Shown here: positions 1-64,000 of the stretch, piece after piece
Position numbering within the stretch: the stretch's first letter is position 1
Layout of the letters: each line of letters starts with the position of its first letter
Assembly (NCBI GenBank): GCA_963675755.2
Contig: CAXXMD010000003.1
Location: 992,001 to 1,056,000, forward strand
DNA from: a bacterium
Lineage (GTDB): Bacteria; Zhuqueibacterota; Zhuqueibacteria; Residuimicrobiales; Krinioviventaceae
DNA length: 64,000 nucleotides
Direction: 5' to 3'
Program-made: the position numbers and the translations under genes
Notes under the pieces: generated by a model
What the model saw: only the letters and a program-made list of their open reading frames with translations
Database searches by the model: none
What the model was told of the DNA's origin: nothing

Positions 1-969
1 GATGGGATTTTTTTCAATTATATCAATCCACTTCTTTTTCCCCACAATAATACCACTTTGGGGTCCGCCCAACACCTTGTCACCGCTAAAGGTAACCACA
101 TCGGCACCACTGCGAATACTGTCCTGCACCAAGGGTTCATATGGCAATCCATATTGCTCAAGATCTAAAAGCACACCCCCACCCAGATCATGTATAACAG
201 GTATATCTCTATCTTTAACCAATTGAGACAATTCATCAATACCTACTTCATGGGTAAAGCCCAACACTCTGAAATTTGAAGTATGCGCCACCATTATAGC
301 GCCAGTTTCATTTGAAATGGCATTTTCATAATCGCTGATTTTGGTCTTGTTTGTAGTGCCCACTTCAACCATTTTGGCGCCGCTTTTCTCCATCACATCC
401 GGTATACGAAAAGATCCGCCAATCTCTACCAACTGTCCACGTGAGACAATTGCCTCGCGGTTAAATGCAAGCGTGTTCAACGCAATAAAAACAGCCGCGG
501 CATTATTATTTACAACCACAGCAGCCTCTGCTCCTGTCAGATGGCACAACATTTTACTGACATGTTCATGCCGAACACCTCTCTTGCCACTCTCCATATC
601 CAGTTCCAGATTGGTATATCCCTGCATAATTTTATTAACATGCGCTTGAGCAGAGGGTGAAAAGGGCGCTCTTCCCAGTCCTGTATGGAGAATGATGCCT
701 GTTGCATTGATAACCGGCTTGAGTGCCGGCTTAAATTCATCTGCCAGGATCTGTCCGACTTTATCAAAAATTAAACTTGTAAATGCTTCTTTATCTGCTT
801 TATAATTTCCCTTTTCTTCAAGGATATCTGCTCTCAGGGCCTCCAATACTCGCTGGCACTGGGATTTGATTATATCTCTTGAATATTCTTTCAATAATGC
901 TTCAAAGGTGTTTTCACCCAGCAGGGAATCAACAGAAGGTAATTGTTTTAAAATATCTTGTTTGCTCAT
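1..969 (-). CDS. selA: L-seryl-tRNA(Sec) selenium transferase, 3' end outside the window; absent from the ORF track
   Basis: My translation of the minus strand from ATG at 969 gives MSKQDILKQLPSVD...VINATGIILHTGLGRAP...NLELDMESGKRGVRH...VVNNNAAAV...VSRGQLVEIGGSFRIPDVM...EVGTTNKT...HTSNF...DLGGG...FSGDKVLGGPQSGII, all SelA hallmark motifs including the PLP lysine (SGDK). ATGA overlap with the MFS stop. Confidence 0.95.
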   Translation of the reverse strand, partial: MSKQDILKQLPSVDSLLGENTFEALLKEYSRDIIKSQCQRVLEALRADILEEKGNYKADKEAFTSLIFDKVGQILADEFKPALKPVINATGIILHTGLGRAPFSPSAQAHVNKIMQGYTNLELDMESGKRGVRHEHVSKMLCHLTGAEAAVVVNNNAAAVFIALNTLAFNREAIVSRGQLVEIGGSFRIPDVMEKSGAKMVEVGTTNKTKISDYENAISNETGAIMVAHTSNFRVLGFTHEVGIDELSQLVKDRDIPVIHDLGGGVLLDLEQYGLPYEPLVQDSIRSGADVVTFSGDKVLGGPQSGIIVGKKKWIDIIEKNPI

Positions 970-2171
970 ACATTAACCAAATGTTTACGGGTATCCGGCA
1001 AGAACATGGCCGCAATTGCAGCCATAACGCCTAGTATAATTAAAACCATAAATGCGGATTTCATTCCAAATTTATCAGCATACCAGCCCAAAGGTGTTAC
1101 CAGTAATCCTCCAACACCCCAGGATACTCCCATCATCAGGGAAGATACCGTGTTTACCCGCGAAGGATATAATTCCTGGGCCATTATAATTACCACCGGA
1201 ATGGATCCATATATAAACACACCGGCAAGCGCCAACATTAAAAAGGCGAGTACTCCTTGAAGCTGAAGAAAAAGGTACAGGCATGGTAATGAAAGAAACA
1301 ATGTTAATACAATAATCCGTTTTTTGCCCAAATAATCAGACAAGCTGCCGCCTATCATAGAACCTACCGCACCGGACAATTCAAACAATGTTATGGCAGA
1401 GCCTGAAATAAACAGTGAAAAAGATTTATTATGCAAATAAATGGGCAGATAGGTAATAAAACCGACAATGATAAAAGCCCTGACGGATACAATCACCCAC
1501 AAAAACACCAGGGAGGAATGCTTTTTAAAATCCAACTTGGGTAAACTAGCGCTTTTTTGTCTAACCGGCACATGTTCAAAAGAAGGCAAAGTTAGAAACA
1601 TAAATCCTGAAATTAATATACCAAAAATCATTGTAATCAGACTGTATTGTAAACCCAGATAGGTAACAATAGGAATTATGATAATGGGGCCCAAGGCATG
1701 CCCGGCACTGCCGCCAGTGACAAATATAGACATACCCAGTCCCGCCCGTCGTCCACTGGCGCGGGTGGTATATACTGCAGATTGGGGATGAAAAGCAGCC
1801 GTACCCAACCCGGAAATAATAACAAATAAAACCAGCATCCCATAACTGTTCAAAACGCCAATACAGCCCAGAAAAATGGCTGTAACCAATGGACCAAACA
1901 CAACCAGATACGGATGTTTTGTCTTGTCCGCAATATGCCCGAAAACCGGCTGTGCAAGCGAGTTAAAAACAGACATGAATGATATCAACGCACCAGCAAG
2001 GGGCAGACCAAAACCAATCTTTTCCATTAACAACGGCAGCAATGGCGGCACAAAGCCGGGGTATACATCATTTACAAAATGACCGGCGGATAGAACTGCC
2101 ACGCGATCTACCTGCATGGGTTCCTGCGAGGATGCGGGTAAAGGTTCTTTTCTTGAACGGAAAAATTTCAT
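966..2171 (-). CDS. MFS transporter, Fsr (fosmidomycin resistance)-like
   Basis: About 12 hydrophobic segments; GHFVNDVY, QPVFGHIAD, GTAAFHP and SIFVTGG motifs typical of the Fsr subfamily. Confidence 0.85.
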   Translation of the reverse strand: MKFFRSRKEPLPASSQEPMQVDRVAVLSAGHFVNDVYPGFVPPLLPLLMEKIGFGLPLAGALISFMSVFNSLAQPVFGHIADKTKHPYLVVFGPLVTAIFLGCIGVLNSYGMLVLFVIISGLGTAAFHPQSAVYTTRASGRRAGLGMSIFVTGGSAGHALGPIIIIPIVTYLGLQYSLITMIFGILISGFMFLTLPSFEHVPVRQKSASLPKLDFKKHSSLVFLWVIVSVRAFIIVGFITYLPIYLHNKSFSLFISGSAITLFELSGAVGSMIGGSLSDYLGKKRIIVLTLFLSLPCLYLFLQLQGVLAFLMLALAGVFIYGSIPVVIIMAQELYPSRVNTVSSLMMGVSWGVGGLLVTPLGWYADKFGMKSAFMVLIILGVMAAIAAMFLPDTRKHLVNV

Positions 2172-2830
2172 GATGTGGATTTACCTGCCTTAATAACGAT
2201 AAACACTCCAATACCTATCAACAGGATGGGAATAATCATATCTGCTCGCAACCAGGAAACTGACTCGGCATAGACAACAATTGCCAACAATAAACATCCT
2301 GCAGCAGGAAAGATAGCCCATTTTAAACGATACTGTTCTGAAGCCAGGGAATACAAATAAAAAAAAGTTAATCCAACTCCCAGAAAAAAGACAACCCCGC
2401 CAATATCTCCATTAGTCATGAGATTAAATTCTTCTACCAAAACAATGGTACCAACCGTAAGCATTGTACCGGCAGGGATTATAGCCCACCAATGATCATG
2501 GTTCCGGTAATATACCATACCAAAGATCAAAGCTCCAGCCCATAAAAACGCGATCCCAATAATCTCTTCGGGGAAAAAGCTAAAATCCTTGAACAGCATG
2601 GAAACCCCAAAAATAAACAGAAAAAGCGAAGGGATGATTGCCCACCAGTTCCCGTTTTTTTGACGATATACATGAAAAAACATAAAAGATAATAATAAAA
2701 AGAAAACACCACCTAAAAAATCATCTGCATTATCCAATATACCAATATTATTCATTAAAAGGATAAAGCCAAAAACCACAATTGCGGCTCCGAGATACAA
2801 ACCTCGTTTTTTATCGTTCATGTCTCCCAC
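2168..2830 (-). CDS. Multi-pass membrane protein with internal W(W)AI(I/F)P repeats
   Basis: About 8 TM segments; WWAIIPS, WWAIIPA and KWAIFPA repeats; ATGA overlap with the MFS start. Confidence 0.7.
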   Translation of the reverse strand: MGDMNDKKRGLYLGAAIVVFGFILLMNNIGILDNADDFLGGVFFLLLSFMFFHVYRQKNGNWWAIIPSLFLFIFGVSMLFKDFSFFPEEIIGIAFLWAGALIFGMVYYRNHDHWWAIIPAGTMLTVGTIVLVEEFNLMTNGDIGGVVFFLGVGLTFFYLYSLASEQYRLKWAIFPAAGCLLLAIVVYAESVSWLRADMIIPILLIGIGVFIVIKAGKSTS

Positions 2831-2867
2831 CTTAAATAATTACACTGTAAAATACAAGGTAAGCAAT

Positions 2868-4478
2868 TTAAAATTTGTATAAAAGTTCAAAATTTAAAAG
2901 ATTGCTGATAGTGTTGGCTCCTTCAAGCTCCTGGTCTGTGTCATAATCGATCATACCCATCCCATTGATCTCAATACTTGAAGTTATGTCCCAGGAGAGA
3001 TAGAAAAAGAAAGAATTGATATTGCGGTTTGAATAAAGGGATAGTCCTGAATAATCATAACTGGTGTAATTGGGGTATCGCTGGGCCTGATAAGAATTGG
3101 AGATACTGGCAAGAAAACCATTCATCATCATAATATCCAGAGTAAATACCGGGCCATGCGAATAAAAATCTTCAATCTGTACGGATTCATCTGTTTCTCC
3201 GCCAACATCATGCAATTTATTTCTAAATCTATACCCCAGTTGCAGTGTAAAATAATCACCCAAACCTGTCTCAAAACCTGGTTCAACATTATAATCCAAA
3301 TAATCCGGAATGGAGGATGTTATTGTCTCGTACGCGCGGGATTCAACTTCAAACTCTAACATAAAGCGCGTATCACCAAACAGAGTATAGCGCAAATCAG
3401 CCAGGTTGTAAATATCACTGAAATCATTGGTGTATAATGAATCAATATAACCATGTACATATTGCCGGGTTCTGTATCTGAACATATCTGTCAAAGAAAA
3501 ACGGGTGTATAAATCTGGCCATAATTGCGCATTTAAAGAGGACTCATCATAATCACGTAAAGCATCCAATCCGTATTTGCGAAAACGACTCTCGCCTCCT
3601 ACTTTGAGACGTCCAAAGTCCGGTATGCGGGTTTCTGCTGACAATTGCAGACGATTCTGTTTGTAATTTGAGAAATACTCTGACTCGATGTTATATTTTC
3701 GCAGTTCAAATTCATCATCAAGAGAAAAAACAAGCTTTTCAATGGGTTGATAATAGAACCCCGCTTCAAAACTATTATCAAAAAAGCTAAATTCTGTATT
3801 CTGTTTGTATGATGTTTTTTCAGAGGCGTTTTTAAAAACTCCGCGAAATTTATTCGTAAACTTTTGATAATGTTCCAGATAAATACTGGCCGAGTTGTAT
3901 TCCTGACTGGATTTCAACTCGATTTGCATCTGGCTCTGTATCGTTTCTCCCTTTTCAAAATCAAGGTAAACTCTTAATCCACCATGAGGATTAGTCTGTT
4001 CGTCCGTAATGGTACTGTCTTTTTCATTGAAAACAAGACCAAACTTTTGCTGCCAGTATTCTGAACCAGTAAAAGCAACAAAATCCCATTTCAGGGATGA
4101 AGACGGTTTTTGGTATTGAACACCAGGTACTGCCAGTGTTTGGACCATAGGTTGTTCCAATAAACCGATAACATTTTCCAGATACTCTGCAGCAATATCG
4201 TACATGTGCTCATCAGCTAAAAGGACTGCATCCTGTACAAGCAATTTGACTTCTGCTAAAATATCCGTTTCAACATTCGGACTTTGCTTGAGCAATCGCT
4301 CAATATGGGACATTTTAATCTGGTAAAGTGTATATTCCGCAGATGCGGATTCATCCTGTGCTGAATTAACAGTGGGTTCTACTGCAAAGGAAAGCGTACA
4401 AACAAATAAAACCAACCCCAGAATACTATTTTTCAGTAATGCAGTGATCTCGTACAACTCCCGACGATTACTGATCAA
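2868..4478 (-). CDS. Putative outer-membrane beta-barrel protein with N-terminal helical module
   Basis: Signal-like segment, Y/F-rich alternating beta pattern, C-terminal ...FELLYKF (terminal Phe, BAM-type signal). Start codon uncertain. Confidence 0.6.
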   Translation of the reverse strand: MISNRRELYEITALLKNSILGLVLFVCTLSFAVEPTVNSAQDESASAEYTLYQIKMSHIERLLKQSPNVETDILAEVKLLVQDAVLLADEHMYDIAAEYLENVIGLLEQPMVQTLAVPGVQYQKPSSSLKWDFVAFTGSEYWQQKFGLVFNEKDSTITDEQTNPHGGLRVYLDFEKGETIQSQMQIELKSSQEYNSASIYLEHYQKFTNKFRGVFKNASEKTSYKQNTEFSFFDNSFEAGFYYQPIEKLVFSLDDEFELRKYNIESEYFSNYKQNRLQLSAETRIPDFGRLKVGGESRFRKYGLDALRDYDESSLNAQLWPDLYTRFSLTDMFRYRTRQYVHGYIDSLYTNDFSDIYNLADLRYTLFGDTRFMLEFEVESRAYETITSSIPDYLDYNVEPGFETGLGDYFTLQLGYRFRNKLHDVGGETDESVQIEDFYSHGPVFTLDIMMMNGFLASISNSYQAQRYPNYTSYDYSGLSLYSNRNINSFFFYLSWDITSSIEINGMGMIDYDTDQELEGANTISNLLNFELLYKF

Positions 4479-4504
4479 TCATGGCCCCGCTGCCGGGGCC
4501 ATGA
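4479..4504. other. GC-rich intergenic hairpin, 11-bp perfect stem
   Basis: TCATGGCCCCG-CTGC-CGGGGCCATGA, with no clear U-tract on the minus strand. Confidence 0.75.
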
Positions 4505-4513
4505 CAGTCAATT

Positions 4514-7500
4514 TTATTTAATAAATATCATTCGTTTTTGATCAACAAACCGCCCGGATTCGGACTGCGCCTCCATCCGGTAAATATACATACCAGATGC
4601 CAGCACAACACCGTTATTATCGGTTCCATCCCACGATAATGAATACGCACCGGCTTGTCTTGAGCCTTCAAATATAGTACGCACATTTTTACCAAGCAAA
4701 TTAAAAATCTGTAATTTTACCTGCGCGGTATTGGGCAATACAAACCGAATGGTTGTTGACGGATTAAATGGATTGGGATAATTTTGTTCAAGCTGATACG
4801 CAACAGGTACAATTATTTCCGTTTCAATATCAGTTGTTACATCACCCAAAACAATAACCGTGTCATATACTTCCAAACCATCACCAACACTCAGGTCTTC
4901 AGAATTTTCCTCGGATGTTCCGTTCAAATAACTTTCATCATAACCGGTTTGTGATGCCATAAGAGAATACTTGCCAGCGGGCACACCATGCAGCAAGAAA
5001 CTACCATCAGCTTCGGTGATTTCAGCCGCAATGACCTCACCTGCCTGCTTTGCAACTACAAGCGCGCCTTCTTTAGCATTACCTTTTTTATCTACAATCA
5101 AACCTTTAATCGTATAAGCACCTTCTTCCTGCGCTGCCAAATTAAAATTTATTTCCGATGTAACAATGTCGGTTTCCACGGTTACTGTTTCAGCGTCCAG
5201 CCATGAATATACATTGTCATAAAATTCACCAACATAATTCAGGGCACGACAACTGATAATATAATCACCAGGAGTTACACCCAGAATTTCATAAGAACCA
5301 TCAGGGCCGGTTACTCCTCTGCGGGGTTTTGCAAAATCCAAAGGCATCATGGTTACTACTGCGCCTTCAACCGGTATCTCACCACTCTCATCCATAACAA
5401 CACCAGAGATTCCACTACCGCTCAACTCGACGGCTGCAAGGGTAAAATTGATATTTACATTAGAGCCGGACTCTAAAAGTTCGATCTCATCTGCATCTTC
5501 TCTGCTCACCTCATCAAGATACCATTCACGTTCATATCCACGTTTTACTGCAATTGCAAGATACTCGCCGGCAGGCAATCCCTTAATGGTCCAAAAACCA
5601 TCAGCGTCTGTTTTTGCAGCTTTTCTCAACTTGCCGTCAACGCGTTCCACTCTAACTATAGCATTTTCCAGTGGTGTTGCGGACTCGGAATCAACAACCT
5701 GACCGCCAAGAATTCCACCGACTGACAATGTAAAATCAATATCCTGTACCGGTACACCACTTTCAACTGTAACTTTTGTAGCATTTGCAAGCGAGTCAGC
5801 TTCCTGCCAAAATTCAACCAGATAACTGTCAGCATTGGCTGCTACAAAAAACTCACCAGTTGGTACGGAAGGAATTACATAGTCACCGTTTTCATCTGTA
5901 ATTGCACTGAATTTCCGTCCATATCCGTACAAGTTGCCTTCATAAAACGCGGCAACACGTACACCCTGCATGGTTACACCTGTATTTTCATCTGTAACTG
6001 TTCCGGATATACTGCCAAATGGCGCCAAACCTACTTTTATTACAGTATGCTGATCTTTAAAAATCTGCACAGGCGTTGCTGTTTCTGCCTCATCTACCCC
6101 ATCAAACCATTCAGGTACAAAATCGGATGCCCGGGTGTATACAAGGTAAAATCCAGGATTCAACTGTAAAGAGAATGCTCCGTTTTCATCTGTGCGGGCA
6201 ACATGTCTAAACTGATTCAAAAATCCTTCACCCGTCTGCGGGCTTTCTGATAGCAATTCACGTACGGCTACAATAGCACCTTCAATGGGCGATCCATCTG
6301 CATCACTGGTTACTACACCAGTTAAAGCGTTGGTTACTGTTAATGTCATATCAATACCCGATGTTTCATCAGGCGCGGTTACACTGACAGGAGTAACATC
6401 TTCGGGCAAACGAACATTATCATAATATTCTGCAACATATCCTGATTTATTGGCATACACTGCGTATGAGCCTGTTTTCATACCGGTAATTGCATATTCA
6501 CCATTTACATCACTCAATGCGTGATAACGACGAGTAGGATTTACTGCAAGTGCTGCTGTAAGGCTAACACCTTCAATCGGTTCACCGGTGGCTTCATCAG
6601 TGATAACACCGGTAATACTGCCACCCGTGCCCAGTTCAAAATTAATTCCCGTCACATCTTCCTCCTCACCCACACTAACCGGAGTCGTTTGATCAAAATC
6701 TGTCACATTGTCATAAAACTCTCGTATATATCCGTCGGCTTCAGCGACAACAACAAAATTACCCGGTACAAGATTATCAAACATATAACTGCCATCATTA
6801 GATACATCCATTATTTTCCGCTGAACCGGAATTCCTAAACGAATAACCGCAACTTTGGCCCCGTCAATTACACTGCTGCCTTCATCGGTTACTGTACCGG
6901 AAATAGAACCGGTAGGTTCAGAACTAACCAATACTTCTGCTTCACCTTTAAATTGCACACCTTCAATATCAACAACTGCCGTTACCGTTCCTTCGGCAAA
7001 CCGTGGACCGGCGGTAAAAACGCCTTCATCCGAAATCACGCCAATACTTTTGGGAGACACCAACCAGCGCACACCATCAATTCGTAATGAAATACCATTG
7101 GGGCCTTTGGCAATTGCTGCAAATGTTAAATTTCCCAGAGGTTCTACAATAGCTTGTTCTGGTTCTACTATAATACTAATTTCAGGATCAGGTGATTCTC
7201 CTACAATAACAAGTGCATCACCAGACATCCGCTCTCCCTTAATCCTTGCGGTTGCAGTAACAGTTGCTCTAACAAATTCATCTCCTGCTACAAAATAGCC
7301 TTCGTTTGAAATCGTACCGGCAGTTTCCGGAGAAACACTCCATTCGTATTCATCAACCGTCAGCGGTACACCCAGTTCTGAAAAGGCCTGGGCTTCATAT
7401 TGCAAACCTTCACCATAATCAATCCATTGACGCTGAGGATGTAATACAATTGTTTGAGAAAACAGAGTCCCCGTCAAAATAATGACCAGTAGACACACCA

Positions 7501-7528
7501 ATCCTGTTGAAAATTTATGTGGTAACAT
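4514..7528 (-). CDS. Secreted protein: 2 Ig-like domains, about 7 carboxypeptidase-regulatory-like (Cna-B-type) repeats, FlgD-Ig/T9SS-A-like CTD
   Basis: Signal peptide; repeated G.ISG.V.DE...PIEGA.V...TD.NG.Y...G.Y.V.A...Y..E(F/Y/W)(Y/F)D units; C-terminal LEQNYPNPFNPSTTIRF...WDGTD..G..LASGMYIYR. Confidence 0.85.
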   Translation of the reverse strand: MLPHKFSTGLVCLLVIILTGTLFSQTIVLHPQRQWIDYGEGLQYEAQAFSELGVPLTVDEYEWSVSPETAGTISNEGYFVAGDEFVRATVTATARIKGERMSGDALVIVGESPDPEISIIVEPEQAIVEPLGNLTFAAIAKGPNGISLRIDGVRWLVSPKSIGVISDEGVFTAGPRFAEGTVTAVVDIEGVQFKGEAEVLVSSEPTGSISGTVTDEGSSVIDGAKVAVIRLGIPVQRKIMDVSNDGSYMFDNLVPGNFVVVAEADGYIREFYDNVTDFDQTTPVSVGEEEDVTGINFELGTGGSITGVITDEATGEPIEGVSLTAALAVNPTRRYHALSDVNGEYAITGMKTGSYAVYANKSGYVAEYYDNVRLPEDVTPVSVTAPDETSGIDMTLTVTNALTGVVTSDADGSPIEGAIVAVRELLSESPQTGEGFLNQFRHVARTDENGAFSLQLNPGFYLVYTRASDFVPEWFDGVDEAETATPVQIFKDQHTVIKVGLAPFGSISGTVTDENTGVTMQGVRVAAFYEGNLYGYGRKFSAITDENGDYVIPSVPTGEFFVAANADSYLVEFWQEADSLANATKVTVESGVPVQDIDFTLSVGGILGGQVVDSESATPLENAIVRVERVDGKLRKAAKTDADGFWTIKGLPAGEYLAIAVKRGYEREWYLDEVSREDADEIELLESGSNVNINFTLAAVELSGSGISGVVMDESGEIPVEGAVVTMMPLDFAKPRRGVTGPDGSYEILGVTPGDYIISCRALNYVGEFYDNVYSWLDAETVTVETDIVTSEINFNLAAQEEGAYTIKGLIVDKKGNAKEGALVVAKQAGEVIAAEITEADGSFLLHGVPAGKYSLMASQTGYDESYLNGTSEENSEDLSVGDGLEVYDTVIVLGDVTTDIETEIIVPVAYQLEQNYPNPFNPSTTIRFVLPNTAQVKLQIFNLLGKNVRTIFEGSRQAGAYSLSWDGTDNNGVVLASGMYIYRMEAQSESGRFVDQKRMIFIK

Positions 7529-7692
7529 GACATTCTCCTTAAAATGATATTGATTTTAAATGGGTAATAAACTAACTTGGAGGAAATAGCTCCGTTTGGG
7601 TCGTTTCTTTGGCATCCCAACCATAATTGAAACAGCAACCTGAGCGGGGCTTATCCTTCACTTAACGATCTAAACACAGATCACCACCTCCT

Positions 7693-9138
7693 TTATTGAA
7701 TTTTGTCTAATAAATTAAATCCCAATTTTATATATTCATTCGCGGCTATTGCCTGATTATTTGCCAGTGCCTGTTCAGCTCGCCGCAGCATTTTTTTCGC
7801 TTCAGTAACAAAATCTACATTTGTTTCAGTGTCTTCACGCGATTCATATTTATGAATCTCTTGTTCAAGCTGATCTGCTCTTGCTCGTACATCTTCCTGG
7901 TTAATCTTGACATCTGAAGCTGTTGAAGAAGCAGCATTTACAAAACGATTTCCCGCGTATATCATTTCAAGTGCCAATCGGGTGCGTCCTTCGCCAAGAT
8001 ATCTTTGAGCATCGTCAGCACTCGACTGTGCAGCTTTGAGCAATTCATTCCGGGTTCCGGTTCCGCTATTATCTTTTTGTCTGTCTATTTCATCACGCAA
8101 TCGTCCAAGTTCTTGCTCTACCCGGTCATTCATCTGAGCTGGCGTATTGCTCCAAAGGCGGGTCAACACATTCCTACCCAAAACAGCCCGTCGTATAGCA
8201 ATCTCGTATCGTTCTCCGTTCAATGCCGTATTGGCCTGTGTGTAAATCCGCTCAACTCGGTCCAGAACAAAACCAGCCTGTGAGCCGGATTGTACATTGA
8301 TTTCATTACGTGCTGTGTTTAACAACTCTCCAAGCATTTCCACTTCTTCAATAGCCTGTTCACGTATGGAAAAGCCCTGTCCCTGACAGAGATCTATAGC
8401 ACGCAGCAACAATCGGGTATTACTGTAATATAAGCCAATAGCAACTTTATAATTACCAGATTGAACTGCCTGTAATATATTGTGATATTGTTCTTTCGCC
8501 TGGTTGATCAGTTTTATAGCCTGTTCATCATTACAACTGCCGATCAGTTCCTCTGCACGATTGACGAGTTCCAGATATTTTTCTTTTTCTTCTTCAAGGG
8601 TTTCCGGATTCACCGTCAGACCTGATGTACGAACAAGCCCGATTGATCGCTCTGCGTAAAATTTTGCAACCCGAAAATGCTCCATAGCCTTTCGAGTCTG
8701 TTTATTCCGTAATGCGCGTATTCCGGCTTGACGGTTCTCTTTGGCCTGACTCAACATTCGTTCCGCTTCACGGTTATTCATTCCCGGAACTAGCTGCTCA
8801 GCATTCCGGATCAATTCATCTATCTGTTCCTGTATCCTGTCGACCGGAACGGCTGTAATACGATCAATGGCCTGATTTATCAGCACCAAAGCCGCTTTTA
8901 TCTTGGCGGTTGCCAGAGTGTTTCGTCCACGACTAAAAAAAGATACCGCCTCATCCCGCTGTCGAATAGCGCTATCAATCCATTGTTCAGCCTGACTGTC
9001 AGGAAACAACTTTAACAGCTCCTGTGCGGCATCGATTTTGGAATTCAACACATCTAAACCGTTTCTCGCGTTTTGCGCGTTAACAGCAGATACCAAAATC
9101 ATCAAGGCTAAAATTGTATATATTATTCTTTTCATCAT
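7693..9138 (-). CDS. Exported all-alpha protein with about six ~78-aa three-helix repeats
   Basis: Sec signal (MMKRIIYTILALMILVSAVNA|Q); recurring I..AEEL...A..LI.QA......A....G....A units. Confidence 0.7.
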   Translation of the reverse strand: MMKRIIYTILALMILVSAVNAQNARNGLDVLNSKIDAAQELLKLFPDSQAEQWIDSAIRQRDEAVSFFSRGRNTLATAKIKAALVLINQAIDRITAVPVDRIQEQIDELIRNAEQLVPGMNNREAERMLSQAKENRQAGIRALRNKQTRKAMEHFRVAKFYAERSIGLVRTSGLTVNPETLEEEKEKYLELVNRAEELIGSCNDEQAIKLINQAKEQYHNILQAVQSGNYKVAIGLYYSNTRLLLRAIDLCQGQGFSIREQAIEEVEMLGELLNTARNEINVQSGSQAGFVLDRVERIYTQANTALNGERYEIAIRRAVLGRNVLTRLWSNTPAQMNDRVEQELGRLRDEIDRQKDNSGTGTRNELLKAAQSSADDAQRYLGEGRTRLALEMIYAGNRFVNAASSTASDVKINQEDVRARADQLEQEIHKYESREDTETNVDFVTEAKKMLRRAEQALANNQAIAANEYIKLGFNLLDKIQ

Positions 9139-9161
9139 ATTTGCTTTTTTTTGATTATATC

Positions 9162-9177
9162 AGCAACTGATATGCCA
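9162..9177 (-). promoter_or_regulatory. sigma54-type -24/-12 promoter
   Basis: Minus strand TGGCATATCAGTTGCT = GG-N10-GC with TGGCA and TTGCT flanks, ending 23 nt before the ATG at 9138. Confidence 0.75.
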
Positions 9178-9273
9178 TATCTTTTCACAACTACCATTCG
9201 CGGCATAAACCATTCAAAAACAGAATGTTAACGACAAACAATGTAATAGAAATAATTTATAATATTATAAAAC

Positions 9274-9311
9274 CGTACTTTTACGTACAATTGGGTGTAC
9301 CTGTAGGTACA
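9274..9311. promoter_or_regulatory. Tandem palindromic enhancer-like sites (GTAC-N6-GTAC, equivalent to TGT-N10-ACA)
   Basis: CGTACTTTTACGTACA (9274-9289) and TGTACCTGTAGGTACA (9296-9311), 22 bp apart, about 100-135 bp upstream of the sigma54 element. Confidence 0.6.
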
Positions 9312-9312
9312 T

Positions 9313-11847
9313 TTATTGATGGAAAAAAGTATTCAACTCTGATAAAATCTGTTCCCGCGATGCAAAAACATTTTTGCACTCTGGCAACGATCTTAGAAAG
9401 CGTTTACCATAGCTTTTATTAATAACACGATTGTCAAAGATAATTACACATCCCCTGTCTGTTTTTCGTCTGATCAGACGTCCGAATCCTTGTTTAAATT
9501 TCAACACGGCAAGTGGTACCGCATATTCCATAAACGGATTCCCGCCATCTTTTTCAATGGCCTCATATCTTGCTTCTATTATGGGCTCACTGGGTACCTG
9601 GAACGGCAGCTTGGTGATGATTACCGATTCCAGCGCGTCTCCCTCTACATCCACACCTTCCCAAAAACTGTCTGTACCAAACAATACCGATGTTTTTTCC
9701 CGCTTGAACTGGTTCAAAAGATCATGACGGTTCATACTGCCCTGTTTTAATACACGAATACCATGCTCGGCTAAAGGTCCTTCGAGCTGTCTGAATATCA
9801 TGTTCAACAGCCCGAATGAAGTAAACAGCACAAAAGCCCGTCCTTCAGAGACCAACAGTGCATCCAAAACAGACTTGGACAGTTCAGACGCAAAATTTTG
9901 ACTACGTGGGTCCGGCATATCTTTGGGCACCGCCATGATGACCTGTTCCTTATAATTAAACGGAGCAGGCAATTGCGCGCAAATGTTTCGTTTTTCCTCT
10001 ACCAGCGTCAATCCCAATCGTTCACGAATGAAATCAAACTTGTTATCGCTGGTTAGCGTTGCGGATGTCATAATTATGGTTTCAAAAGTATCAAAAACTG
10101 CTTCTTTCATTACCTGGTCGATATGCAGAGGTGAAACCTGAAAATGCAAAATTGACCGGTTGCGATAGGCCGGCTTTGCCTCAATCCATCGGATATCTTC
10201 TTCGCTCGAATTGAACAGCACTTCGGTTAAAATATCTGCAGCAGCTTCTATACGCTCGGCATTGGCTTCAACTTCAATGAGATTATTTAGCATCTCTTCA
10301 CCGTCAGAACGAACACCGCGCTTGACAGTTTCCGTTAAACGTAACAGTACTGATGACAAAATTTTCAACTGCTGAATAAATTCTTTAAAATGCGCATCTA
10401 ATCCCGTATCATAAATCACCTGATCAACAATATGAGGAAGCAGGCGCAGCTTGATTTCCTTTTCATCCAGAACACCGGTTTTTTGCTCTCGGGTCTGCAA
10501 AACCTGATAGAGCGAGTCCATAAGCTCGTCATTCATTGCAGCGATCTGTTCAATCAGATCAACCAGCTCTCCATCAATGGTCATGATAATTCGCTGCACA
10601 ATGTCGTCCGGTACAGCCGCTTTTTTTGATAATAAACGATGTTTTAATGTATGCAGATGCCCCTTGTAAATCGCTTTTTTACGACGGTGCAAACGGTTCA
10701 ATATACGCACCAAGCCCGCACGGGTAACCCGGCTGCCAAAATAGTGGGTTGCAACATGCTCCAGATGATGGGCTTCATCAAATACAATAGCCTGGTATGG
10801 AGGTAATATAGCAGCGTCGGCAAAGCTGCCGGTTTGCCGGCGTACCGCAAGGTCGGCAAATAACAGATGATGGTTCACCACCAGTATATGCGCTCGAGCG
10901 GCTTTACGACGGGCCTTGTTCACAAAACATTCACGAAAATATTTACACCGGCTGTGCGTACAGGTATCACTTTCAGCGGCAATTTTTTCCCATACTGTTG
11001 CGGAAGGAATGACCGAAAGGTCCGCTTTACTGCCGTCTTGAGATTGCCTTGCCCAATGGATCAGCTCCTGCAGCTCTTCAATCTCATGCTCTTCCGCAAG
11101 GGCTGCAAAGTCAGATTCTACATCATCCGCTTTGCGCAGACAGACATAATTGGAACGTCCTTTAACCAGCACAGCCTCAAATTCAGGGTCCAGTGCCTTT
11201 TGCAGTAACGGGATGTCTTTGTTGATCAATTGCTCTTGCAGATTAATTGTATTGGTAGATACTACAACTCGTGTTTTGTTTCGAACGGCCCAATAAATGG
11301 CAGGTACAAGATACGCCATGGTTTTTCCGGTACCGGTCCCTGCTTCTATCAATGCAATTTTTTTCTCGTTATACCCCGCACAAATAGAACTCAACATATC
11401 AATTTGCTGCTGGCGCTCTTCAAATCCATTAATGTGCCGGGCAATGGGACCTTCTTTTTGTAATAACGCTTCCATCTCTTGCAGATCCAGCAAGACTTTG
11501 TCGCGCTTGGCAAAAGGTTCAACCACTACGTATACATCATCTACATCATTGTTAACGATATAAAAAGCAACGCTGAAAGAATCGAGTCCCGAAGCAATAT
11601 TCAGATCGGGTGATGAGGGTTTGAGCATACCTGAGGGATGATTGTGAATGACAACATCCGCCTCCCGCGCAATTTTTAGGATAGCCGGTACGGCAGATTC
11701 GTTTCCCCGTGCAACAGCGTCTACTTTGTGAACAATCAAATCTTCTTCGGTATACCCTACAAAAAAGACTTCATTGCCGCCAGCTTCGGCAATAGCTTGC
11801 CGCATGGTTTCGATCGCTTCCGGGGATATATATTTTTCTATATTCAA
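9313..11847 (-). CDS. dinG: DinG/YoaA-family SF2 helicase with N-terminal RadC-like JAB/MPN domain
   Basis: EAGTGTGKT, VVSTNTINLQEQL, KGRSNYVC plus SDTC..C..C Fe-S cysteines, DEAH, FWEGVDV, KQGFGRLIR; N-terminus has E...HNHPSG..PS..D. Confidence 0.9.
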   Translation of the reverse strand: MNIEKYISPEAIETMRQAIAEAGGNEVFFVGYTEEDLIVHKVDAVARGNESAVPAILKIAREADVVIHNHPSGMLKPSSPDLNIASGLDSFSVAFYIVNNDVDDVYVVVEPFAKRDKVLLDLQEMEALLQKEGPIARHINGFEERQQQIDMLSSICAGYNEKKIALIEAGTGTGKTMAYLVPAIYWAVRNKTRVVVSTNTINLQEQLINKDIPLLQKALDPEFEAVLVKGRSNYVCLRKADDVESDFAALAEEHEIEELQELIHWARQSQDGSKADLSVIPSATVWEKIAAESDTCTHSRCKYFRECFVNKARRKAARAHILVVNHHLLFADLAVRRQTGSFADAAILPPYQAIVFDEAHHLEHVATHYFGSRVTRAGLVRILNRLHRRKKAIYKGHLHTLKHRLLSKKAAVPDDIVQRIIMTIDGELVDLIEQIAAMNDELMDSLYQVLQTREQKTGVLDEKEIKLRLLPHIVDQVIYDTGLDAHFKEFIQQLKILSSVLLRLTETVKRGVRSDGEEMLNNLIEVEANAERIEAAADILTEVLFNSSEEDIRWIEAKPAYRNRSILHFQVSPLHIDQVMKEAVFDTFETIIMTSATLTSDNKFDFIRERLGLTLVEEKRNICAQLPAPFNYKEQVIMAVPKDMPDPRSQNFASELSKSVLDALLVSEGRAFVLFTSFGLLNMIFRQLEGPLAEHGIRVLKQGSMNRHDLLNQFKREKTSVLFGTDSFWEGVDVEGDALESVIITKLPFQVPSEPIIEARYEAIEKDGGNPFMEYAVPLAVLKFKQGFGRLIRRKTDRGCVIIFDNRVINKSYGKRFLRSLPECKNVFASREQILSELNTFFHQ

Positions 11848-11855
11848 TGCATGCC

Positions 11856-12824
11856 TCAGGAGGGAAGCACTTCTTTGGTGGGCTCCAGATACTCGGCTTT
11901 ATAGCCAATATCTCTGATATAATTTGGAAAATCTTTATCACCATGAGTGGTATAAACCATGGCAGGGTCAACTTTTTTAATAAAATCCAAAAGTTCCTGA
12001 AAATCTGCATGATCACTCAAGGCAATAGAATGGTGACTATTGAACCGGAAACCCTTATTACTGTTGGCCCATCCGGATAAAAAAACAGTCCGGTATTGGT
12101 TTGGCAGATTTTTAATCCTTCGCGACATCATCAAATGGGGTGGAATAATCAATACTTCACCCATCACCATATCTTTTTCATACCAGGGCGAACAATTTTT
12201 AAAGCGTACCCCAAAATCATAATAGACCTTGGAAAAACGCCATGCCGAATGATGGACTTTGACCTTGTATCCCAGATCACCAATTATCTTCATAGCCTCC
12301 TGGGCCTTACCCAGACCATATCCCATCACCACCGGCGTAATGCCTTTGAGCAGGCAATCATCAATAAAGTCCATAATATCATCTACAAGCTTTTCACGGG
12401 AATGGGGATTCACATATTCCGGTCTGCCAAAAGTGGATTCCATAATCAGAATATCTGCCTGAGGAATCTGGATAGGTTCGCAGGTCTCGTTCTCCTGCAC
12501 CTTGAAATCACCGGAATACAATAGAGATTGACCCTCGTAATCAACTTTGATCATTGCAGAACCAAGCACATGGCCCGCAGAGTACAAGGTAATTTTAGAA
12601 TTATCAAGTTCAAAAGTGTCGCCATAGTCAAGAGAGATTGTCTCTTTTTGTTTAGCGCGCATGGCATGAAAACGCAGGGTGGCAGGTGTGCCCAGAACCA
12701 TGTCATGATTTTTTAAATGATCACTATGTCCGTGAGAAATAAAAGAAAAGGGAGTTTTTCGATGTGCATCAATCCAAAAAGGGGTGTGTTTTAATTTAAC
12801 GCCGCGTACATCATATGAGAACAT
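11856..12824 (-). CDS. MBL-fold beta-CASP nuclease (ligase-associated exonuclease/SNM1-like)
   Basis: SHGHSDH, AGHVLGSA, YSGDFK, MESTFG, LGKAQE, LSGW, LSDHAD, THG motifs. Confidence 0.85.
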   Translation of the reverse strand: MFSYDVRGVKLKHTPFWIDAHRKTPFSFISHGHSDHLKNHDMVLGTPATLRFHAMRAKQKETISLDYGDTFELDNSKITLYSAGHVLGSAMIKVDYEGQSLLYSGDFKVQENETCEPIQIPQADILIMESTFGRPEYVNPHSREKLVDDIMDFIDDCLLKGITPVVMGYGLGKAQEAMKIIGDLGYKVKVHHSAWRFSKVYYDFGVRFKNCSPWYEKDMVMGEVLIIPPHLMMSRRIKNLPNQYRTVFLSGWANSNKGFRFNSHHSIALSDHADFQELLDFIKKVDPAMVYTTHGDKDFPNYIRDIGYKAEYLEPTKEVLPS

Positions 12825-12839
12825 AAGCTTTTTAATTTG

Positions 12840-13424
12840 TTATAATATCTGGTTAATTTTATCTAAAAAGTACTGATGGACCATAGGATCATCAGACAAT
12901 TCCGGGTGAAAAGATGCCACCAGAATGTTACCTTGTTCGGCAAGCACAACGTTATCATTGTGCCAGCCCAAAGGTTTTACACCGTTACCACAGGAAACGA
13001 TTCTGGGAGCTCTAATAAAGACACCTTCATACTTTTCAGTCTTGCCATTCAATTCAAGACGTACATCATCTATAAAGGAATCTACCTGGCGGCCATACGC
13101 ATTACGTGCGGTTTCAATATCAATTAATCCCAGCGTATCAACCGGTTCACGGGTAATGGTCTTTGACAACATGATCAATCCTGCACAGGTCCCGAAAACC
13201 GGGTGATCTTGAGCAAACTCGATCACCGGTTTCCACATGTCATGTTTTTTTAACAACAATGACAGCGTGGTAGACTCGCCACCAGGAACAATAAGACCAC
13301 CGCACTTTAAAAGTTCGGCAACTGTTTTTACCAAAAGAACGTTGACGCCCAGAGAATCCAGCATTTTCTGATGTTTATCAAAATCACCCTGAAGCGCTAA
13401 AATACCGACTGTTTTCATATTCAC
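12840..13424 (-). CDS. pdxT: Pyridoxal 5'-phosphate synthase glutaminase subunit
   Basis: GILALQGDF, PGGESTT, GTCAG, RNAYGRQVDSF, FIRAP, SFHPEL. Confidence 0.96.
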   Translation of the reverse strand: MNMKTVGILALQGDFDKHQKMLDSLGVNVLLVKTVAELLKCGGLIVPGGESTTLSLLLKKHDMWKPVIEFAQDHPVFGTCAGLIMLSKTITREPVDTLGLIDIETARNAYGRQVDSFIDDVRLELNGKTEKYEGVFIRAPRIVSCGNGVKPLGWHNDNVVLAEQGNILVASFHPELSDDPMVHQYFLDKINQIL

Positions 13425-13445
13425 TATCCGAAAATGCAGGTCCGC

Positions 13446-14330
13446 TTACCAACCACGGTCAGCCATCCGCTCCTCTTTTGGGATCGATGACATTTCAAGA
13501 CCCGGCATAGCGTCGCCCAGACCTTCTGAAACGCGGGCAATCAAATCAAAATCCATATAATGTGTTGTAGCAGAAACAATCGCTTTTGCCCGTGATTCGG
13601 GATCATCAGATTTAAAAATACCACTACCAACAAACACAGTTTCAGCGCCCAACTGCATCATTAAAGACGCATCCGCAGGAGTAGCAACGCCACCCGCAGA
13701 AAAATTGGGTACAGGTAGTTTTCCGGTTTCTTTGATCTGACGCAGCAGTTCAACCGGTGCACCAAGATTTTTGGCTTCGGTTACCAGTTCTTCTTCACCC
13801 AATGTGGTGATACGTCTGAGTCCGCTTTGTACGGTACGCATATGACGAACCGCTTCTACAATATTTCCGCTGCCGGCCTCGCCTTTGGTACGGATCATTG
13901 CCGCACCTTCAGAAATACGACGCAGGGCTTCGCCCAAATTACGACATCCACAAACAAACGGTACTTTGAATTTCCATTTATCTACATGAAATTCTTCATC
14001 AGCAGGAGTAAGAACTTCACTTTCATCTATAAAATCTACACCCAATGCTTCTAATACCTGGGCTTCTGCAAAATGGCCTATACGACATTTCGCCATTACC
14101 GGAATAGAAACAACTTGCTGTATCGCTTTAATAACCGTTGGATCAGACATACGTGCAACACCGCCATGCGCTCTAATGTCCGCAGGGATACGCTCAAGTG
14201 CCATAACAGCTACTGCACCGGCACTTTCCGCAATTTTGGCCTGTTCCGGAGTCGTCACATCCATAATGACTCCGCCTTTGAGCATTTCTGCCAGGCCTAC
14301 TTTTAATTTAAAATCATTAGCGTCTTTCAT
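13446..14330 (-). CDS. pdxS: Pyridoxal 5'-phosphate synthase lyase subunit
   Basis: [57 protein letters not shown]. Confidence 0.98.
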
Positions 14331-14451
14331 CGCTCACGCCTCTCTTTATTAATTAGAAAAGTAATCTAAATATTTAATATCAAATATTCAAGAAAAATAC
14401 GTTATTAAAACGTTAGTTCATTGAATGTTATTTCCGGTTTGAAGGTTTGGA

Positions 14452-16638
14452 TTATAAACCCAAACGACGGTTGTTAGACGAGCGGCTCTCACGCTCACCG
14501 GTGTGCTTTTCACATTTGGTTTGCGGTAGAAAACGTACGTCACAGATTTCGCCAAGAACATCCGGACAATAATCCGTTGCCAGCTGCTTGGTTTCACGAC
14601 ACACTTCAACCTGTACCACATTTTCCGGTTTTTCAAAATCCATAACCGGTAACTGCAACGTATCGTGCGCGGCTTTGATAAACGGAGCATTGATGGGCAG
14701 TGCTGCTCTGGCTCCTGATTGTCTTTCTCCTAACGACATGGACGGATCATCTAATCCCACCCAGACACCCGATACAATCTGCGGTGTAAAGGTTACATAC
14801 CAGGCGTCAGTAAAGTCGTTGGTAGTTCCGGTTTTACCACCCGCCGGACGATAAAAATTATATCGTGATCTGGAAGCAATACCCGTTCCTCGTGACGCAA
14901 CCGTTTTTAACAAATCTGCAATTATATATGCGGTTTCTTCCCGCAATACCCCTTTACTTTGCGGATTTGCGCGGTCTATTACATTACCATATTTATCTTC
15001 TACTCTGCTCACATAGTGCGGTTCTACTAAAACGCCCTTGTTGGCAAACGCGCCAAAAGCAGATATAATTTCTATAGGATGAACACCAATAGCACCCAGG
15101 GCAATTGCATCTACCGCCTGTAATGGTGTTGTAATACCCAGATAGCGGGCATAACGGATTACTTCTTCCGGTGGCACATCTTCCTGTACCAGTCTTGCGG
15201 TAACCAGGTTCAAAGAACGCCGCAGCGCTTCACGCATGGTTGTCAAACCGCCCAAAGATCCATCATAATTGTGCGGAGTCCAGCGTGTACCGTCTACCAT
15301 ATGAACAACAATGGGCTGATTCAGTTTTTCATAAAAAGGCATTATTCCATTGTCAACGGCAGCAGTATAAACAAAGGGTTTGAAAACCGAACCCGGCTGA
15401 CGAACAGCCTGTACAGCTCTGTTAAACTCACTCTCTTTAAAATCACGTCCGCCAATCATGGCAAGTATGTTCCCGGTTCGGGGATCAAGAGCAACCAACG
15501 CTACCTGAACTTTACACTTTAATGCAATCAATGAATCTACATATGCTGTATCCGCCATAATGGCTTCCAGTGAGCGCTTTTCAAGCATGCTGGGAGGTAC
15601 CAGTCTTACAAAGTTTTTCCTTTTGTGCATATTACGGTTCACAACCTTTTGCAGTTCCGGCAAATGGTTTTTCACCGCACTCTCTGCACAGGCTTGCACG
15701 CGACTGTCAAGCGTTGTAAAAATCTGCATTCCGCTTGTATAGATCTCGGTACTGTCTTTGGCGTACATTTTTCTGCGTACTTCTTCGGTAAAATAGGGAG
15801 CAATATCTATATTTACTGTACTGTCCTGACTTGCAAAAACAATATCTTTTTGGACCGCTTCATCATACTCTTTGGCAGTAATAAACTCGTGTCTCAGCAT
15901 ACGACGAAGCACAAGATCACGTCGGGTTTTGACATAATTTTGAATACGTTCATTTCTAGCATACAAAGATGGATTCAACCTTCCCGGTGCCTGCAGCATA
16001 CCGGTTAAAACCGCGCATTCTTCAACTCCCAATTCCGTATTGGTTTTGCCAAAATATTTTTGTGCGGCGGCTTCGTATCCATAAGTGCCAAATGCAAACT
16101 GAACATGATTTAAATACATCTCCATCAGTTCGTCTTTGGTATAACGTCGTTCAAGCTGAATTGCCGTGAATACTTCATTGATCTTGCGGGTTACGTTTTT
16201 ATCAAGGGTAAGATACAAAGTACGGGCAAGCTGTTGTGTAATGGTACTTGCTCCTTCTTCCTTGCTTCCTGTTAACAAAAAACTCAGGGTTACTTTGACA
16301 AAACGAGGCGGATAAATACCCCAGTGTTTTCCAAAGTGATGATCTTCTGTTGCAAGAATAGAATTAACAACAAGCGGAGCAAACTCTGACAAAGGTTTGT
16401 AAATACGCTGGTCTGTTAAAAACTCTTTTAATAAAACTCCATCCGCTGAATATACTTGAGAAGGCAGATTTGGAGAAATATTTTCAAGTCTTTCTGAATC
16501 GGGAAGGTTTCGGGTAAAGATAAAAATAAATGCAACACCCAGTACAGCAATACCCAAAACCAAATATAAAAACCTGTTGATAAATTTTCTTAATACTGTT
16601 TTTTCTTTTTTAGGTTGATTGTTTTTTCTTCTTTTCAT
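14452..16638 (-). CDS. Class A penicillin-binding protein (PBP1A family)
   Basis: GT51 motifs EDHHF and GASTITQQLAR; transpeptidase SVFK, SLN, KTGT. Confidence 0.92.
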   Translation of the reverse strand: MKRRKNNQPKKEKTVLRKFINRFLYLVLGIAVLGVAFIFIFTRNLPDSERLENISPNLPSQVYSADGVLLKEFLTDQRIYKPLSEFAPLVVNSILATEDHHFGKHWGIYPPRFVKVTLSFLLTGSKEEGASTITQQLARTLYLTLDKNVTRKINEVFTAIQLERRYTKDELMEMYLNHVQFAFGTYGYEAAAQKYFGKTNTELGVEECAVLTGMLQAPGRLNPSLYARNERIQNYVKTRRDLVLRRMLRHEFITAKEYDEAVQKDIVFASQDSTVNIDIAPYFTEEVRRKMYAKDSTEIYTSGMQIFTTLDSRVQACAESAVKNHLPELQKVVNRNMHKRKNFVRLVPPSMLEKRSLEAIMADTAYVDSLIALKCKVQVALVALDPRTGNILAMIGGRDFKESEFNRAVQAVRQPGSVFKPFVYTAAVDNGIMPFYEKLNQPIVVHMVDGTRWTPHNYDGSLGGLTTMREALRRSLNLVTARLVQEDVPPEEVIRYARYLGITTPLQAVDAIALGAIGVHPIEIISAFGAFANKGVLVEPHYVSRVEDKYGNVIDRANPQSKGVLREETAYIIADLLKTVASRGTGIASRSRYNFYRPAGGKTGTTNDFTDAWYVTFTPQIVSGVWVGLDDPSMSLGERQSGARAALPINAPFIKAAHDTLQLPVMDFEKPENVVQVEVCRETKQLATDYCPDVLGEICDVRFLPQTKCEKHTGERESRSSNNRRLGL

Positions 16639-16660
16639 CTCTATTCAGTTCATCGTCCTG

Positions 16661-17686
16661 TTAATATTGTTTAATCTGGGTCAGGATTTTCCTGTACAAA
16701 TTCAAATTTTCTAAAACCATACCGGTACCCCGCACAACAGCCAGTTTGGGCTCTTCAGACACAATAACGGGCAACTTTGTTTCTTCTCGCAGACGAAGAT
16801 CAAGTCCGGTCAACAGCGAAGCCCCACCAGACATTAAAATCCCTCTGTCCAGAATGTCAGCAGAGAGTTCGGGAGGAGTAGATTCCAGGCATTGTTTTAC
16901 CGCGCTCACAATAGAGTCCACAGTTTCTGTCAATGCATCCTGAATTTGCATAGCCGTTATATCAACGGTTTTGGGTATACCTTCAATTAAATCACGACCC
17001 TTTACAGCTGTACCGCCATCCGGTGTGACCGGTGCGGCGCTGCCATATTCACATTTTAACAATTCCGCTGTATTTTCACCGATCAGCAGATTGAATTCTT
17101 TTTTAAAGTATTGGATAATAGCTTCATTCATTTCATCGCCACCAATACGCACAGAAGTTGCATTCACTATACCATACATAGAAATCACTGCAATCTCTGT
17201 GGTGCCTCCACCTATATCAATCACCATACTTCCCACCGGTTGATCAATAGGCAGCCCCAAACCAATAGCCGCAGCCATAGGTTCTTCAATGAGATGTACT
17301 TCTTTGGCTCCGGCATGTTCGGCAGCATCCCGTACGGCTCGTTTTTCCACTTCGGTAATTCCAGATGGAATACATATCGCAATACGGGGCCTGGGAATCA
17401 ACGAAGGTGATGATTTTTTTATGAAATAACGGATCATTTGTTCCGCAAGATCAAAGTCTGCAATCACACCATCTTTTAAGGGACGAACAGTAATAATTTC
17501 TCCGGGTGTTCGCCCTACCATCTCTTTTGCTTCAAAACCAAAAGCCAATATCTCTTGTGTGCGTTTTCGTATGGCGACCACAGAGGGCTCATTTAATACA
17601 ATATCCCGGTTCTTGGCAAATACCAGTGTATTTGCAGTACCCAGATCAATTGCAAGATCGTTAGAAAACAGGGAAGATAGTTTCAT
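16661..17686 (-). CDS. mreB: Rod shape-determining protein MreB
   Basis: DLGTANT, RPLKDGVIADF, TEVEKRAV, DIGGGTTE, TPPELSADI. Confidence 0.95.
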   Translation of the reverse strand: MKLSSLFSNDLAIDLGTANTLVFAKNRDIVLNEPSVVAIRKRTQEILAFGFEAKEMVGRTPGEIITVRPLKDGVIADFDLAEQMIRYFIKKSSPSLIPRPRIAICIPSGITEVEKRAVRDAAEHAGAKEVHLIEEPMAAAIGLGLPIDQPVGSMVIDIGGGTTEIAVISMYGIVNATSVRIGGDEMNEAIIQYFKKEFNLLIGENTAELLKCEYGSAAPVTPDGGTAVKGRDLIEGIPKTVDITAMQIQDALTETVDSIVSAVKQCLESTPPELSADILDRGILMSGGASLLTGLDLRLREETKLPVIVSEEPKLAVVRGTGMVLENLNLYRKILTQIKQY

Positions 17687-17713
17687 ATCTAATACTCTTG
17701 GTTATTATCTAAA

Positions 17714-19279
17714 TTAATGACGGAAATGCCGTGTACCGGTCATAACCATTGCCATATTGTGTTCATCTGCCGCGGTTACAACCTCTTCATCACGAACCGA
17801 TCCACCGGGCTGAATTACTGCTACTGCACCAGCTTCTGCCGCAGCATCCACTCCATCGCGGAACGGAAAGTACGCATCCGAGATCAGTACCGAATTATCA
17901 AGCGAAAGACCTGCGTCATGGGCTTTTTGAACTGCAAATTTTGATGAATCAACACGTGACATTTGTCCGGCGCCTATACCCAGCACTCTGGATTCATTCA
18001 CAAAAATTACCGCGTTACTTTTGACCCATTTACAGATTTTCCAGCCAAACTCCATAGCCAGCCATTCAGAGTCGGTAGGTTGACGTTTTGTAGCCACCTT
18101 GAATTGAGATTTATCATCAAATCCCAGATCCAGATTCTGCATCAGATAACCACCGGATACCGATCTCAAATCATTACCCTTGAACACAGGATTATCCTGG
18201 GGCCATTCAATTAAACGAATGTTTTTCTTTTTGGTCAATATTTCAAATGCTTTTTCAGAAAAAGAGGGGGCTACAATTACTTCTAAAAAGACTTTGGACA
18301 TTTTTTCAGCCATCTCTTCATTGATTTCACGGTTGGCCGCAACAATACCACCATACGCGGAAACCGGATCTGTCTCATTTGCCATTTCATACGCTTTGGC
18401 AATATCTTCATCCATTGCCGCGCCACAAGGATTATTGTGCTTTAATATTACAACACCAGGGCGATCAAATTCCTGTGACAATCCAATTGCAGCATTCAGA
18501 TCCAGAATATTATTAAAGCTGAGTTCTTTACCATGGAGCTTGTTGGCAGCAACAATACCATAAGGTTCAAGTGTTGCGTCAGCATAATATGCGGCATTTT
18601 GATGGGGATTTTCACCATATCTTAATCCCTGGACTTTTTTCAATTTTAAATTTATTGTATCAGGCATTTCTGCTTCTTCTGTGCCTTTGGCAAGATATGC
18701 TGAAATAGCAGTGTCATATTCAGCTGTACGTTGGAAAGCGGCGAGTGACAGGGCTTTGCGGGTTTCCAAAGTAAGGCTGCCATTTCCTGTTTCCAGTTCA
18801 TTCATAACCGTTTCATATTGTGAAGCATCGGTCAATACAGCAACGCCAGGGAAATTCTTGGCTGCTGCACGAATCATACAGGGGCCGCCTATATCAATAT
18901 TTTCAAGAGCGGTATCAATTGTTACATCGGGCTGAGCTACTGTCTTTTCAAAAGGATACAGGTTCACAACTACCATATCAATAGGGGTAATGTCATGCGC
19001 TTTAATTTCTTCCATCTGTTCGGGTTTACTACGCTTGGCAAGAATGCCGCCATGCACACGGGGATGAAGGGTTTTTACGCGTCCTCCCAATATTTCAGGG
19101 AATCCGGTAACATCTGATACAGAAGTGACGGCTATGCCGCTTTCAGTTAAATGCTTTGCTGTTCCACCAGTCGATAAAATTTCCACACCCATTTCAACCA
19201 ATCTTTTTGCAAAATCAACCAGTCCGGTCTTGTCATAAACACTAATTAATGCCCGTTTTATATTAACGTCTGCTGACAC
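17714..19279 (-). CDS. purH: Bifunctional AICAR transformylase/IMP cyclohydrolase
   Basis: [48 protein letters not shown]. Confidence 0.98.
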
Positions 19280-19364
19280 CTGAAACTCCTTTATTTATAA
19301 TTTTCAGTATTAAATAATTATTAATATAGTGAAAAATACATCTTTATGCAATAACGCACATTGT

Positions 19365-20009
19365 TCAGTCTTCTTTAATGACGACTTTCCTGCCTTCCAC
19401 TGAAATGCACCTGTCAGCGAAATATTTTATAGCCTGCGGATAGATTTCATGTTCTATTTTGAGAACTCGCTGATGCAGGGTTTCTACCGTATCGTCACAT
19501 TTTACCGGCACACATTTCTGACAAACCGGAGGGCCGGTATCATACTCTTCATCTACAATATGCACGGTAGCTCCGGATACTTTGGCGCCATAATCCAACA
19601 CTGCCTGATGAACATTTTTGCCATACAATCCCTGTCCGCCAAAAGATGGCAATAACGCCGGATGAATATTCAGCATTCGGCCCTTGTAAGCACGAACAAC
19701 CTCGGTTGGCATCTTGCGCATGTATCCCGCCAGCACAACCAAATCGGTTTCATACTTTTCCAGCACGCTTAGCATGTGGTCAGAAAACGCTTTAAAATCT
19801 TCAAAGTGTGTGTGCGAAATATGATGTGAAGGAATATTGTGCTGTCTAGCCAGCTCCATTGCACCCGCTTTTGATTTATTGCAAATAATTGTAACCACTT
19901 TTGCATTGATATCGCCAGCTTCAATGTGCTTTAAGATGGATGCTATATTTGATCCCCTGCCGGAAGCAAAAGCAGCGATTTTTAAAGGAGCACTTGTTTT
20001 ATCTGCCAT
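19365..20009 (-). CDS. purN: Phosphoribosylglycinamide formyltransferase
   Basis: ASGRGSN, LAGYM, NIHPALLP, GATVH..DEEYDTGP. Confidence 0.96.
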   Translation of the reverse strand: MADKTSAPLKIAAFASGRGSNIASILKHIEAGDINAKVVTIICNKSKAGAMELARQHNIPSHHISHTHFEDFKAFSDHMLSVLEKYETDLVVLAGYMRKMPTEVVRAYKGRMLNIHPALLPSFGGQGLYGKNVHQAVLDYGAKVSGATVHIVDEEYDTGPPVCQKCVPVKCDDTVETLHQRVLKIEHEIYPQAIKYFADRCISVEGRKVVIKED

Positions 20010-20949
20010 TTACTAAAGACTCCATATATGTTAATTTTTCCTGATTTGTGTCTAAAACAGATTTTATGCCCAAAGGCAGCGAAATCTTGATATCAGCATG
20101 ACCATAAAATACATTACCAATGACAGGTATATTCAAATCTTTTATGTAATGCTCAACAATATCATCCAGATCAACAGGTTCTTCAGACATTTTATCAACA
20201 CAATTCGTAAACTGTCCCAAAACCAAACCCTTAATCTTGTACAATACCCCCGAATTTTTCAACTGCGCAAACAAACGATCAATTTTATACAAATCTTCAC
20301 CAACATCTTCAAGAAACAAAATACTGTTTCTAAAATCCGGTATAAAATTTGTGCCCAGCAAACCCGTCAATACAGTCATGCAGCCGCCAATCAAGCGACC
20401 TTTGGCTATGCCTTGCCGGTATACTTTGACAGGTCCGCCAATTTCTGCAAAAGAAAGCTCTGGCTGAGAATCTCCGGTCAACTGCTGCCAAAAGGACTTT
20501 TCAGAAAGCGTATCCATGCCGGTTTTCAAGTCCACAGCCACCATCGGTCCTGATAAAGAGACCAAACCGGACTTTTTATATAATGCCAGTTGAAGCGCAG
20601 TAATATCACTATAGCCCACCAGCCACTTGGGTTGTTTACGTATAACTTTATAATCTATTGCATTCAGAATACGGGGCGTTCCATAACCACCACGAGAAGT
20701 CAAAATAGCTTTGATTTGAGGATCGCTGAACATTCGGTTAATATCGTGTTCACGCTGCTGATCGCTGCCGGCCAGATAGCCATTCTTGTCTGCAATACTG
20801 CTGCCTTTAACAATTTCATACCCCCTGCTTTTTAAATATTCAACACCCTCTAAAAATGCATCATATTTCTCCCCAAACAAGGGACTTGCAGGAGAAATAA
20901 CACCAATGCAGTCGCCGGGCTTTAATGCAGCAGGTTTTCTGATTTTCAC
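19999..20949 (-). CDS. ldcA: LD-carboxypeptidase (peptidase S66)
   Basis: SPAS, YLAGSD..R, RGGYG, GYSDITAL, FLEDVGE, YGH (Ser-Glu-His triad). Confidence 0.9.
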   Translation of the reverse strand: MKIRKPAALKPGDCIGVISPASPLFGEKYDAFLEGVEYLKSRGYEIVKGSSIADKNGYLAGSDQQREHDINRMFSDPQIKAILTSRGGYGTPRILNAIDYKVIRKQPKWLVGYSDITALQLALYKKSGLVSLSGPMVAVDLKTGMDTLSEKSFWQQLTGDSQPELSFAEIGGPVKVYRQGIAKGRLIGGCMTVLTGLLGTNFIPDFRNSILFLEDVGEDLYKIDRLFAQLKNSGVLYKIKGLVLGQFTNCVDKMSEEPVDLDDIVEHYIKDLNIPVIGNVFYGHADIKISLPLGIKSVLDTNQEKLTYMESLVNGR

Positions 20950-21005
20950 AAACGGTCTCTCAAGGATGGACAGGCCCGAAAGGGTATTTTCGGGCCGTGT
21001 TAAAT

Positions 21006-22289
21006 TTATCTCAAATACATCTGTAATTCGTACATGGATTGAGGATAATAGAATCGATAATCGCCAAAGCCAGTCTTGTCTACAAATTCAAACCTGCGGT
21101 TCAATCTGTAATAATTCCAGATCTCCCAGGGACGCATATCGCTTGGGTATGGATCACGTGCAATATCATCCGGCGGACCCAGCAAAACATACAGCATACC
21201 CCGATCTGTTCTCCAGCCCTCGCGCTGCATTACGGAAAAATAACGGTTTGCAAATTCAATACGCCCATAATGCGCATCCATTGCCTCATTCACTTCTGTT
21301 CCCGGAGTTGGATCGTGACGTTTCCAAAACTTTTTAAACTCTTCCATCTTTTCATCATCCGGGGCTTTTTTCAACAACTTCCACTCACCAGGAGTTGCAA
21401 TATACTCGATCTGACGAATTGCCATATCCAGGTTTTGTGCGGTTCCGGGTAAACCTTCCATCCGGATAAAGAAATTTTTCTCTTCTTTTGCTTTTTTCCC
21501 GCCGGCTTTTACTTCAAGCCTGAACTCATATCCATCCGGGGGTAAAGAATCTATTGGCAATTCTATTGAGGCCAGCGTACGGCTGCCAGTCAAATCAATT
21601 GAATACTCGTCTTTCAATTCCAACTTGGCATTTATCGCATCAATCTCGTATTTTATTTCAGCAGTGGCAGCATCTGTCTGATTATAAATCTCAAAAAAAG
21701 CAAAAGCGGGTGGATTCAATCCTTTAGCTACATTGGTAACCGTTGGAGAGATGCTTTTAATGCCCGCGGAATCAATCTCAATATCTTTGAGATATGCAAT
21801 ATCAGACAACATCACTTTATCTTTTGTAAACTCTTTTAATTTGAGCTTAAATTTTATCGCATAGCTCTTTTCAGATTCAAGATCCTGAACAGAAACTGCA
21901 GCCATATATTCATCAGGTTCCAGATCAAACTGGGCATGTGTAGAGCTGTACATATTCAGCGAATTGGTCTCATCAAATCGTTCTACAAGCAACTCTTCTT
22001 TCCAAATCTTCCCATCAACCTGAAATTCATCATCATCATAAATGACCATTGTCACTTCATACTTAGCTTCAAATCCACTGTCTTTTTTGATAAATTGCAA
22101 ATCATCATACTTGACTTCTACATAGACATTTATCCTGCTCAATTCAGGGTTATCCGGAACCGCAACATTCACAACATCTACATTATAAGGCATCTCAATC
22201 CTGGCAGTTGTACGTGTCATATTAGGTTGAGCATATATTAAAGACAGAGAAAATAACACAATTACAGATAGTCTCTTCATTACTTTCAT
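21006..22289 (-). CDS. GWxTD domain-containing exported protein
   Basis: Signal peptide; FWKRHDPTPGT.VNE...RIEFAN..F...GWRTDRGMLY..LGPPD. Confidence 0.9.
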   Translation of the reverse strand: MKVMKRLSVIVLFSLSLIYAQPNMTRTTARIEMPYNVDVVNVAVPDNPELSRINVYVEVKYDDLQFIKKDSGFEAKYEVTMVIYDDDEFQVDGKIWKEELLVERFDETNSLNMYSSTHAQFDLEPDEYMAAVSVQDLESEKSYAIKFKLKLKEFTKDKVMLSDIAYLKDIEIDSAGIKSISPTVTNVAKGLNPPAFAFFEIYNQTDAATAEIKYEIDAINAKLELKDEYSIDLTGSRTLASIELPIDSLPPDGYEFRLEVKAGGKKAKEEKNFFIRMEGLPGTAQNLDMAIRQIEYIATPGEWKLLKKAPDDEKMEEFKKFWKRHDPTPGTEVNEAMDAHYGRIEFANRYFSVMQREGWRTDRGMLYVLLGPPDDIARDPYPSDMRPWEIWNYYRLNRRFEFVDKTGFGDYRFYYPQSMYELQMYLR

Positions 22290-22322
22290 AATATTACCTT
22301 TTTACCAACACAATCATACTCT

Positions 22323-22351
22323 ATTATACAATTAAAACAATTCACATTCAA
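22323..22351 (-). promoter_or_regulatory. sigma70-type promoter for the GWxTD gene
   Basis: Minus strand TTGAAT-17nt-TATAAT. Confidence 0.65.
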
Positions 22352-22355
22352 GTGT

Positions 22356-23645
22356 TCATTCCGACAACTTGGCATGCAAATCATAAATATCGGCGTTTGT
22401 AATTTTTACATTCACAATATCACCAATGTTAGCTGATACTGGCAAAGGTATTAATACAGAGTTGTCTATTTCAGGTGCGTCCCACTGTGTTCTGCCGATC
22501 GCTGCATTGATCTCTGTATCAATTTCATCGATGATTACCGGAATCTTTTTGCCAATCAGCTCCTTATTCTTTAAATACGTTATCTCTGCCTGAAGTTCCA
22601 TAATTTCGTTTTTGCGTTGTTCTTTTACATCCGCAGGTATATCATCCGGCAATTTATATGCACGTGTACCTTCTTCATGCGAATAGGTAAATGCACCAAG
22701 TCGTTCAAACCTAAATTCTTGCACAAAATCCAGCAATTCCAGATAATTATCTTCCGTTTCACCAGGATACCCGGTAATTACCGTAGTACGTAACATCAAT
22801 TCGGGTATCTCTTTACGCATTTGACGAATCAGAGTCTCAATTTGTTTACGTGTCACGTTCCGGCCCATAGCTTTTAAAATGGGGTCGGATATATGCTGAA
22901 CGGGTAAATCGATATACTTTACTACTTTATCCAGTTCTGCTATTGTGTGGATAAATGAATCCTGCCAATGTGCGGGATGCGTATACAATAGCCTGATCCA
23001 TTCAAGGCCATCAAGAGCGTTCAGCTCTCGGAGCAATGCGTCTAATCCTTTTGATTGATCGAGATCTCTGCCATACATGGTTGTGTCTTGCGCAACCAGC
23101 ATGATCTCACGAACTCCTGCCGAAACCAGGTTTTGCGCTTCATTCATTATACTATCGTATGGTCTGCTCACAAAATCGCCCTTAATCAGAGGAATTGCGC
23201 AATAACTGCAGCGATTGTTACAACCTTCGGCTATTTTTAAATATGCAAAATGAGAAGGCGTTATACGTAACCTTTCCAACTGTTCAACATAGGGCAGACT
23301 CAGGCTTTTATTGAGATTTCTAAGTGTTGTGGCAATCTCGGTTGTATCAAAATACTCGTCAACCTGGGGAATCTCTTTGCGGAGTTCATCTTTGTAACGC
23401 TGAGGCAAACATCCTGATACAAACACTTTGAATTGGGGATTATCTTTTTTTTGCTCAACGGCTTCCAGAATTTTATCAATAGATTCCTGTTTGGCGTCAT
23501 CAATAAATGCACAGGTATTGATAATTACTGCGTCTGCCTGCTCAACCAGATCGACAATCTCCACCCCTTCGCCTATTCCACCCAGAATAAATTCCAGATC
23601 GATCTCGTTCTTGGGACACCCCAAACTTATATATGATAGTTTCAC
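22356..23645 (-). CDS. rimO: Ribosomal protein S12 methylthiotransferase
   Basis: SLGCPKN, NTCAFI, GCLPQRY, AEGCNNRCSYCAIP, C-terminal TRAM with DAPEID. Confidence 0.95.
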   Translation of the reverse strand: MKLSYISLGCPKNEIDLEFILGGIGEGVEIVDLVEQADAVIINTCAFIDDAKQESIDKILEAVEQKKDNPQFKVFVSGCLPQRYKDELRKEIPQVDEYFDTTEIATTLRNLNKSLSLPYVEQLERLRITPSHFAYLKIAEGCNNRCSYCAIPLIKGDFVSRPYDSIMNEAQNLVSAGVREIMLVAQDTTMYGRDLDQSKGLDALLRELNALDGLEWIRLLYTHPAHWQDSFIHTIAELDKVVKYIDLPVQHISDPILKAMGRNVTRKQIETLIRQMRKEIPELMLRTTVITGYPGETEDNYLELLDFVQEFRFERLGAFTYSHEEGTRAYKLPDDIPADVKEQRKNEIMELQAEITYLKNKELIGKKIPVIIDEIDTEINAAIGRTQWDAPEIDNSVLIPLPVSANIGDIVNVKITNADIYDLHAKLSE

Positions 23646-24553
23646 TGAAACAATGCCTCTACAAAAAGGTCAGCATCAAATTCCTGCAGATCGTCTATCT
23701 GCTCTCCTAAACCAATATAACGGACCGGTATACCCAGTTCCTTAACAATTGAAAATACAATTCCGCCTTTGGCGGTTCCATCCAGTTTAGTCAGTACTAT
23801 ACCCGTAATATTAACAGATTCTGCAAATTTCTTGGCCTGCACCAGCCCATTCTGTCCGGTGGTAGCATCCATAACCATTAACACTTGATGAGGAACATTT
23901 GGATTTTGCCTTTGAATAACCCGATGGATCTTGTCCAGCTCGGCCATCAGGTTCACTTTGGTATGCAGCCTGCCAGCGGTATCAATAATCAATACATCCA
24001 TATCTTTGGCAACAGCTGAATTATATGCATCGTACGCAACAGACGCCGGATCAGCACCTGTTTGGGGTTGAATGACTTCAGAAGCGGTTCGCTCAGCCCA
24101 AACACACAGTTGCTCAATTGCAGCCGCTCTGAACGTATCTGCAGCTGCCAGCATTACTTTTTTGTTCTGTTGTTTTAGAATATTGGCAAGTTTACCTATA
24201 GTCGTTGTTTTTCCGGTACCATTTACGCCAATAACACTGATCACATGTGGTCGCTGGCTCATATCAATCGATTGTTCCGGAAGATCCTTGAATACCTGGG
24301 CAAGTTCTCTTTTTAAAAGATTGATTACATCATCAGAGGATTTTATCGGTTCCCGTTTGCTTTTTTCTTCAAGATTTTCAATAATCTTTTCAGAGGTTTC
24401 AACACCTACATCACTCAAAATCAACAATTCTTCAAGCTCTTCCAGCACATCGCGGTCAATTTTTTTGCCCAGTGTTACAACATTTTGAATATTGTCTACA
24501 AAACCGGCCTTTGTCTTGGCAAGGCCTTTTTTTAATTTATCTGCTAAACCCAA
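23642..24553 (-). CDS. ftsY: Signal recognition particle receptor
   Basis: GVNGTGKTTTIGKLA, DTFRAAA, DTAGRL, TKLDGTAKGG. Confidence 0.97.
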   Translation of the reverse strand: MGLADKLKKGLAKTKAGFVDNIQNVVTLGKKIDRDVLEELEELLILSDVGVETSEKIIENLEEKSKREPIKSSDDVINLLKRELAQVFKDLPEQSIDMSQRPHVISVIGVNGTGKTTTIGKLANILKQQNKKVMLAAADTFRAAAIEQLCVWAERTASEVIQPQTGADPASVAYDAYNSAVAKDMDVLIIDTAGRLHTKVNLMAELDKIHRVIQRQNPNVPHQVLMVMDATTGQNGLVQAKKFAESVNITGIVLTKLDGTAKGGIVFSIVKELGIPVRYIGLGEQIDDLQEFDADLFVEALFQ

Positions 24554-24564
24554 TTCTCATTTCC

Positions 24565-25176
24565 TTACTTGCTCTTGTAAATATTTTCAATTCTTTCTTT
24601 CAGCTTTACAGATTTTCTGATAATGGTTTCCATATGATTAAAAAAGTAGATTATTAATGAAAAAGGTATCAGAAAAATAGAAATCCACAAAGCAATCTCT
24701 TTTGCAATGGGGACCTGAAGTGTGTATAAAATGATAACCAATGCCAGAAATGTTGCTGTAAATTTACCCGGCATGTTAGATTCCATAATGGTTCTTTTGC
24801 GCTTGATAACCAGCATACTGCCCAGAAGGATAAAAAAATCACGTCCAATAACAATGGCAACAAACCAGGCAGGCAATCCCTTTTTCATGGCAAGCAGCAG
24901 CATAACCGAGGCTACACTCAGCTTGTCAATCAACGGGTCAAGTAATCGACCCAGTTGAGACGTCATGTTCAATTTCCGGGCAAAAAATCCATCCAGAAAA
25001 TCGGTAAAACTGGCCAGCAGCATAAACAGCAGGGCCAACCGATCTCCCGTCGTGGTGCCCATCCATAAAAAATACAAAACAAAGGGTAAAAAACCCAATC
25101 GGCTCAAAGTTAAAATATTCGGTAGTCCAAAAACATTCTTGTCTTCCGCAAGCAGTTCCCTAATACTGGATTTCAT
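24565..25176 (-). CDS. CDP-alcohol phosphatidyltransferase (PgsA-like)
   Basis: LPNILTLSR; signature TDFLDGFFAR...G..LDPLIDK. Confidence 0.9.
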   Translation of the reverse strand: MKSSIRELLAEDKNVFGLPNILTLSRLGFLPFVLYFLWMGTTTGDRLALLFMLLASFTDFLDGFFARKLNMTSQLGRLLDPLIDKLSVASVMLLLAMKKGLPAWFVAIVIGRDFFILLGSMLVIKRKRTIMESNMPGKFTATFLALVIILYTLQVPIAKEIALWISIFLIPFSLIIYFFNHMETIIRKSVKLKERIENIYKSK

Positions 25177-25185
25177 AAAACCCTC

Positions 25186-26358
25186 TTAGGTAAAGACTTT
25201 GATTGCCTCGAGAATTAATGATGGCTTTTTGACCATTGCTGACTTGAACAGACCTAAAATACTTCTTTTTTCCATAGGTAAATCCAGAATTACTTTTGCA
25301 GTATCATCAAGGTCTTTGTCACTCATATTATACACAAATTCTTTTAATTTATAAAATATTTTATTCTTTTTTCCTTCAGAATTATGCCATAATTTTTGAT
25401 ATTCGCTGAGTCGCTTTGCTGTAAAATTCTTTTCCTGTACCGCCTTACCGGCAACAATACCCGCAAATTTACCGGCCACCATACCATTCACAATACCACC
25501 TCCCGAAACCGGATTCACCTGTCTTGCGGCATCACCAACGAGCATTAATCCATCAGCATAAATTTCGTCCTGTTCAAGGCTACAAGGATCTCCGCCAACC
25601 ACAGTTGTAATAATTGCTGCGTTTGGAAAATACTCTTTCATAAACTCTTCAAGATACTGGTACACACTCTTGTCTTTTGAAGCCTCACCTGAAATACCCA
25701 AACCTACATTTGCCAATCCATTCCCTTTGGGGAACACCCACAAATACCCTTTGGGGGCGATTGAGCTTGAAAAATAAAAATGACAATAGTTCTCATCCAG
25801 ATCAATATTTTGAGCTGTATACTGTGCGCAGGTTTCCATATCTTTCATGGGAACACGGGTTTTTAATCCGGCCCAACGGCCAACGCGTGACTCTACACCA
25901 TCCGCACCAATTACAATATCAGCGAATATTTCATATTCGTTGCCAAGATGTTTTACTTTAACGCCAGCAACTTTTTCATCTTTGATAATAAGATCGTAAA
26001 CATAAGCTTTTGTTATTATTTCAGCACCTTCTTTGGCGGCAAGTTCTGCAAGTCCCTGATCAAACTTTTTGCGATTCAACACATATCCAACTTCTTTTGA
26101 ATCAACTTTAACTTCCATGCCTGACGGCGAGTACAGCATAACACCGGTAATTTTTTGATCAATCCATTGGGGTTCCAGCTTGTCCAATACGGTTAATACG
26201 CCTTTTTCACCCACACCTTCCGCGCAGCGAACAGGAACACCTACTTCACGGTCTTTTTCAAGCATCAATACAGACGCTCCTGATTGAGCAGCAAAACGAG
26301 CTGCCGTAGAACCCGCAGGGCCGGCGCCAACGACTATAACATCATATTTATTCTTCAT
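25186..26358 (-). CDS. Geranylgeranyl reductase, archaeal digeranylgeranylglycerophospholipid-reductase type
   Basis: Start reassigned to ATG 26358 (GGAGG SD). GAGPAG FAD motif, PVRCAEG, RKKFD, GADGVES.VGRWAG, APKGYLWVFPKG (PxxYxWxFP), GDAARQVNPVSGGGI. Confidence 0.88.
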   Translation of the reverse strand: MKNKYDVIVVGAGPAGSTAARFAAQSGASVLMLEKDREVGVPVRCAEGVGEKGVLTVLDKLEPQWIDQKITGVMLYSPSGMEVKVDSKEVGYVLNRKKFDQGLAELAAKEGAEIITKAYVYDLIIKDEKVAGVKVKHLGNEYEIFADIVIGADGVESRVGRWAGLKTRVPMKDMETCAQYTAQNIDLDENYCHFYFSSSIAPKGYLWVFPKGNGLANVGLGISGEASKDKSVYQYLEEFMKEYFPNAAIITTVVGGDPCSLEQDEIYADGLMLVGDAARQVNPVSGGGIVNGMVAGKFAGIVAGKAVQEKNFTAKRLSEYQKLWHNSEGKKNKIFYKLKEFVYNMSDKDLDDTAKVILDLPMEKRSILGLFKSAMVKKPSLILEAIKVFT

Positions 26359-26530
26359 CTTTAGCCTCCAATGCGCGTATCGGACAGATATATACACAAT
26401 TCATACAAACCGTACATTTATCTGTAATTTCCAGATCATTTTCTGACAATTCAATTGCATCATGAGGGCAAACACCCACACAGGTGCCGCAAAAATCGCA
26501 TAATTCACGATTATAAATAATTTTTTTCAT
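26348..26530 (-). CDS. 2x[4Fe-4S] ferredoxin
   Basis: CDFCGTCVGVCP and CTVCMNCVYICP; overlaps the GGR start. Confidence 0.92.
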   Translation of the reverse strand: MKKIIYNRELCDFCGTCVGVCPHDAIELSENDLEITDKCTVCMNCVYICPIRALEAKDEE

Positions 26531-26540
26531 AAGTTATCCC

Positions 26541-27500
26541 TTATTTCATGCTCAAACTTGGGTAAACAATATTAAATCTCTTTTTATAATACCATTTTGA
26601 AAAATAGAATACAAATACAATTAATACCAGATACAGTGGGAAACGATAACAAATAACCAACGAAAGAAACAATGCAGCGAATTTATTGGTAGTGAGTATA
26701 TGTTTGACTGACTGGTTCAGGGTTGTAAAAATAAAAAATGGCAAAATCAACAGCGTGGGAATTAAAACAATAATATCGCGAGTCAATAGTCCAAAGACAA
26801 TGGCAATAACATCAGAAATCAATCCACCCCATATTGCTGCCTTGGCACCATATTTTACCGCAACCGTTATCTTTTCAGAGGCTTTATCACCCTCTATGTC
26901 GGGTATAGTGGTGTAAAAATAGACTGCCATCATGCCCAGAATATAGGGAGCACCGTAATATATCATATTCCATTGTGGCTGACCTTGTATCATCCATCCA
27001 AAAGAAAACACAATGAATCCACCAAAAAAATTGGGCAAAAATCCACCAATGGGTTTGTTTTTCATGACCAATGGTTTGCAGCTATACATCCAACCCATTA
27101 TAATATAGGCCAATATCATTACAACCGCCAATGGCCAATAAACAAACGCCAAAATCCCGATTGGCAAAACAGTCAACAAGATCGTTTCAATATAGGCGTT
27201 TACCAGTTTGATATCACCATTTGCAATGAGAAACAACTTTTTATTTAACCGGTCAGTTTCTACATCTTCAATTTGGTTTACAAGAAAAACCGCTCCCATC
27301 AAAAGCGTAAATAATCCCAGATATACAAAAACGGAAATATCAAAATCCGCAATCACAACCAGCCTTGCTGGTTGTGATGCAGATAATATATCGAAACGAT
27401 TCTGTGCCCATACACCGGCAAGCGCAATTGTCCAAACCGGAAAAAACAATGTCGGACGTAATACAAAAATATAGTCCAGAAATTTCAAACCCTTATTCAT
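26541..27500 (-). CDS. UbiA-superfamily membrane prenyltransferase (DGGGP synthase/ChlG/HPT-like motifs)
   Basis: Start likely ATG 27500; about 9 TM; NQIEDVETDRLNK, YSCKPLVMK, IPDIEGDK...TVAVKYG aspartate-rich motifs. Confidence 0.85.
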   Translation of the reverse strand: MNKGLKFLDYIFVLRPTLFFPVWTIALAGVWAQNRFDILSASQPARLVVIADFDISVFVYLGLFTLLMGAVFLVNQIEDVETDRLNKKLFLIANGDIKLVNAYIETILLTVLPIGILAFVYWPLAVVMILAYIIMGWMYSCKPLVMKNKPIGGFLPNFFGGFIVFSFGWMIQGQPQWNMIYYGAPYILGMMAVYFYTTIPDIEGDKASEKITVAVKYGAKAAIWGGLISDVIAIVFGLLTRDIIVLIPTLLILPFFIFTTLNQSVKHILTTNKFAALFLSLVICYRFPLYLVLIVFVFYFSKWYYKKRFNIVYPSLSMK

Positions 27501-27549
27501 AAAAAACCACCAGTACGGGGGCCCCCGCATTTATGTAAAGATACTGTTA

Positions 27550-28977
27550 TCAGGAATTTTTTGACTGCTTTACAGATTCATGTTGAAACTTGCCTATTTT
27601 TTCCTCAATAGGAATGGGATAATCTCCCGTAAAGCAAGCAGTACAAAATCCATTTTCAGGAGAAACTGAACTCATCAATCCTTCTTTTGACAAATAGTGA
27701 ATACTGTCGCATCCCAGGTATTCACCAATTTCCTGAACGGATCTGTTATTAGCAATCAACTCTTCTTTACTTGGAAAATCCATACCATAAAAACAGGGTG
27801 AAGTTATAGGGGGTGAACTGACCCGAATATGCACTTCTTTGGCACCAGCCTGACGAATCAATTTCACCAACTGACGAAGTGTTGTTCCACGGACAATAGA
27901 GTCTTCAACCACAACAACGCGCCTGCCCTGTAAAATACCGCGGACTGCATTGAATTTTATACGAACGCTGAAATCTCGCATATTTTGTTTAGGGTGAATA
28001 AAGGTCCTGCCTATATAATGATTACGGATGAGGCCCAGCTCAAATTTAATATTTGATCTGCGAGAAAATCCCACAGCAGCGGTATTGCTCGAGTCCGGAA
28101 CAGAAATTACAATATCCGCTTCTGTTGGCAGCTCTAACGCCAAATTTTTTCCGAGTTTTCTACGGACCTTGTCCACATTTTCATTAAAGATCATACTATC
28201 GGGTCTGGAAAAATAGATAAATTCGAATATACAAGAATGTTTTTTCTTGCCCATATTGACTTTATGAGAAACCAACCCTTCGGCACTAATTTCTATCAAT
28301 TCACCGGGTTCGACATCTCGAATATATTCAGCTCTCACAATATCCAAAGCACAGGTTTCTGAAACAACAAACCAGGCATTACCTTTTTTGCCAATACACA
28401 AGGGCCTGACACCATGAGGATCGCGGGTAGCAAAGATACGATCTTTGGTCAACATGATCAATGAAAATGCTCCGTGGATCTGGTTCAATGCATCAATAAC
28501 CTTGGCGGAAAACTTTCTTTTTTTTGATCGAGCAATCAAGTGTGCAACAACTTCAGTATCTGTAGTGGTCTGAAAAATAGATCCTTCTTGTTCAAGACTT
28601 TCTCTCAAACCACCTGAATTTGTAAAATTCCCATTATGGCTTATTGCCAAAGGACCATCTTTACCGGTAAGCAGCAAAGGTTGGGCATTGATTAAATGGG
28701 TTGAACCTGTTGTGGAATATCGATTGTGCCCAATAGCAATATGCCCTTGAAGGTAATCAAAAATTTTCGGATCAGAATACACATCTGAAACCAATCCCTG
28801 GGCCACATGACGTCTTACTTGTTCACCGTCACTGCTTACAATACCCGAGCTCTCTTGTCCTCTATGCTGTAATGCATATAATCCCAGGTAACTGTAATGT
28901 GCCGCGTTTTTATCTCCAAAAACTCCAACAATACCACAGTTGGATTCTGGCTTGTCTAATTCTCTTTGTTGATTCAT
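27550..28977 (-). CDS. purF: Amidophosphoribosyltransferase
   Basis: Propeptide followed by CGIVG, LQHRGQESSG, GHNRYST, CIFEFIYFSRPDS, VEDSIVRGTT, CFYGMD. Confidence 0.97.
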   Translation of the reverse strand: MNQQRELDKPESNCGIVGVFGDKNAAHYSYLGLYALQHRGQESSGIVSSDGEQVRRHVAQGLVSDVYSDPKIFDYLQGHIAIGHNRYSTTGSTHLINAQPLLLTGKDGPLAISHNGNFTNSGGLRESLEQEGSIFQTTTDTEVVAHLIARSKKRKFSAKVIDALNQIHGAFSLIMLTKDRIFATRDPHGVRPLCIGKKGNAWFVVSETCALDIVRAEYIRDVEPGELIEISAEGLVSHKVNMGKKKHSCIFEFIYFSRPDSMIFNENVDKVRRKLGKNLALELPTEADIVISVPDSSNTAAVGFSRRSNIKFELGLIRNHYIGRTFIHPKQNMRDFSVRIKFNAVRGILQGRRVVVVEDSIVRGTTLRQLVKLIRQAGAKEVHIRVSSPPITSPCFYGMDFPSKEELIANNRSVQEIGEYLGCDSIHYLSKEGLMSSVSPENGFCTACFTGDYPIPIEEKIGKFQHESVKQSKNS

Positions 28978-28983
28978 ATGGTT

Positions 28984-29343
28984 TTACTCTACATTGTTTA
29001 ATATAATAAGGCCAATTGTGATACCGGCACAATCTGCAACTAAATCCTTGTAACTAAAATATCGCTTCCTGATTGTGCCGTCATATATTTCTTTAAAAAG
29101 TCCTAATGAAAATGAGAATCCTACTGCCACTCTTTTAGAGGAATGGGTAGAAAATGACAACTCTTCTTTTGCAACATAATTTCCCAAAGCCACCAGATAG
29201 GCACTGGTAATAAAATGGTGGGCTTTATCTGAGGCAAACCAACGATCCTGCATCGAGGTTTGCAAAGAATCGGGATTTGTACTCGTTTCGCAATACCCCG
29301 CCGAAACAACAAAAAGCAGAAATATTGCTAAATAACGTGACAT
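28984..29343 (-). CDS. YfiM/DUF2279-like small membrane protein
   Basis: DRWFASDKAHHF...KEIYD...FSYKDLVAD..G. Confidence 0.7.
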   Translation of the reverse strand: MSRYLAIFLLFVVSAGYCETSTNPDSLQTSMQDRWFASDKAHHFITSAYLVALGNYVAKEELSFSTHSSKRVAVGFSFSLGLFKEIYDGTIRKRYFSYKDLVADCAGITIGLIILNNVE

Positions 29344-29344
29344 T

Positions 29345-30718
29345 TTAAAAATAATCTCGCGTTGCTAAAATATAAACAAAAATCATGAGTATTGCAACCG
29401 GGCAAATAAAGCGAATTAAAAATGACCACGCAGATTTAAAATAAAAATGGTTGTTTTCCTTTTCAACTTCACCAAAAACCGATTTGACGCCCCATTTATA
29501 GGCAACAAAAACGGATATTAACAATGCACCCAGTGTAAGCGAATAATTTCCCAGAATTACATTGGCAAGATCCAGAAAACCCATTTTAAACAAGGGTAAA
29601 CTCGACAACCACTTGGAGGCTCCTGTGGATAGTGCTGAGGGAATGCCCAACACAAACGACAACAAACCCAAAATCACGACCGCTTTGGTGCGTGTCCATT
29701 TCCATTCATCAACAACAAAAGAAACAGCCACTTCAAGTAACGATATGGTAGAAGTTAATGCGGCAACACTCAATAATAAAAAGAAACCGGCACCAAAAAT
29801 GTATCCACCTGGAATTTTTGCAAAAATTGAAGGCAATAATACAAAAACAAGACCCGGGCCACCATCAGGGCTCAGTCCCATTGCAAACAATGCTGGAAAT
29901 GTCATCAATCCTGCAATTACAGCAATCAGTGTATCAAACAAACAGACATAGCCGGCAGAGATAATCAAATTCTCTTTTTTTGAAATATAACTTCCATAGG
30001 TAATCATGGCACCCATACCCAGGCTAAGTGAAAACAATGCCTGCCCCAAAGCGCGGCCCACTGTTCCTGCGGTTATCTTGGAGAAATCCGGTTTGAGATA
30101 AAAAGAGAGTCCTTCACCCGCTCCCGGCAAGGTTACTGAACGGATAGTCAACAAAACCAACAGAACAAATAAAACCGGCATTAAAATTTTAGCAGCTTTT
30201 TCAATTCCATTAGACACACCACGCATCACAACCAGGATATTAATCACCAGAAACACAAACAGATAAACGATAACGGTTACGGGTTCTTTGACAAAATTAT
30301 TAAAAATAGATACAGATTCATTGGCAGAGGTTAGCTGGTTAAGATCTCCCATCAATGCTTTAACAAAATACCCAACGGTCCAGCCTGCTATCACAGAATA
30401 ATAAGAAAGAATACCAATACCGGTTATTACTCCCAGCACACCCACAAAAACCCAAAAGGTTTTTGGCGCAAGGGCTTTATAAGCTCCAACAGGATTTCGT
30501 TGCGTTGTTCTTCCCACAGCAAGTTCGGCAATCATGACCGGTGCGCCAATCAATATTACAAATGCAATATATAATAAAACAAACGCAGCACCGCCATTCT
30601 GGCCGGTTACATAGGGAAAACGCCAAATGTTTCCCAATCCAATTGCGGATCCCGCTGCTGCTAATACAAAACCAAAGCGGGAACCCCAGGCCCCTCGTTC
30701 CTGTGATGATTGTAACAC
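29345..30718 (-). CDS. Sodium-dependent transporter (NSS/SNF family)
   Basis: W.SRFGFVLAAAGSAIGLGNIWRFPY, GQALFSLSLG.G.MITYGSY, GPGLVF. Confidence 0.93.
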   Translation of the reverse strand: MLQSSQERGAWGSRFGFVLAAAGSAIGLGNIWRFPYVTGQNGGAAFVLLYIAFVILIGAPVMIAELAVGRTTQRNPVGAYKALAPKTFWVFVGVLGVITGIGILSYYSVIAGWTVGYFVKALMGDLNQLTSANESVSIFNNFVKEPVTVIVYLFVFLVINILVVMRGVSNGIEKAAKILMPVLFVLLVLLTIRSVTLPGAGEGLSFYLKPDFSKITAGTVGRALGQALFSLSLGMGAMITYGSYISKKENLIISAGYVCLFDTLIAVIAGLMTFPALFAMGLSPDGGPGLVFVLLPSIFAKIPGGYIFGAGFFLLLSVAALTSTISLLEVAVSFVVDEWKWTRTKAVVILGLLSFVLGIPSALSTGASKWLSSLPLFKMGFLDLANVILGNYSLTLGALLISVFVAYKWGVKSVFGEVEKENNHFYFKSAWSFLIRFICPVAILMIFVYILATRDYF

Positions 30719-30745
30719 CTATACCTCCATGACTTTCAAATCTTG

Positions 30746-31255
30746 TTAAAACGGAATTGCCAGAGTAAACTGGTATACAGCATATCGATTATTAGCATAA
30801 ATATCTTGTTCATGTTTCATTTGCATACTAACATTTGGGCTGTCATCAAAATCAGCAAGATGTGCATCTACAAATGCATCGGTCACACTATATAATACTA
30901 CACCAGCCAGCCACCAAATTGCCAGGCTTCGGTTTTCACGGTAAAATTCTTTGTCATAATAATAATCAGACTCTTGTGCCCATTGATTCTGCACAATAGC
31001 GTCAATGACTAATCCGACTTCAGTACCACCAATAACCAATCCTTTGAACCACTTTCCATTATAAAACTGCCCTCCTCCCGGAAGAACCAAAGATCGGAGC
31101 ATAGCTCCGCGGGGAGAGCGTGACATTAGTGTATCCTGCACAACAGATACACTATCTGCAGTTAAGGAATCAGTTGAAGTAATGGTCAGCGTTTGTGCAG
31201 AAGAAATTAAGGGGGAAATGACAAACACTATCAAAATCAGAAAGAGCTGTTTCAT
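30746..31255 (-). CDS. DUF5683-like exported/membrane protein
   Basis: Start likely ATG 31255 (MKQLFLILIV); SPRGAMLRSLVLPGGGQFYN and DAFVDAHL motifs. Confidence 0.7.
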   Translation of the reverse strand: MKQLFLILIVFVISPLISSAQTLTITSTDSLTADSVSVVQDTLMSRSPRGAMLRSLVLPGGGQFYNGKWFKGLVIGGTEVGLVIDAIVQNQWAQESDYYYDKEFYRENRSLAIWWLAGVVLYSVTDAFVDAHLADFDDSPNVSMQMKHEQDIYANNRYAVYQFTLAIPF

Positions 31256-31259
31256 CACG

Positions 31260-31649
31260 CTAACCGGCCACCTCGGCAATCGCTTCAATCTCAACAAGTC
31301 CATTTGCAGGAATTTTTCCAGCCTGTAAGGCCAATCTGGCTGGTGGCTCTGTTGGGAAAAAATCAGAATATACAGCATTCATAGCTGCAAAATCTTCAAT
31401 TCTTTGCAGAAAAATAGTTACCTTTAAAACATGATCCATATCTGATCCGGCTGCCAGCAATATTTGTTTAATATTTTCCATGGCCTGACGGGTTTGGTCT
31501 CCCACATTATCTGAAACCAACACACCACTTTTCGGATCAAAACCCAATTGACCTGCGACAAAAATCAGCCCGGCTTTTTCAGATACAACTGCCTGACTAT
31601 AATGCGCCTGAGGCATTGGGGCGTTTTCAGTACTTATAATTTTTTTCAT
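31260..31649 (-). CDS. ridA: RidA/YjgF-family enamine deaminase
   Basis: YSQAV, AGQLG, KVTIFL, FAAMNAVY, PAR, VEIEAIA. Confidence 0.9.
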   Translation of the reverse strand: MKKIISTENAPMPQAHYSQAVVSEKAGLIFVAGQLGFDPKSGVLVSDNVGDQTRQAMENIKQILLAAGSDMDHVLKVTIFLQRIEDFAAMNAVYSDFFPTEPPARLALQAGKIPANGLVEIEAIAEVAG

Positions 31650-31653
31650 TTAA

Positions 31654-32907
31654 TTATCCCGGTTTGTTAGGTTGATAATAATGTAAAAACAGTTCCCATT
31701 TTTTTGAATGTTCCAAATCTTTATCAGCCAGGAGATCTTGAATAGATATTTCTGCCAGCACTTGTTTTTCTTTATCAACAAGCTGAACGCCTTCTTCCAT
31801 AATATTCAAAATTTTATCCAGCTTTATTTTCTTCAAAGCGTTTATATATTTGGTTTCAAATTTGGTTCCGGCATCGTTATCTATCAGCTGCATCACCTTT
31901 TGAAAATCCATTCGGTCTCTGTAATGACGTCGTGAGGTCAAGGCATCAAACACATCCGCAACGGATATGACTTTGCTTAATTCTGGTATCTCATTTCCAC
32001 TCAATCCATTAGGATATCCACTGCCATCAATATTTTCATGATGTGAGGAGGCAATCATGGGAACATTGCGCAATTCTCTTGAAAAATTGATACGCTCCAA
32101 TATACTTTTAGTAAACTTGGGATGATCCTTAATGTGCTCATATTCCTCATTTGTCAATCGGGTTTCTTTTGTCAAAACAGCTTCACGAATGGCAATTTTA
32201 CCATAATCATGCAGCAAAGAAGAAATTCTTAAAACACGGCGGTCCTGCTCACTGAAACCCGCAACCCGGGCAATCAAATCAGCGAACAAGGCAATCCGTT
32301 TCGAATGTCCGGCAGTCAAGGGATCCCGTGCATCAATGGTACTCGCAAGTGTTTCTATAAAGCTGTCAAATGTCTTGATCTGTTCTTCATAGAGCTGGGC
32401 GTTTTCTATTTGGCCGGCGGATAAAACAGCTATTGCAGTCAATAGTTCTTCATCATCTTTATTAAAAGATTCACCATGTTTATTCAAAGTCTGAAAAACA
32501 CCAATAACCTCTCCTTTTTGGTTCCTGAGAGGTGCATTCAAAACATTTCGTGTTTTGTATCCGGTCTTTTTATCGATATTGGGATTAAACCGCGAATCGT
32601 TATAAGCATCTTTAATATTCAATATTTCACCGGTCTCTACTACATGACCGGCAATTCCCGTATTACTGGGGAACCGTATCTCTTTTTCTCCATGTGCAAC
32701 CTTGGACCAGAGCTCTCCTTTTTCTGCATCCAGAATAAATACCGAGCATCTGTCACAATCCAAAACTTTTTTCACTTCATCCATAATCTTCATCAATAAC
32801 CGGTCAATTTCAAGTTCTTTAGAAATATTACGGGTTACACTCAGCAACAGCTCTAATTTAAACTTGTCGCCTCTGGTAAACTCGAATTGTTGAAGTGATT
32901 TATTCAC
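31654..32907 (-). CDS. GAF + HD-GYP phosphodiesterase (c-di-GMP)
   Basis: GAF (DRCSVF...GIAGHV..TGE.LNI.DAY.D.RFN..ID..TGY.T); DARDPLTAGHS, LHDYGK, HHENIDGSGYP, ADVFDALT..RHYR. Confidence 0.9.
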   Translation of the reverse strand: MNKSLQQFEFTRGDKFKLELLLSVTRNISKELEIDRLLMKIMDEVKKVLDCDRCSVFILDAEKGELWSKVAHGEKEIRFPSNTGIAGHVVETGEILNIKDAYNDSRFNPNIDKKTGYKTRNVLNAPLRNQKGEVIGVFQTLNKHGESFNKDDEELLTAIAVLSAGQIENAQLYEEQIKTFDSFIETLASTIDARDPLTAGHSKRIALFADLIARVAGFSEQDRRVLRISSLLHDYGKIAIREAVLTKETRLTNEEYEHIKDHPKFTKSILERINFSRELRNVPMIASSHHENIDGSGYPNGLSGNEIPELSKVISVADVFDALTSRRHYRDRMDFQKVMQLIDNDAGTKFETKYINALKKIKLDKILNIMEEGVQLVDKEKQVLAEISIQDLLADKDLEHSKKWELFLHYYQPNKPG

Positions 32908-32921
32908 ATTTAATGATTTGT

Positions 32922-34106
32922 TTATTCAACCTGATTTTTATTCAAAGGAATTACAAAAGCCATTCCAACAGCATACCAAACCATTGTAACAACTTCAGCG
33001 TCGCCATAGTTCCACTCAAAAAAACCATTTAATAAAAACGCCAGAAAAACCGCCAGGGTTGCCATCACCCAGGCATATTGTAATGAGGGCCCTTGACCAC
33101 CTAAAAATATCTTTTGCTTCCACAGCCTGACAAAAATATTAACCATCATGAACAAAAATGCAGCCAAGCCTACAATACCCAGCGTTACGGCTATGTGCAC
33201 ATAATTGCTGTGAAAATGCCCAACAAGCTCTGTTGTTCCGGGGGGTGCATATTTCTTGTATACCTTTTGTGTACTCATATCACCCACACCTACTATGGGA
33301 TGATCTTTGAAAATCTCCCAGCCAACTGACCACCATGCAATTCGCTTGGCATTGGTACGCCAGGTAGGGTCAAACATGTGCTGAACCCGGGCCGAAAAGG
33401 CATCGGGTCCTAAAAAATAAACAACCGGCATGAGTGCAATAATAGCAATAATCAATTTTCGATTAGAAAAATAAACAATCAGCAGCGCACCCACAAAAAA
33501 CCCCAGCCATGAGCCACGTGTTGAAGTAAGAATAAGGCACATTAAATTGATAAGCGTTAAAACTGCAAAAATCCATTGCCAGGGTTTCTTTTTATACAAC
33601 ACTGCAAGTGCCATTGCTGCAAGAGAACCAATCATGGTAATTCCACCGGCAGTCATGGAATTGTGAATATTTCTCACACGTACGGTAGGATTAGCCAAAA
33701 AGGATTTAATACCCAACAGAGAATAAAACGAAACCGAAAAAACAAATATATATATCAATCGTTTAAATATTTTCTCATCATCCAACTGGGATGATAATAC
33801 ATAAACGATGGGTATTAATAGCAATCGTTTTAAAAATATAAATGACTCGCCAACATTTTGAGAAAAGGGCAAAGAAATCAAAGACGCGGCCACAAACAAT
33901 AAAAATCCCCATTCAAGCTTTAAGGGTTTAAAACGGGTGCCTTTTGTAACAAAAAGACGAAGCAGCCAGAAAAAAATAGCTAGCCCAATACTGCTCTGGG
34001 TAACTGCAATTTTAAATGGCATAAACGCTGCAAAAATATATAAAAACACCACAATCGATTTTTCCGAAAAACGATCAAGCTTGTTCATTTTAGGCGTCAA
34101 TTGCAT
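32922..34106 (-). CDS. O-antigen ligase (WaaL/Wzy_C)-family membrane protein
   Basis: Multi-TM; TSTRGSWLG, R...W...HPIVGVG, HFHSNY...LGIVG. Confidence 0.82.
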   Translation of the reverse strand: MQLTPKMNKLDRFSEKSIVVFLYIFAAFMPFKIAVTQSSIGLAIFFWLLRLFVTKGTRFKPLKLEWGFLLFVAASLISLPFSQNVGESFIFLKRLLLIPIVYVLSSQLDDEKIFKRLIYIFVFSVSFYSLLGIKSFLANPTVRVRNIHNSMTAGGITMIGSLAAMALAVLYKKKPWQWIFAVLTLINLMCLILTSTRGSWLGFFVGALLIVYFSNRKLIIAIIALMPVVYFLGPDAFSARVQHMFDPTWRTNAKRIAWWSVGWEIFKDHPIVGVGDMSTQKVYKKYAPPGTTELVGHFHSNYVHIAVTLGIVGLAAFLFMMVNIFVRLWKQKIFLGGQGPSLQYAWVMATLAVFLAFLLNGFFEWNYGDAEVVTMVWYAVGMAFVIPLNKNQVE

Positions 34107-35991
34107 GCTCCTGTAATCTAAACTGCATATTATATAATTTCTGATACAAACCCTTGTTTTTCACAAGTTCATCGTGACGGCCCTGCTCAACAATTTTGCC
34201 GTTTTCAAGCACAATAATACGGTCCGCATGTAATATTGTGGATAGTCTGTGCGCTATAACAAAAGAGGTACGGTTTTCCATCAAATGTTCTATTGCCTGT
34301 TGTACCAGCAATTCAGATTCTGTATCCAGTGCTGAAGTGGCCTCATCCAGAATCAGTATGGGGGGATTTTTCAATATCGCTCTGGCTATTGCAAGACGTT
34401 GTCGCTGACCTCCGGAAAGGGTTACTCCACGCTCACCTATATTGGTATCATAACCATTGGGTAACGCTTCAATAAAGTCATGGGCATTTGCATTTTTAGC
34501 GGCCTCGACAATCTCATCCATTGTGCGCTCTTCTGCACCATAAGCAATATTATTACGAACAGTATCGTTAAACAAAATGGTTTCCTGAGTTACAATACCC
34601 ATCACCATGCGCAGACAATGCAAGTCGATATTGCGTATGTCAATTCCATCAAGCTCAATAGAACCGCTGTCAGGATCATAAAACCGGGGAATCAGATCAA
34701 CCAGCGTAGATTTACCCGCGCCACTGGGGCCTACAATTGCAAGCACTTCACCCTTTTTTACTCCAACATTAATACCTGACAAAACCTCACTGCCCTTTTT
34801 GTATGAAAAAGAGAGGTCTTTGATCTCTATCTGTCCTTTAAACTCATTTACAAATACCGGTTTCTCAACATTCTGAATAGCAGGTTCCAGATCCAAAACC
34901 TGAAAGATACGCTCACCTGCAGCCAATGCCTCCTGAATCCGGCTGTTTACATTAGACAGCTCTTTAACCGGAGTCATGATGGAGAATATCAGCAATAAAA
35001 ACAAAATAAAATCATCGGGAGACAACAACTGCCCTCTTAAAACCATATCTCCACCAAACCACAAGATACCCACAGCTATGGATGTTCCCAAAAACTCGGT
35101 AAGGGGTGAAGCCAGGTTACGTGTACGCGTGATCTTGACCAGGGTCTTGAAAAAAGCGTGGGTTTCCTTCATAAACTTTTTGATCTCAAAGTTTTCCATG
35201 GCAAAAGCTTTAACAATACGAACACCGGAAATCGTTTCCTGCAAGACCGATGTTACATCTGCCATCTTTTCTTGCGAATGCGCGCTCTGCTTGCGAAGCT
35301 TTATGCTGATCCAACCAATAATGCCCAGGCTGAACGGTGTTACCAGCAATGCAATCAATGTGAGTTGCCAGCTGATAATGGTTGCCCATGTCAGAGAAAA
35401 CAGAATAATCAGCGGGTTTTTCACCAAAGTCACAAAACTTGCGGATACGCCATTGTTCACCAGTGTCACATCGTTGGTGATGCGCGAAATGATCTGACCG
35501 GTACGCGTACCGTGGTAATAACTCAGGGAGAGTTTGTTAATGTGTTTGTACAGATCATTTCGGACATCCCGTATAACCCCCTGCTCCACATAAGCCATAA
35601 AAAAGGATTGAAAATACGAGAATATGTTTTTAAACAACATTAAAAATATAATAAAAATACAAACTCGCTTTAAATTCACATGTCGGTCTGGTGTATTAAA
35701 CATGCTGTAAAGATGGCCTTTAACAAACAGCCACTTATCATTCAAAGACTTTGGTATTGCTTTGTCCATCATAGATGGCGCAGCATCAGTAGATGACTCT
35801 ATTTCTGCCGAATCCATTGTCATCACTTGTGCCGAACTGTTTTCTGCATTGAAAATGGTGTTCAAAAAGGGCATTATACCCATATAAGAAGCACCATTAA
35901 AAAGTGTATACAAAACAATGCACAATATGGAACCTGTTAAGCGCGCCCAGTATGGCCGGATATACCCCAGAATACGAAAAAAAATCTTCAT
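34090..35991 (-). CDS. MsbA-like ABC exporter (TMD + NBD)
   Basis: GPSGAGKST, LSGGQRQR, LDEATSALD, AHRLST; N-terminal TMD. Confidence 0.9.
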   Translation of the reverse strand: MKIFFRILGYIRPYWARLTGSILCIVLYTLFNGASYMGIMPFLNTIFNAENSSAQVMTMDSAEIESSTDAAPSMMDKAIPKSLNDKWLFVKGHLYSMFNTPDRHVNLKRVCIFIIFLMLFKNIFSYFQSFFMAYVEQGVIRDVRNDLYKHINKLSLSYYHGTRTGQIISRITNDVTLVNNGVSASFVTLVKNPLIILFSLTWATIISWQLTLIALLVTPFSLGIIGWISIKLRKQSAHSQEKMADVTSVLQETISGVRIVKAFAMENFEIKKFMKETHAFFKTLVKITRTRNLASPLTEFLGTSIAVGILWFGGDMVLRGQLLSPDDFILFLLLIFSIMTPVKELSNVNSRIQEALAAGERIFQVLDLEPAIQNVEKPVFVNEFKGQIEIKDLSFSYKKGSEVLSGINVGVKKGEVLAIVGPSGAGKSTLVDLIPRFYDPDSGSIELDGIDIRNIDLHCLRMVMGIVTQETILFNDTVRNNIAYGAEERTMDEIVEAAKNANAHDFIEALPNGYDTNIGERGVTLSGGQRQRLAIARAILKNPPILILDEATSALDTESELLVQQAIEHLMENRTSFVIAHRLSTILHADRIIVLENGKIVEQGRHDELVKNKGLYQKLYNMQFRLQEHAIDA

Positions 35992-36002
35992 TTAATTATA
36001 TA

Positions 36003-36185
36003 TTAATCCTTAATTTCTTTATAATCCACATCTTCAACATCCGAATCTGACAAATCCAGAGGCTCATTACTTGATTTTCCATTTACTTCAATATCTGATT
36101 TTTTTGAAGGAAACAGGCTAACAATCAGTTTATATGCCCAATATATTAAAAAAAATAAAAATAAAAACCGAAATAACATTTCCAT
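36003..36185 (-). CDS. Small single-pass membrane protein with acidic tail
   Basis: Hydrophobic N-terminus, DVEDVDYKEIKD C-terminus; fills the gap in the operon. Confidence 0.65.
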   Translation of the reverse strand: MEMLFRFLFLFFLIYWAYKLIVSLFPSKKSDIEVNGKSSNEPLDLSDSDVEDVDYKEIKD

Positions 36186-36206
36186 TTACCTTGAACGCTA
36201 AAGTAC

Positions 36207-36231
36207 AAAAAGAGGGCATAAACCCTCTTTT
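36207..36231 (-). terminator. Intrinsic terminator after dnk
   Basis: AAAAGAGGG...CCCTCTTTT inverted repeat with T-run. Confidence 0.55.
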
Positions 36232-36235
36232 AATA

Positions 36236-36895
36236 TCATTGTTTTTTTGACTTTTGAGCTAAGTGGACCGGAGAATAATACTCTATTCCGTAGTGTGGGC
36301 GCATTATTTGTTTTACAAGATCATCAAACTCAGTATCATTGTTAACAAAATCTATCAAAGTACTGTTGATCACCAGCAGAGGCGTATCATTATAATGAAA
36401 AAAGAACTTGTTATAAGCCTCATTCAATGATTTTATATAATCCATTGAAATATCTTTTTCATAACCCCTACCCCGCTGTCGGATATTGGCCATCAACCGT
36501 TCTGGCGAAGATTGCAAAAACACAACCAGGTCAGGTTTGGGGATATCCTGCTCCAACAAGCTTGCAATTTTATCATACAGAAATAGTTCACGGTCTTCAA
36601 GGTTCAAATGCGCAAAGATTCTGTCTTTGGCAAACAAATAGTCAGATAGCATAATATCATGAAAGAGGTCAGGCTGCACATTTTCCTGCTGCTGACGATA
36701 TCGGCTCAGCAAAAAGAACAATTGCACCTGAAAAGCAAACCGTTGTGGATCTTTATAAAAATCTTTTAAAAACGGATTTTCTTCAGGCTGTTCGTACACT
36801 GTTTTTGCATCAAGATGCTCGCCCAGCATTCGAGTCAAACTGGTTTTCCCGGCGCCTATTACGCCTTCTACACATATATATTTTGGCAAAGACAC
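36236..36895 (-). CDS. Deoxynucleoside kinase (dAK/dGK family)
   Basis: EGVIGAGKTSL, ENPFL..FY, QLFFLLSRY, KDRIFA, RGRGYE. Confidence 0.92.
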   Translation of the reverse strand: MSLPKYICVEGVIGAGKTSLTRMLGEHLDAKTVYEQPEENPFLKDFYKDPQRFAFQVQLFFLLSRYRQQQENVQPDLFHDIMLSDYLFAKDRIFAHLNLEDRELFLYDKIASLLEQDIPKPDLVVFLQSSPERLMANIRQRGRGYEKDISMDYIKSLNEAYNKFFFHYNDTPLLVINSTLIDFVNNDTEFDDLVKQIMRPHYGIEYYSPVHLAQKSKKQ

Positions 36896-36896
36896 A

Positions 36897-37430
36897 TTAA
36901 ACCTCTTTCAGCTTTTCCCAAACAGCGTTTGAGGTTGCATAAAGTTCAATCCTGTTTCTATCAGGGGTCTCTCTTAATAACTGTTCTACAGTCTTGTTTA
37001 ATCCAGGTACCACATATTGCGGTGCAATTTCACACAAAGGAACCAGAACAAACCGTCGCTCCGACAATCCCGGATGTGGCACAACAAGCGTTTCGCTTTT
37101 TAGTACAAGTTGGTCAAAAATCAAAATATCAAGATCCAGTGTTCTGGGGCCCCATTTTTCTTTACGGACCCGTCCCAGCTTTTGCTCGATATCCTGCAAA
37201 TGCGTCAGTAGTGCATCCGGCACCAAATCAGTATGAATCTGCACAACCGCATTCAGAAAGTCTGGTTGCTCTATGCTTCCGAATGGCTCCGTTTCATATA
37301 ATCCGGAAATGCTAACCAGATCACCAAAAAATCGGATTTCCTCAAGAGCGCTATAAATAGAACCTTCCCGATCTCCCTGGTTTGAGCCAATCCCGATAAA
37401 AACGTTTTTGTATTCTTTATGCTTTATCAC
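36897..37430 (-). CDS. folK: 6-hydroxymethyl-7,8-dihydropterin pyrophosphokinase
   Basis: IGIGSNQG, YETEP, QPDFLNAV, KWGPRTLDLDIL, PHP...RRFVL.PL. Confidence 0.96.
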   Translation of the reverse strand: MIKHKEYKNVFIGIGSNQGDREGSIYSALEEIRFFGDLVSISGLYETEPFGSIEQPDFLNAVVQIHTDLVPDALLTHLQDIEQKLGRVRKEKWGPRTLDLDILIFDQLVLKSETLVVPHPGLSERRFVLVPLCEIAPQYVVPGLNKTVEQLLRETPDRNRIELYATSNAVWEKLKEV

Positions 37431-37782
37431 GGGTTATTTCAATTTCTGTACCGTTAGCCAACCCACCCAATGGTGCAACGGGCTTTTTAACTCTAACAGT
37501 AACCTGCTCAATATCCAGCTTGCTTAACAAATTGTCAGCAATATTTTGGCTCAAAGCTTCTATTAAAAAAAAGCGATTATTTACAACACAATCGTAAACA
37601 ATATTGTAAATCTTTCTAACATCAATCGTATCATGCAGTTTATCGGATTGCGCTGATTTGGAACTATCAAAGAGCACTTCAACGTCAACATCAAAGCGTT
37701 GACCATTTCTCTGTTCACTGTCGTCCAGTCCATGATACGCATGAAAGGTCATGCCACGAACTTTAAGTTTATCACGATACAT
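37417..37782 (-). CDS. folB: Dihydroneopterin aldolase
   Basis: FHAYHG...EQ..GQRF.VD, SD.L.DTID, LIEAL, VRVKKP. Confidence 0.93.
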   Translation of the reverse strand: MYRDKLKVRGMTFHAYHGLDDSEQRNGQRFDVDVEVLFDSSKSAQSDKLHDTIDVRKIYNIVYDCVVNNRFFLIEALSQNIADNLLSKLDIEQVTVRVKKPVAPLGGLANGTEIEITRDKA

Positions 37783-37818
37783 TTTTCAAAAAAAATCCAA
37801 AAAATAAAATAAAAAATT

Positions 37819-37847
37819 AATATATTAAAATAACGTACGATTGTCAA
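37819..37847 (-). promoter_or_regulatory. sigma70-type promoter for the folB-folK-dnk operon
   Basis: Minus strand TTGACA-17nt-TATATT. Confidence 0.65.
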
Positions 37848-37998
37848 GCTAAATTAGGTTGGGCACAACGTAAAGGCAAGAAAGCAAGACACTTATGAAA
37901 AGGGATTAATTTACGCACCACTGTCTTTTTTTGGTATTTATTGAACAGTATAAACTTTTTTAACACTTGAAATTGTTACAATAACAGGTATTCTAAAA

Positions 37999-40900
37999 AT
38001 GGAGCGGCAATTGAAATTAAAACATATCGTTGCAATTTTGATCATTTATGCAATTCAACCCTTGTATTCAGCAGCTATCCCACAAGGGGAAAACGCAGAA
38101 CCACCATTTAACGGCGGGGTTGAATATCACAATATAGACAATATAAATACAAATCAGCGTGCTATTTCTTTCAGATCGCTGGACAACGGCCTAAAGGACC
38201 AGCTCTCTGAAAAAGGTATTGCTGTTTCGGGTTCTGACAACTTTAGCCAGATCACAATTCAACTCAATTCAGCTCAAACGCTTGCCGGCAAAATAGATTT
38301 AACGCTTGACCGCAATTTATCAATTTCTCCCGACAATCCCCTTCCGGCATATATCTTTGTTAAAGGGAAAACGGGTTACAAGCTTGTTTCTACAGAAACA
38401 TTCAATCTGGATGGCTCTCTCTCTTCAATTTTTGGCGGTCAGTATACGGATGAAATAACAGTACTTGTTCCTCAAATGGAATCTGATGCACCGTCTCAAA
38501 TTATTGCATCTGCTAATGTGGGCGAGATCATTAATGATGACGCGGTTAAAATCATGTTGCTGGGTGACTCTATTACCTGGGGTGAATACGATAACGCAGA
38601 AGAAGGGCTTCGAAAAAGATTATATGAACGATTAACCAACGCGGGCTACAACTTTGATTTTGTAGGAAGCTGGGGTGAAGCACCTTATGAAGGACATTTC
38701 AGATTTAGTCAAAAAATAGACGATTTTTACCCTCCAGATTTGCTTGGCGGTGACCATGGAAATATGGATGTTACCAATCCCATGAACAATCACAGACCCA
38801 ATATTGTGGCTTTTCATCTGGGGACAAACGACCTTAACAGTCAATACAAAGATGTTGGTCCGTACGAAGAAAACGGAGAGATTATAAATACACAAAGTGG
38901 TGAAGTTGCCGTCTTGATTGATTATCTGTTAAAATGGCATAATGGTGAATTTGGTGAAAACCTGGATTATATCATTGTCAGCCTGATCATACCCATGGAA
39001 GATACTGCTCGCAGCGGAACACTTGAAAAATGTATCGAATTCAATAAAGAAGTAGCCCGCCTTGCCAGAGATTACCGTAACGGTGTTCTAACCGGGCAGC
39101 CTGAACCGGTATACATTTGCGACCATTTCTCTCGTTTACAGGAAAATCCATATATATGGACTAATGAATATTTTGATCCCATGTATGATATGATGCACCC
39201 CACCAAAGAGGGATTGGACACCATGGGAGATACCTATTTCGATGTATTTAACTATATTCTATCCGGTGAGACAAAGTGGTTCCGGGATATCACATGGTAC
39301 GCTGATGTTGCAGGCTTTGCCGACAAGTATCACAGTTACAAAGGTGTATCTCTTGTAGATATCAACCAGGACGGCTATGACGATATTTATGTAACCCGTA
39401 CAGCCAAAGGCGATGCTGACCCCCGTGATGCATTCTATCTCAGCAATCCGCAATTGCCCTATACAGAAAGCGCATTTGACTATCACATTGAAGATGAAGA
39501 AAAAAGTAACAGTTCCGTATTTGTAGACATTGACAATGATGGCGATTTTGACATGTTCAATGGCAGTACGACTGATAGTCCCAACCATTTATACCTGAAC
39601 CAGGACAATCAGGATTTTGAAGATATTAGCACCCTGGCGGGAATACTAAACCAGATCAAAACGACCACATCAACATTGGCATTTGACGCGGAAAATGACG
39701 GTGATATGGACATTCTCGCCATCAATTCCGAGGCATTGAACGAATATTATGTAAATGATGGCAATGGCAGCTTTACTTCAACCGCCAGCAACCTGCGCGA
39801 TGTAGTTGAAGCAGGCAAATACAGCATCTCTGCTTCAGCAGCGGATTTTGATAATGATGGCGATGTTGACATCTTTTTATCAAAACGCGAAACCAACAAC
39901 AAACTTTGGCTAAATGACGGAGCCGGTAACTTTTCTGACGTTGCCGAATTTGCCGGCGTTGAAGGTAATTACGTCAGCCTGAACCACAACGGTGCAAGCT
40001 GGGCAGATCTGGATAACGATGCGGATCTGGACCTGATTTTGGGTGTCAGCCATACCAGCAGCACACCTGATCCCTATTTGCAGGTATATGAAAACCAGGG
40101 TGACGGCACTTTTGATAATATTTCCAATTCTTTAGCCATCCCCATGGATGGGCTTGCTCCCATTATTGGCGATTTTAACAATGATGGATGGGAAGACATT
40201 CTCATTACCAGTGTGGCAGACTATTCGGGACTCTATCTGAACCAGGGCAACTGGACCTTTGCCAAAGAAAACAACAGTGGTACCGAGGTTTATGCCGGTG
40301 ATATGCGTGGCGGTGCACCATTTGATTATGATCTGGATGGCGATTTGGATCTGATTATTACCCGCGCAGACGTTTTTAATGTCATGATGCAAAACAATCT
40401 CAGCAATGGTTACAATTGGTTAAGAGTAAATGCTTATGGACCGGATGGCAATATTGGCGGATACGGTACAAAAATTTGGGTTTACGAATCCGGGCATGTG
40501 GATGATGCAGATTACCTGTTGAGCTATCGTGAAATCACCTCAGGTGCCGGCTATTTCTCGCAATACTCTCCCACACAGCACATTGGTATGGAATTACACA
40601 GCCAATGCGACCTGCTTGCAAGATTCACTGACGGCACCATGGTTGTAATGCGAAATGTTGCGGCTAACCAGACCATTACCATTCGCCCCGAAATCCCTCA
40701 AAATACCGGTACCGATCCCGCTCTATTGGCAGAATACAGCGGCAACAATCAGGAAAAAATTGTAGGACAAACGCTTGACAATCCCATCGTTGTCAAAGTT
40801 ACAGATGATGAAGGCAGACCGGTTGAAGGATCAAGTGTGGCATTTCAAGTTATTGAAGGCGATGCAACCCTGTTTATTCCGGATCTTACCACAGATGCCA

Positions 40901-43900
40901 TTTCAGTTGAAACAGAAACCGGAAATCTTTCCGGAAATATGCAATGGTTTTACGACTTGACCGCATCTGGCAATGGTTTTGTAGCCGTTCCCTCATATCT
41001 AGGCGGTTCAGGCAGTGCCGAACTTCAAGTTGAAACAGCTGAAGCGGACCAGTTCTCGGTATGGGTGCGTTTTGCGAACGCACAGGCATCAGATCAGGTA
41101 ACCGTGGCAATTGACGATTACCAGGCAAAAACCCTGACGCTCTCTTCCCAGGAAGGTTGGCAATGGGTGCAAATACAGGAAAACAGCGTTGCGTATTTAT
41201 ACAATCTGGAACAGGGTTCACATTCCATTACCCTGGATATCAATAGCGGCAGACCCCACATTGATAAATTATTATTCACCACCGATGTCAATTATGTGCC
41301 TACCGGTGCTGAAGAAGGAGAAAATGAATCTCCTAATCTTACCGATCGTGAAGGTTTAGCTCGTCGTTTTGTTGAACTGGGACAAACAGCCGGTGAAATT
41401 ATTGTTGAAGCATCTCTATCCTATAACGGATCACCAGTTGATGGCAGTCCTGTTCAATTCAGCTTGTCCGCGCTTCCCGGTACCCCGGTTACCATTGAAA
41501 AGACATCTGGTGATGCACAGGCGGGTGATATAAACGTTCCTCTTGATGAGCCTTTTGTCGTAACCATCAAAGACGCATTCGGCAACCCCATCCCTGATTT
41601 TCAGGTCGTATTTTTAGTACTTTCAGGCGGTGGTGTAATAGACAACAACGCGGTGAATACTGATGAGCTGGGTCAGGCAAGCGCAACCTTGACTCCTGGT
41701 AGCGCAAGCGGATTGCAGCAGGTACAGGCTATTGCGGAAGGTGTTCCCGGCTCTCCAGTAACATTTACAGCAGCTATTCGGGGTGTTGCCAGTGATATGG
41801 AATATGTTTCCGGTAACAATCAAACCGGCAAAGTATTGGAATTTCTGGCTGATCCCATTCAGGTCAAAGTGCTGGAAGAAAATGGCGGCCCCGCAATTGG
41901 TTACCAGGTGAATTTTGCGGTATTGAGTGATACCGGCGGCGTTGTAGATTCTACCACATATGCTGCTATTCAACAAGGTGCTACAGTCCAGGCAGACTCT
42001 TCAACACAGATCCTTACCAATGTAAACGGTATAGCAAAGGGTTACTGGCTATTGGGTAAAACCGCGGGTACAACAAGCATGCAAGTCAACGCAGGAGAGA
42101 TAAACGGATCTCCTATAACAGTTAATGCAACTGCAACCGCAGGAAATCCCGCAGTAATATTGCAGATATCCGGTAACGGTCAAACTGCAGCAGTAAACCA
42201 TTCTTTACCTGAACCTCTGGTTGTACGTATTAATGACAAATATGGTAATCCCATATCCGGTCATTCGGTTGTCTTTACTGCTGAAAATGGAGGTGGTTTT
42301 GACGGCAGCACCCAAATTGTAGCTCAAACCAGCAACCTGGGTGACGCAAAAGCCGAATTTTCAACCGGCGAAACCGCAGGAACAGATATTTACGAAATTA
42401 ACGCCAGCGCTTCATACAATGGCAGTGAAATACCCGGATCACCGGTAACCTTTCTGGCCTCTGCCACATCGGGAAGTGCTGCTAATGCATATAAAATTTC
42501 AGGAGACGCACAGACTGATACCGTTGGGCATGTACTAAAACAGCCGTTCAGGGTAAGAGTCACTGACAGTTATAACAACCCGGTTGAAGGATTTGAAGTT
42601 AGATTCTGGGTTGAAAACGGTAACGGTTCTTTTAACGGACAGGATATTGATACTCAGGTTACCAATGCAAACGGATATGCTTCTATCGATTTCACTTTGG
42701 ATGAAAAAGCGGGACAAAATCAGGTCCAGGCTGTCTTTGCCGGCTTGTCTCCGGAAGTTATTGCATTTTCCGCAACCGGTGTGCACGATGTTCCTCAAAA
42801 ACTACTTTATGTATCGGGTGATGATCAAAGCGGAGTTCGGGGAACCCGGTTAAATCAGCCTTTCCAGATCAGAATTACAGATGTGTTTGAAAATCCCGTT
42901 CAAGACCATCCCGTAAGCTATGAAGTTACCAGCGAATTGGGTGAAATAGATGGATTAAGCTCGTTCAACACCAGTACAGATGAATTGGGCCTAGCGCGTG
43001 CATATCTCACCCTGGGTGAAGACCTGGGTGATTCAAACCATGTGGTTACTGTGTCCAGTGAATATATTGGCCAGGAATTGGATGGCAGCCCTTATACATT
43101 TTATGCATCTGTTAAACGTGGCAATCCCGCTCGAATCATACCTATTACCAGTACAAGCGGTTTGATTGGTGCACCAGGGCAGGTTCTGCCAGACACTATT
43201 TTTGTCAAAGTGGTTGATACAGACAACCTGTCAATACCCAATTTTACGATAAAATATTCTATTCTCACAGGCAACGGCCGGTTCGAAGCAAATGATAAAG
43301 ACACCTTGTCCGTACAAACTGATTCCAGAGGTATAGCGTATGCGGTTTGGCGTCTGGGTGACTATCAGGATGCACAACAAATCTCAGTTTCTGCAATTTA
43401 TGAATCTGAACATCTGGAAAACTCGCCTCTCAGCTTTAGCGCTTATGCAGTTTCTTCCGGTGCTGAAGATCTGGTTTATGAAGCAGGAAACAATCAGACC
43501 GGAATGGTGGGGCAGGCACTGCCTACTCCGCTTGCAGTCAAAATCAAAGATGGACTGGGTTTTCCCGTATCCAACCATCCCGTAACATTTACGGTAAAGG
43601 GTGGATCCGGAACCGTTGGTACAAGATCTGACACTCTGGTCCACACAAATGAGAACGGCATTGCCAGCGTTATCTTTACTCTGGGAAGTGAAATGGGTGA
43701 CAATTTACACACCGTAGAAGCCAGATCTTCCAATAAAGGTACTGCATTAACTGGTTCACCCTATTTATTTACCGCATCAGGTGAAGCAGGTATTACGGAT
43801 GCAGCCCTTTCCACCATGAGCGCTGAATCTCCAATTCCGGCATCCGGTGACGCTTTTTCTTCTGTTCTTGTTAAATTAAAAGATATATATGGAAATGCTC

Positions 43901-46446
43901 TTGCCAACAGAACAGTCACCCTTTCTCAACAGGGTGTTAACACCACAATTACACCATCAACGGGCACAACCAATGAAAGCGGTACGTTTGGCGCGCTGGT
44001 GTCTTCAGTTACTCCGGGTACTGTTACACTGACAGCCGCAGCAGATGGTGTAGAACTGGATCAAACTGTAAACATTTCCTTCTTTTCAACTGATGCGTCA
44101 AAACTCACACGCATTAGTGATTCGGATATCATCGCCTTTCCGGGATCATTCCTTGCTGAACCACTCACTGTCAAAGTAACGGATAGCAGCAATCAACCGG
44201 TTGCCAACTATCCCATTACTTTTCAGTCTGAAAATACAGATATTGCCTTTGAATACAGCCAACCGGTTTATACAGATGAAGATGGCCTTGCCTCATGCAA
44301 TGTTCAGGTATGCCCAGAGCCCTGCGAACTGACTGTACAAGCGGTAGCAGGTGGTTTAACCGGAAGCCCCATGTCATTCAGCATTTATGTAATGATGCCG
44401 GAAAATCTCTCCGTTTATAAAATCAGCGGCGACAATCAAACCGGTCCTCTGGGACAATCATTATCTGAGCCGGTGGTAGTTCAGATCAAAGATGGTGACA
44501 ACAGACCCGCCGGTAACATGGGTATTCTGTTTTCATCAGAAAACACAGATGTTGCACAGGTTGATAGCGGTACGGTAAAAACCGCAGCTGATGGCAACGC
44601 CCAAACCACGATCAGTCTGGGTACCAAATCCGGACAAACTCAAATCACTGCCCGTATGGTTGGTACCAGCAAGCAGGTTACTTTTACTGTCTCTGCTACC
44701 TCAGATCAGGCTCAAAACCTTGCGCTTGCATCGGAGAATCCGCAATCAGTCAATGTCACTGAATCACTGGCATCTCCACTTTCTGTCAAAATCACTGATG
44801 ATGCCGGCAATGGCGTTGCAGACCGCGATGTTGTATTCAAGCTTATCAGCGGACCCGGTGAACTTGAAGGCGATACAACACAAACCAGCAATGCCTCGGG
44901 CTTAGCATCCATCGGGTTTACTGCAAGCACAACAAGCGGTACATCTCTTGTTAGAGCTGTCAGCGCTTCTGTTCCGGGTGATACCGTATGGTTTACAATC
45001 AAATGTCTGCCTGACGATGCCACAAGTATGGAAATTGCGGCTGGTAACAACCAAACCGGCATTGCAGGTCATAGATTAAACAATAAACTGTCAGTATTGG
45101 TCAGTGATCAGTATGGCAATGGTGTGCCTCAGGTAATGATTACATTCAGGGCCGCACAAGGCAGCATCGAACCGGACTCTATCGCCGTTAGTGATTCAAC
45201 CGGTCACGCCAAAGCAAGCTGGGTATTGGGAGCAAGTGCCACAACCCAAAGTGTTACAGCCATTAAAAACGGACTTGATAATTCTCCACTACAGTTTCAA
45301 GCCCAGGTATTGTCAAACAGTGCGCCTACCATTGCCATTTCAACGACAGATCTGACAGTTGCCGAAAACGACAGTATGAAATTTACGGTTCAGATTACAG
45401 ACGCCGAAAATGACAGTTTTACGGTTAATGTACAGGGCTTACCTGACGGTGCCGAATTTAATGCAAATGGCGTTTATAAATTTGCTTGGCTGCCCACTTA
45501 TTCACAGGCAGGGACATATGATATTAAATTCACAGCCACAGATACGCTGGGTGCAACAAGTCAAAAATTTATTCAATTAACCGTTACAAATGCAAACCGT
45601 AAACCGGTAATTGATCTGAATTCAAGTCTGCCTGTGGCCCATGTATTGGGAACTATTACTAAAGGTCAATCTATTGACTTTTATGTCAAAGCCACAGATG
45701 CTGATAATGATCCGCTCAACTATATCTGGTTGGTTAACAACGAAGCAAAAGCAACCACAGCTGAATACAAACTGCAAACCCAGAATCTCGACATCGGAAG
45801 TCTTACAGTTACAGCCTTGGTATTTGATCAACAGGATACTGTAAAAACCGCATGGATTGCTTCAATAACAACCGCAATTGAGCTGAAAGACTTTGCAGGT
45901 GTATTCAAGAATTTTGACGGTGTAGAACTGAACTGGAGCACACGACGTGAAACCGACAACAGCGGTTTTTATGTTCAACGAGCAACACAAAAAGCAGGCC
46001 CGTTTGAGACGGTAAGCAGTTTGATACCGTCAAACGAAAAAGGCACATATACCTTTACTGATCAGGAAGTTCAGGCAGGTAAAACGTATTATTACCGCCT
46101 TGAAGACCTACAGACAGATGGCAGCCGTACAACACATGAAATGATTACGGTTGAACCACCGCTTCCAAAATCATTTACACTGCATCAGAATTATCCGAAT
46201 CCGTTCAACCCGTCTACTACTATACGGTTTGAAACGCCAAAACCTTCCAAAATTACGCTGGTAGTCTATGACATTCTTGGACGTACGGTTAAAACGCTGA
46301 TCAATGATCGTATTGAGCCAGGTTACCATATCTCTAAATGGAACGGCACCAATGCACAGGATCTTATTGTTGCGGCAGGCGTTTACTATATGGTCTTGAA
46401 TACGGAAGAAGGTCGGTTTGTGAAAAAACTCGCGCTGGTTAAATAA
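37999..46446 (+). CDS. Giant secreted surface protein: SGNH hydrolase, FG-GAP/ASPIC-UnbV propeller, CBM-like insert, about 13 Big_1-type Ig repeats, cadherin/PKD-like domains, FlgD-Ig/T9SS-A-like CTD
   Basis: GDSIT, GTND and DMMHP (SGNH blocks); multiple DxDNDGDxD; (S/A)G.(N/A/D)Q.G...L..P..V.V.D..GNP repeats; LHQNYPNPFNPSTTI. True start may be TTG 38011 (GGAG SD). Confidence 0.88.
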   Translation: MERQLKLKHIVAILIIYAIQPLYSAAIPQGENAEPPFNGGVEYHNIDNINTNQRAISFRSLDNGLKDQLSEKGIAVSGSDNFSQITIQLNSAQTLAGKIDLTLDRNLSISPDNPLPAYIFVKGKTGYKLVSTETFNLDGSLSSIFGGQYTDEITVLVPQMESDAPSQIIASANVGEIINDDAVKIMLLGDSITWGEYDNAEEGLRKRLYERLTNAGYNFDFVGSWGEAPYEGHFRFSQKIDDFYPPDLLGGDHGNMDVTNPMNNHRPNIVAFHLGTNDLNSQYKDVGPYEENGEIINTQSGEVAVLIDYLLKWHNGEFGENLDYIIVSLIIPMEDTARSGTLEKCIEFNKEVARLARDYRNGVLTGQPEPVYICDHFSRLQENPYIWTNEYFDPMYDMMHPTKEGLDTMGDTYFDVFNYILSGETKWFRDITWYADVAGFADKYHSYKGVSLVDINQDGYDDIYVTRTAKGDADPRDAFYLSNPQLPYTESAFDYHIEDEEKSNSSVFVDIDNDGDFDMFNGSTTDSPNHLYLNQDNQDFEDISTLAGILNQIKTTTSTLAFDAENDGDMDILAINSEALNEYYVNDGNGSFTSTASNLRDVVEAGKYSISASAADFDNDGDVDIFLSKRETNNKLWLNDGAGNFSDVAEFAGVEGNYVSLNHNGASWADLDNDADLDLILGVSHTSSTPDPYLQVYENQGDGTFDNISNSLAIPMDGLAPIIGDFNNDGWEDILITSVADYSGLYLNQGNWTFAKENNSGTEVYAGDMRGGAPFDYDLDGDLDLIITRADVFNVMMQNNLSNGYNWLRVNAYGPDGNIGGYGTKIWVYESGHVDDADYLLSYREITSGAGYFSQYSPTQHIGMELHSQCDLLARFTDGTMVVMRNVAANQTITIRPEIPQNTGTDPALLAEYSGNNQEKIVGQTLDNPIVVKVTDDEGRPVEGSSVAFQVIEGDATLFIPDLTTDAISVETETGNLSGNMQWFYDLTASGNGFVAVPSYLGGSGSAELQVETAEADQFSVWVRFANAQASDQVTVAIDDYQAKTLTLSSQEGWQWVQIQENSVAYLYNLEQGSHSITLDINSGRPHIDKLLFTTDVNYVPTGAEEGENESPNLTDREGLARRFVELGQTAGEIIVEASLSYNGSPVDGSPVQFSLSALPGTPVTIEKTSGDAQAGDINVPLDEPFVVTIKDAFGNPIPDFQVVFLVLSGGGVIDNNAVNTDELGQASATLTPGSASGLQQVQAIAEGVPGSPVTFTAAIRGVASDMEYVSGNNQTGKVLEFLADPIQVKVLEENGGPAIGYQVNFAVLSDTGGVVDSTTYAAIQQGATVQADSSTQILTNVNGIAKGYWLLGKTAGTTSMQVNAGEINGSPITVNATATAGNPAVILQISGNGQTAAVNHSLPEPLVVRINDKYGNPISGHSVVFTAENGGGFDGSTQIVAQTSNLGDAKAEFSTGETAGTDIYEINASASYNGSEIPGSPVTFLASATSGSAANAYKISGDAQTDTVGHVLKQPFRVRVTDSYNNPVEGFEVRFWVENGNGSFNGQDIDTQVTNANGYASIDFTLDEKAGQNQVQAVFAGLSPEVIAFSATGVHDVPQKLLYVSGDDQSGVRGTRLNQPFQIRITDVFENPVQDHPVSYEVTSELGEIDGLSSFNTSTDELGLARAYLTLGEDLGDSNHVVTVSSEYIGQELDGSPYTFYASVKRGNPARIIPITSTSGLIGAPGQVLPDTIFVKVVDTDNLSIPNFTIKYSILTGNGRFEANDKDTLSVQTDSRGIAYAVWRLGDYQDAQQISVSAIYESEHLENSPLSFSAYAVSSGAEDLVYEAGNNQTGMVGQALPTPLAVKIKDGLGFPVSNHPVTFTVKGGSGTVGTRSDTLVHTNENGIASVIFTLGSEMGDNLHTVEARSSNKGTALTGSPYLFTASGEAGITDAALSTMSAESPIPASGDAFSSVLVKLKDIYGNALANRTVTLSQQGVNTTITPSTGTTNESGTFGALVSSVTPGTVTLTAAADGVELDQTVNISFFSTDASKLTRISDSDIIAFPGSFLAEPLTVKVTDSSNQPVANYPITFQSENTDIAFEYSQPVYTDEDGLASCNVQVCPEPCELTVQAVAGGLTGSPMSFSIYVMMPENLSVYKISGDNQTGPLGQSLSEPVVVQIKDGDNRPAGNMGILFSSENTDVAQVDSGTVKTAADGNAQTTISLGTKSGQTQITARMVGTSKQVTFTVSATSDQAQNLALASENPQSVNVTESLASPLSVKITDDAGNGVADRDVVFKLISGPGELEGDTTQTSNASGLASIGFTASTTSGTSLVRAVSASVPGDTVWFTIKCLPDDATSMEIAAGNNQTGIAGHRLNNKLSVLVSDQYGNGVPQVMITFRAAQGSIEPDSIAVSDSTGHAKASWVLGASATTQSVTAIKNGLDNSPLQFQAQVLSNSAPTIAISTTDLTVAENDSMKFTVQITDAENDSFTVNVQGLPDGAEFNANGVYKFAWLPTYSQAGTYDIKFTATDTLGATSQKFIQLTVTNANRKPVIDLNSSLPVAHVLGTITKGQSIDFYVKATDADNDPLNYIWLVNNEAKATTAEYKLQTQNLDIGSLTVTALVFDQQDTVKTAWIASITTAIELKDFAGVFKNFDGVELNWSTRRETDNSGFYVQRATQKAGPFETVSSLIPSNEKGTYTFTDQEVQAGKTYYYRLEDLQTDGSRTTHEMITVEPPLPKSFTLHQNYPNPFNPSTTIRFETPKPSKITLVVYDILGRTVKTLINDRIEPGYHISKWNGTNAQDLIVAAGVYYMVLNTEEGRFVKKLALVK

Positions 46447-46477
46447 AACTGGACTTGAACACTAGATTTGATATTAC

Positions 46478-46514
46478 AATCCGTCCGGGACCTCGGTTTT
46501 GGACGGATTTTTTT
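46478..46514 (+). terminator. Intrinsic terminator
   Basis: AATCCGTCC...GGACGGATT followed by a T-run. Confidence 0.8.
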
Positions 46515-46545
46515 ATCCCCAAACTAAATATGAACAACTGGTAAA

Positions 46546-47220
46546 TCACTCTAGATTATACTCGAGGCTCATAAACTCGGCACTGTCATACTGCAGTAAA
46601 TATTCATCTGCGTCACCATTTGGCAGCGTTATCAATAGAATATACTGATCAATTTCTCCCCAAGCATCTCCTGCCTTGTCCAATTGTACCCAAACATTAT
46701 ATAATCGAACAAATGGTGCACTTTCCAGGCCCGTTTCTTCTTCAAAATAGATTATTTTTAATTCCAGCCCCTCGTATGAAGCGGTATCATCAGAAAATTG
46801 TGCTTTAAAGTTTAAATTACCAGCCGCAGATTGTTGTGACCTTCCCTGCCACTTGCTATCCAGTCTTCGGAATCCTTTATAATTCTCATAGAACATCTGC
46901 CCGTCAACCAATCCATTACGAAAATAAACGGCAAGATCATTCAGACTTTTCTGGTAAAAGTTCATCAACCCGTCACGGGATTCATCTTCAATCCCACTGA
47001 ACCCGACGGACAACCAGGGTGAAAAGTATACACGAACCGGACCCGTTTGGTATGCACTGTAATCTTTGCCCTGGTAATACCTTACATTTTCTGAAACCGG
47101 TACAAGATGATCAAGCTTTTCAACCATTTGAATACCACCCGCGCAATGCAGCATCATCAAAGCCACACTCAACCAGGCGCCGAACAAGGTAATTCGACTG
47201 ACAAATTTTAAACCATACAT
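46546..47220 (-). CDS. Hypothetical protein, possible lipoprotein
   Basis: 224-aa ORF with hydrophobic N-terminus ending ...MLHC; no family recognised. Confidence 0.55.
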   Translation of the reverse strand: MYGLKFVSRITLFGAWLSVALMMLHCAGGIQMVEKLDHLVPVSENVRYYQGKDYSAYQTGPVRVYFSPWLSVGFSGIEDESRDGLMNFYQKSLNDLAVYFRNGLVDGQMFYENYKGFRRLDSKWQGRSQQSAAGNLNFKAQFSDDTASYEGLELKIIYFEEETGLESAPFVRLYNVWVQLDKAGDAWGEIDQYILLITLPNGDADEYLLQYDSAEFMSLEYNLE

Positions 47221-47394
47221 CTGGGGATCTTTCGATTCGAAATCAATTGTATATGAAATTAATTACCAGAGTTGACATGATGAAACAAAAAAAATCGCAA
47301 CTGGATTAATGACCAATATTTTACAGTATTGACTAATTTGCCAATATAAATCAGATTATCTAATAATACTAAACCCCATGAAAAAAAGCAAAAC

Positions 47395-47427
47395 AAAAAA
47401 GCACCTGTCTTGAACAGACAGGTGCTT
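47395..47427 (-). terminator. Intrinsic terminator
   Basis: AAGCACCTGTCT-TGAAC-AGACAGGTGCTT 12-bp stem with U-tract on the minus strand. Confidence 0.85.
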
Positions 47428-47433
47428 GATAAA

Positions 47434-48453
47434 TTATTTGCCCTGCAATTTATAATTTGAAGGGACCTCAAACTTGTCTGCGGATATATTGCCGGTTTTA
47501 ATATTTGTTACTTCATAAGAAGATTGGAACAACATTTTGTTTCCACCTTCAGATTTGGGCGCAACTTTTTTCTCTGCCATTTTTGACAATTTCTTGCCAA
47601 AGAATCCACCCAACGCACCGCCAACATCAGTTACATCTACATCATTACTTTCCTGGCTCTCTTGTTCCTGAGCGGCAGCTTGTTCCGAGGCATAAGCATT
47701 GGTAGTTACTGTATATTCCAAATCCATTTTCAGGGGATATCCTTTGATTTCGCCCATGGAATCCTGCAATTGAGAAGCTTGTTCCTTAAATGCCTGCATG
47801 AACTGGGCCATACCGCGATCTGAAGAAAAATCAAACCCTAATGCTTCTGCCAGTCTTTTTTCAAAATCAGCAGCTTTTTGCAATTCACTGGAAGTGATAG
47901 TACTGTTCCAGAAATTGCCCTTGAACAACATGGTGTCCAGCTTGCCGGTTTGTTTATGTGTTCCAATGGTCATAATCGTAGCCAGATAATGGTCACATTT
48001 AATCCCACTAATACTAATGGTCTCGCCTGTTTTTTTAACTTCAATAACAGGTTCCTGCCATTCATATTCTGACTCTATCTCTTCCTGTTCCTGTTGTTCG
48101 GGCATGTCATACATGGATTTACCGGATTCAAACAATTCCTTCATTTCTGCAAAAGTTGTTTCTGTATATTTTTTATCTTGATCAGTAAAATTCCACATTA
48201 ATTGTTTATCAAGACGGGTAATATCAATTGTAGTTCCTTTAGGGCTGAAATGCTTCATTATCGCACCCGTAAATTTCAATTGAGTTTCCGAACGCTTTGC
48301 ATCTCCCTGTACCATTACTTTACTTGTTGAGGTAAAACCTCCCATGCCATAAAATCCGGCACTACTTGCTTTTGACTCGATGGTAACTTGTGCGGATACT
48401 GCTGCAAAAAGTACTACCAACAACAATGCAGTAACGTTCAATACAGCTCTCAT
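47434..48453 (-). CDS. Exported DUF4412-like protein
   Basis: Signal peptide; ITRLDK...KKY.E, KTGET.SISG.KC, GYPLK, GGALGGFFGKK, FEVPSNYK. Confidence 0.65.
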   Translation of the reverse strand: MRAVLNVTALLLVVLFAAVSAQVTIESKASSAGFYGMGGFTSTSKVMVQGDAKRSETQLKFTGAIMKHFSPKGTTIDITRLDKQLMWNFTDQDKKYTETTFAEMKELFESGKSMYDMPEQQEQEEIESEYEWQEPVIEVKKTGETISISGIKCDHYLATIMTIGTHKQTGKLDTMLFKGNFWNSTITSSELQKAADFEKRLAEALGFDFSSDRGMAQFMQAFKEQASQLQDSMGEIKGYPLKMDLEYTVTTNAYASEQAAAQEQESQESNDVDVTDVGGALGGFFGKKLSKMAEKKVAPKSEGGNKMLFQSSYEVTNIKTGNISADKFEVPSNYKLQGK

Positions 48454-48588
48454 TTTGACTCCTATTTGTTTTTTTCATTGAATTAATTATATTTACATAC
48501 TACCAGAGTATAGTTTTAACAGAATTATAAAACAATTTATGCCCGTAGCAAATAAACAAAATTTTTATCATTTCAAAGTTAATTTTTT

Positions 48589-49482
48589 ATGAAAAATGCT
48601 GAAAATAAAATTATTTCTATCAATCCCCAAGAGCATGGCAACGCGGTTAACCGGTTTATTCAACATTTTGATCTGAAACCAGGCAAACCTGAAATCGATT
48701 ACCTGCAATCCATCTTGCAGCACTTTTCTTCCCTGCCCTATGAAAATATTAGCAAAATCGTCAAGCTTTCTAACGACTTTACCTCCAATGAACGCATACG
48801 CCTGCCGGAAGAAGTCATGGATGACCATGCCCATTATCATTTGGGCGGTACCTGTTTTTCATTAACTTTTTTTCTGCAATCCATTCTAATGGACCAGGGT
48901 TTTAACTGTTACCCGGTAATTGGCAGCATGCACAACCAGCCAAACGCTCACTGCGCACTGGTTGTGAATCTCAATAAAAAACAATACCTTGTAGACCCTG
49001 GCTATCTGTTAACAACACCCATGGAACTGAACAAAGACCGCCCCCGTATTTACAAAACACCCCAGTCTGGTGTAGAGTTGGTTTTCAATCAAAATAACGA
49101 GCATTATTTCCTTTGCACATTTGACCGAAATTTAAGTAAATGGCGTTACTTTTTTCAGAATGAACCGGTTTCTTTCAACATGTTTTTGCAATTCTGGTAC
49201 GATTCTTTCTACAAAAGTTCAATGCATGGTATCTGTATGACAAAGATCCGTAATAACGGTCTGGTCTATCTCCATAAGGATCTGCTACAAATATCAAATT
49301 ATGAAGGCAAGCAAAAGCAGCGGATTAAAAACAATTATCATCAAATTGTACAAGAAATATTCGGCATTGAACCGCAGCTCGTGGAAAAAGCACTGTACGC
49401 GATAAAGTTGAATATTGAACAACAGAAGCATTTGGGACTGTTTCAAAAAAACGAAAGGACTTTTCTGAGTGAAACCGATTGA
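48589..49482 (+). CDS. Arylamine N-acetyltransferase family protein
   Basis: LPYENI, GGTCF (Cys), HCALVV (His), YLVDPG (Asp). Confidence 0.8.
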   Translation: MKNAENKIISINPQEHGNAVNRFIQHFDLKPGKPEIDYLQSILQHFSSLPYENISKIVKLSNDFTSNERIRLPEEVMDDHAHYHLGGTCFSLTFFLQSILMDQGFNCYPVIGSMHNQPNAHCALVVNLNKKQYLVDPGYLLTTPMELNKDRPRIYKTPQSGVELVFNQNNEHYFLCTFDRNLSKWRYFFQNEPVSFNMFLQFWYDSFYKSSMHGICMTKIRNNGLVYLHKDLLQISNYEGKQKQRIKNNYHQIVQEIFGIEPQLVEKALYAIKLNIEQQKHLGLFQKNERTFLSETD

Positions 49483-49987
49483 ACCGCATCCGGTAAAACT
49501 GATTATAGGTGTATTATATAGCGATTCGGAACTCTGGAAACGCGCCCGTGAAAAAATGACAGACAATTATGGTCCCATTGATCACCAGACAAAAGATTTC
49601 CCTTTTGATAGTACACATTACTATGATCCGGAAATGGGCTCACCTATTTACCGGATCTTTTGTGGTTTTCAAATCCTCATTAATCCCGGAAGACTGGCAG
49701 ACATAAAAATTCAATGCAACGATATTGAAGACGCTCTGGCTGTAGACAATAACCGAAAAATCAATCTGGACCCCGGTTATCTGGATTATGACAAGTTTGT
49801 CCTGGCATCCGCAAAGTACAAAGGGCACAAGATTTACCTGAACCAGGGAATCTATGCAGATCCCACTCTCCATTATGAAAAAGGTCACTATATTCCCGGC
49901 GAATACTGCTTTCCTGATTTTAAAAGCGGTATTTATGAAAATGACTTTTTAAACTTTCGAACCCTGCTAAAAAATGCCTTAAAATAG
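49469..49987 (+). CDS. DUF4416-family protein
   Basis: PVKLIIG, T.YY..EMG, R.INLDPGY....VLAS.K...H.IYL..GIYA, FPDF. Confidence 0.8.
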   Translation: MKPIEPHPVKLIIGVLYSDSELWKRAREKMTDNYGPIDHQTKDFPFDSTHYYDPEMGSPIYRIFCGFQILINPGRLADIKIQCNDIEDALAVDNNRKINLDPGYLDYDKFVLASAKYKGHKIYLNQGIYADPTLHYEKGHYIPGEYCFPDFKSGIYENDFLNFRTLLKNALK

Positions 49988-50015
49988 CCTCAGTAACATT
50001 TTCTTTTACCATAGA

Positions 50016-50031
50016 TGGAATAATTCTTGCT
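50016..50031 (+). promoter_or_regulatory. sigma54-type -24/-12 promoter upstream of the TPR gene
   Basis: TGGAATAATTCTTGCT = GG-N10-GC with TTGCT. Confidence 0.6.
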
Positions 50032-50177
50032 TTTATGGGATTATTAAATGTACAGGGAAAAGGCCAAGGTCTTAACTCTATTGATTTATTGGTGTTACAA
50101 CTGCCCCACATTTGCCTCACTGACTGATAAATTTCCCCGTACAGACAATATTACCTAAATTATTGGAGAGATATACC

Positions 50178-51545
50178 ATGTATAGTCTTTTATCTATTGG
50201 TATACATATTAAAAAAAGCATATTGATTGTTACTCTGTCTTTAATATTCATCTCGGCTTCCATGGCTTTTTCAGATACAAACATGCCAACATCCGGTGAA
50301 CTGGAAAAATCTGCAGATACTATATTTTCTGAATCAAAAAAAATGTTTAATGACGCACAATACTGGGAATGTTCAAGAAATCTCATTCTTATTCTGGATA
50401 CATACCCCGATTATTCGGATATTGACCATGTAGTTTATATGCTGGGCGAATGTTTATACGAAGCTGAAATGCTGGAAGGATCGCGACGTATATTTGAATT
50501 CTTTATCTCTAAATATATCTCCAGTTCTTATCTTCCTTATGCACTTGCGGGCATTCAACGTACCCATTTTGAAATGGGCAGATATCAGGAAGCCATCGAT
50601 ATTTATAACATTATTATTCAGGGAAAACCTGAACCTGAATTATTGGATTATGTAAACTATTATGCAGGCTTGGCTTATTATTATAACAAGAATTACAATA
50701 AAGCCATTGAATCTCTGGCAGGGGTCAGAGAAAATTATCCTTATTCTGATTTCGCACAGTATACCCGTGGACTCGCCATGTTAAAGGCAGAAAAAGTCAG
50801 AGAAGCCATTGACGTCTTTCATAACATCTGCAAATTGCCTGTATATAATCAGGAGCGCCAAAGAATAGTAAATGAAGCACACCTTACACTGGGATTTCTA
50901 TATTATGAAATGGGATATTACCAGCATTCATTAAAAGAATTCAACAAAGTCTCCTCTGAATATGACAATTATGCATCCGTACTGCTTAGCGCAGGCTGGG
51001 CCGCAACAAAAATGGAAGACTATAAAGATGCCATTATTTATCTGACTGATTTTATTTCAAACTATCAGGAGAACTCTGAAATCCCGCAAGGATTGTTTCT
51101 CCTGGGACGCTGTTATCTGAAATTGGGATATTTTGAAGAAGCTTTGAAAAGTTATGATTATCTCATAGAGATTCTGCCCGCGAAAAATGTACTTCCCGGA
51201 ATGTTTGATAATATAAATGTATTTCTGACTGATCAGCTTGAAGAGATTGAAAAAATTAAAATGGATATCCTCCTTTTGGAAAGTAAATTTGTAGATATGT
51301 CTTTGAACATTGATGGAGATATCCCCGAATACATGATAGAAGAAAAAGACAGGGTACAAACCCAACGGTATACGCTTCTCGAACGCATTCGTATGGAAAG
51401 AGAAACCCTTAACGCGTTAACAGAAAAAATTGAAACGGTGCAGGTAATGGCTTCATCCAAAGATGAACAGCGCGAGTGGCGGGCTTATGCAGAGTATGGC
51501 AGATCCCGTGCAATGTATCTCTATAAACAAAAGAACCTGCCTTGA
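50178..51545 (+). CDS. Exported TPR-repeat protein with C-terminal coiled coil
   Basis: Start likely ATG 50178 (GGAG SD); about 7-8 TPR-like units (Y.LG..Y....Y..A...F); heptad-rich tail. Confidence 0.8.
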   Translation: MYSLLSIGIHIKKSILIVTLSLIFISASMAFSDTNMPTSGELEKSADTIFSESKKMFNDAQYWECSRNLILILDTYPDYSDIDHVVYMLGECLYEAEMLEGSRRIFEFFISKYISSSYLPYALAGIQRTHFEMGRYQEAIDIYNIIIQGKPEPELLDYVNYYAGLAYYYNKNYNKAIESLAGVRENYPYSDFAQYTRGLAMLKAEKVREAIDVFHNICKLPVYNQERQRIVNEAHLTLGFLYYEMGYYQHSLKEFNKVSSEYDNYASVLLSAGWAATKMEDYKDAIIYLTDFISNYQENSEIPQGLFLLGRCYLKLGYFEEALKSYDYLIEILPAKNVLPGMFDNINVFLTDQLEEIEKIKMDILLLESKFVDMSLNIDGDIPEYMIEEKDRVQTQRYTLLERIRMERETLNALTEKIETVQVMASSKDEQREWRAYAEYGRSRAMYLYKQKNLP

Positions 51546-51554
51546 TTTTAATTT

Positions 51555-54041
51555 TTACATAACAGAAGTAGGGTCAACATCTATAGATATAGAAACCTTG
51601 TTCTGTTTTATCTGGTCCATAGCCTTCCGAATAGCAGATTTTAACAATCTTCCCGAAGCATCACTTTGTTTAATGCTTTTAAACAAAATGTGCCAGCGAT
51701 ACTGGTTTTGAATCTTTGCCAGGGGAGCAGGCACGGGTCCCAGCATCTGGTAACTGTTATGCTCCGGTATCTGTTTGCTAAATTGTTCAGCGGTTTTTTG
51801 TACAAGAAACTCGTTTTCGCCTTTGAACAAAATATTGATCAATCTGCTGAACGGCGGATATATCAAACCCTTGCGGTCCATGATCTCTGATTTAAAAAAG
51901 TTCTCATAATGATGCAATCTGGCAAACTGCAGGCTGTAATGTTCGGGAGAAAAGCTCTGTACAATCACTTCACCCAATTTTTCTTTTCTTCCCGCGCGGC
52001 CTGCCACCTGAGTGATCAATTGAAACGTTCGTTCCGCAGATCTAAAATCCGGTAAAAACAGTTCCGTATCAGCAGAGATTACTCCCACCAATGTAACATT
52101 GGGAAAATCTAACCCCTTTGCTACCATTTGCGTTCCCAGCAAGATCTGATATTCACGGTCGCCAAACTTTTTCAGCAAATTGTCATGTGCCATTCTGCCG
52201 CGTGTAGTGTCCAGATCCATACGCAATGCCTTAACACCGGGAAAAAGTTCATGCAGTTCTTCTTCTACACGCTGGGTACCAACACCTCTAAACAGCACTT
52301 CAGAGCCCCCACATTCGGGGCACTTTTCAGGAGCGTAACGATTGTATCCGCAATAGTGGCACTTTAATCGTCCGCCCTTGCTGTGGAACGTCATGGGTAT
52401 GTCGCAAAACCGGCATTCTGCGGTATAACCACAATCCGTACATTTATAAACCGGTGCAAACCCTCTGCGGTTTAAAAACAAGATAATCTGTTCACCCAGA
52501 TTCAGCTTTTCATCAATCTTTTTACGAAGCGGCCTGGAAAAAATAATAGGTCCCGATTTACCAATGGTCCTTGGTTCCCGTTTCATGTCAACAAGTTCAA
52601 CCTTGGGCATGGGAATATCATCAATACGCCGCGGCATTTTCAGCAATTCAAATTTATCTATATGGGTATTGTAATAGGTCTCAATAGAAGGTGTGGCAGA
52701 GCCCAATACAACCACAGCCTTGTGCAGCTGTCCTCTTACTACTGCTACATCTCTGGCATTATAGCGCGGTGTCAAATCGCTTTGTTTGAATGAAGGTTCA
52801 TGCTCTTCATCAATGATAATCAATCCCAGATTTTTTAACGGAGCAAATATTGCAGAACGCGGACCAATGACAATCTGATGTTTGCCTTCCCAGGTTTGCC
52901 GCCATGAATCATAACGCTCACCCGGAGACATGCGGCTATGGAAAACCGCCACCTTGTCGCCAAAATGCGCTCGGAACCGTCTGACCATTTGCGGTGTCAG
53001 TGCAATTTCAGGCACCAGTACAATTGCAGATTTATTTTTTTCAAGGGCGTGATAAATCGATTCAATGTAAACCTGGGTCTTTCCGCTTCCGGTTACGCCG
53101 TGCAATACAAATGTATTATAAACTTTTTCATCCAATTTTTTTGCAATAGCTTCCAGAGATTCCCGCTGGTCGGGATTTAAAGTTATTGCCTTTGGTGGAT
53201 CAATTTTCAAACTGGAATAATAATCTCTGATTACTTCACGGGTTTCCAGTTCCAGGAATCCCTTTTCCACCAGAGTAGCAACCGATGCCGGAGTTGTTTT
53301 GGCTTGCCGGGCCAGACCGGTACGTGAGAATTCACGGTCATGATTGTCCAATAATACCTGCAAACAATCCGCCTGCTTGGGAGCTTTAGCAGCAATGGAC
53401 TTTATAATAGCTTCAACTTCGTCATGGGTCAGGGTTTCAGGAAGTTTGACCAGGGTTTCATGTTTGGCATCAACCCTTGCGCGTGAAAGCTCCAGCTCTA
53501 TCCTTACAAAACCTTCCTGTCTCAACCGTTTCAAGCTTGAATAAAAGGAGCCGCCAGACATTTGCTTTTTCAGCTTGTTATAAGACATGGGATTTTGTCC
53601 ACCCAGACGTCTTACAATCTCTGCCTGACGTGGCGAGCGCACCATAAGCGAGTCAGCAAGCCTGACGGGATCATCCGTTAGCAAACGCAAAATTCGCTCA
53701 GAATTCAAATGGATTCCGGCAGGGAGCGCTGCTTTTAATACTTCTCCCCATCCACAAACATAATACTCAGCAATCCACTTTGCCAGTCCCAAAACCTCAG
53801 GAGTAAACAAAGGTACAGGATCAAGTACTTCTTCAATCGATTTGAGCTTGGGGAAATCGCTGCTGGCCTTGCGCGATACCACAAAACCGGTAGTTTTTCT
53901 GGGACCAAATGGCGCCAGAACTCGCACTCCCGGTTCTACATCATCTGCAAAGCGTTCAGGAATAATATAAGTATAAGAGTTTTGCACAGGTATGGGGAAC
54001 ACTACCTCTGCATATGGCATTTCAATATCAGGTATTTTCAT
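51555..54041 (-). CDS. priA: Primosomal protein N'
   Basis: HGVTGSGKT, LVPEIALTPQ, DEEHE, LGSATPS, four CxxC pairs, GTQMVAKGLDFP, QVAGRAGR. Confidence 0.97.
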   Translation of the reverse strand: MKIPDIEMPYAEVVFPIPVQNSYTYIIPERFADDVEPGVRVLAPFGPRKTTGFVVSRKASSDFPKLKSIEEVLDPVPLFTPEVLGLAKWIAEYYVCGWGEVLKAALPAGIHLNSERILRLLTDDPVRLADSLMVRSPRQAEIVRRLGGQNPMSYNKLKKQMSGGSFYSSLKRLRQEGFVRIELELSRARVDAKHETLVKLPETLTHDEVEAIIKSIAAKAPKQADCLQVLLDNHDREFSRTGLARQAKTTPASVATLVEKGFLELETREVIRDYYSSLKIDPPKAITLNPDQRESLEAIAKKLDEKVYNTFVLHGVTGSGKTQVYIESIYHALEKNKSAIVLVPEIALTPQMVRRFRAHFGDKVAVFHSRMSPGERYDSWRQTWEGKHQIVIGPRSAIFAPLKNLGLIIIDEEHEPSFKQSDLTPRYNARDVAVVRGQLHKAVVVLGSATPSIETYYNTHIDKFELLKMPRRIDDIPMPKVELVDMKREPRTIGKSGPIIFSRPLRKKIDEKLNLGEQIILFLNRRGFAPVYKCTDCGYTAECRFCDIPMTFHSKGGRLKCHYCGYNRYAPEKCPECGGSEVLFRGVGTQRVEEELHELFPGVKALRMDLDTTRGRMAHDNLLKKFGDREYQILLGTQMVAKGLDFPNVTLVGVISADTELFLPDFRSAERTFQLITQVAGRAGRKEKLGEVIVQSFSPEHYSLQFARLHHYENFFKSEIMDRKGLIYPPFSRLINILFKGENEFLVQKTAEQFSKQIPEHNSYQMLGPVPAPLAKIQNQYRWHILFKSIKQSDASGRLLKSAIRKAMDQIKQNKVSISIDVDPTSVM

Positions 54042-54187
54042 GACAAAAGTTAATTAAAATCCTGTTCAATTTCAACAAACATTAATAAATTGTATTGAAT
54101 CATTCGCAGTATATTTTTGATTTTGCGCTTGATAGTGTAGAGTATTTTTTTTAATTTTATCATTCATATAAACAAAGGAGATTGTGA

Positions 54188-54925
54188 ATGCGTTTTCGTG
54201 TAATTTTATTGGCCTTGTTCATCATAATTGCAGGTATATCCTGCCAAAAATTTGATCCGTTTGCACCCCTGACAAATGAACAGGTTGCAAACCTGTTGGA
54301 AAAAGCAAAAGAACAGAACCCCGGTTCTGATGCTCCCTGCGACACTTTATCCCAGCAGGATATACAAACCATAATGAATGATTTAAAAAACTTTCCCAAA
54401 GAACCGGTAGGTAAAAAAGAAGTCGCTGTAATAGAGACCAATTATGGCACCATGGTTCTGGCATTTAACACCGATGTTGCACCGGAACATTGTACTGCAT
54501 TTAAACGCCTGGTTAAATCCGGATTTTATACTTGTACAAAATTCCATCGCATTGTTCCCGGATTTGTGATTCAGGGTGGAGACATTCTGACACGCGACAA
54601 TAATCCCCAGAATGATGGTTATGGAAATCCCGGGTACAGCCTGAATGCTGAATTTAATGATCTTCCGCATGGCGCTGGTGTTTTGTCAATGGCTCGTTCA
54701 CAAAGCCCGAATTCAGCCGGTAGCCAGTTCTTTATCTGTCTCTCCCGCGAAGGTACCCGCGCCCTTGACGGTAAATATACCGTGTTCGGCAAAGTGATTG
54801 GCGGTTTGGATGTGCTGGATGCCATTGCAAACGTACCGACACGCGTTGCTAATCCTCGCGCACGAGAAAAATCGTATCCAACAGTTGATGTTGTGATCAA
54901 AAACGCATATATGGTTAATCGATAG
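54188..54925 (+). CDS. Cyclophilin-type peptidyl-prolyl isomerase, lipoprotein
   Basis: Lipobox-like GISC; FHRIVPGFVIQGGD, LSMAR, NSAGSQFFI, LDGKYTVFGKV. Confidence 0.93.
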   Translation: MRFRVILLALFIIIAGISCQKFDPFAPLTNEQVANLLEKAKEQNPGSDAPCDTLSQQDIQTIMNDLKNFPKEPVGKKEVAVIETNYGTMVLAFNTDVAPEHCTAFKRLVKSGFYTCTKFHRIVPGFVIQGGDILTRDNNPQNDGYGNPGYSLNAEFNDLPHGAGVLSMARSQSPNSAGSQFFICLSREGTRALDGKYTVFGKVIGGLDVLDAIANVPTRVANPRAREKSYPTVDVVIKNAYMVNR

Positions 54926-54930
54926 GTACC

Positions 54931-56609
54931 ATGAGCGCCCTTGAAAAATGTATATTCTTTTTACTGATAATACCCGGATTCTTGTTATCTCAAACCGGTA
55001 ATCAATTCAAATACTGGATATACTTTAATGACAAAGGGCCGCAATCATTAACAAAATCTTTTGACGGAAAACAGTATTTTACTCAAAAAGCTTTGGAACG
55101 CCGGGCCAAAATGAACACAAACGGCCCGGCATTTGATTTTGCAGACTTTCCAGTCTGCCAGGAATATTTAGACATCCTGAAAGCCAACAATATAACATTC
55201 CAAAACCGCTCAAAATGGTTAAATGCTGTTTCTGCTTATTTAAGTAGAGAACAGATTGAACAGATTTCCCAATATTCTTTTATTAAAGAAATTCAACCAG
55301 TGCTAACCGGCACAAAAGCTCCCATCAACACATTTAACGAGATATCTGTTTCAGAGGGATTACAAAAATCTGCAGCTATCGATTACGGTCCTTCTCTTTT
55401 CCAGAATGACCATTTGCGTATTCCCGAGATCCACGATAAAGGAATTACGGGACAAGGGGTTCTCATCGCTGTTCTGGATACCGGATATCGACTGACCCAT
55501 CCTGCGTTAGAGGACGTTCATGTTGTAGATAGCTACGATTTCATTCATAATGACAGCAATGTGGATAATGAAGAGGAAAATCAGGATGTGTCCAGCCAGA
55601 ACCATCACGGAACCTATGCATTATCCGTTATAGCCGGTTACAAACCCGGAGCATTAATAGGCACTGCCTTTGGAGCGGATTTCCTTCTAGCCAAAACAGA
55701 AGACATGAGAATTGAAGCGCCCGTTGAAGAAGACCACTGGATTGCAGCTGCAGAATGGGCAGATAGTCTGGGTGCGGATATTATTTCTTCCAGCATTGGA
55801 TATCTGGATTGGTACATACCCGAAGATATGGATGGTAAAACAGCACCAATCTCAATTGCCGCTGACATTGCAGTAAGCAAAGGGATTACAGTCGTTACCT
55901 CTGCGGGAATGAAGGCAATATCTCTTGGGAAATCATCAGCGCACCTGCCGATGCTTTTAATGTTATCAGTGTGGGTTCTGTCTTTGGAAATGGAAACATA
56001 ACTTCTTATAGCTCTCGCGGCCCCACAGCCGATGGGCGCATCAAACCCGAGGTTGTTGCATTGGGAGAAGGTATTGTTGCAGCCAGCACGCAAACTTCCG
56101 GATACGTTTCTTTTTCAGGTACCTCTGCATCTTGTCCACTGGTTACCGGAGTAGCAGCCCTGATTTTGAGCGCACATCCCGGGCTTACCCCCGAACAGGT
56201 TCGGGAAGCTATTATCAACACTGCAGACAGGAATACAGATCCGAACAATACCTATGGTTACGGATTAGTTAATGCAATAAAAGCATTAAATTATTGGGGT
56301 GAAACCGTTGTACTGACAGATAATAACCAGTTGGGCTGCTATCCCAATCCCTTTAATCCCGCAAATGACAATTCAGTTAGAATTATTTTCAATCTGGAAC
56401 AGACAACACACGTCAATATGAGTGTTTATAACGTACTGGGTCAGAAAATCAAAACCCTGTGGAATGCAAATCGACCTGCCGGAAACTATCAACGCATTTA
56501 CTGGAACGGTACCCATGAGAACGGTGAACCGGCAGCATCCGGTAGTTATTTCTGTTATTTCAAAACCAACAATACCTCTCACACAATACGAATCACCCTG
56601 TTAAGATAA
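54931..56609 (+). pseudogene. S8 subtilisin-family protease with FlgD-Ig/T9SS-A-like CTD, split by a single-base frameshift near 55905-55909
   Basis: First frame has LDTG (Asp) and HHGT (His). It reads TSAG then shifts; the other frame continues NEGNISWEIISAPADA.NVISVG...SSRGPTADGRIKPEV...SGTSAS.P (Ser)...YPNPFNP. Confidence 0.85.
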
Positions 56610-56618
56610 AGGAAAACT

Positions 56619-57491
56619 ATGCTATTTAAAAAACCCATTTCGCTGGTACTTGGTAGCGGCGGTGCAAGAGGACTGGCCCATTTGGGAGTTCTTCGGGTAC
56701 TGGAAAGAGAAAAAATACCCATCAAACAAATTGTAGGTACAAGTATGGGTGCGGTTGTTGGCGCAGCCTATGCTCAAACTCGGGATATCAACACCGTAGA
56801 ACAAAAATTTCGTGATCTGATTGATGATTCCCGAACCTACAAAGGTACCAAATCCTATAATGGGATCAATAAAGACCACGAAGGCTGGTTTGAGCAATTA
56901 TCTTCACAGATCAAAGAACAGATCACTATGAATATAGCTCTTTTTAGAAACTCGCTGTTTTCTACAGAAAAATTACGGGTCCCTGTAAAATACATTCTTG
57001 ATGACAGCAATATTGAAGATACAAAAATCCCCTTCACAGCAATCTCTACAGATTTACTCAAAGGCTCCATGGTGTTACATAAATCCGGCCCCATCATTCA
57101 GGCTGTAATTTCCAGCGCGTCCATACCCGGTTTTTTCCCGCCAATCAAAATGGATGATACAATCCTGGTAGATGGTGCATACTCGGCCCCGGTTCCTATC
57201 ACCATTGCAAAACAATTTCACCCTCACACCAAAGTTGTAGCCGTAGATGTGTCAGGTTCACTAGAAAGCAAGCCCGATCTTGATAACAGTATCGATATTG
57301 TTCTAAGGAGTTATAGCATTTCTTCAATGCTTTATCATAATCAAATGATCAAACAGGCAGATGTACTGATCCAACCCGAGGTTAGTACATTCCACTGGTC
57401 CGAATTTGAAAAAATAGATTATTTTATTACTGAAGGTATAGAAAAAGCGGAAAAAGCATTAAAGAATATAAAAAGCTTTATGTGGTTTTGA
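56619..57491 (+). CDS. Patatin-like phospholipase (RssA/NTE family)
   Basis: LGSGGARGLAHLG, GTSMG, SASIPG.FPP, VDG. Confidence 0.92.
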   Translation: MLFKKPISLVLGSGGARGLAHLGVLRVLEREKIPIKQIVGTSMGAVVGAAYAQTRDINTVEQKFRDLIDDSRTYKGTKSYNGINKDHEGWFEQLSSQIKEQITMNIALFRNSLFSTEKLRVPVKYILDDSNIEDTKIPFTAISTDLLKGSMVLHKSGPIIQAVISSASIPGFFPPIKMDDTILVDGAYSAPVPITIAKQFHPHTKVVAVDVSGSLESKPDLDNSIDIVLRSYSISSMLYHNQMIKQADVLIQPEVSTFHWSEFEKIDYFITEGIEKAEKALKNIKSFMWF

Positions 57492-58032
57492 TCGTACCGG
57501 CACCCAGATACCGGAACAAAGAATTATATGTATTTTCAGGGGTTTCACCTGTTTTTACACGAATTAAAAAGTTGTACAAATCATCACGCATGGGATGGTT
57601 AAAGCCTATACGCAAGCATGCTTTGCTCTCCCAGATCACACTGGTATTGATGTAATTATATTCCAGACTCAGATCAATAGCAATATCATATTTTTCTCTA
57701 AGAATATCCAATCGTAAGCTTTTGGGGGGCATTCCCAATGTTGAAAGCTGTGCCTTTTGATAAAAAATGCGTTTAAATCCTTTTGGAAAGCCATTATTCT
57801 GTATAGTATCTGCATTATATAACAAGGTAATTTTTGCGTTAGGAAAGACTTGACGAAAAGAATCAAATGATACAATTCCGCTCAGCTTTTGCATATCATT
57901 TGGCAGGCACAATAATACATTATTGGCGTCTTTGATTTGCTCAAAAATGCTTACCGGAGCAGGTCTATTCCCAAAGCGCGATATAAACTTGTAATATGAA
58001 ATAACAGATCTTTGTCCAAATTCTTTTATCAT
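57478..58032 (-). CDS. Hypothetical protein resembling the GT9 N-terminal domain
   Basis: FP.AKITLL, REKYDIAIDL, A.LRIGF, YNFLI pattern. Confidence 0.55.
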   Translation of the reverse strand: MIKEFGQRSVISYYKFISRFGNRPAPVSIFEQIKDANNVLLCLPNDMQKLSGIVSFDSFRQVFPNAKITLLYNADTIQNNGFPKGFKRIFYQKAQLSTLGMPPKSLRLDILREKYDIAIDLSLEYNYINTSVIWESKACLRIGFNHPMRDDLYNFLIRVKTGETPENTYNSLFRYLGAGTIKTT

Positions 58033-58432
58033 AATTGTATATTCACAAAAATAAGATGATTTCGATGGTAACCCAATATATTAAAATTCTTGTTTTAATA
58101 TAGCAATCTATCTTTAAAAGGTCAATATCAATTTTCAAAACAAACACTGTGTGTCTAAAAAAATTATTTTGCAATTATTTACAGAAAAAGGCAAAAAAGG
58201 TTTTGCTTTTTTATATTTTTATTCTAATTTAAATATTATACACCAATGATTCATACAAACCGATTCTCTTATTTGCTTTGATCGACATTCCTATCGTCTT
58301 ATGATCCGGAACTGAAATATCTCTAGAGAACAGGTACTGTTTTAAAATAAGCAACTTTAAACAATACCTGACAAGGGAAAACTATAAAGACAAGATAATT
58401 TTTTTAAATCATAAATCAAAATGGAGCATAGT

Positions 58433-60079
58433 ATGAAACAACATCATTCGATTGTAAAAGACATGCTAAAAAAAGACCCCAGTCAACTATTGGTCGATCC
58501 ATCTCGTGAGAAAATGATTTCTGATTCTGTTGCTCAAAAACGGGCAGTGGTTATGAAATCCGGTACTCTCGCAACATGGACCCCATCACATTCGACCGGG
58601 CGAAGCCCCAAAGACACCTATATGGTCAAGAATTCAACCAGCGAAAAAAATATCGACTGGACATCTGCAAACTGTATTCCCATGGAGCCGGATACATTTG
58701 AAATGGTATTTGACGATGCAATCCGTACACTGGGTGAAAAAAAGACCCTCTACACATTGAACCGTGTTGTAGGTGCAGATTCTTCATACGCTTTACCCAT
58801 TTTGACTGTTACTGATAACCCCCTGAGCGCACTTTTCATTGACAATATGTTCCGCCCGGTTCCTCTTGATCTGGAAACCAGCATTTTTGCGGAAAAACCC
58901 TTTGTATTGCTCTCATTACCTTATGATTATCTGGATACAGATAAATATAAAGACCGGGTTAGAAAACTGCCCAATGGTGAATATTCTGATCTTTTGGTAA
59001 CCATTGATTTTGATAAACGCGTGGGCATTGTGTATGGTTCAGCATATATGGGATCAATGAAAAAATTGATCTTTACCGTAATGAACTATTATCTGCCCGA
59101 AGAAAACATTCTTCCCTTACACTGTTCAGCCAATGAAGGCCCCAAAGGCGATTGTGCCATGCTGCTGGGTCTCTCAGGAACCGGAAAAACAACCTTGTCT
59201 GCAGATCCTGAACGTGCGCTTTTGGGTGATGATGAACATGGTTGGAACGACACAGGTGTTGCCAACTTTGAAAATGGCTGCTATGCAAAACTGATCAATT
59301 TAAATCCGGATAAAGAACCGGATATCTTTTATGCTACTTTTCATCCGGACCATTATCTGAGTCACGGTTCAATTGTAGAAAACCTGATGGTTTACCCTGA
59401 TGGTGCTTATGACCTGGATGATGAACGCTATACTCCCAACTCGCGTTCTTCATATCCATTGAAATACAATTCAAATGTTAAAGAATCATCAAAATCCGGG
59501 CATCCCAGCACAATCCTGTTTCTGACTGCTGACGCATACGGAGTTTTACCACCCGTATCCAAACTGACTCCGGAACAGGCTATGTTCTGGTTTATAATGG
59601 GTTACACCTCTAAACTTGCGGGAACTGAAACCGGAATTACCGAGCCCCAGGCTGCGTTTTCACGCTTTTTTGGTGCTCCTTTTATGCCGCGAAACCCGTC
59701 AGACTATGCGGACCTTCTTGGTGAAAAAATGCAGAAACACAATGTTAATGTTTATGGAATCAATACCGGCTGGAGCGGTGGTCCTTATGGTGTTGGAGAT
59801 CGTATGGACATTAACCTGACTCGTGCCATGGTTCGTGCAGCATTGAACGGTGATCTGGATAAAGTGGAATATGAACAGGATAAACTGTTCAAAATCTGGA
59901 TTCCCAAAACCTGTCCGAATGTACCCAGTGAAGTATTAAATCCTGTAAACACCTGGGACGATAAAAGCGCGTTTGAAGAAACTGCCCAAAAACTGGCCGG
60001 TTTATTCAAAGCCCATTTTGATAAAAACTTTGCAGGCAAAGTAGATGCTAAAATTGCCGCCGAGTGTCCCCTGGTATAA
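58433..60079 (+). CDS. pckA: Phosphoenolpyruvate carboxykinase (ATP)
   Basis: TGRSPKD, LHCSAN, GLSGTGKTTLSAD, GDDEHGW, ENGCYAK, LTADAYGVLPP, NTGWSGG; start ATG 58433 with GGAG SD. Confidence 0.97.
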   Translation: MKQHHSIVKDMLKKDPSQLLVDPSREKMISDSVAQKRAVVMKSGTLATWTPSHSTGRSPKDTYMVKNSTSEKNIDWTSANCIPMEPDTFEMVFDDAIRTLGEKKTLYTLNRVVGADSSYALPILTVTDNPLSALFIDNMFRPVPLDLETSIFAEKPFVLLSLPYDYLDTDKYKDRVRKLPNGEYSDLLVTIDFDKRVGIVYGSAYMGSMKKLIFTVMNYYLPEENILPLHCSANEGPKGDCAMLLGLSGTGKTTLSADPERALLGDDEHGWNDTGVANFENGCYAKLINLNPDKEPDIFYATFHPDHYLSHGSIVENLMVYPDGAYDLDDERYTPNSRSSYPLKYNSNVKESSKSGHPSTILFLTADAYGVLPPVSKLTPEQAMFWFIMGYTSKLAGTETGITEPQAAFSRFFGAPFMPRNPSDYADLLGEKMQKHNVNVYGINTGWSGGPYGVGDRMDINLTRAMVRAALNGDLDKVEYEQDKLFKIWIPKTCPNVPSEVLNPVNTWDDKSAFEETAQKLAGLFKAHFDKNFAGKVDAKIAAECPLV

Positions 60080-60085
60080 TATATC

Positions 60086-60116
60086 AAGCCGGTACAGTTA
60101 TTTGTACCGGCTTTTT
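60086..60116 (+). terminator. Intrinsic terminator after pckA
   Basis: AAGCCGGTACA-GTTATT-TGTACCGGCTT followed by a T-run. Confidence 0.85.
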
Positions 60117-60117
60117 A

Positions 60118-60167
60118 TGTCCCCTGTAGGCTACATAAAAATAAAAAGTTATCCCCTGTTGGTAACA
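60118..60167 (+). promoter_or_regulatory. Tandem enhancer-like repeats (TGT-N12-ACA type)
   Basis: TGTCCCCTGTAGGCTACA (60118-60135) and TATCCCCTGTTGGTAACA (60150-60167), 32 bp apart. Confidence 0.5.
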
Positions 60168-60342
60168 TTTTTTTAAAAATTTTTTCATGTCTCATCAGTT
60201 TAACCATAACTTGATCAAATATCACATCAAAAAAGCCTCTACGGCACAACCTAAAACCTTCAAAAACAATGCCTTACTCAAGAATGCCTGACTATTAAAT
60301 ATCAAACTTCTCTGTATATAAAAAATTGAATTTAACTCATTC

Positions 60343-60358
60343 TGGTATAATTGTTGAT
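60343..60358 (+). promoter_or_regulatory. Possible sigma54-type promoter for the pilin-like gene
   Basis: TGGTATAATTGTTGAT, GG-N10-GA, one deviation at -12. Confidence 0.45.
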
Positions 60359-60402
60359 TTGTAACAAGAGAAATTTGCTTTAGAATAATAACGGAGCTCA
60401 TT

Positions 60403-60798
60403 ATGGGACAATCACAACTCTTGTTGATTGTACTCACTGTAATTATTGTGGCAATTGCGGTTGTTGTTGGAATTCAAATTTTCTCCTTGTTTTCAGCAAC
60501 TTCAAATCTGGAAGCAGTTACCAATGATTTGCTGGTCCTCGCATCCAGTGCGCAGGAATACTTTATAAAGCCCAAAATGATGGGTGGAGGAGGCCACAGT
60601 TTTGAAGGCCTGACCATTGAAAAGCTCACCGTGCTTGACGATAATGAAAATGGAGCATACTCGGTAATTTCCGCAGGAGCTAGAAGACTTGTGCTGGAAG
60701 GTATCGGCACACTGGACGGAGACGATGATGGTAGTAATTGTACGGTTCGGGCAAACATATTTCAGGACAGCATTGCGGTCGAGTTTGTCAGTAGATAA
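60403..60798 (+). CDS. Small pilin-like protein (MGQxQLLLIV N-terminus)
   Basis: G-Q followed by about 22 hydrophobic residues, an amphipathic helix, P..MGGGG.SF and a short beta-rich C-domain; monocistronic with its own terminator. Confidence 0.7.
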   Translation: MGQSQLLLIVLTVIIVAIAVVVGIQIFSLFSATSNLEAVTNDLLVLASSAQEYFIKPKMMGGGGHSFEGLTIEKLTVLDDNENGAYSVISAGARRLVLEGIGTLDGDDDGSNCTVRANIFQDSIAVEFVSR

Positions 60799-60809
60799 TC
60801 CCCTTTTAT

Positions 60810-60848
60810 AAAAAAGCCCGGTTTTTAATTAAATTTCCGGGCTTTTTT
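60810..60848 (+). terminator. Intrinsic terminator after the pilin-like gene
   Basis: AAAAAAGCCCGG...CCGGGCTTTTTT. Confidence 0.75.
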
Positions 60849-60915
60849 GTTTCTTTACATGTTACTTTTTACACCTGCTAACGTATATATTTTATATTCT
60901 AAAATTGGAGTACTC

Positions 60916-62460
60916 GTGAAATCAAAACACATTTCCCCCGAAATGGCAGTGCTCTTGCTGTTTGTCTTTGCCAAATTTTTCGTTCATATTTATACCAATT
61001 TATTTGCCGGTTATGGTATATTTAGAGATGAATTATATTACCTTGCATGTGCCAACCACCTCGCTGCGGGATATGTAGATCAGCCCCCTTTATCAATTTA
61101 TATTCTATGGTTGTACAAATCTGTTTTTGGAGATTCTGTTTTCACTATCCGGTTACTACCTGCACTTGCAGGCGCACTCACTGTGTTTTTCACCGGTCTT
61201 GTAACACGACGCCTGGGTGGAGGGCTTTTTGCAATCCTTATGAGTAGTGTTGCTGTTTGCGTAGCCCCCATTTATCTGGCTATGAACAGTTTTTACTCTA
61301 TGAACAGTTTTGACATTCTCCTCTGGGCAATAGCTTTTTATATGCTTGTGCGCATCATCCAGCAAGACACGCTGATGGACTGGATTCTTTTTGGAATTAT
61401 TGTTGGTCTGGGAATGCTCAACAAGATCAGTATGGCCTGGCTGGCTATGGGATTTATAGCAGGCCTGCTGCTTACACCACAACGAAAAAAACTACTAACC
61501 ATTCGTCCCTATCTGGCTGGTGGTATCGCTTTTTTAATCTTTGCTCCATATATCATTTGGAATATCACAAACGATTTTCCAATGCTTGAATTCATGCACA
61601 ATGCAACACAACACAAATACAATGGAATTTCACGCTTGGACTTTTTATCCGGCCTTGTACTCAATATGCACCCGTTTCTACTACCCATTTGGATAGCCGG
61701 CCTGGTTTATTTGCTGTTTCCCAAATCCGGTAGAAAATATCAAATGCTGGGATGGATCTTTATAACAACATTTGCTATACTGATTATCAATGGGCACAGC
61801 AAACCCGAGTATCTATCGCCCGCATTTTTACCTCTATTTGCCGGCGGCAGCATTCTTGTTGAAAAACTTTTTCAATTACGATATATGAAATGGGGCATGT
61901 TTGCGGTTCCGGTAATTCTGCTGGCCGGAGGTATTGCCATTGCTCCGCTTGCAATACCCATATTACCGGTGGAACAATTTATCCAATATTCATCCAATCT
62001 GGGCATTCAGGCAGAATCTAACGAAGGCAAAGAATTGTCCCAGCTGCCCCAGTTTTACGCAGATATGCATGGTTGGGAAGAAATGGCAAAATCCGTTGCA
62101 GACGTATATCACTCTCTGCCCGAACCGGATAAACAAAATACCATAATATATGCCCATAACTACGGTGAAGCCGGGGCTATGGACTATTATCGGGAAAAAT
62201 ACGATCTTCCTCCCGTAATATGCATGCACAACAATTACTGGTTCTGGGGTAAAGAGTATTTTAACAAATATTACAACACAGTTATCATCATCGGTGGTAA
62301 AATGGAAGACCACCTCAATGCGCTAGAATTTGTAGAACAAGCTGCTATACACAAGACAAAATATAGTATTCCGTATGAAAACAATATTGGTATTTTTATT
62401 GGCAGGAATTTAATTGTCAGTATGAAAGAGCTATGGTTGAGGGATAAGCATTTTATTTAA
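60916..62460 (+). CDS. GT-C membrane glycosyltransferase (GT39/ArnT-like)
   Basis: Start likely GTG 60916 (GGAG SD); FRDELYYLAC..HLAAGYVDQPPL, many TM segments, NYGEAGA. Confidence 0.85.
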   Translation: MKSKHISPEMAVLLLFVFAKFFVHIYTNLFAGYGIFRDELYYLACANHLAAGYVDQPPLSIYILWLYKSVFGDSVFTIRLLPALAGALTVFFTGLVTRRLGGGLFAILMSSVAVCVAPIYLAMNSFYSMNSFDILLWAIAFYMLVRIIQQDTLMDWILFGIIVGLGMLNKISMAWLAMGFIAGLLLTPQRKKLLTIRPYLAGGIAFLIFAPYIIWNITNDFPMLEFMHNATQHKYNGISRLDFLSGLVLNMHPFLLPIWIAGLVYLLFPKSGRKYQMLGWIFITTFAILIINGHSKPEYLSPAFLPLFAGGSILVEKLFQLRYMKWGMFAVPVILLAGGIAIAPLAIPILPVEQFIQYSSNLGIQAESNEGKELSQLPQFYADMHGWEEMAKSVADVYHSLPEPDKQNTIIYAHNYGEAGAMDYYREKYDLPPVICMHNNYWFWGKEYFNKYYNTVIIIGGKMEDHLNALEFVEQAAIHKTKYSIPYENNIGIFIGRNLIVSMKELWLRDKHFI

Positions 62461-62464
62461 ATAC

Positions 62465-62497
62465 AAAAGGCACCCGCCAAAATGCGGGTGCCTTTTT
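62465..62497. terminator. Bidirectional intrinsic terminator
   Basis: AAAAGGCACCCGC-CAAAAT-GCGGGTGCCTTTT between convergent genes. Confidence 0.88.
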
Positions 62498-62500
62498 AAT

Positions 62501-64000
62501 CTATTTCATTTGAAAAATAACTGTAGGATCCAGCGGATACCGACCGAATTTCTCGCCATAAACAGCAAGTCCACCCGGCAATGAATCATCCACTTGCAGA
62601 CGTACAACCAGTTCACCCGTCTTGATAGCGTCTCTTATTACTTTCTCCGGAAGTACAGCATTCACAAGATAACCATAAGAACCCGCCTCGCGCAGTTTGC
62701 GATCATGGGGTTGATTATGCCAGCTCAACAATCCGCGATGATCAGCAGGATCGTCCTTTAAATCAAACACACCGCATGAAACACCATTTATAATCACCTG
62801 CACCATACTGGGATACAAAGTCTCATCTGTCATGGGGTAAGAATTTGGATTGCGTGATGGATCAAAAGTGCCTTTGCCCAGCATATAATTACCATCCATC
62901 TCGGTTTGATTATCCTGGTCTTTACCAAACAATTGTTTTGCACCCAATTCTGCTCTGAACACAGCTTCATCTATCAGATCCGCATCCAGTTTTTTGGGTA
63001 CGCGCATGCGGTATTCAAAAAAACCACTCCCAGCGCCGTTGACCTTTAATCCGTCAAGAACGTCCCATTGTTTAACGCTCCATTTAGAATCGGTAAAATC
63101 TCTGGCTTCCGTAGATACAACCAGTTGTTTTTCATCCGGGTACAAATTTTTTCCAATAACCTGAAAAGAAGTAAAATTTCGGTGCAATACAGTGCCCATG
63201 GGGTCCATTAACCGGACGGCTAGAATTGCCAATCCCGGAGCATCGGGCATTACAACAGACAATGGGTCCAGCTTGTGGTTCAACCAGGGCAGATAAGGAA
63301 CCGGCACTGTGGTTTTCCAGTATTCTTTGTACTCACCGGTTGTTGTCCATCCATACAAAGAAGCTTCTAATTCAAGACCCATCGCATAATTTTTATCTGT
63401 CATAAAAGAAGCAAAAACAGGCACATCAATGGTTTCTCCTATACTGACATCTTCACAAATTTGCTCACCTACAACAATATAAGAGGGGCTGTGCATATCA
63501 TTCAATGCCATACCCTCTACAATGTCGCCCATACCGGTAAATTTTTGAGAACGGTCATATTTATAATATCCGTTCCATTCATTGATCACATCATGATGTT
63601 CGGTATAAAGCCAGCCGCAAATTTGGGGACGGCGACGAAATTCATTCATCATCCAATGATAGTCAAAAGACCAGTCTACATCACCGGTACTGCCTTCGTA
63701 TCCCCATACATTACCACACTCACTGTTGAAAAGCGGGTCTTTGTCTTGCTTGTATCCCTCGGCATAATTCCAGGTAGAACCTTCATAGGTATTTTTAACA
63801 ACATTATCCAGAACGCTTTTCCATTGATAACCTGCTTTGTAATCATGCCAACTGTTAATATCTGTAATCACATGATCGTATAAACAAGCCGAGTTGTCTT
63901 CAATCAAACGCGTCTTGTCCAGTTCCTTTGCCTTGTGGTACATTTCTGCCACCCATTTTTGGGTTTTTGGCAAGTACCCCTTGTCATCGGTTTTTAAGCC
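62501..64000 (-). CDS. Glycoside hydrolase family 2-like protein, 5' end outside the window
   Basis: Frame is open to the window edge (GLKTDDKGYLPKTQKW...); DKTRLIEDNS, NSECG, CGWLYTEHHDV.NEWNG TIM-barrel motifs. Confidence 0.75.
   Translation of the reverse strand, partial: GLKTDDKGYLPKTQKWVAEMYHKAKELDKTRLIEDNSACLYDHVITDINSWHDYKAGYQWKSVLDNVVKNTYEGSTWNYAEGYKQDKDPLFNSECGNVWGYEGSTGDVDWSFDYHWMMNEFRRRPQICGWLYTEHHDVINEWNGYYKYDRSQKFTGMGDIVEGMALNDMHSPSYIVVGEQICEDVSIGETIDVPVFASFMTDKNYAMGLELEASLYGWTTTGEYKEYWKTTVPVPYLPWLNHKLDPLSVVMPDAPGLAILAVRLMDPMGTVLHRNFTSFQVIGKNLYPDEKQLVVSTEARDFTDSKWSVKQWDVLDGLKVNGAGSGFFEYRMRVPKKLDADLIDEAVFRAELGAKQLFGKDQDNQTEMDGNYMLGKGTFDPSRNPNSYPMTDETLYPSMVQVIINGVSCGVFDLKDDPADHRGLLSWHNQPHDRKLREAGSYGYLVNAVLPEKVIRDAIKTGELVVRLQVDDSLPGGLAVYGEKFGRYPLDPTVIFQMK

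Follow-up and report, generated by a model that had tools for sequence, protein, structure and literature searches.

The locus described here raises the question of why a housekeeping operon in a bacterium of the KSB1 group should carry, between purF and ftsY-rimO, four genes reminiscent of archaeal membrane lipid synthesis. They encode a UbiA-superfamily prenyltransferase (UbiAx), a ferredoxin (Fd), a reductase of the GGR type and a PgsA-like CDP-alcohol phosphatidyltransferase (PgsAx). We consider, with a probability of roughly 0.55, that the four genes belong together as a core module, maintained by vertical descent, of a pathway for archaeal-type isoprenoid glycerophospholipids, to which UbiAx would add a further prenyl transfer. 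They were found in a stretch of 64,000 nucleotides, referred to as the window, in which the relevant features are the following:

28984..29343, minus strand: small protein upstream of purF, with weak DUF2279 and VanZ-like matches
27550..28977, minus strand: purF, upstream neighbour (Pfam GATase_7 and Pribosyltran); a context gene, pathway role not implied
26541..27500, minus strand: UbiAx, UbiA-superfamily intramembrane prenyltransferase, 319 aa (PF01040, motifs, own clade)
26348..26530, minus strand: ferredoxin, 2x[4Fe-4S], 60 aa (Fer4 match)
25186..26358, minus strand: GGR, archaeal lipid-reductase type, 390 aa (TIGR02032, PF22578, PDB 3oz2)
24565..25176, minus strand: PgsAx, PgsA-like CDP-alcohol phosphatidyltransferase, 203 aa (PF01066, TIGR00560)
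23642..24553, minus strand: ftsY, downstream context (SRP54, 261 bits)
22356..23645, minus strand: rimO, downstream context (UPF0004, Radical_SAM, TRAM_2)

Translation of the open reading frames and Pfam matches confirmed the arrangement described in the first-pass annotation, namely four co-oriented genes separated by at most 10 nt or overlapping. UbiAx and Fd are 10 nt apart, Fd and GGR overlap by 11 nt, and GGR and PgsAx are separated by 9 nt; the outer distances are 49 nt (purF-UbiAx), 11 nt (PgsAx-ftsY) and an overlap of 4 nt (ftsY-rimO). The ATG of UbiAx at 27500 is also the start position of its homologues, the longer open frame extending to 27530. In the case of GGR, residue 4 aligns with residue 4 of PDB 3oz2, although the frame can also be read from a GTG at 26397. 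Both Pfam matches of the small protein upstream of purF are below their cut-offs (DUF2279, 24.8 vs 28.6 bits; VanZ-like, 24.9 vs 30.1).

[quoted passage not shown] When its motifs are mapped onto those of the Methanocaldococcus jannaschii enzyme (MjDGGGPS) as given in a review passage, UbiAx carries Asp-rich motifs 1 (N75-x3-D79-x3-D83) and 3 (D201-x2-G-D205) together with the Y139...K147 motif 2, of the Mg2+/diphosphate-binding type. N75, D79, D83, Y139, D201, G204 and D205 are at least 90% conserved among 47 sequences, and K147 is invariant in a 10-sequence alignment. A crude Kyte-Doolittle scan gives seven hydrophobic segments, the superfamily having about nine transmembrane helices. When the UbiAx profile is compared with solved structures, the top match is PDB 4tq3 (1.7e-22, 83 bits, profile positions 13-263), ahead of the DGGGPS 6m31 (65 bits, 5.6e-17) and chlorophyll synthase (2.6e-16); the 4-hydroxybenzoate enzyme 4od4 trails at 6.8e-7, and the PDB matches include neither a MenA nor a UBIAD1 chain.

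More of the pathway is present than can be seen in the window, since both a GGGPS and a DGGGPS-like enzyme are encoded elsewhere in the genome, outside the operon and about 1.07 Mb apart. GGGPS, whose absence from the window had been pointed out earlier and whose absence from the whole genome would have spoken against the isoprenoid reading, is encoded some 77 kb ahead of the window and passes the cut-offs of TIGR01769 (220.1 vs 161.55) and NF003198 (291.3 vs 247). The DGGGPS-like protein (G000:C3:1988905-1989750) matches PDB 6m31 over its full length (163.6 bits, 7.9e-47) and scores 221.3 bits on NF009523 and 200.4 on NF009521, both also under the respective cut-offs (269 and 296). The operon UbiA had been linked to the DGGGP synthase; this assignment is not supported in view of the better DGGGPS relative elsewhere in the genome, its own low scores on the DGGGPS models and the separation of the two families in a tree. 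In this tree, which holds no archaeal references, UbiAx (21 rows) and the DGGGPS-like proteins (19 rows) form separate clades (SH-aLRT 92 and 96), each spanning the same phyla. Judged from its sequence, UbiAx is thus a separate, older paralogue of the DGGGPS-like enzyme with its catalytic motifs kept. We found no paper on the UbiAx family or on the operon; the family is widespread and seemingly unstudied.

An alternative that we regard as unlikely, though the best placed of the rivals, is that UbiAx acts as another DGGGP synthase isozyme, forming the same second ether bond on GGGP but differing in its donor (for instance phytyl diphosphate or GGPP partly reduced by GGR), in chain length or in backbone stereochemistry. 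It agrees with the order of the profile neighbours, where DGGGPS and then chlorophyll synthase, a user of phytyl or geranylgeranyl diphosphate, come after 4tq3, with the 99% probability given by hhalign for UbiAx against the DGGGPS-like profile, and with a Poribacteria record in which UbiAx directly adjoins the DGGGPS-like gene. However, the two profiles share only 21% identity, and the presence of both clades in the same phyla implies that the families were long kept side by side, which argues against redundancy. N75 and Y139, which could also be cited in its favour, correspond to N62 and Y125 of MjDGGGPS, placed near the GGGP glycerol in the passage of the review concerned; since these equivalents are conserved superfamily-wide, they give no evidence of GGGP use by UbiAx. 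Note also that UbiA enzymes group by acceptor, according to the review's account of Hemmi (2004). For this reason, and because its clade is separate, UbiAx probably prenylates a lipid acceptor other than that of the DGGGPS-like enzyme.

Regarding the remaining steps, the suspicion that G1P dehydrogenase and CarS are missing was borne out by genome-wide profile searches. Seven Fe-ADH_2 (PF13685) matches were found, of which the six classified are AroB or iron alcohol dehydrogenases and the seventh (25 bits) has an internal stop, so that no EgsA/AraM was recognised. For CarS, PF01864 had no match among 15 candidates in this genome, which is 98% complete. The genome has one CdsA and two polyprenyl synthases. 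It also encodes a MenA distinct from UbiAx (304.6 bits, cut-off 264) and, by this reading, makes menaquinone; together with the distance of the UbiAx profile from the 4-hydroxybenzoate enzyme, this disfavours the prenylated quinone that had been put forward as the alternative product.

The reductase is, as far as its sequence tells, closest to the digeranylgeranylglycerophospholipid reductase of Thermoplasma acidophilum (PDB 3oz2; E 1.7e-78, 267 bits, residues 4-384). It passes the GGR_cat domain (PF22578, 103.2 bits, cut-off 27) and subfamily (TIGR02032, 235.8 bits, cut-off 158.8) models, but misses all lipid-reductase equivalog cut-offs (NF041160, 312.3/780; NF041080, 196.9/580; NF041385, 120.8/700). 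The four archaeal-type motifs noticed at first sight are present in the translation, PVRCAEG, GRWAG, PKGYLWVFP and VNPVSGGGI aligning with PVRCGEG, GRWAG, PAGYIWVFP and IDPITGGGI of the T. acidophilum enzyme. The conserved Cys and the Y-x-W-x-F-P stretch of 3oz2 are thus both aligned, and the Cys of PVRC(A/G)EG is one that we take to be essential in the solved reductase. The accompanying ferredoxin (Fer4, 52.5 bits in two stretches) is likely the electron donor of GGR. The assignment of GGR to the archaeal lipid-reductase type held, and so did its pairing with a ferredoxin, which has parallels in Methanosarcina and Archaeoglobus.

PgsAx matches CDP-OH_P_transf (PF01066, 117.9 bits) and, with 103.6 bits, falls just below the cut-off of the PgsA model TIGR00560 (109.1), on which a canonical PgsA encoded elsewhere in the genome scores 122.5 bits. 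It contains D-x2-DG-x2-AR-x8-G-x3-D-x3-D, the CDP-alcohol motif, which reads DFLDGFFARKLNMTSQLGRLLDPLID in the translation. The presence of two proteins of this kind, PgsAx and the canonical PgsA, is repeated in 5/5 other genomes. As PgsAx is close to ordinary PgsA and also scores 84.3 bits on a CDP-alcohol-type cardiolipin synthase model, it may simply serve acyl lipids.

The individual components are near-universal in the phylum. UbiAx occurs in 157/167 genomes (101/105 of high quality), GGGPS above cut-off in 153/167 (103/105 high-quality genomes having a match at E <= 0.001), the DGGGPS-like gene at E <= 1e-30 also in 153/167 (103/105) and GGR in 57 of the 61 genomes sampled. Among control genomes, the DGGGPS-like model matched only in four archaea. 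The gene order is conserved in relatives too: at 20 loci of the phylum purF-UbiAx was seen in 19, UbiAx-Fd-GGR in 16 and PgsAx in 15, all four genes being present in 12, and the four-gene arrangement recurs in most of 80 species-level loci. This recurrence indicates that the arrangement is not due to chance. When only species loci with at least 1.8 kb of downstream DNA are counted (67), Fd-GGR directly follows UbiAx on its 3′ side in 53 and PgsAx comes next in 8; purF is directly upstream in 54 of the 69 loci with enough upstream DNA. The small protein with DUF2279/VanZ-like matches also travels with UbiAx and is found directly upstream of it in 8/69 loci overall. UbiAx-PgsAx without Fd-GGR occurs in three lineages, where GGR was located elsewhere in the genome in the 5/5 cases examined. 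In other phyla, 5/5 UbiAx-bearing genomes also contain GGGPS and the DGGGPS-like gene. Against the module reading, however, UbiAx is present without detectable PcrB in 7/121 genomes of a second phylum, and PcrB without UbiAx in 5/121.

Since purF, ftsY and rimO keep the same order too, adjacency may partly reflect inherited gene order and not shared function. Taken to its full extent, this would mean that the genes have no common pathway, PgsAx serving phosphatidylglycerol/cardiolipin synthesis, GGR saturating menaquinone or polyprenol and UbiAx making an unrelated prenylated product, a proposal that we judge improbable. It fits the co-oriented run of 12 genes at the locus, in which purF, ftsY, rimO, ldcA and purN are also in conserved order, the resemblance of PgsAx to PgsA and cardiolipin synthase, the capacity for menaquinone synthesis and the quinone-reducing GGR paralogues mentioned for archaea in part of a review (PMC10821996). 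However, UbiAx-Fd-GGR stay together in 4/4 Marinimicrobia-labelled loci; purF, ftsY and rimO were not found in these four retrieved loci, where the small protein takes the position directly 5′ of UbiAx in 4/4. Elsewhere among the phyla UbiAx has CdsA as a neighbour, as in an Ignavibacteria-labelled MAG in which CdsA directly precedes it, or it adjoins the DGGGPS-like gene together with GGR and GGPS; the Poribacteria record contains UbiAx, DGGGPS-like, SpoU, Fd, GGR and GGGPS in one run. Moreover, GGR is the only GGR-family match above cut-off in the genome, and its 312 bits on the lipid-reductase model compare with 77.5 on that of MenJ. A further alternative, along the lines of the one in the first-pass annotation, is that the product is a small head-group compound bearing a phytyl or geranylgeranyl chain (tocopherol-, quinone- or tetrapyrrole-like). 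The weak homogentisate phytyltransferase and chlorophyll synthase matches, the third rank of chlorophyll synthase among structures and the resemblance of a GGR-UbiA pairing to ChlP with ChlG or HPT could suggest it, but it is highly improbable given scores far under the respective cut-offs (226 to 313 bits), the poor match to 4od4, the absence of any MenA or UBIAD1 match and conserved neighbours (PgsAx, CdsA, GGGPS with the DGGGPS-like gene) other than aromatic-head biosynthesis genes.

In the isoprenoid glycerophospholipid pathway that we favour, GGGPS and the DGGGPS-like enzyme would make the two geranylgeranyl ether bonds off the operon, and the operon GGR, with its own ferredoxin, is of the type that saturates such chains. 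Because there is no CarS, the bacterial CdsA would activate the lipid. Once the isoprenoid lipid is CDP-activated, PgsAx, as a spare copy, would attach its glycerophosphate head group, leaving acyl lipids to the canonical PgsA. Since every catalytic motif of the superfamily is kept, UbiAx is probably an active Mg2+-dependent prenyltransferase, presumably using a C20 diphosphate. With a DGGGPS-like enzyme already in the pathway, the known scheme works without UbiAx, and this counts against our explanation. We propose tentatively, as one possibility, that UbiAx performs a third, novel prenyl-transfer step, and that FCB-related bacteria of several phyla thereby make, as a housekeeping function, a lipid class predicted by neither the archaeal nor the bacterial pathway of the textbooks. 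Such a product could be a glycerophospholipid with mixed prenyl and acyl chains, a lipid whose head group is prenylated, or an ether lipid built on G3P, the backbone used by bacteria. The original isoprenoid-lipid interpretation is thus upheld insofar as the lineage has archaeal-type lipid genes as part of its core, and is not supported insofar as it linked the operon UbiA to DGGGPS.

The question of whether any bacterium really has archaeal-type membranes matters for the 'lipid divide' and for how early membrane evolution is modelled; the case has so far been made mainly with Cloacimonetes genes expressed in E. coli. What is new here is the near-universal presence of GGGPS, a DGGGPS-like gene, GGR with ferredoxin and a spare PgsA across a whole phylum, three members of this set (Fd, GGR and the spare PgsA) being placed in a housekeeping operon, which points to constant use and not to stray transfer. 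Several phyla associate an extra conserved UbiA family with these genes, so that the pathway published for such bacteria probably lacks a part. The operon provides a compact test construct, which cultured members of related classes may also possess. Should such lipids be produced in quantity, a purely archaeal origin could no longer be assumed for the isoprenoid ether lipids of sediments.

Among known systems, the best solved relative of UbiAx, albeit a remote one, is AfUbiA of Archaeoglobus fulgidus [PDB 4tq3 (Huang et al., 2014; PMC4106721)]. Both share an N-terminal helix of the R-P-x4-W type and the two Asp-rich motifs. Differently from AfUbiA, UbiAx has an invariant C-terminal stretch of its own (KWYYKKRF...YP), and its motif 1 reads N-Q instead of N-D or N-A. 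The available part of that paper names no natural substrate of AfUbiA, and the match thus transfers no function to UbiAx. The M. jannaschii DGGGPS (6m31) has the superfamily and the three catalytic motifs in common with UbiAx, the 65 bits being reached as a profile only; after motif 1, UbiAx reads K-L-F-L-I-A and DGGGPS K-P-x-R-P. The T. acidophilum reductase 3oz2 is similar to the operon GGR over its full length, although the host here is a bacterium. A small 4Fe-4S ferredoxin is encoded in the GGR locus of Methanosarcina acetivorans and A. fulgidus, according to a passage of the review PMC10821996, the same adjacency as in the operon. Bacillus subtilis also offers a bacterial GGGPS-family enzyme making an archaea-type ether lipid: its PcrB forms heptaprenylglyceryl phosphate, which is then dephosphorylated and acetylated by YvoF (PMC9179154, in the part available). 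However, the product of that pathway is a C35 monoether, and it involves no second prenyl transfer, reductase or CDP-alcohol step; the GGGPS found here is of the TIGR01769 GGGP type.

Archaeal-type lipid genes in FCB bacteria are, as a general theme, already published. The accessible portions of the two main studies report GGGPS and DGGGPS orthologues in 12/12 FCB phyla surveyed (Coleman et al., 2019; PMC6431249) and the formation of archaetidylglycerol in E. coli by Cloacimonetes GGGPS and DGGGPS via the bacterial CdsA and PgsA (Villanueva et al., 2021; PMC7852524). These portions mention no operon, ferredoxin partner, dedicated PgsA copy or second UbiA family, and the supplementary trees of both studies may already include UbiAx-type sequences. 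In the Cloacimonetes/FCB MAGs, GGGPS and DGGGPS are described as co-localised, whereas here they are about 1.07 Mb apart and off the operon. The Cloacimonetes MAGs carry Euryarchaeota-like GGRs without CarS, for which bacterial CdsA/PgsA have been proposed as substitutes (PMC7852524), and the present bacterium resembles them, as far as these portions go, in combining GGGPS, a DGGGPS relative and a Euryarchaeota-like GGR without CarS.

The window carries a run of twelve co-oriented minus-strand genes, separated by gaps of -11 to 66 nt. In order, they encode an SNF-type transporter, a small DUF2279/VanZ-like protein, PurF, a UbiA-family prenyltransferase of unassigned subfamily (UbiAx), a 2x[4Fe-4S] ferredoxin (Fd), a geranylgeranyl reductase (GGR), a second PgsA-like CDP-alcohol transferase (PgsAx), FtsY, RimO, a GWxTD-domain protein, LdcA and PurN. 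The four central genes are the following:

26541-27500, minus strand, UbiAx, clear Pfam match
26348-26530, minus strand, ferredoxin, clear Pfam match
25186-26358, minus strand, GGR, clear Pfam match
24565-25176, minus strand, PgsAx, clear Pfam match

Their tight spacing (10, -11 and 9 nt), together with the Pfam matches for all four, bears out the co-oriented four-gene operon proposed in the first-pass annotation. Between positions 19000 and 31500, a sigma-70 consensus scan returned 50 promoter-like sites where 34.7 were expected, and a terminator scan 14 terminator-like sites where 10.1 were; none of these sites lies clearly between genes, and the sigma-70 consensus may not suit this group of bacteria. 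Rfam and tRNA scans detected no RNA genes in the window. The small protein of the run (28984-29343, minus strand) has weak, sub-threshold matches to DUF2279 and VanZ-like families; it accompanies UbiAx across phyla and may be part of the module. The GWxTD-domain protein (21006-22289, minus strand, 65.4 bits) is retained 3' of rimO in most phylum loci. On the strand opposite the operon, a single 2815-aa ORF (37999-46446, plus strand), with Big_1, FG-GAP, invasin D3 and MG4 domains and a G+C content of 0.45 to 0.47 against about 0.40, probably encodes a giant surface adhesin-like protein.

UbiAx is present in 157 of the 167 genomes of the phylum and in 101 of the 105 high-quality ones. Two archaeal-type ether-lipid synthases encoded outside the operon are distributed in much the same way: GGGPS (of the PcrB-like family) scores above cut-off in 153/167 genomes and has a match at E <= 0.001 in 103/105 high-quality genomes, and a DGGGPS-like protein is found at E <= 1e-30 in 153/167 and 103/105, respectively. 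These three tallies include two genomes flagged as unpublished (G158 and G162). The absences barely coincide, all three proteins being missing only in G053, a genome that is 70% complete. GGR was found in 57 of 61 sampled genomes. The gene order also persists in relatives: among 20 phylum loci, purF adjoins UbiAx in 19, UbiAx-Fd-GGR is kept in 16, PgsAx in 15 and all four genes in 12, while three loci carry UbiAx-PgsAx without Fd-GGR and one UbiAx alone. A set of 80 species-level loci from named records, whose genomes are partly shared with those 20, gave a UbiAx call in 79. The genes next 3' of UbiAx are Fd-GGR in 53, PgsAx in eight and others in six of the 67 loci with at least 1.8 kb downstream, and PgsAx lies at most three genes downstream in 42 of the 65 loci with at least 2.6 kb. 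Directly upstream, purF is found in 54 and a DUF2279-like gene in eight of the 69 loci with at least 1.6 kb of upstream sequence.

A role of the operon's UbiA as DGGGP synthase, as hinted at in the first-pass annotation, is not supported. UbiAx falls below every curated NCBIfam cut-off, its best score being 46.8 bits on a model where the DGGGPS-like protein gets 221. A profile of 47 UbiAx homologues is nearest to the Archaeoglobus fulgidus UbiA homologue 4tq3 (83 bits), followed by DGGGPS (65 bits), chlorophyll synthase (63 bits), and then DPPR synthase and the 4-hydroxybenzoate enzyme. Aligned by hhalign with the DGGGPS-like profile, it reaches 99% probability at only 21% identity. In a maximum-likelihood tree of 45 rows, built without archaeal references (neither DGGGPS nor AfUbiA sequences), UbiAx (21 rows, SH-aLRT 92) and the DGGGPS-like proteins (19 of 21 rows, SH-aLRT 96) form separate clades; the two rows set aside are a wrong ORF (DG_G166, branch length 10) and another UbiA paralogue (DG_G170Pori_b). 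Judged from these sequences, UbiAx and the DGGGPS-like protein are old paralogues, since the clades are distinct and each combines KSB1 rows with rows labelled as Marinimicrobia, Latescibacterota, Stahlbacteria, Poribacteria and Ignavibacteria. UbiAx retains the catalytic residues N75, D79, D83, Y139, K147, D201 and D205, and has traits of its own, namely an invariant Q76 and a conserved C-terminal KWYYKKRF...YP; differently from DGGGPS, it carries K-L-F-L-I-A in place of K-P-x-R-P. For UbiAx, a whole-library search returned 865 cluster representatives at E <= 0.001, of which 142 also pass E <= 1e-30. Apparent purF-UbiAx fusions of 644 to 777 aa in three genomes were rejected, as these frames run from stop to stop and overlap purF in another reading frame; the count of fused or longer UbiAx proteins (0 of 4115 candidates of at least 560 aa at E <= 1e-20) is weak evidence.

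The reductase, by contrast with UbiAx, keeps the archaeal lipid-enzyme assignment that it had been given. The motifs quoted for it are present in the translation and in the alignment to the Thermoplasma acidophilum lipid reductase 3oz2, which covers residues 4-384 at 1.7e-78, the match to the Sulfolobus GGR being far weaker (about 1e-30). Scores of 312 bits for the lipid-reductase model versus 133.7 for BchP/ChlP and 77.5 for MenJ agree with this. As to the ferredoxin, passages of the review PMC10821996 report that the Methanosarcina acetivorans GGR requires a ferredoxin from its own locus, and that a 4Fe-4S gene lies upstream of the GGR of A. fulgidus, a reductase that clusters with the Thermoplasma enzyme. 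In three loci of one genus (L178, L179 and L180), similarity to the window GGR sets in 66 codons after the GGR frame opens, approximately a ferredoxin length, and an Fd-GGR fusion is possible there. PgsAx has an intact CDP-alcohol motif and scores slightly below the PgsA cut-off. Two PgsA copies occur in five of five other phylum genomes, a canonical one scoring 118 to 145 bits alongside another with 84 to 101 bits, and the latter adjoins UbiAx in four of them. In all five (G139:C8, G123:C32, G036:C69, G154:C87 and G044:C8), the canonical copy shares a contig with GGGPS at a distance of 6 to 10 kb, possibly forming a second lipid neighbourhood; in the source genome the distance is about 678 kb.

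The source genome (6.48 Mb in three contigs, 98% complete; close homologues come from records labelled candidate division KSB1, Zhuqueibacterota or 'Calditrichota' MAGs) encodes much of the pathway outside the operon; the window itself spans C3:992001-1056000. The GGGP synthase that was not visible in the window is located at C3:915307-916059 and exceeds the cut-offs of two models (TIGR01769, 220.1 against 161.55; NF003198, 291.3 against 247). Five UbiA-family proteins are encoded: heme O synthase, MenA, a DPPR-synthase-like protein, UbiAx and the DGGGPS-like protein, the last of which (C3:1988905-1989750) gives a full-length match (7.9e-47, 163.6 bits) to the solved DGGGP synthase of Methanocaldococcus jannaschii. 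There are one CdsA, two polyprenyl synthases and six CDP-alcohol transferases, one of them the canonical PgsA (122.5 against a cut-off of 109.1), and apart from the operon's GGR no protein of that family scores above cut-off. The sixth CDP-alcohol transferase gene (C2:913388-913771, minus strand) carries an in-frame TAA, which points either to a defective gene copy or to a fault in the assembly. Neither CarS nor a recognisable G1P dehydrogenase was found in this genome.

In other phyla UbiAx keeps similar company. All four Marinimicrobia-labelled loci have a DUF2279-like gene directly upstream of UbiAx, followed by Fd and GGR, and the stretches fetched contain no match to purF, ftsY or rimO. 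A Poribacteria chromosome (L146) carries the run OmpH, LpxD, deacetylase, UbiAx, DGGGPS-like, SpoU, Fd, GGR and GGGPS; its GGR next to GGGPS (10028-11133, plus strand) is split over two reading frames, either a frameshifted gene or an assembly error. CdsA immediately precedes UbiAx in an Ignavibacteria-labelled MAG, GGR lies two genes ahead of it in a Stahlbacteria MAG, and a Bacteroidetes-labelled MAG has the order purF, UbiAx, PgsAx, ftsY. GGGPS above cut-off and a DGGGPS-like gene are also present in five of five such out-of-phylum genomes. Among 121 genomes of the phylum to which the Ignavibacteria-labelled MAG belongs, 111 have UbiAx and 109 have PcrB (both in 104, UbiAx only in 7, PcrB only in 5, neither in 5); we draw no statistical conclusion from this co-occurrence, because both genes are near-universal and the genomes are related. 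As a lead, related clusters in a protein atlas come from Fibrobacterota and Zixibacteria, and one with 3659 members consists mainly of Bacteroidota.

Where its housekeeping neighbours change, the partners that UbiAx retains are Fd-GGR, PgsAx, CdsA, GGGPS and the DGGGPS-like gene, and it is mainly because these persistent partners are lipid genes that we assign the whole four-gene set to a single isoprenoid glycerophospholipid pathway. To the homology assignments, near-universal distribution and synteny established here, we add the proposal that this lineage would produce isoprenoid glycerophospholipids, with PgsAx as the putative head-group enzyme of the isoprenoid branch. CdsA may stand in for CarS, a replacement shown for the E. 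coli enzymes in work cited by PMC7852524. UbiAx would use an acceptor other than GGGP, since it forms a separate clade and UbiA enzymes, according to a review statement, group by acceptor.

Our literature search returned no paper on the conserved operon and no description of a ferredoxin partner in bacteria, of a dedicated PgsA copy or of a separate UbiA family associated with such genes; the supplementary DGGGPS trees of PMC7852524 and PMC6431249, which may include UbiAx-type sequences, lay outside this search. As indexed for searching, the Zhuqueibacterota paper PMC11683472 does not contain the word 'isoprenoid', nor do the terms sought on the topic occur in the preprint 10.1101/2024.06.25.600576. 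GGGPS, DGGGPS and GGR in FCB-group bacteria, for their part, are already documented in passages of PMC7852524 and PMC6431249. As described in the latter, the DGGGPS tree of Coleman et al. has two clades with FCB sequences in both, and UbiAx may correspond to the smaller of them.
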